64,000 bases of DNA from Octopus sinensis (Eukaryota). Under the pieces are notes generated by a model. The model was not told the origin of the DNA and ran no database searches. It saw only the letters and a list, made by a program, of their open reading frames with translations. Position numbers and translations under genes: made by a program. The stretch lies in contig NC_043014.1 in the NCBI RefSeq assembly GCF_006345805.1, positions 46,996,001-47,060,000 of the forward strand, read 5' to 3'. Shown here piece by piece: positions 1 through 64,000 of this stretch; within the stretch, counting starts at the first letter, position 1; each line of letters begins with the position of its first letter.

Positions 1-656
1 TAAGTAAAATATTTACATTATTCTATTTCAACTGTTAATTTCATTTTTTATTTATTCACTAATGTTTGTCATCCTGTCAATTCTTGTTATGTTTAAACTA
101 AAGCATTTAACTTTAATGTATCATTAACAACATTATGGTTATTATCTACAATATCAAATCATACTATATTAAACATTTAATCCGTAATAGAGACATCAGA
201 CAGCAACATTATTTTCTCACTCAGCCTTTTTAGAAATTAGGTAACATTCCCATTTAACAAAAAACTGATTCTTGGATATTTCAACTAATTGTTTGCAGGT
301 TTATCCATTTAATGTTAACAGGAAACAGACAAATGAGAAAATACTAAAAACTAATGAGGCAAAACCACATAAACGTTTTTTTTTTGTTCCTCGTGTTTTT
401 CATATTTTGTAACTTGAACTATGAATTAAAATCATTTTGAAATAATTCTTTCTCGGATAGTGGATACAACTCTAGTAAAAAGTGAACAATAGCATTAAAT
501 ATTGTAAAAGATTTGGTGAAAACATAAACGATCTATACAACAAATTAATTTCTTTAGCATTTCCACTGAAATAACTTATACACACACACACACACATGCA
601 TATATACACATACACACACACACATATATATACATACATATATATGTGTGTGTGTG

Positions 657-706
657 TGTTCTGGAATCTTTCACAGCCTTGGATTTTTATCACATTCTGA
701 AAACTT

Positions 707-785
<79 letters not shown>

Positions 786-1097
786 GTATGTGTCTGTATG
801 CATATGTATGCATATATATATATATATGTATGTGTCTGTATGTATATATGCATGTATGTATGTATTCATGTATGTATGTACACAAGCATACATATGATTG
901 GACATGCTCAATGCATGACAATCAAACCACTCAGGTTTTGACTCTAATGCTAATCACATTAAATTCCCACTGTTACTTGTACACACAGGTCATCCATATT
1001 CAAGGGTGGGCTACGAAGTATAACATAGAGCATGGCAATAACAAGAGAAAAGAGCATTGACTTGATACTCTTTTAGATATATATGTATATGCATGTA

Positions 1098-1141
<44 letters not shown>

Positions 1142-1190
1142 ATTTTTCAGAATGTGATAAAAATCCAAGGCTGTGAAAGATTTCAGAACA
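657..1190. repeat. Inverted repeat: 46-bp unique arms (658-703 / 1144-1189) extended by complementary microsatellites
   Basis: 45/46 identity between the reverse complement of arm 1 and arm 2. Confidence 0.85.
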
Positions 1191-1470
1191 TTTATGAAGA
1201 GAAGGTCTTACAGCTGTTTCCAGGCTATTCTATATATCCCTTCATCGGAGACGGTGTGAGAAAATGGTTAAGCTATAGTTATTCTAGATAAGATATGAAG
1301 CAGAGAGTGAAGTGGAGGAATTAAAATAGACGTGAGATATGCAGGGATATTGTATCTGCAGTTCCATTATTTAGGCAGAATGGTATACATATAAGATTCT
1401 TGTACCTTGTGTGTAAGTTCCAATAGTATTTAAAATTGGTTGTTCCAAGCATAGAGTTTATAAACAGTGT

Positions 1471-1532
<62 letters not shown>

Positions 1533-3093
1533 GACGATGATGACAATGATAATTAAAATCACGATAAGGGTGAAAAAAATTGAATATTAATTAATAACAA
1601 GTAATAAGAGAGAGACCACATGTGGTCTCCCTCTTATTACTTATATATATATATATATATATAATGTGTGTGTGTGTGTGTATATGTACACACACATGCA
1701 TACATACATCATCATTTAACGTCCATGTTACATGCTGGCATGGGTTGGATGTGTGTGTGAGTGTATATATATACATATATATATATATATCATCACTTAA
1801 CATACATATATATATAAATATATAATATATAAACTTTGGTTTAAAATTAACCAAATTCCTCTTACATTAGTGTCTGTTATTTGCATGAGCTTTGCTTATT
1901 TAAATGTTACTTAGAAAAATGTCAATTTTTATTAATGGAAGATGCCATGTATGCCAAAAACAATTTTGTGAACATCTTCTAAGGCAGCTGTCAATTTATT
2001 CTGGCAAACCATTAATAGTGATCTATAGATGCCTATCACATGTTTGTATGATAATAATAATCAATGACACAGAAAAGGATTCTTAGCAGAGAAATTTATT
2101 GGTAAAATTCACAGACACTTTTGTTATTTCTACTTGGTTCTTTTTCATTTTTATTTTTCTCTTTCTCTCATTTCATAAGATATTTCAAAGTTGATACTCA
2201 TTTTGAATTATATCAATTTCTAGGAAATACTTATCAATAATTTAGAGTTCATTGGAATTCTCTTTGAAATAATAATATTCCACAAAGATTGAATTACTTT
2301 TGATTGAAATAATCCTGTTTTCTTTAATAGCTTGTCTTTTAAAAGCCCACCCACTCATTTTTTTTTTATTGGTTCTTTTAAAGATTTATCACAAGTACAT
2401 GAACCATGTTAATTGCAATAGTTTTAGATACTGACTAAAAACAAACACAGTTTACATATTGTGCTTTCTTTAAACAATCAATGCATTTCAAAAGGTGATG
2501 CTACTTTTTAAAACAGATGCACTAGATCCAGTTTGAAATCATTCATTGTGCATTATTACTTCCATAGATTTAGTAATGTGATTCTCAACATATTACATTA
2601 TCACAAACATACTTTTGTTATGTTCAGAAATTTTATTGATGAGCATTATAGAAATTATTCAGTATCTTTGCATAGTTACATTCATTTATCACTATCACCA
2701 TTATTCCCTTCTTTTCCACAATCCAATTCTCTATGTAATACCATTCTGTTCAACAAATATTCATCAGAACAAAATGTTTAACCTCTCGCTATTTCACCAA
2801 AATAAATATGAAATGGTTTAATGTTTGCTTTCCTTTCATAATTTAATGTCAACCCTCCATAACATAAAATTATCAAAATCTGCAAATTCCTTCACTTATG
2901 TTCTTTCACACGTCAACTATGTACAGTTCACTATATCATCATAAAGTGAAGTAATCCATGCATATACAAGTAATCCATGACTTGACAAACTAATAGCACT
3001 ACAATTCAACCTGTACTTTCGCCAAACAACCTTCTCTTTGGTTTCTTTCTATTTGGATAATTCACTAATTTGTCTTTATTTCGTTTTCTCTAG

Positions 3094-3216
3094 ATAACAA
3101 TTATAAGTCTCGCAGCATCAGGTTTAGGTATGGAACAAATCACTGCTTTTCGATCCCTCCGAACACTTCGTGCACTGAGGCCTCTTCGTGCGGTCTCTCG
3201 GTGGCAAGGAATGAAG
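3094..3216 (+). CDS. Nav2: Nav2 exon: DIII S3 end and S4 voltage sensor
   Basis: ttttctctag|ATA...AAG|gtatga; 123 nt; [41 protein letters not shown]. Confidence 0.93.
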
Positions 3217-6200
3217 GTATGATTATATTATTTCTAGACTTTACCAGTAAATTCTTCACTGGGTATATTCCCAGCAATAACTTTCTGTTGTTATCCTGCT
3301 TGTAAACTTTTTCAGAGAACTTAGCTTTACATTAGCAATAGGAGTATCTCTGTAGACAATTGTCTGCATGTCACCCAACTTGACATTTCATGTTAATGAC
3401 AGTTAAAATGGTTAAATCACCATTCCCATTCCAGGTACATTTTCCCATTCTCCGCTATATTCTTCTGATGTTACTTTTAGATCATTGTCTGTTTAATTTG
3501 TCACTAACTTTAATGAATAGCGGACTGTATGAAACTGACTTATTTTAAACCTCAACAGAGGAATTATTTAATTCAGTGGCTGTTTTATGGTATTCTTTTG
3601 TATTTTTTCTCAAGAAAGTTTGCATTGATGTAATGAAAACCCAACATAAACGATCTGGCTGTTGTAGAGGGCTGCCATGAAAGTGGTAGTGGTGGTGATA
3701 GTGGTGGGGCAGCAGTAAAATTCTAAACGTTTTTTTTTTTTACTTTCCCTTTTGTGTAAAATGGTCTTCGTGCTATAAATTACTAGCTATCATCATCATC
3801 AACATCATTACCATTACTAATGTGAGTCGGACAGCTATTGATATCAGAGCTTACAATCAAAATAGAAAGAAAACTGTCATATGCTGCTACTAAATATAAC
3901 CTGACTTAATAGCAAAAATTAAAAGCAGTCTGTTTTTTTGAAAACAGTCTATCATTTTAATGCAGCAATGCTAATGGCTTGGCTTGAAAATATATTCTCA
4001 AAAGGTCACTGCTGACTGATTTTAAAACTCTTGATATGGACTGAATTTATTTCATTTCTTCAATCAATTTTTAATCTGTTAGACTCTTCTCTTTAAGATA
4101 CAGCTCCTCTGCACTCCTCTGGGACACTAGACTTTTCTTGCTTTCTAATCTTTCTTGGTAGTAATGGTTTGTAGAAATATTGAAATGTATGTTAATAATA
4201 TTCTCAAATAAATGTGTTTACTTTCAGCTGAGTGCAGCCAAGTAGGTCCTTGAATTACACAAATCCTATAGATCAATTGTTCTATTATGCATTTCTTAAG
4301 GATATCAAGCACTACTTTGATCAAATATTTATAGATATTCAATGTATCTCATTTGAAAAGGATAGCATTTGTCTCAAGGCAATTCTAGACAATCTAGAAT
4401 AAATACTGTCTTCTGCATTTGCAGTTCTTCAAGTCCTTTTCTAGAAATAATCAGTGGGCAGACAAGCAACTACATCTAATACTAACAGAAAATGAAGGCC
4501 AATCCACAGTTGCACCTAAGATTCATATACATTCTGGTTCTCTTTACTCTTTTACTTGTTTCAGTCATTTGACTGTGGCCATGCTGGAGCACCACCTTTA
4601 GTCGAGCAACTTGACCCCGGGACTTATTCTTTGTAAGCCCAGTACTTATTCTATCGGTCTCTTTTGCCGAACCACTAAGTGACAGGGACATAAACACACC
4701 AGCATTGGTTGTCAAGCAATGCTAGGAGGACAAACACAGACACACAAACACACACGCACACACATATATATACATATATACGACAGGTTTCTTTCAGTTT
4801 CCATCAACCAAATCTACTCACAATGCTTTGGTCGGCCCAAGGCTATAGTAGAAGACACTTGCCCAAGGTGCCACGCAGTGGGACTGAACCCGGAACCATG
4901 TGGTTGGTAAGCAAGCTACTTACCACACAGCCACTCCTGCGCCTATAATGTTTTTTTTCAATAATGTTTTTTTTTTCTACAATTTTTTTCCAATGAAATT
5001 CATTACAGTATTCTAATTATTGCCACTCATTAAACCATTAGGTTCTACTCAAGTTTTGGTCATCTTTGACAATGCTGGTTACAATTTCAAAATGAATCTT
5101 TCCACAATAATTACCATACCAGATTCTATTCTGATAGAAGTCATTAAGGTGCTGCAATGTGTCAGTTCTTCAGTTGCCTCCTCGATACCCATAAAATTAT
5201 TAACCATCTTACAAACAATAACTCTGAGCACCTTTTCAAACTCCACCCGTCTAACACCCATGGACATATTTACAAAGTCAGAAAACAGCACAGCTCCCAT
5301 GACTTTTGGAAACATTTTTTCACGCTGAGAGTTGCTGAAGCATGGAACAAACTGCCAGCATCAGTTGTTAGTTGTCGGAGCACTGCATCCTTCAAAACTT
5401 CCATGCTTTCTGAGATTCGCCAACACTACACCTGATTTTCTCCCCTCCATACACACACAAGCATGTATCTGATTCATACATTGTTCACTTTCCAGACATT
5501 TGTACATTACTGCATATACTCTATACGCACTTTCTGACAAGTTGTGGTGCACCTGAGCACTGTATACAATAATTTCATTATTATTATTATTATTATACTC
5601 TGAGTAGTGATAGTATTGATAGATTCTTCTTTAATAATACATCTCAACTCTATTTCCTCTTTGTTTCAGATCATTGTTAACGCTTTGATGCTGTCAATTC
5701 CTTCTATTTTCAACGTCCTGTTGGTGTGCGTTGTGTTCTGGCTGATATTTGCTATCATGGGAGTGCAGTTATTTGCGGGAAAGTTCTACAAGTGTGTCAA
5801 CGAGACAAATATGAGGATCTCCCCAACGGAGGTGGCCAGCAAACAAGAATGTCTTTATAAAAACTATACTTGGGTAAATTCAAAAGTAAACTTTGACAAT
5901 GTAGGAGGAGCTTTCCTTGCTTTATTTCAAGTGGTAAGTAGTTTCTTTTTTTTTTTTTTGGTGGAGGCGCAATGGCCCAGTGGTTAGGGCAGTGGACTCG
6001 TGGTCATAGGATCGCGGTTTCGATTCCCAGACCGGGCGTTGTGAGTGTTTATTGAGCGAAAACACCTAAAAAGCTCCACGAGTCTCCGGCAGGGGATGGT
6101 GGTGATCCCTGCTGTACTCTTTCACCACAACTTTCTCTCACTCTTACTTCCTGTTTCTGTTGTACCTGTATTTCAAGGAGCCGGCCTTGTCACTCTCTGT

Positions 6201-8554
6201 GTCACGCTGAATATTCCCGAGAACTACGTTAAGGGTGCACGTGTCTGTGGAGTGCTCAGCCGCTTGCACGTTGATTTCACGAGCAGGCTGTTCCGTTGAT
6301 TCGGATCAACCGGAACCCTCATCGTCGTAACCGACGGAGTGCTTCCATCCATCCAGTTTCTTTTTAATATTCAGTGTCTACATATTTGGTTAAGTTTCAA
6401 CAGTACAGACTTACAACATTTTCACAAACAAAATATACTTAAACTATACAAAAATAGCATAAAATAATGTCAGATTTCATATTTAACCCTTTAGCATTTA
6501 AACCAGCCATATCCGGCCAAAAGTATTCTGCCTGTTTTATGTTCAAACTGGCCATATCTGGTCTCTCACACCAACCCTACAATATCATTTTAAAAATTAA
6601 CAGTTACCTCATCAAAATCTCATAGCTACAAGATAATGCATGATTAGTTCAAAACAATACGGATAAAGAAGCATTAATTTTGGCAGAATAATGCAAACAC
6701 TAAAGGGTTAAGCTTATAACTACTTCACTAAATATAACTCACAATATGATATATCCAGTGTACTAAATTATACATAACCCTAATCCAATAACTTATAGCT
6801 CTTACTATCATGAAGCCTAAGTTTGTCTTTTTACTGTATAATAATTAGTGATGCCACTTAATTCTTTACTCTATTGTTACTTGTACAAAGTTTAATGCTT
6901 TCATTTTACAACTTCTTGCTAAACTATGGCTATTTTTAGCCTTTTATTCTGAATCTCTCTTCCCTCTCCATCCCCAAGAGGATATAAAGAGAACTTTATA
7001 TCCAGTTGTTTGGCTGAGAAAGTAGAATGATGTGCTTAATTTGTATTTTGAATCGCTGTGGATTTAATTAATTCTGAAGGAAAAACATTGCTTTTCATTG
7101 GAAGAGTGACAAGAAATAATTAGCAGTGCAATGGGATTGGTGTCTGCTGCATTTGTATTAGTTGTGTGGAGGAATATGAAATAGATAAAATGTATTCTGT
7201 TGTTAGAAGACTGTCAGAATAGTCATGTATTGTCTGTGTAGTATGAAGTATTGTTCTCATTTCTGTGTTTTTGTACTCATTGAAAATTCAATTAAAACTA
7301 TAAACAAATTAGAAAGTTCTCAGAATTTAGCTTTTGTGACCTTTAACATTTTTGGCAATCAATCATTAGCACAAAAAAAGATAGAGAAAAATTCTTTATC
7401 TCACAATTCATTTTATTAAAATGGCTGAGATTTTATACACTAAACAATTCAATCCTCTGGAATAAAGTTAAGTAAAAGACAGAGTTATTGATTTTATATA
7501 ATTCCTTAATTATTAGCTACATATTCATTTTAAAGTCCACCACTTCATATTGGCAATGCACAGTGACCTCTTTCTAAATGAATCTCTCTTTAGTTACATC
7601 TATTTCCATTAGCTCACTTATACTTCATTTCATCTCTTGTTTAATGTATTTTTATTTTCACAATCATTTAGCAACCAGCATCCATTCTCATGACAGGGCT
7701 CTACCAAGTTGTCTTGCCTATCGTCTGGATACCATTTCCCGACAGTTACTCACTCAAATCCCATTAAGTTTCACATACCTTCATTCAGACTTCAATCAAA
7801 TATACATATATTAAATTCCCATCTTTCCTCATTAACAGCCAACTTTCAATATCTTCTGACTTTTATTCTTATCTGTAATGACCTGAAGTTGTTTGGTCAT
7901 CTCTCGATAGATTGTTTCCCTACTCTGCCCCATATCACTCTAATGCAGAATTACCTAAGTTGTGTTCATATCTGATAAGAGTTGACAGCTTATCAGCTCT
8001 ATTATATTGGATGAAGTGTTAGTATTCTGCCCCTGATACCTTTTCATCATATTTGTACATGTTTCTATAAGCAAAGCCTTTTGAGAGATTTTGGGAGACA
8101 GAAACTGGAAGGAAGCTCATTATTATCATCATCATATTTAAACATCCATTTTCCATACTGACATAGGTTGGAAGGTTCAACAGGAACCGACAAGCCAGAG
8201 AAGTGCTCTGAACTCAAGTGTCTGCTTTGGCATGGTTTCTACAGTCAGATGCCCTTCCAATCACTGTACAAAGTGTACTGGATGCTTTGACGTGGCACCA
8301 GCACAAGACCCATAAACTGAGTGATTCCAAAATGAAAAGTGTGGAGTAAAATATCTTACCTGAGAGCAAGTAAAGGTTGGCTTCAAGAAGAGCATCTAAC
8401 TGTAGAATACTGTTTCATAAAGTCTCACTGAACCCATACCAGCATGGGAAAAGCAGACATAAAACTGACAATGATGACGATGATAGACAAGAAAGTAGAT
8501 TGATAGATAGAGATAAGTAGGTAGATAGACAGACAGATGCACTCGTACATACTT

Positions 8555-8607
<53 letters not shown>

Positions 8608-8799
8608 AGCGTACCAATACTTTAAATGTATATTTGATTAGTTTGTAGATGTCAGTTTCATTTTTTTTTTATTGACTTTCCCTTGTATTTGTAATTCACT
8701 TACCAACTACAATTCATCTCCAATATTTTTATAGCCTTAACAGTACAATACATAGTCTCTCTCTCTCTCTCTCTCTCTCACTCTATCTGTATATACATA

Positions 8800-8834
<35 letters not shown>

Positions 8835-11800
8835 ATCTCAGTGTGCTTCGGCTATTGATAACTGTTGTAAAATATAAACAAGGCAACTGTTTGCTCCTCC
8901 AGCTTTTATTCTAAGGTATTTTACCCTATTTCCCAACAGGCTACATTTGAAGGATGGATGGAAATCATGGCAGATGCGGTAGATGTTACCGAAGTAAGTA
9001 CCAAATTTTACTCCCCTTCACCAACACTAATCTACTAATTCACCTCAGAAGAAGACAAGAGAACAAAAATCAAAGAAATCAGCTTCTTTTCATCAATATA
9101 TTGATATTCAGTGCAGTGATAGAGCTGTTCTTCTATGGTGTAGACTGAATTATTCTTTTAACTATATTACACTGAAGTTATTTTATCCAAGGAGAAACCC
9201 AGAATAGTACAGCTAAGTTCTGAATATTAACAACTTTGACAAGAGAAATAGTTTCAGTGTTTTTATTTTGTCATATTGTGAGCAAACTATTGCGGCTTCC
9301 TCTCATTACTTTGCATAATTTCTCTGTGACATGCATTTCCCATACATACAGCATGCAATATTAGATGACGTTATAGTTGCTTTGCAGTTAACATCCTTCA
9401 CTTGTCTCCTATAGAAATCTGGCATTAAGAAACACTATTACTGCCAGGAATGTGGCACAAGCAAATCCAAGGACGTTCTCAAGCCACAGTGGAGGCGCAA
9501 TGGCCCAGTGGTTAGGGCAGCGGACTCGCAGTCATAGGATCGCAGTTTCGATTCCCAGACCGGGCGTTGTGAGTGTTTATTGAGCAAAAACACCTAAAGC
9601 TCTACGAGGCTCCGGCAGGGATGGTGGTGATCCCTGCTGTACTCTTTCACCACAACTTTCTCTCACTCTTACTTCCTGTTTTTGTTGTACCTGTATTTCA
9701 AGGGGCCGGCCTTGTCACTCTCTGTGTCACGCTGAATATCCCCAAGAACTACGTTAAGGGTGCACGTGTCTGTGGAGTGCTCAGCCACTTACATGTTAAT
9801 TTCACGAGCAGGCTGTTCCGTTGATTCGGATCAACCAGAACCCTCATTGTCGTAACCGACGGAGTGCTTCCCAGATTATCTCAAGCCGCAACAATGTTAA
9901 TTGTATGATGCTGAGTTCAAGTTCTGTCAACAACTATTCTTACTAACAGCTTGGGACTAGAGTTAGACACTTACTCTTTTACTCTTTTACTTGTTTCAGT
10001 CATGTGACTGTGGCCATGCTGGAGCACTGCCTTTAGTCGATCAAATCGACCCCAGGACTTATTCTTTGTAAGCCTAGTACTTATTTTATCGGTCTCTTTT
10101 TGCCGAACCGCTAAGTTACGGGGACGTATACACACCAACATCAGTTGTCAAGCGATGTTGGGGGGACAAACACAGACACACAAATACGTACATACACATA
10201 TATATATATATATATACATATATACGACGGGCTTCTTTCAGTTTCCGTCTACCAAATCCACTCACAAGGCTTTGGTCGGCCCGAGGCTATAGTAGAAGAC
10301 ACTTACCCAAGGTGGGACTGAACCCGGAACCATGTGGTTCATAAGCAAGCTACTTACCACACAGCCACTCCTGCGCCTATAGAGTAATGTAGAGAAATGA
10401 CTTCATTTGTTATTGTTCTTTCATCATCTGAACAGCAACACTACACTCCATATTTAATGATGTATCATCTATACAAAGCCTGTAGACTACTACACATTAA
10501 CGTCACATTGTACAACTTCCAGTTGGTTTCCCTTACTATGACAAGCCTACACTAGCCTAACACTTCTCCATGAATCTTTAATTCCATCTTTCTTAAAACC
10601 AAGCACAACCAGTTTTTATTCTTGTCTGACTTCTTTTCACTCTTCAACAATACAGGAAATGAAGATCTCTCCAACACCCACCAATGTACAATCCATCCTC
10701 AGACTCTTCTTCAATAAAATCCTTAAATTCGTCATTGATTTATGTCTTCTAACCTGTTTCTAATTTAAAACCAGTCAGAGAGCACAAACCTCCACCAAGG
10801 CAACACCAATGTCCTCTCAACGATTAGCCAGAGATGGTTTTTAAAATGAGAATATCTGAAATAAACTCAACTGCTCTCACAAAGAAGAATACTAAAAATG
10901 AACCTGACCACTCTCAAAAATTAAGTGACAAAAAAAACAGGAAAAATAATCCAGAATCCTTGTCTGGTACCAGATCGATTCCAAAATCTAATCAGTTCAT
11001 GCCAGTCATGAGGCCAAACATCCCTGAAAGTTTTATCCGAATCTATCCAGCAGTTTTTGAGGTATCTTGTCCTCGGACAAACAAACAAACAAACAAACAC
11101 AACTGAAAACAATACCTTTGCCTTCGCTAAGGCAGAGGTAATTAATACTTCCTGTTCATATCTAGGATTCCAATGCTGTTATACACAAGTATTCTCAACA
11201 CTGCACTTTTCTACTGTTGTCACTTGATGTCATCTGCACATTTTCCAGCCCCACTGGTGTGATTAAGAAGTTTACTTGGCAATCATGTGGTGCCAGGTTT
11301 GATCCCACTGTGCAGTATCCTGGGCCTTGGCTAGATAAACTTTACTTGTTGCTAGGTGATGGACTTAATCCAAATTCCATTTCAATACTACTACCTGCTC
11401 CTGGAGTAACTTTAACAGACACCACTTCAATGCAAACTTTTGGGCCTGGTCTCTAGTCATAACAATAACCTGATATCATGATTTTTCCATTTGTTACTGC
11501 AACATCCCATTAGTTGCAGGGTTCATCTTTCCATTCTTCCTCACCAATCATAAAGATGAAAGTCTCTGCACTCCCCCACCAAACATGCAAATCCTTTGCA
11601 GGTTAGAGTCACTACCCTTTTGTACAATGAGTACTGTAGTGCTGGTGAAATACCTTAGAACTGTGAGGGGATACCATAAAACCATGACAGAGTACTGTAG
11701 AACTGTGTTGGAACAGTGTAAGACTGTAAGAGGGTGCTGTAAAACTTGGTGGGGTAACATAGAACAGGGGTAGACAGTACTTATAGAACTATGGTGGAGT

Positions 11801-14800
11801 ACCATAGAATTGTGGTGAAGTATTGATGCACTGGGGTGAGGTACCATAGAATTATGGTGGGGTACCATACAGTTGTGGTGAGTATTGTAGAGCCTTCTTG
11901 CAGAACCAAGGACACTGTAAAACTGTGACGAGATGCCGAAAGGCTGATGGAGTACCATTGAAATGTGGTGGGATACATCAGCTTCTGTAGAAGTGTGGTG
12001 AGGAACACAATCTCTCATGTAGGAGAATGCATATATATGGAGACATGTAGGATAGTATAGCAACACTAAAAGTATAAGATGAACTAGTTGTGAAATTTGT
12101 AATTATGTTACTTACAATATGTTCTGTTATCATAGTAAACATTATTATTCCAGTGGTTTCCACCAACTAACCTTTATTCTTACTTCCACAGGTGGATCAG
12201 CAACCTAAATTTGAAGCCAGTGTGTATTATTATTTTTATTTTGTATTGTTCATCATTTTTGGCTCCTTTTTTGTGTTGAATCTTGTCATCGGCGTTATTA
12301 TTGATAAATTTAGCTTCCTTAAGAAAAAGGTAAGTAAACTTACAGATTTCTTGAATTTAATTCTTCCTCTTTGTATTATCTAGTTAAATTTATACCCCTA
12401 AGTACTAGAACTTTCGGATCTTTTCGGTTTGAATGGCAGTTTTTAACATAATTTCTAGGTAACTAAAAAATTTTAAACTTCCTATACTGGTAGAATGTGT
12501 TTATAAAACATCTTTTTCTCTTGGCTTTATTGAGAAAATTCTATAGTTTGTAAAATATTTGTGGTTTTTTTTTTTTTCAATTTCTGCAATTTCAACCAAT
12601 CAGTGAAGTCCATTGAGGTAAACAACATTCTGTGCCGTATGAATATGTCCCTCGTTTAAGAAACAGATTGGGTTTATTTACATTTGTGAAGAAAAAAAGA
12701 TACCATCCCCCCCACCCCTAACCCTAACCCTAAAATAGATTGAAATGCAATAGATCATAATTATGGGTGACATAATTATGGGTGACAATTTCATATGGCA
12801 CCGCTAGAAAAAACTGCCGTTCAAACCGAAAAGATCCGAACTTTCATCATATATAGAAAAGTGGCCATTTCAGTAATTCTATAGCTAAAGAATGACATTG
12901 CTAGTAACCAGCTCACACTATAAAGTCTATGTGAGAGATTATTGCAGTTAAAAATAGAGGTTAGTGATTCTTTAAAATAGTTAGTGAACTAGAGTGATCT
13001 GTTGTTAAGTGTTTAACTGATGTGGTAGTCTCATGTAAAATAGAGTAGATAGAGAGACATAGATTCTGAAAAACTAACTGGTTTTTATTACTATCTCTGA
13101 AAAACAAATTTCCTTTTATTTACTACCTCTGTTTTTTTCTACTTGCAGTACGATGGAACATATTTAGACATGTTTCTTACACCAACTCAGCAAAACTACT
13201 ATAATACATTAAAAAAGTTGGGTACCAAAAAACCTCAAAAGACTGTCAGAAAACCAAAGGTAAGTCAAAAAATTGTTTTCTCTTCAGTTTTCCATTTTAG
13301 AGTTGTTCCACTGATTTTGGTCGTTGTGGGTATTTACAGATGAACTATGCACTTTTATGCAGTCTGATAAGGTGTTGACACTCAAATCTTTACCACAAAC
13401 AGAGTAACTCAAACAAGATTTGAATCTAACGATTCAGTTTCAATATATTTTTTTCTTGTCAAACAGTTTTCAGTTGGCCAGTTTATTCATAACATTGTTA
13501 TAGCAGGGAATTTATTACCTTGTTTGATATTTTACTCTTTAACAAATTATCTTTCTAAAGTCAACACCTATAGCAAAGATATGAGCAGGGAAGGAAGTAT
13601 AGAGATATGACATTCTGGTAATGAAAGAAGGGTTGGACACAATATGGGAGTTGAGAAGGGAGACAAATGAGTTAAGAATGCCTATGTGGAGAGATAGCTT
13701 GAACCCAACAAGCCCTAAAGAGATCATTATAGTACAATAAATATGAGTGAGAGAGGGGGTGGCACACCTGTAATCAAGAGGATGGACTATGTCTGTGACT
13801 TTATGCTAATCAGCCAAATGGCTTTTCTCTGGATGCAGTCAAGGATGTCTGTGTCTTCGGTAGTAGTACTATCCCAGGTGTAAGACCAGAACTCCACTGT
13901 GAGCCTCACCTGATCTTTGTAGAGTCTCAATAATTGTTGGGGAATTATAAGGGCAGCAAGCTGGCTGAATCGTTAGCACACCAGGCAAAATGCTTAGCGG
14001 TATTTCGTCTGCCATTACATTCTGAGTTCAAATTCCACCAAGGTCGACTTTGCCTTTCATCCTTTCGGGGTCAATTAAATAAGTACCAGTTACACACTGG
14101 AGTTGATGTAATTGACTTAAACCCTTTGTTTGTCCCCTCTATGTTTAGCCCCCTGTGGGCAATAAAGAAATAAATAATTGTTGGGGAATGAAGTATCTTT
14201 TGGTCCTAAAAATAGGGCCTGTCTTTTGGATGCAGCCCTAAATATGTTAAGACTATACTTTCACCAGGAGAGATCTTCGAGCATAATGAGAGCTAACGTT
14301 TGGAGCAATTGTTAGGGATCTAGTTGAGAGCTGCTCGTGAATAAAGAGGAGAATAATATTTAATATAATAAATTTATTTTACTTAGCAGTATTGATGTGA
14401 AGTTGCTGTCATCTGTTATTTCTCTGAGAGTCGTGAAATATAGCACCAGTAGAATTTGAATTTGACTTATAAGAAACTACTTATAACATCCTTCCAATTT
14501 AATCTGGTTCTGTGCAACTCTCACAGTTTGCTTAGGGTCATAAAGTTAGCCTTATTAAATCAAATTGAATTTATACAACTCCAACATTTATTCAGCTGTA
14601 GTGAAGAGATTATAAGCATGTAATCTAATGCAAGACAGGGCACTAATGGCCTGTGTGTGCTTTGAAATCTGTCTAATAACATAAACAAACAATATCTAAC
14701 TCTTCTGATAGCCTTTCTATTATTTTCCTACACCTTGTCCTGATTTTTCCATGTTTTGTTTCATATTATTTTTTTTTCTTCTTCACACAGAACAAATGCC

Positions 14801-16425
14801 AGGCTGTTGTCTATGACCTTGTAATGAGTAACCAGTTTGAGATCTTTATCACTACTATTATCATTACAAATATGATATTTATGGCATTTGAGCATTATAA
14901 TCAATCAGATGTAGTAACTGAAGTTTTGGCCACAGCTAATATTGCTTTTACCATTTTATATGCGTTTGAAGCAATCATCAAAATTGTAGCATTAAGGATA
15001 CATTATCTTCGTAATCTGTGGAATGTATTTGACTTTCTAGTCGTAAGTTTATCTGTTGTTGGTAAGTACCTTTTTATCTAATGCTTTTCTCCTTTGTACA
15101 TGTGTGTGTGTGTGTGTGTGTGTATGAGGGATGAGGGGAAAGTTCCTAGGTTTAAGTTGTTGAAAACACTCATAAATTGTGAGAGCTGAGTAACTGGGGT
15201 TGATTGTTGTTGCCTTATTGAACAATGATAAATTAATTGTAACACTAACAATGATTACAGGCATTCTAAATACTCTACTACTACTACTACTACTATTGTC
15301 CAATAAATTACAGTTAAATGTCTAGATAACCTTGTATACTCTCTGTTAAACTTTATTCTAATATATTCTATTTTTCTATCTCTTACAGATGCTTTCTTAA
15401 ATGATGTCTTTGGTGCTGGCATGTTCATGAACCCTTCACTACTTAGAGTTGCTAGAATGTTTCGTATTGGTCGTATTATTCGTCTTATTAAATGGGCTAA
15501 AGGAATGCGAAAGCTTTTATTTGCGCTTGTGATATCGTTGCCGGCATTATTCAACATAGGAGCTCTGCTTTTTCTCGTTATGTTTATCTATACAATTATT
15601 GGAATGTCTTCCTTTGGACAAATTAAACTATCAGGTGCACTGAATGACCAAGTCAATTTTCAGACATTTGGAAAGACATTTCTACTTTTAGTTCGCTTAG
15701 CAACCTCAGCAGGCTGGAATGATATCTTGGGGCCGTTACTTATTCAGCCACCAAACTGTGATCCAAATTACACCACAACAAGCACAGGGGAAAAAATCAA
15801 GTTAGTCAATGGAGACTGTGGAATGCCCTGGCTTGCCATTTCATACATGGTGTCCTATATCATTATCGTATTCATGATTGTGTTTAATATGTATATTGCT
15901 GTTATCTTGGAAAACTTTAACCAGGCACATGCCCAAGAGGAAGTAGGAATTACAGAAGATGATTTAGATATGTTTTATGGCGTCTGGGAACAATATGATC
16001 CCTTAGCTACACAATTTATAAAACATGATCAGCTGTCCGATTTCATTCAAGATCTCGATCCCCCATTGAAAGTGAAAAAACCCAATAACGTTGCTATTGC
16101 GACATTTGACCTACCAATAGTTAAAGGAGGCCATATACACTGCCTCGATATTCTGTTGGCCTTAGTCAAATTTGCTCTCGGTGGTAACTTGGAAGAAACT
16201 GAAGCTTTCAAAAGGGTACGTACACAAATGGAGGCTAAATTCGATAAAATTTTCCCCACCAGAGAGAAGTCTGAAATTCGAACTAGTACTCTCCAAATGA
16301 GAAGAGAAGAAATGGCAGCAAGAATCTTACAAAGAGCATGGCGGCGCCGGAAAATCATGCAAAGTTTCCCCTCTCCAGAAATGATTAGGTATTATATTAT
16401 TTCAGCTCCAGAAACAGCGGTATGA
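3094..16425 (+). CDS. Nav2: Voltage-gated Na+/cation channel alpha subunit, Nav2 (DSC1/BSC1-like) family; 3' part of gene (DIII S3 to C-terminus), 7 exons; 5' exons lie outside the window
   Basis: Seven GT-AG exons (3094-3216, 5670-5933, 8940-8993, 12192-12329, 13149-13259, 14791-15061, 15389-16425) splice in frame. They encode DIII S4 ([23 protein letters not shown]), DIII pore ATFEGWME, linker [12 protein letters not shown]4 ([17 protein letters not shown]), DIV pore ATSAGWND and an IQ-like [10 protein letters not shown]. The 123/54/138/271-nt exon sizes match vertebrate SCN genes (established knowledge). Confidence 0.93.
4540..4946 (-). mobile_element. tRNA-derived SINE family A (A box TGGCTGTGTGG, B box GGTTCAGTCCC, central microsatellite, (AAAGAGT)-like tail)
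   Basis: One of 12 homologous copies in the window; intronic, antisense to Nav2. Confidence 0.85.
5184..5596 (+). mobile_element. CR1-like LINE 3' fragment with (ATT)n tail
   Basis: [10 protein letters not shown]...[19 protein letters not shown]...SFK is the CR1-clade ORF2 C-terminal signature; three homologous copies in the window. Confidence 0.8.
5670..5933 (+). CDS. Nav2: Nav2 exon: DIII S5 and extracellular pore loop
   Basis: ttgtttcag|ATC...GTG|gtaagt; 264 nt; [42 protein letters not shown]...[15 protein letters not shown]. Confidence 0.95.
5961..6355 (+). mobile_element. tRNA-derived SINE family B
   Basis: A box TGGCCCAGTGG, B box GTTTCGATTCC, (CCAT)n tail; probable TSD agtttcttttt; homologous to 9489-9874. 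Confidence 0.85.
6487..6707. mobile_element. piggyBac-like MITE
   Basis: TTAA|CCCTTTAG ... CTAAAGGG|TTAA; TTAA TSD with CCC/GGG termini. Confidence 0.7.
8940..8993 (+). CDS. Nav2: Nav2 exon: DIII selectivity filter / P2 helix
   Basis: tcccaacag|GCT...GAA|gtaagt; 54 nt; [18 protein letters not shown]. Confidence 0.95.
9489..9874 (+). mobile_element. SINE family B
   Basis: Colinear with 5961-6355; 12-bp TSD tctcaagcc(a/g)ca at 9477-88 and 9879-90. Confidence 0.85.
9971..10380 (-). mobile_element. SINE family A
   Basis: Full-length copy, intronic. Confidence 0.85.
10766..11142 (+). mobile_element. Non-autonomous Helitron/Helentron-like element (HINE-like)
   Basis: 5' cagagagcacaaacctccaccaaggc, internal (ACAA)n, 3' hairpin tgcctt-cgct-aaggca followed by gaggtaa; recognised by resemblance only. 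Confidence 0.6.
11625..12030. repeat. Degenerate ~21-bp minisatellite in Nav2 intron
   Basis: Recurring gtaccata..gtggtg and actgtag motifs. Confidence 0.45.
12192..12329 (+). CDS. Nav2: Nav2 exon: DIII S6
   Basis: Branch-like ctaac at 12167, ttccacag|GTG...AAG|gtaagt; 138 nt; [46 protein letters not shown]. Confidence 0.95.
12416..12837. mobile_element. MITE with GGATCTTTTC TIRs, 8-bp TSD and internal (CCCTAA)3; Merlin-like (or hAT-like)
   Basis: ~29-bp TIR ggatcttttcggtttgaa(t/c)ggcagttttt; TSD gaactttc at 12408-15 and 12838-45. Confidence 0.85.
13149..13259 (+). CDS. Nav2: Nav2 exon: DIII-DIV linker (inactivation-gate region)
   Basis: acttgcag|TAC...AAG|gtaagt; 111 nt; [37 protein letters not shown]. 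Confidence 0.95.
13946..14172 (+). mobile_element. SINE family D
   Basis: tRNA-like head, gagttcaaattcc B box, aataaagaaata tail; 17-bp TSD aataattgttggggaat (13929-45, 14173-89). Confidence 0.85.
14791..15061 (+). CDS. Nav2: Nav2 exon: DIV S1-S3
   Basis: cttcacacag|AAC...G|gtaagt; 271 nt, ends in phase 1; [19 protein letters not shown]...[14 protein letters not shown]. Confidence 0.95.
15389..16425 (+). CDS. Nav2: Nav2 terminal coding exon: DIV S4-S6, EF-hand-like CTD, IQ-like motif
   Basis: tcttacag|AT GCT TTC continues into ORF 15421-16425; contains [40 protein letters not shown]; ends ...PETAV-TGA. Confidence 0.93.
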
Positions 16426-16759
16426 AGGAAATGTATCAGGGGTGGGAAAGCTAAAAAAAAAAAACCCTATTAAGCAGACATTTCTCACTGACTGTGTTTA
16501 CCTACTCCCTCTACCATGTAAATTTACATGGCAGTACAGCTAAATGATGGTGTTTCATGGCAGAGACACGTCTCTCCTCAATGTTGACATCAATAGCTGA
16601 AGCTGAGGAAATACAAATCTGGCTCCCGTTTGTATTCCATGTTAACACCCTTCCACCATGTTAGGAAGCAATCGGGAAAGAAGGAAGGCAAAGCAAAAAA
16701 TCTTATGATGGATCTTATTATTGTTATTATTGTTGGCCTCGTGCCTATATAACAAATGA

Positions 16760-17070
16760 CTACTACTGTTAATTATTGTTATTGTTATTATTACTATTAT
16801 TATTACAATTATTATTATTATTACAATTATTATTATTATTATTATTATTATTTCTTCCTTCCACTTATTTCTTCCTATCTATGAATACTACCTGGAACCA
16901 TACAAGGAAGATTTAACTAAGAAGTAATAATGGACATTATCCCAATTAATTCAGATTTTAAAACTTATAGAAAAATACATCATTATTATTATTATTATTA
17001 CTCTTACCATTATTATTATTATTATTATTATTATTCTTACCATTATTATTATTATTATTATTATTATTAT
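16760..17070. repeat. (ATT)n/(TAT)n tracts in probable Nav2 3'UTR
   Basis: Two tracts at ~16770-16850 and ~16980-17070. Confidence 0.8.
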
Positions 17071-19442
17071 CAAATATTAATTGTTCTACTAATTTTAATG
17101 ATATTCATTCAACATTGTTAAAAGGGAAAAAATTGTAAGATTTTTCAAATTATTTTCTTTATCATTTAATCTTTCTAAACTTACAAATTCTTCAACTTTT
17201 TCTCTGCTTGTCATTTCTGTATGACAGAGACAAGTGACTTTAAAATGCTACAAAACTACTGCCTTCCATAAGTTTTTTTTTCTCATTACTATCAATCTTT
17301 CACTTTTCCATTTGCTACTAGCATGATAAAATTGCAACTGTCTCCATGCAAGATTTGAAATAATAGTAACTTAAGGAAACTATTATCTAATCTTAACTCA
17401 ATTTCAACATTTCAAAACCACTGGGAAATAACAAGACTCTTTCTTCACACATTACATGTTACCAGGCTGATTTTGTAATATTGAACTTTGTTTTCAGGTA
17501 AGAGGCACCGTCAGGGAGAAAAAAAAAAACTATAAAACAATGGTGAAAAGCAGGAGAGACTGAAACAGGATCTCTTGTCTGTCTTTTCTATCTCTCTCTG
17601 CCACACAAAAACCCACACAACATGACAATGTTTTGGATATTATGCTAGAGTTTATTCTAAATGTTATCAGAATGTCTCAAAATTCTATTTTATTCAAGGC
17701 CAGCATGACTATTTTCTTTCTAATGTTGATCAATTGCAGATCTGCTCATATCCTACCTACATCTCTCTCACTAATACACTTAATCAACACCTCTCTTTTT
17801 CCCTCTCCTTCTCTCTTCCTCTCCTTGTCTCTCTCCCTCTCTCTTTCTCCCCTTCTCTCTCCCTCTCTCTTCTTTCCCTCTCTCTTTCTAACATATGGAC
17901 AACAGCAAATTTGAAACAAAAATAGTCCACAGCAATTTCAGTGGTCCTCAGTTTTGGCCCCAAGAATTGAAGAAGTTTATGCCGAGATGAACAATTGGCT
18001 AAGGAGAGAAGCCACAGGATGTTTCCAGCCAGATTATTACTTCATATGTTGCTCGTAAGCAATGTCTAAATATCTTCGTTATCTTTTCTCTCTCTAATAA
18101 ACAATACAGTAATTTTTTAATATTTATCAAACATATTTTACTAATTATAACCTCTTTTCAATTTACATAAAATAGGAGTGTGTATCACATACACACACAA
18201 TTATTTATTATGGACGCTAGCACTGATATAAGAGAAAGAGTTAAAGCATAACGGTGGCAGCCCGAATCACTACCACCAACTTACCTCAGCAGCTTCAGGG
18301 CTGCAATGTAGCTTACTCTCTGTTAATTTGACAATCTAGAACCTCTTTCTTCACATTATTTATATATAACTACTTCCAAATGTGGAACTAAGCACATTTA
18401 TGAATGCACTAGTCCTGATTAAACTATATTTTATTCTTACAAATAAAACACTTAAATTACCATTGTACCTTCTGCGAGAGAACAAAAACCTCCATCAAAC
18501 AACAGCATCAGACAATAGCTTACTGATTAAATTGATCTCAGGTATTTGCTGATTGCTGACATCAAGCCATAACACTAATTAATAAGATGTATTGTAACTG
18601 AAATAATTACGTTACAGGATTAATTAGTTTATAACAGAGATAGACCCATTCTTTGTGGAAGAGCGGGACCTACCTCTAAAACCATCTCACCCTTTCTACA
18701 ACAATCACTACATGATTTCTGATTAAATCACAACTGAAAGTAAACTGGAAGCAAACCTGGCTAGCTGAAACTCCATTTTATTGTCTATATACACCCTATA
18801 TAGACCCTTTTAAAACAGTGCAAAGGTTGGTGCAAGTACCACCTTGTGGGAAACTTTCCAATTTAACATCTGTTCTTGTTTGACTACTTGTATCATATTA
18901 GAAGCTATGTATAAATGTAAGCACTGTGTTACACACATACATACATGCACACACACACAGACACATACATACACACACACCAGCTGTGTTAGTGTCGCCC
19001 CTTGGTGCTACTGGTCTACACTATCAACCGGAATATAAGTCAACTGTGCACTCTTAATTCAGCCGTCTTCTTTCATGTTATCTTTTCTTTTCACTTCAGC
19101 AGTTTGTCACTTGTCTTAACTCACTTAGATTAATACCTAATCCATACGTATTTGTGATTAGATTAACCCTTCTTTAGCTGATTTGATGCTCCATTAACAG
19201 AACCTACCCCTCTAGCTAATTCACATTATTTACAGCTGCAAGTTACCCAATTTCAAAACTTTTTTCTTCATTCTCTGCAGCAATATTTCCAATGAATTCT
19301 TTGACCTTTTGACATGCTTTTATGTTTGTACAAACATCTCCAGCAGTGTTCTCCTGGAAATACTACCTTTGCAATACTGTTGATATTCTTACATTATTTT
19401 CTGCTGACATTTTATCTCAGCAGCTTTCCCTCCCACACACAC

Positions 19443-19475
<33 letters not shown>

Positions 19476-20226
19476 CGTCTTTCTTTCTTTCTTCCTTTCT
19501 CTCTTTCTCTCTTCACTTCATTCCCTTTCACTTGTATTATCTTAGAGACCACCTCAGCAAAAACAACAATAATAACAATAGTAATAGCACCAACAATGAA
19601 ATATGAAGGAAACTATTTTGTTCCGAGTTCCGGTTATTAGTGTAACCTTTAGCAGAGGTCGTTATCTGTGACACTGACGGTTTGTGCATTATAATGCTGG
19701 TTTTCTTAATATAACATTATTACATCTGCTCAGTCTTCTTGTTTTCATTCTTTCTTTTCAGCTTCTTTTTGAATTATAAAGATTATTATACATCTGGCAT
19801 ATAAGAAATCTTTATTGTCACATATTTGCAACTAACAACTGTTCTGCTGCCTTACTAAACATTGGCAGTTTTTTCAATTCGTTTTTATGTGTGAAAATGA
19901 TAATAATAATTGTGCCAATAACATCTTAATTCATCATTATTTTACATCCATTCTGACATGGGTTGGGCGAGTTATCACTGCTCAAGTCAGTTTTTATTTG
20001 ATCTCAGGTACTTGCTGATTGCTAACATCAAGCCATAACACAAATTAATACAATGTATATTGTCACTAAAATAATTAAGTTACTGGATTAATTAGTTTAT
20101 AACAGAGATAGACCATCTGGACAGGTTCGAGGACCATGTCTTGCTGGTATTTTCTAATTCAGGGCTTGGTGTCTACAATTATATGCCCTACTTAACACTG
20201 ACAACTGCTCACTGCCCAGTGTTGTT

Positions 20227-20760
20227 ATAATAATAATAATAATGAAATTATTGTATACAGTGCTCAGGTGCACCACAACTTGTCAGAAAGTGCATATAAA
20301 GTACATGCAGTAATGTACAAATGTCTGGAAAGCGAACAATGTATGAGTCAGATACATGCTTGTGTGTTTATGGAGGGGAGAAAATCAGGTGTAGTGTTGG
20401 CGAATCTCAGGAAGCATGGAAGTTTTGAAGGATGCAGTGCTCCGACAACTAACAACTGATGCCGGCAGTTTGTTTCATGCTTCAGCAACTCTCAGCGTGA
20501 AAAAATGTTTCCTGAAGTCATGGGAGCTGTGCTGTTTTCTGACTTTGTAAATATGTCCACGGGTGTTAGATAAGTGGAGTTTGAAAAGGTGCTCAGAGTT
20601 ATTGTTTGTACGATGGTTGATAATTTTATGGGTGTCTGCCAAGTCAGCTGCCAGACGTCAGAGTTTCAATGTGTCCATGCCCAGGGAAGTAAGGCGTTCA
20701 GATTATGGCAAATGCCCGATGGAGGGTATTCTTTTGGTTGCACGTCGCTCTGGGCATCAT
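20227..20760 (-). mobile_element. CR1-like LINE 3' fragment
   Basis: Reverse complement of 5184-5596 plus extra upstream ORF2 sequence. Confidence 0.8.
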
Positions 20761-22085
20761 GAAAGTGATTTCAGAAGATGAAGAAAGGGGTGTGAGGGTG
20801 AAGTTGGAAACAGACTGATTGAGGTGACAATATAGAAGCAGAGTGTAATATGAAAGAGTGAGAGATTAATAGAAGCTACATAAGTGATAGATGGTTGTGG
20901 AAATGGTTGGATGTAAAAGAGCGTGATGGACACAAAAGTTGCTAGGTGATAGGTAGCAAGACATAGAGAACTGATGAGAGAATATGGATGATGGTAAGAG
21001 AGAATAAACAGAGGATGTGTTAGATGCAAAGTGGTCTTGTGTAATCCTTCATTACTCAGGCAGCATGATGAGAGAGAGAGATGAGGTAAGAAGGTACAGC
21101 TGGTAGCCAGAGTAAGGAAGTTTTAATATGAATACATCTAAATTATTCCTTCATTATGGGTGATACACTGCACTGAACAAAAGAGTGGGAGGTGACAGAT
21201 TAAAGGGTATCAAAGAGGTAACAAGACCATTAGACGGAGACTCATCATCATTATCATCAATTAATATCTTACATTCCATGATGGCCTCGGTTGGACTGTT
21301 TTGACAAGATCTGACAGGTCATACTCCAATGTCTATTTTGGTTTGGTTTCTACATCCTGATGGTCCTTTCAATTACCAACTACTTTACAGAGCATACTGG
21401 ATATTTTCTTTTGTCATGGTACCAGTACTAGTGAAGTTGTCTTGCAACCTGCAAGACTAAGGAAGCTTAGCAGATCCCCTATAACTGAAGAAGATTTAAA
21501 GAGAGAGAGAAAAAGAGAATGTGATGATTATAAGCAAGGTGATGAGAGGAACAGGTTTATAATTATGAGCAGGTGATAGTAGAGAGAGTAACAGAGTAGT
21601 TACTATAGGGGAAAGGATTAATAAAGGAACAGATGATAGAGAAGGAAATAGGATGAGTGCTTAGTGAGAAAGGATAAGATGGGTAGTTTGGCAGACAAAA
21701 TTAGCAAAAGGCCCAAATGTAGATACATTTTTCCCAGCTTACATCCCTATTCAAATTTTATCCTGCTTCACCTTGCTTGCACAGATAGTTGGGTATGTCA
21801 CTAATTATCGCAGATGTAACATCTTGGGGTCTGTCTGCACAAAAATATGTTTGAAAATTTCCTTCCTTTGAGAGTATATACCACTTCTTCATACAGCAGC
21901 TATCTTTCCTAATCATCATATGTCCAAAGCAGCACAGTCTTCTCTCTTTTGCACACTACATCTGATTACTCTCTCAAATACTCAGACATTACCAGTGAGC
22001 TGTTACACAATCGATTATGCTGCATACATATATAACTGGTATACAGTATAAATATTTATATATATATATATATCTTCTTTTTTTT

Positions 22086-22470
22086 ATCTTTTACTTGTTT
22101 CAGTCATTTGACTGCGGCCATGCTGGAGCACCGCCTTTTAGTCAAGCAAATTGACCCCAGGACTTATTCTTTGTAAGCCTAGTACTTATCCTATCGGTCT
22201 CTTTTGCCAAACCACTAAGTAACGGGGACGTAAGCACACCAGCATCGGTTGTCAAGCGATGCTGGGGAGACAAACACACACACACACATATATATACATA
22301 TATATATATATACGACGGGCTTCTTTCAGTTTCCGTCTACCAAATCCACTCACAAGGCTTTGGTCGGCCCGAGGCTATAGTAGAAGACACTTGCCCAAGG
22401 TGCCACGCAACGGGACTGAACCCGGAACTGTGTGACTGGTAAGCAAGCTACTTACCACACAGCCACTCCT
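22086..22470 (-). mobile_element. SINE family A
   Basis: Near full-length copy. Confidence 0.85.
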
Positions 22471-24049
22471 ATATATATATATATAGGAAAAAAATTTCTT
22501 TCAAAAAGGTTAATAACATCCTGATAAAGGATTTTATAACTTTTTTTAAATAATTGTTTTTTAAAATCCCCTTTATACTTAAAAACTGTATTAAGTAATT
22601 TTCACAAAGACTTTCAGATATATGTGTATATATATGTATGTATGTATGTATGCATGTGTGTGTGTATGTATGTATGTATATATGTATGTGTGTGTATGTA
22701 TGTATGTGTGTGTGTGTGTGTATCTATGTATGTAGGTATGTATGTATGTATATATGTATGTGTGTGTATGTATGTATGTATATATGTATGTATGTATATG
22801 GTAAATGAAAAACAGAAGATGGAATATACGAGAATTTATTATTAATCATGACAGTTGTTTCGACATATCTAGCATCAATACCTCATGGGGTGGACACTTA
22901 ATAACTGGTTCAGGAGCATCCAGCAGTGCAGGTGTGTCTCATCACGTGATAAATAGACACAACTCATTAAAATAACAGTTCCGCAATATATCTTCTCATT
23001 TCGAAGGAAGAAAGCAGCAAAACGAAGGAAATATCTTCATTTACATAGAAGATCAAAAATAAGATCACAGGTGCTAAAAAAGGAAGCAAACATGCAATGC
23101 AGCATGCTGGTTTGGACATGTGATGAATATGAAAGATAGCAGATGTATGAAGAAGTGGTATATACTCAAAGGAATGAATAGAGTGCGTGTGTGTAGAGAG
23201 AGAGAAAACAAAATTATTTTATTCCACATGGGTAGAAATATAGGAAATACAGAAGTTGAAAATGAGAATAGTTAAAATATTTTTTTATTATTATATTTAA
23301 AGATTTAATCAGATTCACAGTTTACACTGATTTTCAAAAATTTGAAATGGAAAGACATGGCTTATGTCACAACTGTTTTGCTTCTGACTAGTGTTTGAAT
23401 CTTGTCCTATTTTTATAGGGAGTTCATGGCTCAAATTAGTATATGTTTTGAATAGGTTTTGATTGGTAGAGGATAGTCACATGACTGGTCTTAGAAATTT
23501 TTTTTAGGCTCCCCCGCTAGTATCAAGGGACAATGTTTAGCATGGTAAGTTAAGGCTGACACAGTTGACTGAACAAGTTTAGTGGTAGTACTAAAGATTC
23601 GATACTCTGAATGTTTGCTGTTAAGTGTTTGTAGAGAATGAACATGTGATTAAGTTTTGAACCTTCTGTATAAACACTGGAGTACAAATGAACTAAGAGA
23701 AATCTACACGTGGTAGGAATCAGATGCAGTGTGAAAGAAAAGACTGAGCTGGAACAGGTATGAGGTGTATATGGGGAGGGGGGAGACAGGTGTATAGAGA
23801 AGTGAAGGGTTGGTGTTAGTAAAGGTATGCAGCTGTAGAAGCCTTGCCTTGCTAAATGGAATAAATGGGTGAGGTTTGCACTTCCGACCACACATGGGCT
23901 GGCAGGAAACCAGACAAGAATTGACTCAGACTGTGACAACCCATCCAACAAATGCTAGCTGCTTGGATGACAATGATGATAATGATGGTGATGATGATGA
24001 TGGTGATGATGCTATATAAATATCCCTTAACTATCTGTTTAGCAACAGC

Positions 24050-24408
24050 TGCGGGCATGAAAAAAGCACCATCCAAACAGTCAATGCCAGCCCCCTCACC
24101 CCGACTGGCTCCTGTGCCGGTAGCATGTAAAAAGCACCATCTGAATGTGGCTGATGCTAGCACCTCCTTGACTGGCTCCCATGCTGGTGGCATGTAAAAG
24201 CACCATTCAAACATGGTCGATGCCAGCCCCCTCTGGCTCCCATACAAGTGGCACATAAAAAGCACCCAGTACACTCTCAGAGTGGTTGGCATTATGAAGG
24301 GCACCCAGCTGTAGAAAACACTGCCAGATCAGCCTAGAACCTGGTGCAGCCTCTTGGCTTCCCAGACCCCCAGCATGGAAAACAGACGTTAAACGATAAT
24401 GATGATGA
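24050..24408 (+). mobile_element. Repeat family E (ggcgttaggaagggcatccagc domain, internal ~45-bp repeats, (TGA)n tail; SINE-like, strand inferred from tail)
   Basis: Many copies: also 8126-8304(-), 8375-8484(+), 25978-26170(-), 55368-55545(+), 55550-55670(-). Confidence 0.65.
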
Positions 24409-24454
24409 CACAGTTAAATTACAGAAATGGGTGCTGACAATCATTTCACTGTGT

Positions 24455-24881
24455 ATAGGTGCAGGAGTGGCTCTGTGGTAAGTAGCTTGTTTACCAACCA
24501 CATGGTTCCGGGTTCATCCCACTGCGTGGCACCTTGGGCAAGTGTCTTCTACTATAGCCTCGGGCCAACCAAAGCCTTGTGAGTGGATTTGTGTATTTGG
24601 TAGACGGAAACTGAAAGAAGACCGTCGTATATATGTATATATATATATATATATATGTGTGTGCGTGTATGTTTGTGTGTCTGCGTTTGTCCCTCTAGCA
24701 TTGCTTGACAACTGATGCTGGTGTGTTTATGTCCCTGTCACTTAGCGGTTCGGCATAAGAGACTGATAGAATAAGTACTGGGCTTACAAAGAATAAGTCC
24801 CGGGGTCGAGTTGCTCGATTAAAGGTGGTGCTCCAGCATGGCCGCAGTCAAATGACTGAAACAAGTAAAAGAGTAAAGAGT
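24455..24881 (+). mobile_element. SINE family A
   Basis: Full-length copy, head ataggtgcaggagtggc. Confidence 0.85.
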
Positions 24882-25494
24882 AATATCACCTTGGACAAAC
24901 GCCTTCTACTTTGACCATGAGAAGAGCTTGGAAGCCAGAAGCTGTATGAAAGATTATTGTCTGCATGCACATTGGCGATGAAACCAGTGTCTTACAAACG
25001 CAGTTCCTTTGCATAAATACGCCATCAGAAATGTAGTGAACTATTGATTGGCTGCTTATTGGTTACCTGTTGAAAACCTTTAACTAACTACACCTTTGTC
25101 CATATACAATATATGTCATATACAATATATATATATATATATATGTATATATAAATCACAATATTCTACAATTTAATCTTTAATGAAAGATGTACATAAT
25201 ATACACATTAGAAATGGCATGGTGTGTGTGTATGTGTGTGCGCGTGCATGCATCTTTGTATATTTACATGCGTGTGTGTGTGTATATAGACTATGGATTG
25301 ACTGGGCATTCAAGTTTTGCTTTCAACAGCTTATTCAATCAGGCGACTGGTTGAATAAGCTATTAAAGGTGAAACTTGAAGCCCCAGTCAATCCAATATT
25401 AACAATAAGATTTTCTACTCAACTAAATGAATAGAATCCCACCATCAGTCAATGCTTTGTTGTCTTACAATAAATTTACCAACAATACCAAATA

Positions 25495-25597
25495 ACACAT
25501 GCACACACACACACATACACACACACACATACACACACACACATACACACACACACACATACACACACACACATACACACACACACACACCACACAC

Positions 25598-25633
<36 letters not shown>

Positions 25634-25642
25634 GTATATATG

Positions 25643-25678
<36 letters not shown>

Positions 25679-25853
25679 TACATACATATATATATACATA
25701 TATATATAATATACATACATATATATACATATATATATATACATACATACATATATACATATATATATATACATACATACAATATATATATATATATATA
25801 CATACATATAACACACACACACACACACCACACACATATATATATATATACAC

Positions 25854-25884
<31 letters not shown>

Positions 25885-25887
25885 CAC

Positions 25888-25919
<32 letters not shown>

Positions 25920-25980
25920 TCAGATATACATTGTGTACATATGTAAACATATATACTTATATACATGTGTGTGTGTATTA
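25495..25980. repeat. Long compound (CA)n/(TA)n/(TACA)n microsatellite
   Basis: Visible directly; similar tracts at 578-870, 1466-1527, 8571-8605, 22621-22798, 51722-51856. Confidence 0.9.
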
Positions 25981-26537
25981 TCATCATCATCATCATCATC
26001 CTCTAACATCCATCTGCTATGCTGGCATGGGTTGGCTGGTTCAACATGAACTGACAGGTCAGAAGATGTGTTGTGTTCCAATGTCTCCCTTGGCATGGTT
26101 TCTATGGCTGGATGCCCTTCCTAATGCCAACCACTTTACAAACTGTACTGGGGTATTTTTCATGGCACATACTATAAGTGAGATCCTCACGAAAAAAACC
26201 CCTCAACTGAGTGGGGGTACAGCAGAATGGGAGGCGGCTTTGTTAGCGAATGAAAGAAAGATCAAGACCAGTTTTGTTGGGTGTAGAGGAGTTATGTGGT
26301 TGCCTTACGTTGTATAAGTGTGGGTGAAGTAACTGAAGGAGATAAAGATGGTAACGGTGAGGTGTCAGAATGTGCCCCCAAGGGATAAGAAGGTGAATAG
26401 AAAGGAATGTGGGAGAGAAGATCATGAAGGGAGAGTGGGTGAGTAAAGGTTGAAAGAGTCTGTGAGGTAAGTAAAGGATGGTTAGAGAAGAATGTAGGGG
26501 TAAATGCAGTGAATGGTGAAGGAAGGGAGGGAGGAAT

Positions 26538-26805
26538 ATCATCATCATCATCATCATCGTTTAGCATCCACTTTCCATGCTAGCATGGGTTGGACGGTTC
26601 GACCGGGATCTGGGAAGCCAGAAGGCTGCACCAGGCCCAGTCTGATCTGGCTGTTTCTACGGCTGGATGCCCTTCCTAACGCCAACCACTCCATGAGTGT
26701 AGTGGGTGCCTTTTACGTGCCACCGGCAGAGGTGCCAGATGAGGCTGGCAACGGCCACGATCGGATGGTGCTTTTTACATGCCACTGGCACGGAGGCAGT
26801 CGGGG
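26538..26805 (-). mobile_element. Repeat family E
   Basis: catcatcatcgtttagcatccactttccatgctagcatggg... homologous to other copies. Confidence 0.7.
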
Positions 26806-27185
26806 CGATGGTAAATATGAGTTGAAGGAAGATGATAAGAATGAGGAATGGATATCAATAGAAGTGACTCAAGGGTGAGGAGGTGATGACTGGCATTAGA
26901 GAAAGGATGAAGAGTAGCAGAATAATGATAAAACAGTAGGTAAAGGAGGTAAAGATGAGAGAGGGGGCTATGGCAGTCAGAGATGGGTGAGTAAAGAGCG
27001 CAAGAGTGGGAGACTGAGAGACAAGTGGAAGAGGTCAGAGATATGGGTGGTGAACAAGAGTGGAGGGTAGTTGATTGTAGATATGAGGCAATGTTAAGAA
27101 TAAGGTATGGGTGTCTAAGGCGGTGAGCAGGCAGAAACGTTAGCATGCTGGACGAAATGCTAAGTGGTATTTCGTCTGTCTTCAA

Positions 27186-28330
27186 GAGAGTATCAGTTGT
27201 GCTTCTCCCTCGTACAAAACCAAACAGCATCCCATCTAGGCTAACTGTCTTCCTAATTAATTGAGCTGTAACTCTTTCCATGACGTTCATGACTTGGTCT
27301 AGCAATTTGATTTCTCTGTAGAGAATCAAAATCAAAATCGATCAATATCAATGGAAATTGTAGCCGTGATACCAGTGCCGGTGGCACGTAAGCGAACCAT
27401 CTGAATGTGGCCGTTGCCAGAGCCACCCCGACAGGCCTCCGTGCCGGTGGCACATAAAAAGCACCATCCAATCATGGCCGTTGCCAGCCTCGCCTGGCAC
27501 CTGTGCTGGTGGCACATAAAAAGCACCATCCAATCGTGGCCGTTTGCCAGCCTCGCCTGGCACCTGTACCAGTGGCATGTAAAAAGCACCCACTACATTC
27601 ACGGAGTGGTTGGCGTTAGGAAGGGCATCCAGCCGTATAAACATTGCCAGATCAGACTGGGCCTGGTGCAGCCTTCTGGCTTCCCAGACCCCAGATGAAC
27701 CATCCAACCCATGCTAGCATGGAAAGCAGACACTAAATGATGATGATGATGATGTAATTACTTCTCTGTAAGGCATCTCTTTCACTCCTGCAACAACTGA
27801 CTATAATGCTGCTAAACCAGTCACTGGTCATAACACCTTCATGATTCACAATGCTGGTAGCAAGGCTTTATCCTACCCTACCAAATATTTTAGCATCTCA
27901 GCAATAATTCCTTATGGCCCAGGGACTTTTCCTGTCTTCATATCCTTAATTGCTTTATCTATCATAATACTGATGGTTGATCCTTCCATCAGTTTCCCAT
28001 CCGGAAGACTCTCTTTTTCCCATTCTTTGTCCACATTCAGCAGCCTTTCATAGCAGCACTTCCATGCCTCTGTCCTTTCAGAATCACTAAGTGCAGCTGT
28101 ACCATTATCCATCCATATACAATTTTCTCCCACATCTCAATTTTCCAATGCATCGTTTTGCAATCTGGAATGCCTCCTACCTGTGGTCCTCTGAAACATT
28201 GGCAAACCTCTTTTTTTCTGCTTCTCCCCTTTCAAAATAAACGTATTGTCTAGCTTCTTTTCTAATTACCTTATATAGTTCTCTCTTTCCCTCAGGCTGT
28301 CTCTGTATCAGTACTAAGTACAGCAGCTTA
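27186..28330 (-). mobile_element. RTE-clade LINE RT fragment interrupted by a SINE-E copy
   Basis: YREIKLLDQVMNVMERV...FGFVRGRSTTD and IDKAIKDMKTGKVPGP; the SINE at 27321-27753 is flanked by a duplicated ttctctgta. Confidence 0.75.
27321..27753 (+). mobile_element. Repeat family E inserted in RTE fragment
   Basis: Flanked by duplicated ttctctgta. Confidence 0.75.
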
Positions 28331-28506
28331 ATTTTACCTGAATACTCTTCTTGCAGTTACTCTACGGGAAAGAGAGCATCAGTTGTGCTTCTCCCTCGTA
28401 CAAAACCAAACAGCATCTCATCTAGGCTAACAGTCTTCCTAATTGATTGAGCTGTTACTCTTTCCATGACGTTCATGACTTGGTCTAGCAATTTGATTTC
28501 TCTGTA

Positions 28507-28876
28507 GAGAATCAGAATCAAAATCGAAATCGATCAACATCAATGGAAATTGTAGCCGTGATACCAGTGCTGGTGGCACGTAAGCGAACCATCCGAACAT
28601 GGCCATTGCCAGAGCCACCCCGACGGGCCTCCGTGCCGGTGGCACGTAAAAAGTACCAACCGATCGTGGCCGTTACCAGCCTCGCCTGGCACTTGTGCTG
28701 GTGGTACGTAAAAAGCACCCACTACACTCACGGAGTGGTTGGCGTTAGGAAGGGCATCCAGCCATAGAAACATTGCCAGATCAGACTGGGCCTGGTGCAG
28801 CCTTCTGGCTTCCCAGACCCCAGATGAACCATCCAACCCATGCTAGCATGGAAAGCAGACGCTAAATGATGATGAT
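28507..28876 (+). mobile_element. Repeat family E (in duplicated segment; fewer internal repeats)
   Basis: Same junctions as 27321-27753. Confidence 0.75.
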
Positions 28877-29209
28877 GTAATTATTTCTCTGTAAGGCATC
28901 TCTTTCACTCCTGCAACAACTGATTATAATGCTGCTAAACCAGTCACTGGTCATAACACCGTCATGATTCACAATGCTGGTTGCAAGGCTTTATCCTACC
29001 CAACTAAATATTTTAGCATCTCAGCAATAATTCCTTATGGCCCAGAGACTTTTCCTGTCTTCATATCCTTAATTGCTTTATCTATAATACTGCCTCCTAG
29101 AATGGTTGATCCTTCCATCAGTTTCCCATCAAGAAGACTCTCTTTTTCCCATTCTTTGTCCACATTTAGCAGCCTTTCATAGTAGCACTTCCATGCCTCT
29201 TTCCTTCTG

Positions 29210-29532
29210 TTTTAGGGTTAGGGTTAGGGGCTGGGGGAAGGGTATCTTTTTTTTCTTCAGAAATGTAAATAAACCCAATCTGTTTTTTAAACGAGGGACA
29301 TATTCATACGGCACAGAATGTTTTTATTTACCTCAATAGACGTCAGTGATTGGTTGAAATTGCAGAAATTGAAGTAAAAAAAACAGCAAATATCTTACAA
29401 ACTATAGAATTTTCTCAATAAAGCCAAGAGAAAAAGATGTTTTATAAACACATTCTACCAGTATACGAAGTTTAAAAGTGTTTAGTTACCTAGAAAGTAT
29501 TTTAAAAAACTGCCGGTCAAACCGAAAAGATC
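29210..29532 (-). mobile_element. Truncated copy of the same MITE family
   Basis: Reverse complement of ~12416-12735; one TIR ending gaaaagatcc; stops at the TTAGGG tract. Confidence 0.8.
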
Positions 29533-29785
29533 CCAAAACAATTTGAATAAATAAACATTACATTTGGCAATAATCTGAAGCCTAACGGATTAGACTGATG
29601 TGAAACAGTCTTACCAGACATTTCCCTTTGCGAGTTCCTCATACATGATAAGTAACTTATCTAAGGGGCGCAACTCTGAGTTTCCCCATTTCTAGTCATT
29701 TCCTCTTCGGCTTCTAAATATTGATGGATTTTGTGGTTTGGCAGTGAAGTTACTTCTCTTGGGAAATAGTTTAATTCTTATATTA

Positions 29786-29987
29786 TTGCAGCGTGGAAAG
29801 GTGTTTAGGAAAAGATCCGGTGTTTATAAGCCATTTAAGAAATTACGCAAAAACCGTTAGATTCACTTCAACATTTAAATTTAATTTGCCAAAATATTTT
29901 CATCGCTTTGAGGCCGCGACCTTTTCACTGACAAAATTCCGGTTCTTTTGTTTCTTAAATGCCTTATAAACACCTTCCGCGCTACAA
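29786..29987. mobile_element. Short MITE (~33-bp imperfect TIRs) carrying an 11-bp transposon remnant in its left TIR
   Basis: ttgcagcgtggaaaggtgttt[..]ataagccatttaag versus reverse complement of cttaaatgccttataaacaccttccgcgctacaa. Confidence 0.6.
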
Positions 29988-30174
29988 CTGTTTTCGTTCC
30001 AGCACACGATGTTAGATCAGGTCACTTGCTATGCAAGTACATCTCCGTAATTTTTCATATTATTGTTATTGAATAATTTATGAAATTTGCTGGTTAATCC
30101 AGACTGTATCTCTCTCTCTCTCTCTCTCTCTTCTGCAAGTTAATTTTTTTCCATTGTTTGCGGTGAGTGGTTTT

Positions 30175-30375
30175 CAGTGGTTTTCAACCAGGGTTCCGCC
30201 AGTACAGTCCAGGGGTTCCGCAAGAAGTTACAAACCTGCTAAAATCGGCAGTAATTTTTAATTCTCCTGTGCAGATATTTGTGCATAAGACTATTAAATT
30301 ATTGCACAGGGGTTCTTCGAGCCAGTGGAATGTTTCCTTGGGGTTCCGCTCCTGCAAAAATGTTGAAATGTACTG
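30175..30375. mobile_element. Possible hAT-like MITE
   Basis: cagtggttttcaacc ... tgttgaaatgtactg imperfect TIRs; no TSD found. Confidence 0.4.
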
Positions 30376-30685
30376 GTCTAATTGTACATGTCTCCCACCC
30401 CATATCTATTTGTTTCATGAGAAGAGAGACCCTAACCCTAACTTCACCCCACTCCCCCGATACATCTACCTATTGCATCATGCATTTTTTAAATAACATT
30501 TGATGAATGGTTGCACTCAGCACGTACGTAGAATAGACTGATTAGCTTTATAGGAGTTGTGGGTTAAACTTGTTAAAGGGAGCGTTTCTCTCCATGAGCA
30601 TGTCAGCCGTTGCCCCACTCCAGCTCTTGGAAACCATGAAGTTTTTTTTACTATGCCTCACTCAGGAGAGATAAGTTCTCACACC

Positions 30686-31080
30686 TAGGCGTGGGAGTGG
30701 CTGTGTAGTAAGTGAGCTTGCTTATGAACCACATAGTTCCAGGTTCAGTCTGGCTGCGTGGCACCTTGGGCAAGTGTCTTCTACTAAAGCCTTGGGCTGA
30801 CCAAAGCTTTGGGAGTGGATTTGGTAGACGGAAACTGAAAGAAGCCCGTGGTATATATGTATATATATATGTGTCCGTGTGTATATATGTTTGTGTGTTT
30901 GTCCCCCAACATCGCTTGACAACCGATTCTGGTGTGTTTACGTTCCCCGTAACTTAGCGGTTCGGCAAAGGACACCGATAGAATAAATACTAGGCTTACA
31001 AAGATCGATTTGCTCGACTAAAGGCGGTGCTCCAGCATGGCCACAGTCAAATGGCTGAAACAATTAAAAGAGTAAAAGAG
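30686..31080 (+). mobile_element. SINE family A (diverged)
   Basis: Full-length, more substitutions, small internal deletion. Confidence 0.8.
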
Positions 31081-31594
31081 ATCTCTGCAAACAAGGCCTC
31101 GTCAGTAAAACTATATTTGTTGCTACTGAATAATGTGTGTGCACAGTTCCTATGATGCAAGATACTCTATGGTACCAGGATCCTTTCCACGGTACCATCA
31201 GCAGACTGCACATTTCTACTGAAAGACCAGTCGACAACAGTAGGAAAACTTCACCCAGGGGATTCAGAAATCCTGGAGGAATTTTGTGAAGTGTTCGACC
31301 ACCACCACCTTTGCTACCATGAAAAATTTAAAAACAAGAAATCTTCTAAGCCAAGCAATATTCCAACAGAGATACTGTAGGGGGATGGTTGCCTTTGTAC
31401 AAGAGTTTTACATAAGAGAAGCGGGTAACAAGGAAATATTTTCTCCAGTATGGAAAACATGCTGACATCGTCGAAGCGTAGAAAAACAAGGGAGGCAAAT
31501 CTGTATGGTACTATTGTCTTTTGCTGGGACGTTACTGGTTCAATGGATATCTGGAAAATGTTACTGTATGGCTTGTTCAGGGAGCAAGACTGTA

Positions 31595-32249
31595 TACTCT
31601 TTTACTCTCTTTTACTCTTTTACTTGTTTCAGTCATTTGACTGCGGCCATGCTGGAGCACCGCCTTTAGTCGAACAAATCGATCCCGGGACTTATTCTTT
31701 GTAAGCCCAGTACTTAGAATAACTTAGAATAACTTAGAAAGGTTTTTGGCCAGTATTGGCCCAGGCCATGTCTAACTTAATAGCACCACCTGGCGAAGTC
31801 TTTCAGTTCAGGATTTGGGCACCAAGGCCCATTCGAGCAGAGAGTTATTATTTGCGGAGACATATCCGGGTGTGGGTGGTTTGTCCGGTACTGTTTGAAG
31901 GAATTTGTCCAAAGACTTCTTGAATTTTTGAAGAAATTTGTCCAAAGACTTATTCTATCGGTCTCTTTTTGCCGAACCGCTAAGTGACGGGGACGTAAAC
32001 ACACCAGCATCGGTTGTCAAGCGATGCTGGGGAAACAAACACAGACACATACACACACGTATATATATATATATATACATATATACGACGGGCTTCTTTC
32101 AGTTTCCGCCTACCAAATCCACTCACAAGGCTTTGGTCGGCCCGAGGCTATAGTAGAAGACACTTGCCCAAGATGCCACGCAGTGGGACTGAACCCGGAA
32201 CCATGTGGTTGGTAAGCAAGCTACTTACCACACAGCCACTCCTGCGCCT
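31595..32249 (-). mobile_element. SINE family A with nested LINE fragment
   Basis: Colinear with other copies once 31717-31952 is removed. Confidence 0.85.
31717..31947 (-). mobile_element. 5'-truncated non-LTR retrotransposon 3' end nested in a SINE-A copy
   Basis: Minus frame FKKSLDKFLQTVPDKPPTPGY...NSLLEW*, tail (TAAGTTATTC)2, flanked by actta at 31712-16 and 31948-52. Confidence 0.65.
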
Positions 32250-32384
32250 CTGACTCTTGCACTATTTGATATCTTCCTAACAAGAAGACAGGAGTCACTA
32301 TTAACTTCCGACTTGACCGGAATCTTTTCAATATGAGAAGTGTGCACATTGCAATCACACTCAGATCATTGACTACTCTGCTCT

Positions 32385-32618
32385 TATTTCTTTACTGCCC
32401 ACAAGGGGCTAAACATAGAAGGGGACAAACAAGGACAGACAAAGGGATTAAGCCGATTACATCGACCCCAGTGCGTAACTGGTACTTATTTAATCGACCC
32501 CGAAAGGATGAATGGCAAAGTCGACCTCGGCGGAATTTGAACTCAGAACGTAACGGCAGATGAAATACGGCTACGCATTTCGCCCGGTGTGTTAACGTTT
32601 CTGCCAGCTCGCCGCCTT
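32385..32618 (-). mobile_element. SINE family D
   Basis: 13-bp TSD actactctgctct (32372-84, 32619-31). Confidence 0.85.
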
Positions 32619-33615
32619 ACTACTCTGCTCTGCTCTGCTCTGATAACTCACACACTAAAAGCCCATCATAGCAACAGCTATTACAGCATATGCAAAAATG
32701 CATTTGCCAGTCAATGCGCAGAAAGCTGGGGTCACTTGTCAAATACACACTGCGACACACTCTCCTCACTGCTTTCTTGGTATGGCTAGCCACGTCTTTC
32801 CACTTCTAACAGAGTCTTTTCTCTTAATATACACTGGATGAAGAGGTTCTGTAAAACCCCAAAAAGGCTCAGAAATTGGTTCTTTATAAACAACTATCTC
32901 ATCCTCTATACTAGAGTTTTCGCCTATCAGGCAATCTGTTTTTCCATTCTCTTATATTGATGCAAGACATGGATCACATGCAGTCAACACAGTAAGGCCT
33001 TTGGGGTCTTTATAACATCCAGTCTCTACAGAAGATTATTTCCGATGGGGTTATATACTCCCAAATCCTCTGTCGAAGCAACAGCAACCAGATTGAATTT
33101 GTGCTGTGCAGGGCACAGACATGTGGTAAGCATGTCAGACTCTACATCCACCCTGTGGGACTCTCTGTGGTTATCATTAGCTAGAGGCTCAGGGCCCACT
33201 TTAAAGAGGACCAGAAGCAACCCTTCAAGAGGGGAAGCCATCGTTACCCATTCCAACCCCTCACTGTTAGAAAAACACTCAGAATTTCCAGGAAAAGATA
33301 GAAATGAGTCAAGCACATCATTACGCTTGGTTACTCCAACCAACCATTTACATCTCCAATCTGGAACTGAAGCTGTACATTGATTATTCAAGCCCAGTGG
33401 GGAGCAACCTAGTATTGGACACAGCATCCACCACAGCCGTTTGAGTGAGTACAGGTTGCCATAGAATGGTGACTGAAGATCAACATCCCATAACAAAAAA
33501 TGGGACCAGTGTAACTACACTCAAATCTTATAGCTTCACAAGTCACACATAGAACCAATTCACTTCAGAGTCCCACTGCGAAATTTGGAGAAAAAAACTC
33601 AAATATAAGAATTTT

Positions 33616-34144
33616 ATAATAATAATACTAATAATAATGAAATTATTGTATACAGTGCTCAAGTGCACCACAACTTGTCAAAAGTGCATATAAAGCATAT
33701 GCAGTAATGTACAAATGTCTGGAGAAGGAACAGTGTATGAGTCAGATACATGCCTGCATGTGTATGGAGGGGAGAAAATCAGGTGTAGTGTTGGCAAATC
33801 TCAGGAAGCATGGAAGTTTTGAAGGATGCAGTGCTCCGACAACTAACAACTGATGCCGGCAGTTTGTTCCATGCTTCAGCAACTCTTAGCGTGAAAAAAT
33901 GTTTTTGAAAGTCATGGGAGCTGTGCTGTTTTCTGACTTTGTAAACATGTCCACAGGTGTTAGACAGGTGGAGTTTGAAAAGGTGCTCAGAGTTATTGTT
34001 TGTAAGATGGTTAATAATTTTATGGGTGTCTGCCAAGTCAGCTGCCAGACGTCAGAGTTTCAATGTATCCATGCCCAGGGAAGTAAGGCGTTCAGAATAT
34101 GGCAAATGCCTGATGGAGAGTATTCTCTTGATTGCACATCGCTG
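33616..34144 (-). mobile_element. CR1-like LINE 3' fragment
   Basis: Track ORF 33779-34036 ([15 protein letters not shown]); colinear with 20227-20760. Confidence 0.8.
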
Positions 34145-35115
34145 AACAGCTTCCAGACAATTAATATCCTTAGCAAGGTAGGGATTCCAGACCAGTGATG
34201 CAAATTCCAGGTGAGGTCGTGTAAAAAAAATATATTAAATGTATATGCTCTATACACCTTCTTTAGTTTTTTATCTAATTTTCAAATCTGTTTAAAGTCA
34301 ATTTAATCTAGAAGAGATTGTCTTCCCTGTTATGGTTAACCACCAAGGGCACAGCACATCACGTGTTCAAATTTAGAAGTTGGTCATAAAAGAAAGCCAA
34401 GAGATAGCAATAAAAAATTTTAATGTTTGATGATTGAGAATGATATATGAGGCTACCAGTTTAAAAATTTTATTAAAACTGGACCTGTTCACGATCAATA
34501 AAGAAGAAGAAGCAGAATGCATAACAGAGAAAACAAGGTGAACACTGGATTTTGAACCCTGTTAACCCTTTGTTTACCAAATCCATTTTGTGCCATATTT
34601 CTTTTGTGTACCAACAGTCTAATTTTGTTATAAATTATGTGCTTTTTAAATTTTTTAAGCATATATTTCTTCTAGTTCACCATATAAACTACCACATTGA
34701 TTTATAGCATGTGTATAGAACAAATATTATAGTCATTCTGTGCAGCAGGGGTTAACCAGTGACACACATGTTAAAAGTGTTAAAATGTCCATTATATTTG
34801 CATTTATGGATTGTTTTTTGTTTGTTCTGGGGGTTGTGTCTTTTCATTCATTCTGTTTATTCATTTTTTTTTTTTTTTTACAATACATTATATTTCAGAT
34901 TATGGTTTCTTTTTCAAAAAAGCATTATTTTATGGAGAACAGAATTCCAATGATGGAGTTGACAGTGATTTTCGCCCTTCCTACCAGGTCCTATCTCAGC
35001 TTCTGCTATTTCAAATGGAAAACCATCTAAAAACAAAAAATACAACGAAACATGAGTTCTGTATATTTCCTAGAATTCAGATAATGTTGTTTGAACCACA
35101 ATAATATCAGGCTAA

Positions 35116-35524
35116 CTCTCTTACTCTTTTACTTGTTTCAGTCATTTGACTGTGGCCATGCTGTAGCACTGCTTTTAAAGTCGAGCAAATTGACCCCAGA
35201 GCTTATTCTTTGTAAGCCTAGTACTTATTCTATCAGTCTCTTTTGCCGAACCACTAAGTTACGGGGATGCAAACACACCAGCATCGGTTGTTAAGCGATG
35301 CTGGGGGGACAAACAGACACACAAACATACACACACACAAACATACACACATACATATACATATACAACGGGCTTCTTTCAGTTTCTGTCTACCAAATCC
35401 ACTCACAAGGCTTTGGTCGGCCCGAGGCTATAGTAGAAGTCACTTGCCCAAGGTGCCACACAGTGGGACTGAATCCGAGACCATGTGGCTGGTAAGCAAG
35501 CTACTTACCACATAGCCACTCCTG
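35116..35524 (-). mobile_element. SINE family A
   Basis: Near full-length copy. Confidence 0.85.
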
Positions 35525-35849
35525 GAGTCACTGGTGACTCTCATAGTATATTATGAACATAGCGTTGGGAGTCACAGTGAGTCCCATTGTGGGCAAAGTT
35601 TTAAATGACTATCACATTAAATAGATCCAGAAATTGCCAACTGTATGTCCAGATTACAACATCACACATCTCTGGCACTGCACATCTAATCCTGCTCCTC
35701 TAAATATACTAGAACTAGGAAAATATTGTCTCTGTTACCCATTATATCCAGATCAGAGACATCAAAGCTAATGTAATGTGTTGCGAACAAAGAGAAATCA
35801 ATATTTTGAACAATGGTCCTTCATCAAGAAGTTGAAACCTGTTTTAATT

Positions 35850-36260
35850 GTAGACAGGAAGCAGTGGAGTGAAGGTAGATAAGACGCGGACAGTGGTAGG
35901 GTCACATTAGAAGAGACAGAAGTTGTGTGGGTTGATGCCCAGGAAATGCTGGTTGGTGGGAGGGAAGGTGAAGGGGGGGAGTGAAGATGGTTGGTGATGG
36001 GGGAGACAAAAGGGTGTCGGTTGATCAATATTGAAGGTGTAACGGCAAATAGCATTGTAGGTTGGGGTTAGCCATATTGTTGTAAAAAAAATAGATTGTG
36101 TAGTGTGACTGGACATCAAAGATGGTGTTGACTGCAGGAGTGGATGTGTTGTGAGAAGGAATGGCCATTTGTGATAATTAGGTTGGAATGGAGTGAAATC
36201 GAGGTAGGAGTGGGAGTCAGGAGATTTGTAAAAGATGGAGGTGTTTACGAAACTGACAGG
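35850..36260 (-). mobile_element. Degenerate Penelope-like RT thumb/linker fragment
   Basis: Minus-strand translation NTSIFYKSPDSHSYLDF resembles the PLE TSxYxKPTDxHxYL motif; PFTFPPTN resembles the PLE linker; many stops and shifts. Confidence 0.5.
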
Positions 36261-36782
36261 AGTAGCAGAGGTGTTTGGGAAGTTGGCAGAAGCGAATTCA
36301 CTGGAAAAATGAAAGAAAGGTGTTTACAGGTGACACTGAAACAGTGGTCACTTTAATGATCTTATAGCTCTGAGGTGAGTTGCTGGAGACTCTGAGGCCT
36401 TCACTTTACCATGGAGGTGCATGGCTTAATGGTTAAGGTGCTGGGTCCATGATCATAACAGTGGGATTTCAATTCCCGGACTGAGCAATGTATTGTATTT
36501 TTTGACAAAACACTTCATATCACATCACTCTGGTCCATCCAGCTGGCAAAAATGAGTGTTTGATGGACTGACGTCCTGTCCAAGGGAAATAGAGGTGCCA
36601 CAGAAACCAGCTCTATGAGTCTATACAACTCGGGACAGAGCTCTCGCTATCCTCCACTTGACCCAAATCAGATTAACTCAGTTGATGCGTGTGGTCACTC
36701 CTGTAACTCGATGGCACAAGTTGAAGGTGGAGTGAAGATGCTGAGTACAATGGAAGAATTTGAGCATTGAAAGTTAATCACC

Positions 36783-37200
36783 ATAGGCGCAGGAGTGGCT
36801 GTGTGGTAAGTAGCTTGCTAACCAACCACATGGTTGCGCGTTCAGTCCCACTGCGTGGCATCTTGGGCAAGTGTCTTCTGCTATAGCCCCAAGCCGACCA
36901 ATGCCTTGTGAGTAGATTTGGTAGACAGAAACTGAAAGAAGCCTGTCATATATATATATATATATGTATATATGTGTGTGTGTGTGTGTTTGTTTGTCTG
37001 TGTTTGTCCCCCTAGCATTGCTTGACAACCGATGCTGGTGTGTTTACGTTCCCGTCACTTAGCGGTTCAGCAAAAGAGACCAATAGAATAAGTACTGGGC
37101 TTACAAAAGAATAAGTCCCAGGGTCGATTTGCTCGACTAAAGGCGGTGCTCCAGCATGGCGGCAGTCAAATGACTGAAACAAGTAAAAGAGTAAAAGAGT
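36783..37200 (+). mobile_element. SINE family A
   Basis: Full-length copy. Confidence 0.85.
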
Positions 37201-37502
37201 ATACCAATGATGGCAGAACTTAACGTCTATTGTGAAAAAGAGCTGCAGTGGGCCAGTGAATGGTGTGGCTGGTTTATCGGGTGTTTGATGGGAAGAGGAA
37301 TGGAAGCAAGAATAAGAACTTGGATATTTGGATCATGAATTTGATGAGACAATTGGATGTGGAGATAAATGTAGATGAGATTTGTTAGGTGTTGGTGGTA
37401 ACAGTACATGGTGAATAGGTGACGAGCAATAGCAGAAAATTACCAGAATATAATGATAAGTCTGTCTCAGTAGAACATTATAGTTATTAATAGTAATTAA
37501 TT

Positions 37503-37641
37503 TGTACAGTAATTAATGTCAGGAGAGTAATTAACAACAGTACTGTAATTACTAATAATTAATCTGTACAGTAATTAATGCCGGTAGAGTAATTAACAAC
37601 AGTACTGTAATTACTAATAATTAATCTGTACAGTAATTAAT
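37503..37641. repeat. 62-bp tandem repeat (~2.2 units)
   Basis: tgtacagtaattaat at 37503, 37565, 37627. Confidence 0.8.
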
Positions 37642-37879
37642 AAGTGAACAGTCCTTGGGGCAATATTGTTAGCATTATGTTCTGAGTTCAAATTCCACCA
37701 ACTTTGCCTTTTATGCTTTTGGGGTTGATAAAATAAGTACCAGTTGTGTACTGGAGACGATGTAATCAGTTAGCCCCTTCCCTCAAAAACTGCTGGCCTT
37801 GTGTCAAAATTTGAAACCAATATCTGTACGGTCCTTAACACTGGTGCAGCAATAAACAGTAATTAATACCTGTACTATT

Positions 37880-38222
37880 GGGTTGGGACCCCCTTCAGTC
37901 AGGACTGACCGTGGGTTTGCACCTAGAAAGTTACCCTCCCAGGCACAAGTCTGGGCAAGATTGTTTATGGAAGACCGGCAGTCACCCATGCATACCGGCC
38001 TCCCCTCTCCACGCCACCAGTGTTATCCAAGGGAAAGGCAAAAGGGCCGATACAGCTTGACACCAGTGATGTCGCAACTCATTTCTACAGCTGAGTGAAC
38101 TGGAGCAACGTGAAATAAAGTGTCTTGCTCAACAACACAACACACAGCCCAGTCCGGGATTCGAGCTCACAACCTCATGATCGTAAGCTCGATGCTCTAA
38201 CCAATGAGCCATGCGCCTTCAC
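37880..38222 (-). mobile_element. tRNA-derived SINE family C with central ttgagcaagacacttt domain
   Basis: Minus head gtgaaggcgcatggctcattgg...gagctcgaatcc; central domain resembles conserved V/Meta/CORE-type SINE domains (not assigned). A degenerate relative may lie at 36412-36620 (+). Confidence 0.65.
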
Positions 38223-38313
38223 TTACCTCTACTATAATTAACAGAATATAAGTAATGATCGTGATACCCACCACAAAGAAATCAAGCTAAGTAAGAATCT
38301 TTTAAGTAACAAC

Positions 38314-39015
38314 GGATCTTTTCCTTTTGAACGGCAGATGTCAACACAATTTCTAGGTAACTAAAAAGTTTTAAACTTCGTATATGGCGGTGCCCCAGCA
38401 TGGCCACAGCTCATGAGCTGAAACTAGATAAATTTTTTTTTTAAAAAAAATACTGGTAGAATGTGTTTATAAAACATCATTTTCTCTTGGTTTTATTGAG
38501 AAAATTCTATGGTTTGTAAGATATTTTGTCTGAAAATCCGAGCATTTCGGCAATTTTAACCAATCAATTACCTCCATTCAACTAAAATCATTTGCTGCAT
38601 CTAAAACTGAGACAACATCCTGTAACTAACCCTAAACCTCACCCCTAACCCTAACCCTAAATTTTTTTTTCTTAATTGTTAAATTAATTTAATTCCATTG
38701 CTTTAGTTTTTTTACACGTGTAACAATTAAATTAATTTAACAATTAAGAAAAAAACATTTAGGGTTAGGGGGGAGGTTTAGGGTTAGTTACAGGATGTTC
38801 TCTCAGTTTTAGACGCAGCAAATGATTTTAGCTCAAAAGACGGCACAGGATTGGTTAAAATTCGAAAAATTAAACTACGTTAAACAAACAAATTACAATT
38901 TTCTCAAGAAAGCCAAGAGAAAAAAATGTTTTATTTTGACACTTTCTACCAGTATACGAAGTTTTAAAGTGTTTCGTTAACTAGAAATTGTCTGCCGTTC
39001 AAAAGGAAAAGATCC
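38314..39015. mobile_element. Foldback-type member of the same MITE superfamily, with SINE tail insert at ~38386-38450
   Basis: TSD gtaacaac at 38306-13 and 39016-23; the two arms are inverted over nearly the full length; (CCCTAA)/(TTAGGG) tracts in both arms. Confidence 0.85.
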
Positions 39016-39101
39016 GTAACAACTACCCCAAAACATACAATCCACTTCAATTATGAAGAAAAGAGAGGATGAAACCAAAAAACTGTCCACAGTCTGTCTA
39101 C

Positions 39102-39274
39102 CCGATGCTGGTGTGTTTACGTCCCCGTAATTTAGCGGTTTGGCAAAAGAGACAGATAGAATAAGTACTAGGCTTACAAAGAATAAGTCCTGGGATCGAT
39201 TTGCTTGACTAAAGGCGGTGCTCCAGCATGGCCACAGTCAAATGACTGAAACAAGTAGAAGAGAGAGTAAGAGT
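39102..39274 (+). mobile_element. SINE family A, 3' half only
   Basis: 5'-truncated; matches post-microsatellite half. Confidence 0.8.
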
Positions 39275-39780
39275 GATAACTCTTATTTACATGAGAATGT
39301 TGAGGCTTCTGTAATGTAAAAGGGAGGTAATTCCTTTTCAGAACTCACACTGAGGTATGCAAGGGAGATAACTTAAGTATTTAAGCAAGCGACGATAATT
39401 CTACAAAGGTGTTCGTTGCATTTTGGAAAAATAATAGGCTCGAATTTAGTCACAAGGCTAGCAGTTTTAGTGTAAGGAACTTAGTCGATAGCATCGACTC
39501 CAATTCTTGGCTGATATACTATTTTTCGGAAGGATGAAACACAAAGTTGACTTCGGCGGGATTTGAGCGCAGAACGCAACGAACTGGAAGAAACACTACT
39601 AAATGGCTCACGGTCTTGAATAGTGGAAGCTGTCGCGTGAAGAGGACTACACTTGCTCTAGATCTGAACTCAAGGCGTACACCTCCACACACAAATGTTT
39701 CATTTATACAAATGTCAGAAATAATCAATTAAAATATGAAAATTACATTGTGATAAACACTCCACAGAGACGAAACTATA

Positions 39781-40198
39781 TATTTCTTAATTGCCCACAA
39801 GGGGCTAAACATAGGGGGGACAAACAAAGACAGACAAAGGGATTAAGTCGATTACATCGACCCCAGTGCGTAACTGGTACTTAATTCATCGATCCCGAAA
39901 GGATGAAAGGCAAAGTCGACCTCGGCGGAATTTGAACTCAGAACGTAACGGCAGACGAAATACCTATTTCTTTATTACCCACAAGGGGCTAAACATAGAG
40001 GGGACAAACAAAGACAGACAAAGGGATTATGTCGATTACATCGACCCCAGTGCGTAATTGGTTCTTAATTCATCGACCCCGAAAGGATGAAAGGCAAAGT
40101 GGACCTCGGCGGAATTTGAACCCAGAACGTAACGGCAGACGAAATACCGCAAAGCATTTCGCCCGGCGCGCTAACGTTTTCTGCCAGCTCGCCGCCTT
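39781..40198 (-). mobile_element. SINE family D dimer (full copy + headless copy) within a single TSD
   Basis: 17-bp TSD acagagacgaaactata at 39764-80 and 40199-215. Confidence 0.85.
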
Positions 40199-40381
40199 AC
40201 AGAGACGAAACTATAGCAAATGGTGATTTAGGTCTTTGGGAAAGGCATGAGCATCACAACAGAGAGATCACTTTTAGAGAGACTTAGTAATTTTAATATT
40301 TCTATTATTGAAAACAAGTGGATGTATTCCACCGAAGCTAGGTAAATAAAACCTTTGAACAGAGATTGTCGGAAGCGACAC

Positions 40382-40453
40382 CTACTGGTTTGGCTACGCT
40401 GCATTGAAAAGGGGCAATACCCCGAAACGCGTCTGTAGCTGCCGGCCAAGTAG
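40382..40453 (+). ncRNA. Type I hammerhead ribozyme motif, U3/A8 core variant (copy 1; predicted cleavage after GUC at 40433)
   Basis: GCUGCA-UUGAAAA-GGGG(CAAUA)CCCC-GAAA-CGCGU-C-UGUAGC: stem I 40398-403/40434-439, stem II 40411-423, palindromic stem III ACGCGU; stem I extends via CUACU-GG-UUUGGC / GCCGGCCAAGUAG. Paired by eye. Confidence 0.8.
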
Positions 40454-40967
40454 TGTGGAGCGACTGACCTCCCTTGTTCAAAGGTTATATGGATACAGTT
40501 TGTGTATCAAATAGCTAACTTAAGGCGATGGCCTCATGGAGCTAATAAGCGGTCAGCTTTTTTCTTATTTTTATAAGAATGCCATATTAGTATGGCGATA
40601 AATAATATTTTCCGGGAACGCTGCCGTTGTTCTCTTTTAGAGAGACTTAGTAATTTTAATATTTCTATTATTGAAAACAAGTGGATGTATTCCACCGAAG
40701 CTAGGTAAATAAAACCTTTGAACAGAGATTGTCGGAAGCGACACCTACTGATTTTTCCTTGGATTACGTCGGATTATTTTACGCTGTAAGCTGTTATGTT
40801 AGTTCGTTCTGTTCTGGATTTACACGTACAATTTTTGGAGTATTAACTTGTGAAACAAAGTAATTTTCGCCCTTCGGGGTAGAAAATTCCTTTTTATATA
40901 TGAACTTTAATTCAGTGTGGATTTAATTTTTATCTTGTCTCTTGTGACAAGTCACTTGCATTTTATT

Positions 40968-42449
40968 ATGGATCTTGACTTAACGTCAAATTCTGATTTT
41001 CCCGAGATGGGAGAAGTTATAAAGCAAAAGGATACAAAGGAGAAACAAAGTTTTTCGGAAGCCGTTGGAGGCAATGTTATAGAACTGGAAGTAACAATGG
41101 AGGATCTCTTCAAGTTCAGAAAGTTCATACAAAGGAATGGAGAAGAAGAAACGAGAATAATACCGCCCCCTGACACCTTACAAGCAATCCGTGAGAAGAC
41201 GGTAATTTATAAGGTATATAATATTAAGGAAAAAAAGATTGCAGATGTAAGAAATGAATTGGTAGAACGGTGCATGGCACCAATTTGGAACAAGGTTCGC
41301 TATGTTGGCCGAGGAGTGAGAAGCGCTACTATTGAAGCGCATTTCGAGTCGGCTAGCATAGCGAAGGAAATTTCAACTCAAACGTTGAAGAGTGCAGACA
41401 TCCTGTTGCTGCCCACGTACTTAGGGCGCAGAACAGCTAAGATAACAATAGAGGATATACCAACAGGTTACGATGTAATGTGGGCAGCAACAGCGGTCGT
41501 ATTCGACGTAGAAGAGAAATTAAACATTTTAAACATGAGGATGAAAGAGGCAAAATTTTGGAAAGGTCAGCAGCTTGAAATGATCGTTCAAGCTGACAAT
41601 GCAACGCTGGAGAGTTTGCCAGACAGGGTCTTCGTGGGGGATGGACACACTGCGCGGGTATCGGTTGAGGGACGTAGGCCCAGATGTTTCAAATGTGGGC
41701 AGAAGGGTCACGTCCGCTCAGAGTGCAAAAAGAAAAAACCCGTTAATGCCCCCATTCAAACCGCTGTGGAGAACAAAGCAGACATCACAGCAACAACAAA
41801 AGAGAATACCCGGAAAAAGCAAAATGAAAGTCAAAAGGAGGAAAAGAAAATGAATGGAAAACAAAGCGAAAACGAAAACGAGGTGGAAAATAATTTATCA
41901 AATGGAAAAGAACTGGAAGTAATGGAATATACGACCGTAACCAACAAAAGGAAGAAATCCAATACCCCGGACTCCCCACCCCAAACAAAAAGAAAAACAA
42001 ACGCAGAACAACACAAAAAAATTATCCAATCCCACCCCGCTGGCACTACTTTTGTAGGCCAGCATTTCATTAAACCCCAGCCCCCAACTTTAAAAGGATT
42101 CAAAAAAACCGATAGGTGCATTGCTTATAACACAAAAAACGAGAGAGTAGTTTGGTACATAAAGGCGAAACCAAACATAAAATGTTTCAAACCATCGGAA
42201 AAAAACCCGGATTGGAGGTATGCGAAGGTTGGAGAGGAGGAATGGAAGGAGAGACTCTTCCAACTACACGTGAGGGACAACCTGATTAAAGATGTCACAC
42301 AAGAGGTGATAGCTGGAAAATTGAATATTAGCCCGGCAGCCACTCCATCCCAGAGCCCGGTGGCAACGCCGGTTAAATGCCCAGCAACAACGGAGAGTGT
42401 GGGGGAAGCAGGCAGACAAAAGCTGCCATGCTCCCTCTCACAACCGTAA
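40968..42449 (+). CDS. Tx1-like ORF1p (nucleic-acid-binding protein, 493 aa from first ATG)
   Basis: Open frame; CFKCGQKGHVRSEC zinc knuckle followed by a K/E/N-rich low-complexity region; 24-nt spacer to ORF2. Confidence 0.88.
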   Translation: MDLDLTSNSDFPEMGEVIKQKDTKEKQSFSEAVGGNVIELEVTMEDLFKFRKFIQRNGEEETRIIPPPDTLQAIREKTVIYKVYNIKEKKIADVRNELVERCMAPIWNKVRYVGRGVRSATIEAHFESASIAKEISTQTLKSADILLLPTYLGRRTAKITIEDIPTGYDVMWAATAVVFDVEEKLNILNMRMKEAKFWKGQQLEMIVQADNATLESLPDRVFVGDGHTARVSVEGRRPRCFKCGQKGHVRSECKKKKPVNAPIQTAVENKADITATTKENTRKKQNESQKEEKKMNGKQSENENEVENNLSNGKELEVMEYTTVTNKRKKSNTPDSPPQTKRKTNAEQHKKIIQSHPAGTTFVGQHFIKPQPPTLKGFKKTDRCIAYNTKNERVVWYIKAKPNIKCFKPSEKNPDWRYAKVGEEEWKERLFQLHVRDNLIKDVTQEVIAGKLNISPAATPSQSPVATPVKCPATTESVGEAGRQKLPCSLSQP

Positions 42450-42473
42450 GTAACAAACTTTCTTCATTCATCG

Positions 42474-45400
42474 ATGATTAAGTTGGGCTGTATAAATGTG
42501 CGTGGAATGGGGTCGAAATGGAAACAGGCTTGCTTGCTGGACGACCTCAGGACACACAGAATAGATGTAGCCATTGTCACCGAGTCCAAGATGAGAGGAA
42601 CCCAAGCGTTCTCGCATCTTCTCAATGGTTACGAGAAATTTATTTCTCCTAGCCGAGGAGGAAGTGCAGGCGTGGCAGTCCTTATCAGGAAGAACTTGGA
42701 CTTACAGGTAAGTACTGTCTTTATGGACCCAGAAGGTAGGCTGGTTGTCCTCGATGTAACTCACGTAAGTAAGCAGTCCTTCAGGTTGGTAGCTGTTTAT
42801 GCTCCTAATGAGGGTAGGCAGACTGGTTTTTATCGGAACTTGGAGCACTTTCTAGTGACGTCTAAAACGGTAGTATTGGTAGGGGATTTCAACACTATCA
42901 TCGATGCGCGGATAGATAGTGTGGGCTCGTCTGATAGAAGGGGGAATCCTTGCCTTAAGGGTCTACTGACGAGCTTTAATCTAGTAGATCGGTTTCGAAT
43001 GGATGAGCCGAGCATTCCACAGTGGACGTGGAGTAACAATGACGGCTCACGCAGATCGTATATAGATAGGGTATTTGTTAAAGAACGAGATAGGAATAGC
43101 ATTAGCTGTCCACAATTTTGTATTGTGCCTTACACGGATCACAAATTAGTGACGTGTGAGGTACATGTAGAGAAATGCCATAGACAGGGACCCGGATACT
43201 GGAAAATGAACAAGTCTATTTTGGCTTGTGAAGCTTTCCGTAACCGGATTATGGAATTAGTCCAGAGGGCATTATGTGGAACCATCATTAATAATAGATG
43301 GTGGATCGCCCTCAAAAGAGCCATCCGTTTGGAGTCCATTAGATTTAGCAACCAGCTAAGTTTAGATAGGACTAGAATAGAGGGCGATTTAGTTAAGAAC
43401 TTAGACGAGGCAATGGGATCTGGCTGTGCATCTAGAGTGTTAGCAGAGAGAACGATCTTGTACCGTCACCTCAATGCCAAGCATGAAGGATGTAGAGTCA
43501 GAGCTAAGCTACGTGCAGTGAAACGAGAAGGTATTAATGTTGCCGGATGGGCACGTCGTGTGGAGAGTCAGAAGGGCAAAAAGTCCTCTATTAAGTCTTT
43601 AACTGACGAACAGGGACGCAAAATCTATGGACAGGAGGAGATACAGAAGGTCTTTCAACAGCATTTCGCTCGGTTGTTTGGGGAGGGCGATCCACTCGAG
43701 CGAGGGGAGGACTTACAGAACTTCCTAGCTGGTGGGCCTCGGCTCTCGCCAAGCAGAGCGGAACGCTGTGAAGGACCGATTACTCCCGCGGAGGTAAGAG
43801 GGGTTTTGGCTGAATGCGCCCGGGAAAAGTCGCCGGGACTGGATGGTCTGCCCTATGAGTTTTATTGTTGTATGCCGGACTTGTTCGGGGACATACTGGC
43901 AAGCGTCTACGCAAACTGGCAACAGAATGGGAGGATTCCCAGTTCTGTGAGCCGGGGAGTTGTGACGCTGATCCAGAAAGACCCGAGCAAGGGGGATAAT
44001 ATTAGTAATTATAGGCCCATAACTCTACTTAATGTAGAGTTAAAGATTTTGGCCAAGGTGTTAGCAGAAAGGTTGAAGGTCGTCATGGAAAAACTTGTCG
44101 GAAAGGCACAGACATGTGCAATCCCAGGCAGGTCGATCGAAGATAATCTTCACCTTCTACGCTACACTATAGACAGGGTTGGGCAATTAGCCGGCAAAGG
44201 AGGGGCATTGGTCCATTTAGACCAAAGTAAAGCATTTGATAGGGTAGATCATCAGTACCTGGCGACGGTTCTCGAAGCGGCTGGGCTAGGTCCTGACTTT
44301 CGCGGGTGGATATCAGCTATGTACAGCGGTATCAAGTCCACAGTCCAGATAAACGGTTACTTAACGGAACCGTTTTCGATTAAGCGTTCAGTTCGTCAAG
44401 GATGTCCCTTGTCCCCTCTCCTGTACGTTTTGGCTCTTGAGCCATTGCTGCGGAAGTTGGAGACGGTGAGATGCAATCCTAATGAAATCGGATGCGGTAA
44501 GTCTGTTTCTGCGTATGCGGATGACGTCACCTTCATCGTGTCCAACGAAGCACAACTAACTCGTGTAGAAGGTGCTCTCCGAAGATACGAAGCGGTGGCT
44601 GGGGCAAAAGTTAACAAGGACAAGTCCACTGGTTTGCGCCTCGGCACCTGGAGGAACAAGCCGATATCGTCCAGTGTTGTTGGACACTGGACAGATGGTC
44701 CTGTTAAATTGCTTGGAGTTTGGTTTGGTTCAGACTCCCAGACGGAGAGAAAAATTGGAGCGAGGTAGTGACCAAGGTAGAAGCCATAGTTCGGGAGTGG
44801 TTCGGAAGGCATCTTTCCTTGAAAGGGAGGGCGGAGGTGGTACAGGTGTTTATAGCATCTGTAATCACCTATCGCCTGACTGTCGTGCCTTGCCCCGATT
44901 TGTGGCTAAGCAAGTTGGATCGACTCCTTTTCCGCTTTTTGTGGAAGGGAGGAAAGCCACTTGTAAGGCGCTCCGTGTGTTGCCAGGAACCACTAAAGGG
45001 TGGGCTGGGGATGCCTTGGTTAATGATGCGCAGGCATGCGCTGAGACTGAGACATCTCTGGTTTCACCTGGAAGGTGATAAGGTGTGGAGTCCGCTGGCA
45101 GATAATTTCTTCCCGCAACCGGACTCTATGGAGAGATTTAAACCCGGTTTCATTAAAAGACGGAACCTGACTTTATGGCAGAAAGAGTGCCGACAGGCAC
45201 TCTGGCTGATCCACAAGATAGGCAAAGCCGGCTGCGGGAATACCACCTCGACATTTTATAGAAGGATGGTAGAGGCAAAAAATGACGACGTCCTAAGAGG
45301 GGCTCTGGGGTTCGATGAGGATCAACTATCCGACCTGTTTAAGAAGACTTTCAAGCCGGGGTATTTGGACAATTACCAAAAATCCCTGACTTGGCAGTGC

Positions 45401-45874
45401 TATAGGAATGCTCTACCTGTTCGCGATAAGTTATATAGGCATGGAATGTCAGTGCCACCGACATGTCCAAGATGTGGGTTGGACGATGAAACCGTCCAGC
45501 ACGCTTTTGTACATTGTCAGGAGCTGTCAGGCTTAATAAGTTACGTAGAACACGTGTTGTCGCATCTGGGACGAGTACAGCTATCGGCTGGTTCTATAAT
45601 AAAGATGATACCGCCAGCTGGACTCTCAAAGGAAGGTGAGGCTTGTTTTCACTGTACGGTGGCAGTACTGAAAGAGTGTGTGTGGAGAACTAGATTGGAA
45701 GGTTTGGTGTCAGGAACCTTTGTCTCTGGATATGGTATGTTAAAATACTTCAGATACCATCTAAAGAGCAAGATGGATTTAGAGAAGAGGAACCTGACAC
45801 AGAAAAAGTATGTGAATCGATGGAAGGATGTGATAAAAAAGGTGGGTGTGAGTAACCCTGCTTGGTCATCATGA
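42474..45874 (+). CDS. Tx1-like ORF2p (AP endonuclease, reverse transcriptase, C-terminal zinc finger); one 2-nt frameshift near 44749
   Basis: Motifs INVRG, VTESK, VYAPN, GDFN, RSYIDR, TDHK (APE); KSPGLDG, YRPITLLN, KAFDRV, RQGCPLSP, YADD (RT); CPRCGLDDETVQHAFVHC. Track ORFs 42474-44768 and 44720-45874 join if an extra GA is removed (would give 1132 aa). Confidence 0.9.
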
Positions 45875-46127
45875 AGGGAGAAAATAGTCTCTGGGCTCTT
45901 AGGCTGTCGGGTAAGAATCCTGACTGTGATATACCTAGCTGGCCAAAATCATTTTTAATTTTAAAAAAAAAGGAGAAAAGTAAAGTCTAGTATCATAATC
46001 AATAATCAACATATGTAAATATCAAACGAACAACGTAAACTTTTTGTAATTATGTTTTGTATTGTAATGTACTATCTCTGTAAGATTTTTATAATCATAA
46101 TAAAGATTTAGGAAGCGACACCTACTG

Positions 46128-49100
46128 ATTTTTCCTTGGATTACGTCGGATTATTTTACGCTGTAAGCTGTTATGTTAGTTCGTTCTGTTCTGGATTTAC
46201 ACGTACAATTTTTGGAGTATTAACTTGTGAAACAAAGTAATTTTCGCCCTTCGGGGTAGAAAATTTCTTTTTATATATGAACTTTAATTCAGTGTGGATT
46301 TGATTTTTATCTTGTCTCTTGTGACAAGTCACTTGCGTTTTATTATGGATCTTGACTTAACGTCAAATTCTGATTTTCCCGAGATGGGAGAAGTTATAAA
46401 GCAAAAGGATACAAAGGAGAAACAAAGTTTTTCGGAAGCCGTTGGAGGTAATGTTATAGAACTGGAAGTAACAATGGAGGATCTCTTCAAGTTCAGAAAG
46501 TTCATACAAAGGAATGGAGAAGAAACGAGAATAATACCGCCCCCTGACACCTTACAAGCAATCCGTGAGAAGACGGTAATTTATAAGGTATATAATATTA
46601 AGGAAAAAAAGATTGCAGATGTAAGAAATGAATTGGTAGAACGGTGCATGGCACCAATTTGGAACAAGGTTCGCTATGTTGGCCGAGGAGTGAGAAGCGC
46701 TACTATTGAAGCGCATTTCGAGTCGGCTAGCATAGCGAAGGAAATTTCAACTCAAACGTTGAAGAGTGCAGACATCCTGTTGCTGCCCACGTACTTAGGG
46801 CGCAGAACAGCTAAGATAACAATAGAGGATATACCAACAGGTTACGATGTAATGTGGGCTGCAACAGCGGTCGTATTCGACGTAGAAGAGAAATTAAACA
46901 TTTTAAACATGAGGATGAAAGAGGCAAAATTTTGGAATGGTCAGCAGCTTGAAATGATCGTTCAAGCTGACAATGCAACGCTGGAGAGTTTGCCAGACAG
47001 GGTCTTCGTGGGGGATGGACACACTGCGCGGGTATCGGTTGAGGGCGTAGGCCCAGATGTTTCAAATGTGGGCAGAGGGTCACGTCCGCTCAGAGTGCAA
47101 AAAGAAAAAAAAACCCGTTAATGCCCCCATTCAAACCGCTGTGGAGAACAAAGCAGACATCACAGCAACAACAAAAGAGAATACCCGGAAAAAAGCAAAT
47201 GAAAGTCAAAAGGAGGAAAAGAAAATGAATGGAAAACAAAGCGAAAACGAAAACGAGGTGGAAGATATTTTATCAAATGGAAAAGAACTGGAAGTAATGG
47301 AATATACGACTGTAACCAACAAAAGGAAGAAATCCAATACCCCGGACTCCCCACCCCAAACAAAAAGAAAAACAAACGCAGAAGAACAACACAAAAAATT
47401 ATCCAATCCCACCCGCTGGCACTACTTTTGTAGGCCAGCATTTCATTAAAACCCAGCCCCCAACTTTAAAAGGATTCAAAAAAACCGATAGGTGCATTGC
47501 TTATAACACAAAAAACGAGAGAGTAGTTTGGTACATAAAGGCGAAACCAAACATAAAATGTTTCAAATCATCGGAAAAAAAAACCGGATTGGAGGTATGC
47601 GAAGGTTGGAGAGGAGGAATGGAAGGAGAGACTCTTCCAACTACACGTGAGGGACAACCTGATTAAAGATGTCACACAAGAGGTGATAGCTGGAAAATTG
47701 AATATTAGCCCGGCAGCCACTCCATCCCAGAGCCCGGTGGCAACGCCGGTTAAATGCCCAGCAACAACGGAGAGTGTGGGGGAGGCAGGCAGACAAAAGC
47801 TGCCATGCTCCCTCTCACAACGTAAGTAACAAACTTTCTTCATTCATCGATGATTAAGTTGGGCTGTATAAATGTGCGTGGAATGGGGTCGAAATGGAAA
47901 CAGGCTTGCTTGCTGGACGACCTCAGGACACACAGAATAGATGTAGCCATTGTCACCGAGTCCAAGATGAGAGGAACCCAAGCGTTCTCGCATCTTCTCA
48001 ATGGTTACGAGAAATTTATTTCTCCTAGCCGAGGAGGAAGTGCAGGCGTGGCAGTCCTTATCAGGAAGAACTTGGACTTACAGGTAAGTACTGTCTTTAT
48101 GGACCCAGAAGGTAGGCTGGTTGTCTTCGATGTAACTCACGTAAGTAAGCAGTCCTTCAGGTTGGTAGCTGTTTATGCTCCTAATGAGGGTAGGCAGCAG
48201 ACTGGTTTTTATCGGAACTGGAGAGCACTTTCTAGTGACGTCTAAAACGGTAGTATTGGTAGGGGATTTCAACACTATCATCGATGCGCGGATAGATAGT
48301 GTGGGCTCGTCTAATAGAAGGGGGAATCCTTGCCTTAAGGGTCTACTGACGAGCTTTAATCTAGTAGATCGGTTTCGAATGGATGAGCCGAACATTCCAC
48401 AGTGGACGTGGAGTAACAATGACGGCTCACGCAGATCGTATATAGATAGGGTATTTGTTAAAGAACGAGATAGGAATAGCATTAGCTGTCCACAATTTTG
48501 TATTGTGCCTTACACGGATCACAAATTAGTGAGTGTGACGTGTGAGGTAGAGAAATGCCATAGACAGGGACCCGGATACTGGAAAATGAACAAGTCTATT
48601 TTGGCTTGTGAAGCTTTCCGTAACCGGATTATGGAATTAGTCCAGAGGGCATTATGTGGAACCATCATTAATAATAGATGGTGGATCGCCCTCAAAAGAG
48701 CCATCCGTTTGGAGTCCATTAGATTTAGCAACCAGCTAAGTTTAGATAGGACTAGAATAGAGGGCGATTTAGTTAAGAACTTAGACGAGGCAATGGATCT
48801 GGCTGTGCATCTAGAGTGTTAGCAGAGAGAACGATCTTGTACCGTCACCTCAATGCCAAGCATGAAGGATGTAGAGTCAGAGCTAAGCTACGTGCAGTGA
48901 AACGAGAAGGTATTAATGTTGCCGGATGGGCACGTCGTGTGGAGAGTCAGAAGGGCAAAAAGTCCTCTATTAAGTCTTTAACTGACGAACAGGGACGCAA
49001 AATCTATGGACAGGAGGAGATACAGAAGGTCTTTCAACAGCATTCGCTCGGTTGTTTGGGGAGGGCGATCCACTCGAGCGAGGGGAGGGCTTACAGAACT

Positions 49101-51479
49101 TCCTAGCTGGTGGGCCTCGGCTCTCGCCAAGCAGAGCGGAACGCTGTGAAGGACCGATTACTCCCGCGGAGGTAAGAGGGGTTTTGGCTGAATGCGCCCG
49201 GGAAAAGTCGCCGGGACTGGATGGTCTGCCCTATGAGTTTTATTGTTGTATGCCGGACTTGTTCGGGGACATACTGGCAAGCGTCTACGCAAACTGGCAA
49301 CAGAATGGGAGGATTCCCAGTTCTGTGAGCCGGGGAGTTGTGACGCTGATCCAGAAAGACCCGCAAGGAGGATAATATTAGTAATTATAGGCCCATAACT
49401 CTACTTAATGTAGAGTTAAAGATTTTGGCCAAGGTGTTAGCAGAAAGGTTGAAGGTCGTCATGGAAAAACTTGTCGGAAAGGCACAGACATGTGCAATCC
49501 CAGGCAGGTCGATCGAAGATAATCTCACACCTTCTACGCTACACTATAGACAGGGTTGGGCAATTAGCCGGCAAAGGAGGGGCATTGGTCCATTTAGACC
49601 AAAGTAAAGCATTTGATAGGGTAGATCATCAGTACCTGGCGGCGGTTCTCGAAGCGGCTGGGCTAGGTCCTGACTTTCGCGGGTGGATATCAGCTATGTA
49701 CAGCGGTATCAAGTCCACAGTCCAGATAAACGGTTACTTAACGGAACCGTTTTCGATTAAGCGTTCAGTTCGTCAAGGATGTCCCTTGTCCCCTCTCCTG
49801 TACGTTTTGGCTCTTGAGCCATTGCTGCGGAAGTTGAGACGGTGAGATGCAATCCTAATGAAATCGGATGCGGTAAGTCTGTTTCTGCGTATGCGGATGA
49901 CGTCACCTTCATCGTGTCCAACGAAGCACAACTAACTCGTGTAGAAAGTGCTCTCCGAAGATACGAAGCGGTGGCTGGGGCAAAAGTTAACAAGGACAAG
50001 TCCACTGTTTGCGCCTCGGCACCTGGAGGAACAAGCCGATATCGTCCAGTGTTGTTGGACACTGGACAGATGGTCCTGTTAAATTGCTTGGAGTTTGGTT
50101 TGGTTCAGACTCCCAGATGGAGAAAAATTGGAGCGAGGTAGTGACCAAGGTAGAAGCCATAGTTCGGGAGTGGTCCGGAAGGCATCTTTCCTTGAAAGGG
50201 AGGGCGGAGTGGTACAGGTGTTTATAGCATCTATAATCACCTATCGCCTGACTGTCGTGCCTTGCCCCGATTTGTGGCTAAGCAAGTTGGATCGACTCCT
50301 TTTCCGCTTTTGTGGAAGGGAGGAAAGCCACTTGTAAGGCGCTCCGTGTGTTGCCAGGAACCACTAAAGGGTGGGCTGGGGATGCCTTGGTTAATGATGC
50401 GCAGGCATGCGCTGAGACTGAGACATCTCTGGTTTCACCTGGAAGGTGATAAGGTTGTGGAGTCCGCTGGCAGATAATTTCTTCCCGCAACCGACTCTAT
50501 GGAGAGATTTAAACCCGGTTTCATTAAAAGACGGACCTGACTTTATGGCAGAAAGAGTGCCGACAGGCACTCTGGCTGATCCACAAGATAGGCAAAGCCG
50601 GCTGCGGGAATACCACCTCGACATTTTATAGAAGGATGGTAGAGGCAAAAAATGACGACGTCCTAAGAGGGTCTCTGGGGTTCGATGAGGATCAACTATC
50701 CGACCTGTTTAAGAAGACTTTCAAGCCGGGGTATTTGGACAATTACCAAAAATCCCTGACTTGGCAGTGCTATAGGAATGCTCTACCTGTTCGCGATAAG
50801 TTTATAGGCATGGAATGTCAGTGCCACCGACATGTCCAAGATGTGGGTTGGACGATGAAACCGTCCAGCACGCTTTTGTACATTGTCAGGAGCTGTCAGG
50901 CTTAATAAGTTACGTAGAACACGTGTTGTCGCATCTGGGACGAGTACAGCTATCGGCTGGTTCTATAATAAAGATGATACCGCCAGCTGGACTCTCAAAG
51001 GAAGGTGAGGCTTGTTTTCACTGTACGGTGGCAGTACTGAAAGAGTGTGTGTGGAGAACTAGATTGGAAGGTTTGGTGTCAGGAACCTTTGTCTCTGGAT
51101 ATGGTATGTTAAAATACTTCAGATACCATCTAAAGAGCAAGATGGATTTAGAGAAGAGGAACCTGACACAGAAAAAGTATGTGAATCGATGGAAGGATGT
51201 GATAAAAAAGGTGGGTGTGAGTAACCCTGCTTGGTCATCATGAAGGGAGAAAATAGTCTCTGGGCTCTTAGGCTGTCGGGTAAGAATCCTGACTGTGATA
51301 TACCTAGCTGGCCAAAATCATTTTTAATTTTAAAAAAAAAAAGGAGAAAAGTAAAGTCTAGTATCATAATCAATAATCAACATATGTAATATCAAACGAA
51401 CAACGTAAACTTTTTGTAATTATGTTTTGTATTGTAATGTACTATCTCTGTAGATTTTTATAATCATAATAAAGATTTA
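46128..51479 (+). mobile_element. Second full-length Tx1-like L1 copy in tandem (5352 bp), ORFs broken by many small indels
   Basis: Near-identical to 40751-46110 end to end; followed by third copy of the 17-bp site (51480-51496); several substitutions versus copy 1 plus 1-2-nt indels, often in homopolymers. Confidence 0.9.
46345..51243 (+). pseudogene. Frameshifted ORF1/ORF2 of Tx1-like copy 2 (some indels may be sequencing errors)
   Basis: Track fragments 46294-47121, 47057-47449, 47850-48245, 48175-48822, 49052-49375, 49471-49845, 50815-51243 each match parts of copy 1 proteins. Confidence 0.75.
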
Positions 51480-51490
51480 GGAAGCGACAC

Positions 51491-51563
51491 CTACTGGTTT
51501 GGCTACGCTGCATTGAAAAGGGGCAATACCCCGAAACGCGTCTGTAGCTGCTGCCGCCAGTAG
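51491..51563 (+). ncRNA. Type I hammerhead ribozyme motif, U3/A8 variant (copy 2; predicted cleavage after 51542)
   Basis: Identical core and stems I-III to copy 1; its first 6 nt come from the LINE target-site duplication; distal stem I 3' arm slightly varied (ctgccgccagtag). Confidence 0.75.
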
Positions 51564-51720
51564 TGTGGAGCGACTGACCTCCCTTGTTCAAAGGTTATAT
51601 GGATACAGTTTGTGTATCAAATAGCTAACTTAAGGCGATGGCCTCATGGAGCTAATAAGCGTCAGCTTTTTTTTCTTATTTTTATAAGAATGCCATATTA
51701 GTATGGCGATAATAATATTT

Positions 51721-51764
<44 letters not shown>

Positions 51765-51816
51765 ATATATTATATAATATATGTATATGCATACATACAT
51801 ACATACATACATACAT

Positions 51817-51860
<44 letters not shown>

Positions 51861-51930
51861 TAATCATTATTGATCAGAAATATTTTTTTAAAACTGCTAG
51901 TTTTCCATTGACTACTTGGGTGTTTTGTGC

Positions 51931-51986
51931 ATGCGTGCGTGCGTCCGTACTTGCGTGCGTGCGTGCGTGCGTGCGTGCGTCCGTAC

Positions 51987-52023
<37 letters not shown>

Positions 52024-52080
52024 TACTTGCGTGCGTGCTTGCGTACTTGCGTGCGTGCTTGCGTACTTGCGTGCGTGCAT
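51931..52080. repeat. (GCGT)n tetranucleotide array with interspersed GTACTT units
   Basis: Visible directly. Confidence 0.9.
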
Positions 52081-52540
52081 GCCAGCGCACGTTTCCTGCA
52101 CATATACATACATGAATACACACATAAACTAAGACATTAATTGGACCGTCCTCTCCTCCTCCTCCTCCTCCTCCTATCACATCCACTGTATTCCTGCCCA
52201 AAAGGGACGTAAGGGACTGTCAGTTCTGTGATTCAGTCTAGCATTTTACGAACAACGGAGTTTCATCACAGACCATCCATTTCAGGTGTGTCTCTGTTGA
52301 TATCAACAAAATGAAGGCTAAGAAATTCTGAGGGTAAGTGGAAGACCGTTGTACAGAAGAAATAAGCTGAGTGTTTCAGCTTCAGGACAGAAGTTGGTGT
52401 TGTCCCGAGATGATCTATCGTCTGACGACTGCCCGACCATGGAAACCCAAGTCTATCTCTCACCTACAGCACACATCTATGGTCTCGTGATTACCAGAGA
52501 AAGTTCTCTCTAACTTTCCTTACTTGTTTAAAGGACAAAA

Positions 52541-52800
52541 TTCGTGGCGGCGGCGGCGGTGGTGGTGGTGGCGGTGGTGGTGGTGGTGGTGGTAGAAGTG
52601 ATGGTGGTGGTGGTGGTAGTGATGATGGTGGTGGTGGTGATAGTGATAATGGTGGTGGTGGTCGTCGTCGTCGTGGTAACGGCAGCGATGATAATCATGG
52701 TGATGTGGATATGATAGCAGTGATTTTGGTGGTAGTAATGATGGTGGTGGTGGTGGTCGTCGTCGTCGTCGTCTTCGTGGTCATGACAGTGATAAGGACC
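52541..52800. repeat. Compound (GGT)/(GAT)/(CGT) trinucleotide tract
   Basis: Visible directly. Confidence 0.85.
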
Positions 52801-52960
52801 ATGACAATGATGATGACTCTAGTGACAGAACCATGGTTATTGCAGGAATGACCAGGATTTGTTTGTAGTACTTCAGTAGACAACTAACCCTAAGAACTTC
52901 GCTATTCAGATAACAAATGTCTCTGAAGAAAAACAAAAAGCAACCAATAACGTATCTGGT

Positions 52961-53190
52961 CATCATCACCATCGTCGTTTAACGTCCGCTTTCCATGCTG
53001 GCATGGGTTGGGCCGTTTGACTGAGGACTGGCGAACTATAAGACTATACCAGGCTCCAATCTGAGTTGGCAAAGTTTCTATGACTAAATGCCCTTCCTAA
53101 CGTCAACCACACAGAGAGTGTAGTGGTGCCTTTTACGTGCCACTGGCACGAGGGCCAGTCAGGCAGTACTGGCATAGACTACGCTTGAAT
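52961..53190 (-). mobile_element. Repeat family E
   Basis: Homologous 3' portion. Confidence 0.65.
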
Positions 53191-53222
53191 GGCGCTGATA
53201 ATAATATATCTCTGATATATAT

Positions 53223-53584
53223 ATAGGTGCAGGAGTGGCTGTGTGGTAAGTAGCTTGCTAACCAACCACATGGTTCCGGGTTCAGTCCCACTGCGTGGCA
53301 TCTTGGGCAAGTGTCTTCTGCTATAGCCTCGGGCCGACCAAAGCCTTGTGAGTGGATTTGGTAGACGGAAACTGAAAGAAGCCTATGTCTGTGTTTGTCC
53401 ACCTAGCATTGCTTGACAACCGATGCTAGTGTGTTTACGTCCCCGTCACTTAGCGGTTCGGCAAAAGAGACCGATAGAATAAGTACTGGGCTTACAAAGA
53501 ATAAGTCCTGGGGTCGATTCGTTCGACTAAAGGCGGTGCTCCAGCATGGCCGCAGTCAAATGACTGAAACAAGTAAAAGAGAGT
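53223..53584 (+). mobile_element. SINE family A lacking the central microsatellite
   Basis: gaagcctatgtctgtgtttgtcc junction has no (TA)/(CA) tract. Confidence 0.85.
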
Positions 53585-53596
53585 ATAATATACCTG

Positions 53597-54300
53597 CTGG
53601 AAGACGATGCACAATGGGAGGCCTCGTTATTCGAAGCTGTAGCATCCCAGACACCTGAGCATCTACAAGCTCTATTTGCTGTTATGCTGCAAATTTGGGA
53701 ACTGAGTAACCCTTTGTCTTTGTGGATCAAATTTAAAGATGACTTATCGGAGGACTTCATACATCAGACGAGTGCTTTTTCCTGGGATAGAAAGTATAAG
53801 TGATGAGGTATACAATCAAGCCTTGATCGACATTGAAAATACAGTTGCATCACTTGGTGGGAATGACTTGCCCTCACACGGTCTGCCTAAACTGCTGCAT
53901 TCAGAGTCAAATTTACTTCCTACAGCTCTTTTGCCAGAGACGTCCTACGACACAGATGCCCTTGCCAATTTCGTCCTAGAAACTGAACCAAAGCTTCTTC
54001 CAGATCAACGGCATGTTTATACTATTGTGACTTATCATGTGCACCACAGGGAGCAAATATATCTTTTACCTTCAGAAGACTGCAATTCCCGCTCCAGGCC
54101 AGCTTCGCCATGACTGTCAACAAGTCCCAGGGCCAAACTCTTTCTGTGGCCGGACTTCTCTTGGAAGAGCCTTGCTTTCCCCACAGCCAGCTGTACGTTG
54201 CATGCTTTAGAGTCAGCAGTAGAGACAGACTGTTCGCATTAACACATTGGGGGAAGACAAGAAACATTGTCTACAACGAAGTGCTACATATTTGCCAAGG
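53597..54300 (+). mobile_element. Helitron Rep/helicase fragment with large internal deletion
   Basis: LLEDDAQWEASLFEA...LFAVML...NPLSLWIKFKDDLSEDF; EVYNQALIDIE...LPSHGLP; FRRLQFPLQASFAMTVNKSQGQTL...FPHSQLYVACFRV...KTRNIVYNEVL; helicase motif I region absent. Confidence 0.85.
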
Positions 54301-54616
54301 CTGAAGTGGGTACGCTATCGCCATGCATGCAAATAACGGGGTACGCTCAAATACTTTCACTATTTTTTCCCAAATCAGACGGAAGCATCAGGAAAGGGCG
54401 CCTTGCCTCTTGACATTCTGTGGGTTTATGGAAGGCGTTCGTGTGGTGCTCCTACGATGGCAAAGGGGTGGCGATTCTTTGCAGTTGCACAATAATAATG
54501 CGAAGAAACAATGTTGTCAAACAGCTGCTACAAATGGATCAGCGGAAGGGCAGATTAGGAATCGCATATTTGAGGACATTTCTGCTGCCTTCTATACGGT
54601 CGATTACCTCAAGTAT

Positions 54617-54748
54617 ATTATTTACATTTGATGGATATTTGTCATCTTGTTTGTTGTTAACACGTTTTGGCTGATATACCCTCCAGCCTTCTTCAGGTGT
54701 CTTGGAGAAATTTCGAACCTGGGTTCTCATTCCTAAGGTATTCTTCGA

Positions 54749-54789
<41 letters not shown>

Positions 54790-55030
54790 TCACTGCTTGG
54801 AATCGAACTCGGAATCTTGGGGTTAGTAGCCCGTGCTCTTAACCACTACGCCATATGCCAGTAGGCATATGCTATATGCCCGTGAGAACCCAGGTTCGAA
54901 ATTTCCCCAAGACACCTGAAGAAAGCTGGAGGGTATATCAGCCAAAACGTTGCTTTAACAACAAAGATGAGGACAAATATCCATCGAATGTAAATAATGT
55001 ACGTAATTCCTCATCTCTTAAATATAGGAC
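54617..55030. mobile_element. Penelope-type pLTR insertion with inverted 5' junction and 12-bp TSD
   Basis: Minus-strand pLTR (tRNA-like head, (AAT)n, degenerate hammerhead) 54622-54885 fused to plus-strand partial pLTR ~54883-55030; tacctcaagtat duplicated at 54605-54616 and 55031-55042; homologous to 61531-61738. Confidence 0.75.
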
Positions 55031-55676
55031 TACCTCAAGTATGTTTATTCATAACATTAAAGTGACCAATTAATGGAAAGGATACCAATTGACAAAACGC
55101 ATGGCGACTATGTGTTGCATGAACCTCTTGAGGGCAACATTCCAACTGTTGACCATTAGCTTCCTTCAACAAGGAGCAATCTATCGTTCAAACAGTTCCT
55201 TTTTAGGAAATGCTGAAGTTGTTCAACTCGTTCTCTTCCTATTCCTTTATCTGTGGGCTTCATTCTATGGTTCTAATCTGCGCTGAGCTGAGGAGTAAGG
55301 TGTTGAAATCAGAAGAGCATTGCACGAACACAGTAGCCAAGGTAGGGCTCAAAAAATTTTCTCGAGTGTACATAAAAAGCACCCACTACACTATCGGAGT
55401 GGTTGGCATTAGGAAGGGCATCCAGCTGTAGAAACTCTGCCAGATTAGATTGAAGCCTGGTGCAGCAACTGTCTTTCCAGACCTCAGTCAAACCATGCCA
55501 GCATAGAAAACATGTTAAATGGTGATGATCATGAGGCTGATGATTATATATCATCATCATCATTTAGCACCTACTTTCCCTGTTGGCATGGTTAGATGAT
55601 TTTGACTGTAACTGGTAAACTGGTGGGGCTACACCAGGTTCTGATCTAATTTGGCATGGTTTCTATGAGTGGATAT

Positions 55677-56087
55677 ACTCTTACTCTTTTACTCTTTTAC
55701 TTGTTTCAGTCATTTGACTGCGGCCATGCTGGAGCACCACCTTTAGTCGGGCAAATCGACCCCGGCACTTATTCTTTTGTAAGCCCAGTACTTATTCTAT
55801 CGGTCTCTTTTGCCGAACCGCTAAGTGACAGGGACGTAGACACACCAGCATCGGTTGTCAAGCAATGCTAGGGAGACAAACACACACACACACATAATAC
55901 ATATATATATATACATATATACGACAGGCTTCTTTCAGTTTCCGTCTACCAAACCCACTCACAAGGCTTTGGTCGGCCCGAGGCTATAGTTGAAGACACT
56001 TGCCCAAGGTGCCACGCAGTGGTACTGAACCTGGAACCATGTGGTTGGTAAACAAGCTACTTACCACACAGCCACTCCTGTGCCTAT
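55677..56087 (-). mobile_element. SINE family A
   Basis: Full-length copy. Confidence 0.85.
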
Positions 56088-56639
56088 ATGCTGTTTATCA
56101 CTAAGGGTTTAGCAGATAAAAGAAATGAGACAAAACATGATGTCAAAAATATAAAATTGTTGTTTATTTCTCAAAATTGAACATTTATGTAAAGTTCATT
56201 GATTGAAAATAGAAATCAAAATAAATAAATTAATTGGAATTTTTCCTTGTTTCCACAAACTGAATATAACTGAACGTGATTTTTGAAGTGAGGGGAGTGG
56301 GTTCAATTAGAATGTTGAATGGATTGTGTCCTTTAATTAACAGAAAACTAATTAATGAGAACAACTTACATTCATTTAAGGTATCATTTTCCTCTCTCCT
56401 CATTTAATGATCCCTTCTTGACTCACTGACAACAACTGGATTGATTCGCAAATCCAAAATTAATGCAGAAGGTCTTTAAGCTGACCCAGATTGGAATTGA
56501 GAGTCACTGCTAAGTAGAGTCGAGTCTAAGTAGAGAGTCAATGATAAGTAGAGACTGATGTAACTATCACCATGGTAACAGTTATTATTAATAGTGTTAT
56601 GTTACTGACATCAGGGTCAGGTTTTTCATCAAAACATAT

Positions 56640-57123
56640 CTATGTCAGGTCTGTCATCACAATGCTTGTCAGGCTTGTCATCACAATGTGATGTCTATGA
56701 CGTGTTTGTCATCACAATGTGATGTTTCTATCAGATTTGTCATCATTATGTGATGACTATGATATGTTTGTCATCATGATAGGATGTCTTTCCCATGTTT
56801 GTCATCACAATGTGACATGTCAGGTTTGTCATCACAATGTGATGTCTATGACATGTTTGTCATCACAATGTGATGTCTATGTCATGTTTGTCATCACGAT
56901 GTGATGTTTCTGTCAGATTTGTCATCACAATGTGATGACTATGACATGCTTGTCATCATGATGGGATATCTTTGCCATGTTTGTCATCACAATGTGACAT
57001 CTATGTCAGGTTTGTCATCACAACGTGATGTCTATGTCATGTTTGTCATCACAATACAATGTCTATGTCAGTTTTGTCATCACAATGTGATGTCTATGAC
57101 ATATTTGTCAGGTTTGTCATCAC
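56640..57123. repeat. ~31-bp palindromic minisatellite, 16 monomers, 182-bp higher-order period
   Basis: Unit gtttgtcatcacaatgtgatgtctatgtcat; variant monomers recur at 56721 and 56903. Confidence 0.85.
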
Positions 57124-57397
57124 TCAGCTGGGATGCAGGAGGCACACACCCAGCAACTTACTTATCCGCCAATGACATTTGGAGTAAAATAACTGTTGAA
57201 CAAATCCTCATCTCTAAAACGCTGACGGGGGATGCGGAGTACCTGCTAAACATCCAGTAGCCAAGTATGGGTAATTAATTACAAGATTCACAACTCGTTT
57301 CCACATTACGTAAGGGAGTGGACCACTTGTGAGAGAGCTACTGTCTGAGAAGTGGTAGGTACGACAGAATGTGACGAAGTAACGCTGTTGGGGATTG

Positions 57398-59338
57398 TCA
57401 GGGACATTTGAGGTGAAAAATGTAGGGCCACGTCACTTTGTAAGGGAAGGTTTGATGGATAGAGGAGACAGGTAACGTTAATGTCATTGAACCAATAGCA
57501 GGTGACTGCTGGTCAGTGACAACCACCATAGAGTCGTGTGATAAGGTCACATCCTGGACAGTGGACATCGACACATCAGCCGACACATCTTGTAACTGTT
57601 CAGATATTTGCACTGCGTGAGAAGCGGTTATTTCACAAGTCTCTTCAGGGTGTAATGAAATATCATGAGATAGAGTTATTTCATTTGGGGTTTGAGGTAC
57701 CACGTACATTTCTTCTAGAGAGCTTGATACAGAAGTGATGGGCACTGCTAGGGAAGATGGGTCTTCTTGTGTAACAGAAACAGTCAAAGGAGACACAGTT
57801 TGTTGTGGGATAGGCACAGTTAGGGGAGACACAACGGGCTGAGCTATGGTTACTGGTAGCTGTGAAGCAGTTAATTGTATTTCCTCGGTAGGTTTTGAAT
57901 AGAGAGACTGAGAAGCAGGTACATCTTTCAGCTTATTTTCAGCAATACTAACCGCCAGAGATGAAAGGACAGCAAGGCCTTTGTGGGTTTTTTTGTGTCT
58001 GGTAAGATCCGTTTGGGTACAGAAACACTTGTCGCAACAATCACAATGATACGGACGTTCACCAAGATGTTGTCGCCTCTTGTGGGTTTTGAGAGCTGAA
58101 GATTCACGAAATGACTTATCACAAAGGTCACACAAATAAGGCCTTTCGTTTGTGTGGATGCGCCGGTGCCGCAGAAGGCTCCCGGCAATATGAAAACTCT
58201 TTTGACAGAATTCACAGTGATGTTTTTTCTCTTTGTCGCTTCCATGTGAAGTACGCATATGGACACTTAAACTGCTCGGCTGCTTATAAGAGAGACCACA
58301 CAACTCACAAATGTAAGGTTTTTTGTCTGGGGAGTGCGTCTTTTTATGAATGGTCAGTGAACATTGGGTAGCATAGTTCTTCCCACAGACCTCACATGAA
58401 AAAGGCCGGTCCCCAGTGTGGGAACGGATGTGAATGCGAAGCTCTCCCGGACTACGGTAAGCTTTGTCACATCGGTCACATTTATGAGGCCTTAAACCGA
58501 TATGTTTTAGTTTAAAATGAACATTTAAGTGACTAGAGACAGTAAATGATTTATCACACTGGTTACATTTATACGGACGTTCCCCAGTATGGAGTCTCTC
58601 ATGGGCCACCATTGCATAATAACGACTGAAGTTCTTATCACAATAGCTACACTTATACGGCCGATCACCAGTATGGATTCTCCGATGAGTGGTCAACAGA
58701 TGCTTACGTTTAAATGTGGCATTGCAGTACTCACACTGGTGCACTTTAGCGCTGCGCTTAGCTGCTTCGTTGCAGTCCCTAGGCAGAGTTGCGACATCAC
58801 CGTTTTTTTCTTGATTCGAATCACATGTCTTAGAGACCTCAGCAACAGTTGACGTAGAGGTTGGGTCCAATACAGTTTCTTTACTGTTGTTAACAACAGT
58901 TGGTCTTTTACTGCGTTGTCCAAGAGATTTTATTTTGAAATGCAGTCGGAGGTGTTCAGAAAGGTCATCGAGTAACTCGAACCCCTTGGAGCAAAGTCCA
59001 CATTGATACTGGGTACGCAGATGTTCTTCAATATGGGAAAGCATATTGCTAGCTGTGGTGAAAGTCAGGCTACAGAAACCACATTTGTAACAAGGGACTG
59101 TCTCGTGTGTTTTCATGTGTGCATTGAACTGCACTGATTTAGCAAAGTTGCGACAACATATCGCACATTTGAAAGGCTTCTTCAGGTGTGTCCTCAGGTG
59201 TGTTGACAATAAAGATTTGTACAAAAATTCAGTGGAACAAATGTCACACGAAAAAGTATGAATTTTTTTATGCTGTGAAAGATCGGCCAAAGACGTAAAT
59301 ATTTCATTACAATATTTACACTGGAAGTTTTCAGCCAT
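57398..59338 (-). CDS. C2H2 zinc-finger protein, 646 aa, 14 fingers (5 + 9) plus S/T/V/P/Q-rich C-terminal tail
   Basis: Uninterrupted ORF with 14 C-x2-C-x12-H-x3/4-H units and TGERPY-type linkers in the second cluster; aaaATGG start context; candidate acceptor tttttctaag| 12 nt upstream of the ATG (exon from 59350). Confidence 0.93.
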   Translation of the reverse strand: MAENFQCKYCNEIFTSLADLSQHKKIHTFSCDICSTEFLYKSLLSTHLRTHLKKPFKCAICCRNFAKSVQFNAHMKTHETVPCYKCGFCSLTFTTASNMLSHIEEHLRTQYQCGLCSKGFELLDDLSEHLRLHFKIKSLGQRSKRPTVVNNSKETVLDPTSTSTVAEVSKTCDSNQEKNGDVATLPRDCNEAAKRSAKVHQCEYCNATFKRKHLLTTHRRIHTGDRPYKCSYCDKNFSRYYAMVAHERLHTGERPYKCNQCDKSFTVSSHLNVHFKLKHIGLRPHKCDRCDKAYRSPGELRIHIRSHTGDRPFSCEVCGKNYATQCSLTIHKKTHSPDKKPYICELCGLSYKQPSSLSVHMRTSHGSDKEKKHHCEFCQKSFHIAGSLLRHRRIHTNERPYLCDLCDKSFRESSALKTHKRRQHLGERPYHCDCCDKCFCTQTDLTRHKKTHKGLAVLSSLAVSIAENKLKDVPASQSLYSKPTEEIQLTASQLPVTIAQPVVSPLTVPIPQQTVSPLTVSVTQEDPSSLAVPITSVSSSLEEMYVVPQTPNEITLSHDISLHPEETCEITASHAVQISEQLQDVSADVSMSTVQDVTLSHDSMVVVTDQQSPAIGSMTLTLPVSSIHQTFPYKVTWPYIFHLKCP

Positions 59339-59883
59339 TTTGGGAAATACCTTAGAAAAATGTGCTGCTGATGTTGTTGTTGCTGTTGTTGATGATGATG
59401 ATGATGATGGAAGATAGACACACAGACAAAGAGATATGAACGTGTGAGTGCAAAGTAATTATTAAACTATTTCATAGCAGGCCTCTATGGAGAGATTTGG
59501 CTATGTTTTAATCCATGTATAAATATCCACATATCATCATCATCATCGTCAAACTGTCAGTAGATATTTCTATTAGAATCTGAAGACATGGCAGGAATGA
59601 AGCTTTACCATTACGGGTGGCAGTGCTTCAGTTGTCCAACCATGAACGTTACAATTCTTGTGAAACAGATTCAACAGTCAGGATTGATGTAACATTGAAG
59701 AATAACACCAGTTCCATTGCATAGTTCAAGTGGCCATGAGCAGTTCTATCAGGATATTCTGAAAATAAATAAATACATAAAATAAATACACAACAGAGGA
59801 ATGTGACAGGAAATGAGGGAGTGGGGGGCATCAATCAATAGGTTATTATATGAAACAGTTTTGTTTCTTTCTTTTCTTATAAA

Positions 59884-60362
59884 TCATCATCATCATCATC
59901 ATCATCGTTTAGCATCCGCTTTTCATGCTGGCATGGGTTGGACGGTTCAACCGGGGTCTGGGAAGCCAGAAGGCTGCACCAGGCCCAGTCTGATCTGGCA
60001 GTGTTTCTACAGCTGGATGCCCTTCCTAACGCCAACCCCTCCATGAGTGTAGTGGGTGCTTTTTACGTGCCACCGGCATGGGGGCCAGTCAGGCAGTACT
60101 GGCAATGACCTCGCTCGAATCTTTTTACACGTGCCACCGGCACAGGTGCCAGTGAAGCGACATTGGTAACGATCACGCTCGAATGGTGCCCTTTTACGTG
60201 CCACAGGTACGGAAGGCAGTGGCTGCTCTGGCAACGATCACGCTCGGATGGTGCTCTTGGTACCCTACTAGCACGGGCATAAGTGCCAGTAAGGCAACGC
60301 TGGTAACGATCATACTCGAATAGCCGCTCTGTCAACAATCACACTCGTATGGTGCTCTTTGC
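59884..60362 (-). mobile_element. Repeat family E with expanded internal repeats
   Basis: Homologous 3' portion plus repeated ttttacgtgccaccggcac / ggcaacgatcacgctcg units. Confidence 0.7.
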
Positions 60363-61112
60363 ACCCTTTGCACAGAAAGGATTATTATTATTATTATTAT
60401 TATTATTGTTTTACTTCTCAGAGTGCTCAGTCTTGTTTGTTCTGGTAGATTCTGTCAGAGTGGACAGCAGCCTGCTGTCAAAGGTCTCACATGGTCTCTT
60501 TCCACACAGGGCAATGGATTGCAAAATCCTTAGAGTCTTAATAGAATGCCTATTTATACTTATTTTTTTTTTGTTTGTCTTGAGTTCAGATCTCACTAAA
60601 ATTGATGATAAAATAAAAGATGACTGTTCTCTTGCTGAATAATTAACTGACCCCGCCCCCTCCTACCAAATTTCTGCTCTTTTGCCCATGTTAGAATCAA
60701 TTATAACCTCTGGAAATGCTCCTCTCTGTCTCTCCCCTACTTCCTTTCAGATTTCTTCTTATTTGGAGGCTAACATCCACTCCTATTCATTATGGATTCA
60801 CTCTAACAGACAACTGGGAGAAGCTCTACAACTGTAGAGGATTTTTTAAATTGAGTTCTTGAGTAGGGAAATTATCTCAAAGCATTTGAGACAATTTACA
60901 ATCAACACACATTTTTGATTTTCTTTTTTGTCAATCTGATCAACATTCAAGGTCAGTGGTTCTCAACCGGGCCCCATATGAGATTTTTCTACTAAAGTTT
61001 ATCTGCAATAAATCAGTTATGCATCTGCAACACACAAAATATTTTCACAACGCTGCTATACAATTCTTAATATTTAACTCTAAAAATATATTCAAGAGTA
61101 ATACAACACCTC

Positions 61113-61738
61113 ACAAATATCTCCTTCGGGTAAAACTGCCAATAGAAGAGAATATGACCAAAGACTGCATGTACTCCATCCCATGCAGATGTGGTAGGTT
61201 ATACAAAGGCGAAACATGCTGCCCCCTCAAAATAAGGGTAGAGGAACATTGCAAAGCTGTGACACAGGATGAGATATTGATAAATTGGGTATAGCTGATC
61301 ATGTATGGAAAAATGCAGACCACTGCCCCCTGTGGGATGAAGTTAAAATTATAGACAGAGAACACTACTGGAAAATACAAAAACTAAAAGAAACAGCACA
61401 TATGCTAGGACACAACAACCTCCTAAGCAGACCGAATGCAGATATGAATAGCATATGGGTACCAGTATTAAGGAAGGATAGGAAAATATTAGATTTATAA
61501 GACCTAAAAATTCACTCCATAATTGCCCATGGGCATATGGTGTAGTGGTAAAGAGCGCAGGCTACTAACCCCAAGATTCCGAATTCGATTCCAGGCAGTG
61601 ACCTGAATAATCATAATAATAACATCGAAAAATACCTTAGGAATGAGAACCAGATTCGAAATTTCGCCAAGACACCTGATGAGACAAATATCCATCAAAT
61701 GTTAATAATGTACATAATTCCTCATCTCCAAAATATAG
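61113..61738 (+). mobile_element. Penelope-like element 3' fragment: GIY-YIG endonuclease C-terminus, then pLTR with tRNA-like segment and deleted hammerhead
   Basis: MYSIPCRCGRLYKGETCCPLKIRVEEH and IADHVW...WDEVKIIDREHYWKIQKLKE...NSIWVP (stop 61500); tRNA-like A/B boxes 61531-61603; gacacCTGATGA 61671-61682 with downstream ribozyme part missing. Confidence 0.8.
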
Positions 61739-62292
61739 AACTGTATCATCTGAAAATATAATGGCTATGAGGATCCACCTGAGTACAATAGGAATCAAGG
61801 GGTCCATAGGCAAAAATTGGTAGAGAAGCACTGTTCTGCAACTGCCAAATTTTCTGATGATTAGATTGATAATTTGCCTGTGGCTTATTTAGCCCTGATG
61901 CACTCTGTATATCCATCACCCTCAGAATCTGAGCTGAGATAATGTGAGAGAATAAGGTGTTGGTACTGCAAATCTCTTGCAAAGCTTCATATACTGTCAT
62001 CAACTGAATGCAGGTCGCTATGGTTACCACAAGATAAACTTAGTGATAAAACAAATCCTAGTCGGAGTAAATAACCCTTTAATTATGGAGCCAGTGGGCA
62101 ACTATTGTCCCAGGGCAAAGGGAATTTAACTTGTTGGGTGGAGGCGATAGAAGCAGATGTTTCAAATGGGATGCCACTACAAGCAGTTATTTCCTCCATC
62201 ACATACCCTTAATATTGTAGCAGAAGTGACAAATATCCTGAACAAGGCACTGAAATACTATAACCTTTTGTTAAGTTACATTTTCCAGCCTT

Positions 62293-63012
62293 TTAACCCT
62301 TTCATTACCAACCCCGCTGAAACCGACTCTCGCTCTGAGTACAAATGTCTTGTTTCCATAAGTTTTGAATTAAAATCTTCCACCAAACCTAAGTCACAAT
62401 TTATGTTCCTAACACTAGCTGAATGATATCTAAGTTATTTTACTCAATTCTTTGTTATATTTAAAATTAATTGAAAAAAACACAGAGCATCTCAAAATAA
62501 ATATAGTAATGAAAGGGTTAAAATATATAATAGAGAAATAATTCTTAACCCTTTTAATACCAACCCGGCTGAAACCGACTCTCGCTCTGAGTACAAATGT
62601 CTTGTTTCCATAAGTTTTGAATTAAAATCTTCCACCAAACCTAAGTCACAATTTATGTTCCTAACACTAGCTGAATGATATCTAAGTTATTTTACTCAAT
62701 TCTTTGTTACATCTAAAATAATTGAAAAAAACACAGAGCATCTCAAAATAAATATAGTAATGAAAGGGTTAAAATATATAATAGAGAAACAATTCTTAAC
62801 CCTTTTAATACCAACCCAGCTGAAACCACCTCTGGCTCTGTAGTACAAATGTCTTGTTTTCATAAGTTTTGAATTAAAATCTTCCTCCAAATGTTAGTCA
62901 CAATTTATGTTCCTAACACTAGCTGAATGATAACTAAGTTATTTTACTCAATTCTTTGTTATATTTAAAGTAATTGAAAGAAACACAGAGCATCTCAAAA
63001 TGAATGCAGTAA
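62293..63012. repeat. Tandem array of a piggyBac-like MITE (~252-bp period, ~2.9 units)
   Basis: TTAA|CCCTTTCATTAC...GTAATGAAAGGG|TTAA at 62297-62517 and 62549-62768; third unit from 62800 is diverged and lacks the right TIR; 23-bp spacer repeated. Confidence 0.8.
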
Positions 63013-63166
63013 CAAAATAAATACAGTAAGCCATTCTGAGGAGCTGAAACACTGACAAGAAAGTTTTGACTTAACATCCAAACTTAGAAAAATATCAGTA
63101 ATGTCCATGTGGGGTGTTTGGTTATTTCAGTACCTCAGGTACAATGTATAACTGAGGGAGTGTGTA

Positions 63167-63591
63167 CACTCTTTTACTCTTTTACTTGTTTCAGTCATTT
63201 GACTGCGGCCATGTTGGAGCACCGCCTTTAGTCGAGCAAATCGACCCCGGGACTTATTCTTTTGTAAACCCAGTACTTATTCTATCGGTCTCTTTTGCCG
63301 AACCGCTAAGTTACGGGGACGTAAACACACCAGCATCGGTTGTCAAGCAATGCTAGGGGGACAAACACAAACACACACACACATACACATACATATACAT
63401 ACATATATATATACATATATACGACGGGTTTCTTTTCAGTTTCCGTCTACCAAATCCACTCACAAGGCTTTGGTCAGCCCGAGTCAGCTATAGTAGAAGA
63501 CACTTGCCCAAGGTGCCACGCAGTGGGACTGAACCTGGAACCATGTGGTTGGTAAACAAGCTACTTACCACACAGCCACTCCTGCACCTAT
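63167..63591 (-). mobile_element. SINE family A
   Basis: Full-length copy. Confidence 0.85.
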
Positions 63592-64000
63592 GTATGTATT
63601 TTGTTTATTTATTTACTGATTTCTTTTTCTGCCTGTTTTTACTCCTCTTTTTAACCATTTTCTTACTATTTACCTTAATAAATTATACTGTTTTTCACAA
63701 GACATATTTATTTATCGATTTATTATTATTATTACAGTATGTCTTCTCTATATGTTACTGATTTTCTTCTAAGTTTCTTGATAACATTCACTTTAAAATA
63801 TCGTCTTGTCGAGCAAGTCGATATTTTGGCCGACCCAAATCTCCCAAAATGTTTATAGATACCACAGGTAAGTAGAAGCAGTACTGTCAAATACGTGAGT
63901 TTTATCAATGGGCATTCTTTCGATATAACTCGATTTAAATCAAAACATTTCACTTGGGGTATTTCCATGGGTTGTGGAGTATAGATATAACGGCAACCTT

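Follow-up and report, generated by a model that had tools for sequence, protein, structure and literature searches.

We found that an octopod LINE of the L1/Tx1 group probably integrates in a sequence-specific manner at one defined site of a ~360-bp repeat that bears a hammerhead-like motif. The lineage very probably homes to repeats of this kind, and we conclude that the class of target is new, while site-specific LINEs of this style are known. In the window, by which we mean the whole 64-kb stretch that was analysed (positions are given in its numbering, and all listed features lie on the + strand), full-length inserts flanked by target-site duplications (TSDs) stand next to a paralogous empty site, and coding capacity for endonuclease, reverse transcriptase and a zf-RVT domain is present. 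At a second locus, called L001, a related LINE occupies the same site in the same orientation.

The 17-bp site and the inserted element

The 17-mer GGAAGCGACACCTACTG occurs four times in the window, at 40371, 40734, 46111 and 51480, always on the + strand, with 0.01 occurrences expected by chance; allowing up to two mismatches gave no additional match in the window. This exact-match count bears out the original prediction, which had placed three exact copies around the LINEs and an uninterrupted one at 40371-40387. Between 40734 and 51496 the order is TSD copy 1 (40734..40750), a 5360-bp element (LINE copy 1, 40751..46110), TSD copy 2 (46111..46127), a 5352-bp element (LINE copy 2, 46128..51479) and TSD copy 3 (51480..51496), both elements being full length. 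The uninterrupted target (40371..40387) belongs to unit 1 of the host repeat (40268..40630), a non-coding stretch of 363 bp with 40.8% GC that represents the paralogous empty site. When the flanks 40631-40750 and 51497-51724 are joined over a single copy of the 17-mer, they furnish a second unit of the same repeat. Its left part (40631..40750) matches unit 1 at 119 of 120 positions, and a (TA)n/(CA)n microsatellite closes its right part (51497..51724). The repeat spans ~1.96 units at this locus and was found nowhere else in the 64-kb window.

LINE copy 1 has no poly(A) tail and carries AATAAA at 46099-46104. Its 5'UTR contains a 30-nt block (40859..40888) that is 100% identical in L001 and is predicted to fold into an 11-bp hairpin with a UUCG loop. 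ORF1 (40968..42449) encodes 493 aa from ATG with one CCHC zinc knuckle (Pfam zf-CCHC); a comparison of ORF1 with mammalian L1 ORF1p gave no match. The N-terminal 764 aa of ORF2 (42474..44768) comprise an APE-type endonuclease (Exo_endo_phos, 1.5e-14) followed by a reverse transcriptase (RVT_1, 5e-33), and the translation displays the APE motifs CINVRG, TESKM, GDFN, SYIDRV and TDHKLV as well as YADD. The C-terminal part with the zf-RVT domain (6.7e-11) lies in a different frame (44720..45874), the ORF2 of copy 1 being split by a 2-bp difference near 44745 that is private to this copy. Human L1 ORF2p gives a colinear match to ORF2 (E=3e-55), and homologue searches returned almost only cephalopod or ENA proteins.

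The domain order of ORF2, the C-terminal zf-RVT and the separate ORF1 are those of the L1/Tx1 group of non-LTR retrotransposons, to which we assign the element on its encoded domains. Target preference, a long TSD and tandem inserts that share a TSD are Tx1-type traits, seen here at n=2 independent loci for the LINE family. The label Tx1-like given in the original prediction stands as far as the L1 group is concerned; the Tx1 clade itself is a candidate placement and weaker than had been stated. L1-Tx1 families are reported to be active in O. vulgaris (PMC13282606).

A second locus and relatives in other cephalopods

All window/L001 comparisons take L001 (chromosome CM016868.1, filed under O. 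sinensis) as coming from a second octopus species, so that the targeting sample for the LINE lineage consists of two independent loci with three inserts. The L001 LINE (7747-13272) shares 84% nucleotide identity with the window element over 5 kb and 86-89% amino acid identity in ORF2, and is flanked by a perfect 18-bp TSD, TTTCATCGCTACCTGGTG, at 7729-7746 and 13273-13290. The flanks of the two loci have only scattered SINE-type matches in common, showing that the loci are non-orthologous. The TSD copies are 100% identical within the window and within L001 and about half identical between them, which indicates that the insertions are recent and independent. Anchored on the insertion point, the L001 repeat, a 357-bp partial tandem of ~1.3 units, aligns with the window repeat at 56% identity (score 67 versus -26 +/- 15 for shuffles), and the best-conserved block of this alignment is the hammerhead-like core. 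The L001 LINE sits at the homologous position of the repeat, in the same orientation as in the window. Unrelated flanks around other copies had been named as the finding that would speak against targeting; the one other copy examined lies in the homologous repeat (n=2 loci). Its position, its orientation and its own 18-bp TSD thus support, on two loci, the claim that the family targets a repeat of the hammerhead/retrozyme type.

Could the association be accidental? A chance insertion without specificity, or one ancestral repeat-plus-LINE composite that was inherited or mobilised as a unit, draws on the fact that two loci were examined, yet we consider it exceedingly improbable. The locus of the L001 insert is non-orthologous, the insert has the homologous site and the same orientation there, and no other such repeat is present in the ~190 kb of fetched DNA, so that coincidence is very unlikely. 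One old shared insertion is ruled out by TSDs that are perfect within the window and within L001 while the target differs by ~45% between them. Moreover, the LINEs are 84% identical and the repeats only 56%.

More distant cephalopod relatives are site-specific as well, for other repeats, and they too form tandem arrays. In Argonauta hians, two LINE subfamilies that are 70% identical to each other both adjoin (ATCT)n and the same 179-bp sequence. A large LINE family from an ENA assembly has copies with an 18-bp TSD in a ~450-bp tandem repeat and builds head-to-tail arrays with a period of 6820 and a 24-nt spacer. Relatives at 44-48% amino acid identity have other targets without a hammerhead. 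The AATAAA signal is found 7-12 nt from the element end in the window, in L001, in A. hians and in the ENA family.

Proposed homing and the origin of the tandem

We propose that the element integrates by target-primed reverse transcription (TPRT) at the fixed repeat site, which would lie in the DNA encoding the 5' strand of distal helix I, 11-16 nt upstream of the core and in the orientation of the ribozyme. Two nicks 17-18 bp apart, made in a presumed order, would generate the TSD. Recognition of the local DNA sequence by protein is the most likely determinant, and either the endonuclease or ORF2p would read the target. Around the top-strand nick, CGNNACCTNNTG|GTT is common to the window and L001; the contexts of the bottom-strand nick show no obvious conservation between the two. 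Because the distance from insertion point to core is 16 nt in the window and 11 nt in L001, it is not the ribozyme itself that acts as the ruler. On the 3' side of the insert the site would be rebuilt from the TSD and the intact sequence that follows it, so that a second copy could land there and give TSD-LINE-TSD-LINE-TSD. We think that the tandem arose by such sequential insertion. There are documented Tx1-clade families whose targets are other transposons, and also documented tandem inserts with a TSD sandwiched between them (PMC4494074).

The two copies are 98.7% identical from end to end, with identical termini, and differ by 30 substitutions and 31 short indels. Of the 56 differences that could be polarised, 45 are private to copy 2, namely 24 indels, for the most part 1-bp deletions outside homopolymers, and 21 substitutions; relative to copy 2 and the outgroup, copy 1 has 7 private substitutions and 4 private indels. 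The frames of copy 2 are broken many times, mainly by the private 1-bp deletions. The original prediction, in which the copies differ by substitutions, does not describe this pattern well, since half of the differences are indels, nearly all of them 1-bp deletions private to copy 2. Its view of separate copies is likewise less firm than had been claimed: two insertion events are plausible, but the pattern of differences fits assembly noise better than natural decay, and the differences of copy 2 may be such noise.

It is conceivable, although unlikely, that only one targeted insertion took place and that unequal exchange between the 17-bp TSDs, or slippage between them during replication, gave rise to the second copy. 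The observed layout is exactly what this process would leave behind, the copies are nearly identical with identical ends, and the real divergence could be very small if most differences are assembly noise. On the other side, a substrate of only 17 bp is very short for exchange, the private substitutions and indels of copy 1 are distinct from those of copy 2, and longer arrays, with one spacer of TSD length, are seen in related families. For tandems mobilised by Tx1 elements, sequential insertion is the accepted reading (PMC4494074).

We regard it as a small chance that the assembly created the second copy, or its many small deletions, and that a single LINE resides at the locus. Copy 2 has more private indels than private substitutions, and 1-bp deletions away from homopolymers predominate among them, as is typical of long reads that were poorly polished; the stretch 51497-51724 behind copy 2 shows similar 1-bp deletions relative to unit 1. 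Between the copies, in contrast, the 3' end is followed exactly by the 17-mer and this by the 5' end, and no stray flanking sequence intervenes; a haplotig or an overlap misjoin would not yield such a junction. In addition, a relative forms tandem arrays in an independent assembly.

The hammerhead-like target and its place among known systems

Each repeat unit, 363 bp in the window and 357 bp in L001, has a GC content of 40.8%, no ORF and one hammerhead-like motif of type I, for which we predict self-cleavage. In unit 1 (40398..40439; descriptor, fold and RNAalifold) helix I is formed by GCUGCA/UGUAGC and helix II by GGGG-CAAUA-CCCC, followed by GAAA, and helix III is A-[CGCG]-U. The core reads UUGAAAA with U3 at 40404 and A8 at 40409, C17 is at 40433 with predicted cleavage after this nucleotide, and an extended distal helix I is predicted for ~40378-40458. 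Within this predicted distal helix the terminal bases of the 17-mer are paired, in agreement with the earlier claim that they belong to its 5' arm. The motif of unit 2 (51507..51548; same three methods) owes its completeness to the TSD, which supplies the 5' arm again; its predicted cleavage point follows C51542 and lies 63 nt beyond the 3' end of the LINE.

In all the DNA that was fetched (~190 kb), a relaxed type I descriptor, composed after the motif had been seen, had matches only at 40404 and 51513 of the window and at 13302 of L001, with ~0.003 matches expected per random 64 kb. RNAalifold on the two distinct sequences, window and L001, predicted 6 bp for helix I and 4 bp for helix II; 5 of these 10 pairs are compensatory and 1 is broken, and the MFE folds consist of a long helix I and the helix II hairpin. 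Compared with the consensus core (C3 U4 G5 A6 N7 G8 A9, G12 A13 A14, A15.1-U16.1, H17) all positions are kept except C3 and G8: position 3 is U at both loci and position 8 is A in the window and G in L001, so that U3-A8 stands against U3.G8. Helix III of the window, A-[CGCG]-U with its palindromic loop, corresponds in L001 to ACUGGU, which is self-complementary with G.U. The Rfam hammerhead models (Hammerhead_1 and relatives) gave no match at gathering score or E<=10 in the 64 kb, in 611 nt, in 251 nt or in the 54-nt core. U3-A8 covariation is natural in published hammerheads (PMC4209133), and a 6-bp helix I, a 4-bp helix II and a 1-bp helix III with palindromic tetraloop have been published for metazoan and PLE hammerheads (PMC4209133; PMC7229834), of which the minimal PLE-type forms cleave poorly in vitro (PMC4209133). 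The term hammerhead in the original prediction thus finds support in the published U3-A8 variant (manual and descriptor matching) and in the covariation, but not in the Rfam models, and we call the motif hammerhead-like.

The host repeat is likely a retrozyme or a Penelope-derived type of element. Tandem units within 170-400 nt, GC below 50%, the non-coding character and one type I motif per unit all agree with this assignment, as seen over 1.96 and 1.3 units. On this sample, the multicopy nature ascribed to the repeat in the original prediction is putative. The repeat resembles metazoan non-LTR retrozymes and PLE pLTR hammerheads (PMC7229834, PMC4209133, bioRxiv 10.64898/2026.07.22.740005) in its 357-363 bp unit, its 41% GC, its partial tandem, its type I motif with the helix lengths and palindromic loop described above, and its U3-A8 core variant. 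Additionally, the L001 repeat has an inverted truncated copy at its upstream end, as do PLE inserts (PMC8557442). Unlike these elements, it comprises only 1.3-2 units per locus, and its ends do not fall at the predicted cleavage site.

One may speculate that the LINE makes use of the ribozyme. Transcripts running past a weak 3' end would be cut 63 nt downstream by the regenerated hammerhead, and the target-derived 3' tail would anneal to the nicked target, guiding TPRT and making it precise, a ribozyme-assisted homing in which the LINE may also depend on retrozyme transcription. LINE and motif have the same orientation in the window and in L001, the downstream motif is complete with its 5' arm restored by the TSD, and the element ends without poly(A) and with AATAAA close to its end, so that transcripts would have to extend into the target. 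Target cotranscription is known to strengthen specificity in R2-type elements (as cited in PMC4494074). We nevertheless judge this mechanism to be distinctly unlikely. Relatives with a like 3' end architecture home to hammerhead-free targets, so that the lineage does not need the ribozyme, and with a helix III this minimal a further motif on one and the same RNA is probably required for cleavage (PMC4209133, PMC7229834). Should the ribozyme process LINE read-through RNA after all, mobile elements would be cooperating with, or parasitising, one another in a new way, with the self-cleaving RNA of one selfish element as the 3'-end processing and homing device of another.

Protein-guided homing, which we prefer, has close parallels in the transposon-targeting LINEs of the Tx1 clade, namely Tx1L in the piggyBac-type Tx1D, the crocodilian Tx1-Mar in Mariner-N4_AMi, and Tx1-8_Crp and Tx1-4_AMi in LTR elements (PMC4494074). 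They share with the window LINE an ORF2 with APE and RT, a separate ORF1, a precise TSD of ~16-18 bp, a fixed site in another mobile element, tandems that sandwich the TSD and target switching among related families. The difference lies in the target, which is here a non-coding, hammerhead-bearing repeat of retrozyme/PLE type; in the literature we found no description of such a repeat as a LINE target. Site-specific LINEs serve as models of safe-site choice and as starting points for programmable gene insertion. If our reading holds, the lineage homes in two octopus species to one structural position of a ribozyme repeat that evolves fast; this introduces a self-cleaving retroelement as a target class, and the contrast between LINE and target identity provides a natural case of target tracking during divergence. 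Close families that have switched targets could serve to map specificity determinants. The finding is of interest for animal retrozymes as well, since little is known of their interactions within genomes.

Keno, Dewa, Mutsu, Kibi and Koshi are Tx1-clade elements specific for U2 snRNA genes, tRNA arrays, 5S rDNA and microsatellites. In common with the window LINE, they build tandem arrays and have repeats as homing sites, which are multicopy and often code for RNA. Their targets are host genes or simple repeats, whereas the window target is a selfish retroelement with a predicted self-cleaving motif; for Kibi and Koshi the closer likeness is the A. hians relative that adjoins (ATCT)n. R2, a LINE specific for 28S rDNA, has its own HDV-like ribozyme and a restriction-like endonuclease. 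It is comparable to the window LINE in its site specificity, its association with a self-cleaving ribozyme and target cotranscription. The R2 ribozyme, however, is encoded by the element at its 5' end and processes the cotranscript, whereas the hammerhead-like motif belongs to the target and lies 3' of the insert, where a role for the LINE is only proposed.

A LINE tandem inside a 363-bp repeat

The 17-mer GGAAGCGACACCTACTG is found exactly four times in the 64-kb window, at 40371, 40734, 46111 and 51480, with no near match in the window and a chance expectation of 0.01 matches. Two LINEs are held between these sites: copy 1 (40751-46110) between the 17-mers at 40734 and 46111, and copy 2 (46128-51479) between those at 46111 and 51480. 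They align end to end with 98.7% identity and differ by 30 substitutions and 31 short indels. The 17-mer is uninterrupted in unit 1 of the host repeat (40268-40630), while the outer flanks 40631-40750 and 51497-51724 give unit 2 once they are joined across one 17-mer. This 363-bp repeat (~1.96 units, 40.8% GC, non-coding) has no further copy elsewhere in the 64-kb window. Together, the 17-mer count, the element alignment and the rebuilt repeat unit show that the TSD-LINE-TSD-LINE-TSD layout of the original prediction is real.

In copy 1, ORF1 (40968-42449) carries one CCHC knuckle, zinc knuckles being its sole matches. ORF2 (42474-44768) encodes an APE-type endonuclease and a reverse transcriptase, and the C-terminal zf-RVT part (44720-45874) lies in another frame than ORF2. 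The translated copy shows APE catalytic motifs and YADD, and its ORF2 is colinear with human L1 ORF2p (E=3e-55). A poly(A) tail is lacking, and AATAAA stands 7-12 nt from the end of the element. Judged by these coding parts and 3' end features, we assign it to the L1/Tx1 group of LINEs; no named Tx1 references were returned by the ORF2 and RT homologue searches. We rejected a reading of the LINE as a component of a Penelope-like element (PLE), because the LINE endonuclease is APE and not GIY-YIG. The LINE 3' end AAAGATTTA resembles AGAGATTGTC, the stretch of the window target that immediately precedes the TSD; this is not so in the related O. sinensis copy described below, and we consider it a coincidence.

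The target repeat as a putative hammerhead-type motif

The original prediction had called the target a hammerhead ribozyme repeat. Rfam gave no hammerhead in four nested stretches, neither at the gathering score nor at E<=10, and returned only weak and unrelated matches (RT-2, sR55, sroC, DUF3577). The call gains support from type I architecture, covariation and a descriptor search. The window motif consists of helix I (GCUGCA/UGUAGC), the core UUGAAAA, helix II (GGGG-CAAUA-CCCC) followed by GAAA, helix III (A-[CGCG]-U), and C17 followed by the helix I 3' strand, helix I having a long distal extension. The motif at L001, a second O. sinensis locus on chromosome CM016868.1, reads CGCCCG / UUGACGA / GGGA-CAACCA-UCCC / GAAA / A-[CUGG]-U / U17 / CGAGCG. 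From the window and L001 sequences RNAalifold predicted precisely helices I and II; of their 10 pairs, 5 have changes on both sides and one is broken. A relaxed type I descriptor, written after the motif was seen and expected to match ~0.003 times per random 64 kb, gave only three matches in all fetched DNA, namely the two window motifs and that of L001.

Canonical metazoan type I hammerheads, which work as dimers, have a helix I of 6 bp, a helix II of 4 bp and a helix III of 1-2 bp closed by a small palindromic loop; in PLE repeats the C3-G8 core pair is found naturally covaried to U3-A8 (PMC4209133, Cervera and de la Pena). Retrozyme repeats measure 170-400 nt with a GC content <50% (PMC7229834). 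Because the window motif fits the published type I form, with U3-A8, and the L001 motif represents a wobble intermediate with U3.G8, we regard the target as a putative hammerhead-variant, retrozyme or PLE-type repeat. Any ribozyme activity of the motif is probably weak or dimer-dependent. We also noted a canonical CUGAUGA / 5-bp hairpin / GAAA core at ~12864 on the minus strand of an Acanthosepion pharaonis locus (L009), ~2 kb downstream of a distant LINE relative, which could be a PLE-type minimal hammerhead.

A second octopus insertion and more distant relatives

A homologue search of the protein collection with ORF1 gave one close match only, Octopus sinensis LOC115216432. At its locus, L001, lies a full-length LINE (7747-13272) with 84% nucleotide identity to the window LINE over 5 kb and 86-89% amino acid identity in ORF2, flanked by a perfect 18-bp TSD, TTTCATCGCTACCTGGTG. 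Together the flanks make up ~1.3 units of a 357-bp partial tandem. When aligned from the insertion point, this repeat is 56% identical to that of the window, with a score of 67 vs -26 +/- 15 for shuffles. The insertion points coincide (window ...GCGACACCTACTG|GTTTGG; L001 ...TCGCTACCTGGTG|GTTACC), and the LINE has the same orientation relative to the repeat at both loci. Copies in unrelated flanks had been named as the finding that would speak against the original prediction; the L001 copy sits at the matching repeat site, giving n=2 independent loci. Orthology of the two loci was rejected, their similarity being limited to dispersed SINE hits. Since the TSD copies are identical within each locus and about half different between the loci, the insertions are recent and independent and not one inherited event. 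We infer that a chance match of family, position and orientation at both loci is very improbable, because the ~190 kb of fetched DNA contain no other repeat of the hammerhead-bearing type. We also considered 3' transduction of the hammerhead by the LINE and rejected it, because the flanks jointly rebuild a complete repeat unit, extending ~200 bp upstream and >220 bp downstream of the insert, with an intact unit next door. At the upstream end of the L001 repeat lies a 61-nt inverted repeat (7491-7613; 93% complementary, 1-nt spacer), resembling the inverted truncated copy that adjoins Penelope-like element inserts.

In Tx1L/Tx1D and Tx1-Mar, too, a LINE homes to one fixed site within a different mobile element (PMC4494074), and our literature search found no report of a LINE that targets a hammerhead or retrozyme repeat. 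The hammerhead-type repeat is best filed as a new target class for a known kind of element, based on n=2 independent loci.

More distant relatives occupy other targets. Argonauta hians (locus L003; 48% amino acid identity) has two LINE subfamilies, 70% identical to each other, both ending in GGCTAATAAAGAA and followed by (ATCT)n and a common 179-bp sequence (10787-10965 and 16896-17074; 98.9% identical), a case of site or microsatellite specificity in its own right. The large family in ENA assembly ERZ21867824 (44% amino acid identity, hundreds of cluster members) shows an 18-bp TSD, GAATCCTTCATTTGTTGA, inside a ~450-bp tandem repeat (L010 2049-2066; L011 2071-2088). L010 and L011 count as one observation, because with flanks 95-97% identical they are probably one locus seen twice. 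The family also forms head-to-tail arrays (L004/L005, ctg88761c) with a period of 6820 and a 24-nt spacer, and a solitary copy (L006) lies elsewhere with a different 15-bp TSD. No hammerhead was detected in the A. hians and ENA family targets, L006 included. Because these relatives sit in differing defined targets, the wider cephalopod lineage combines site specificity with changes of target, in the manner of Tx1 families; as far as seen, only the octopus branch targets the hammerhead repeat. No additional close copies from octopus came out of the ORF2 and RT searches, and a C-terminal ORF2 profile run against metagenomes brought up only 30-34% relatives. As flank evidence we set aside L002 (62% amino acid identity), which ends before the 3' junction, and P0016, P0055 and P0049, whose contigs are too short to include flanking sequence. 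The junction comparison leaves out the cuttlefish locus L009 as too distant for quick junction placement.

Origin of the tandem, cut site and element ends

The original prediction took the two LINEs for separate copies on account of their differences. The argument drawn from these differences is weak. When the differences are polarised against the L001 copy as outgroup, 21 substitutions and 24 indels are private to copy 2, the indels being mainly 1-bp deletions that fall outside homopolymers; the private changes of copy 1 are 7 substitutions and 4 indels. The 1-bp deletion pattern recurs, relative to unit 1, in the repeat sequence that follows copy 2. Such an indel:substitution ratio of ~1, unlike natural decay, suggests unpolished long-read sequence. 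With copy 1, unit 1 and the L001 outgroup as references, ~25 private 1-bp deletions fall within 46128-51724 and the stretch 40268-46110 is clean; the cause is probably uneven long-read assembly polishing across the tandem duplicate. The second copy may have come from exchange between the TSDs, or may reflect an assembly problem. Sequential insertion is most likely, because the ENA relative forms spaced arrays and because tandem inserts sandwiching a TSD are a documented outcome of Tx1-type targeting (PMC4494074).

The top-strand nick is placed in distal helix I, on its 5' strand. The nick lies 16 nt upstream of U3 in the window and 11 nt upstream in L001, and the context CGNNACCTNNTG|GTT is common to both, so that the insertion site appears to track local sequence and not distance from the core. 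Since the 5' arm is part of the TSD, the insert is followed by a complete motif, with its predicted cleavage site at C51542, 63 nt past the LINE end. At the 3' end of all relatives, AATAAA is followed by only 2-6 nt and no poly(A) tail (window 46099-46110; L001 13262-13272; L003 10776-10786; L004 3356-3367). Polyadenylated transcripts of the LINE and its relatives must therefore run on into target sequence. A more novel but less probable reading, in which the LINE would use the target ribozyme to trim this read-through RNA for homing, is compatible with the orientation, the geometry and the missing poly(A) tail; the relatives manage without a ribozyme.

At the other end of the element, a 30-nt 5'UTR block (window 40859-40888, also 46236-46265; L001 7873-7902) is 100% identical between window and L001 within a UTR that is only ~65% conserved. 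It folds as an 11-bp hairpin with a UUCG tetraloop (z = -2.4) and may be a protein-binding or promoter element; exact scans with a conserved 28-nt 5'UTR block gave no match in GTDB genomes and IMG/VR. The octopus SINE-like element that immediately precedes the hammerhead repeat contains 2.1 tandem copies of a 184-bp unit (39768-40148; 93% identity), and the tRNA-like head of this element appears to be at 40142-40200 on the minus strand. Just downstream of the LINE locus lies a (GTGC)n-type microsatellite (51927-52082), and the window further holds a long GGT/GAT-rich triplet run (52523-52815) and tandem repeats of a 31-bp unit (56675-57110; x14) and a 252-bp unit (62293-63012; x2.9, 94% identity).
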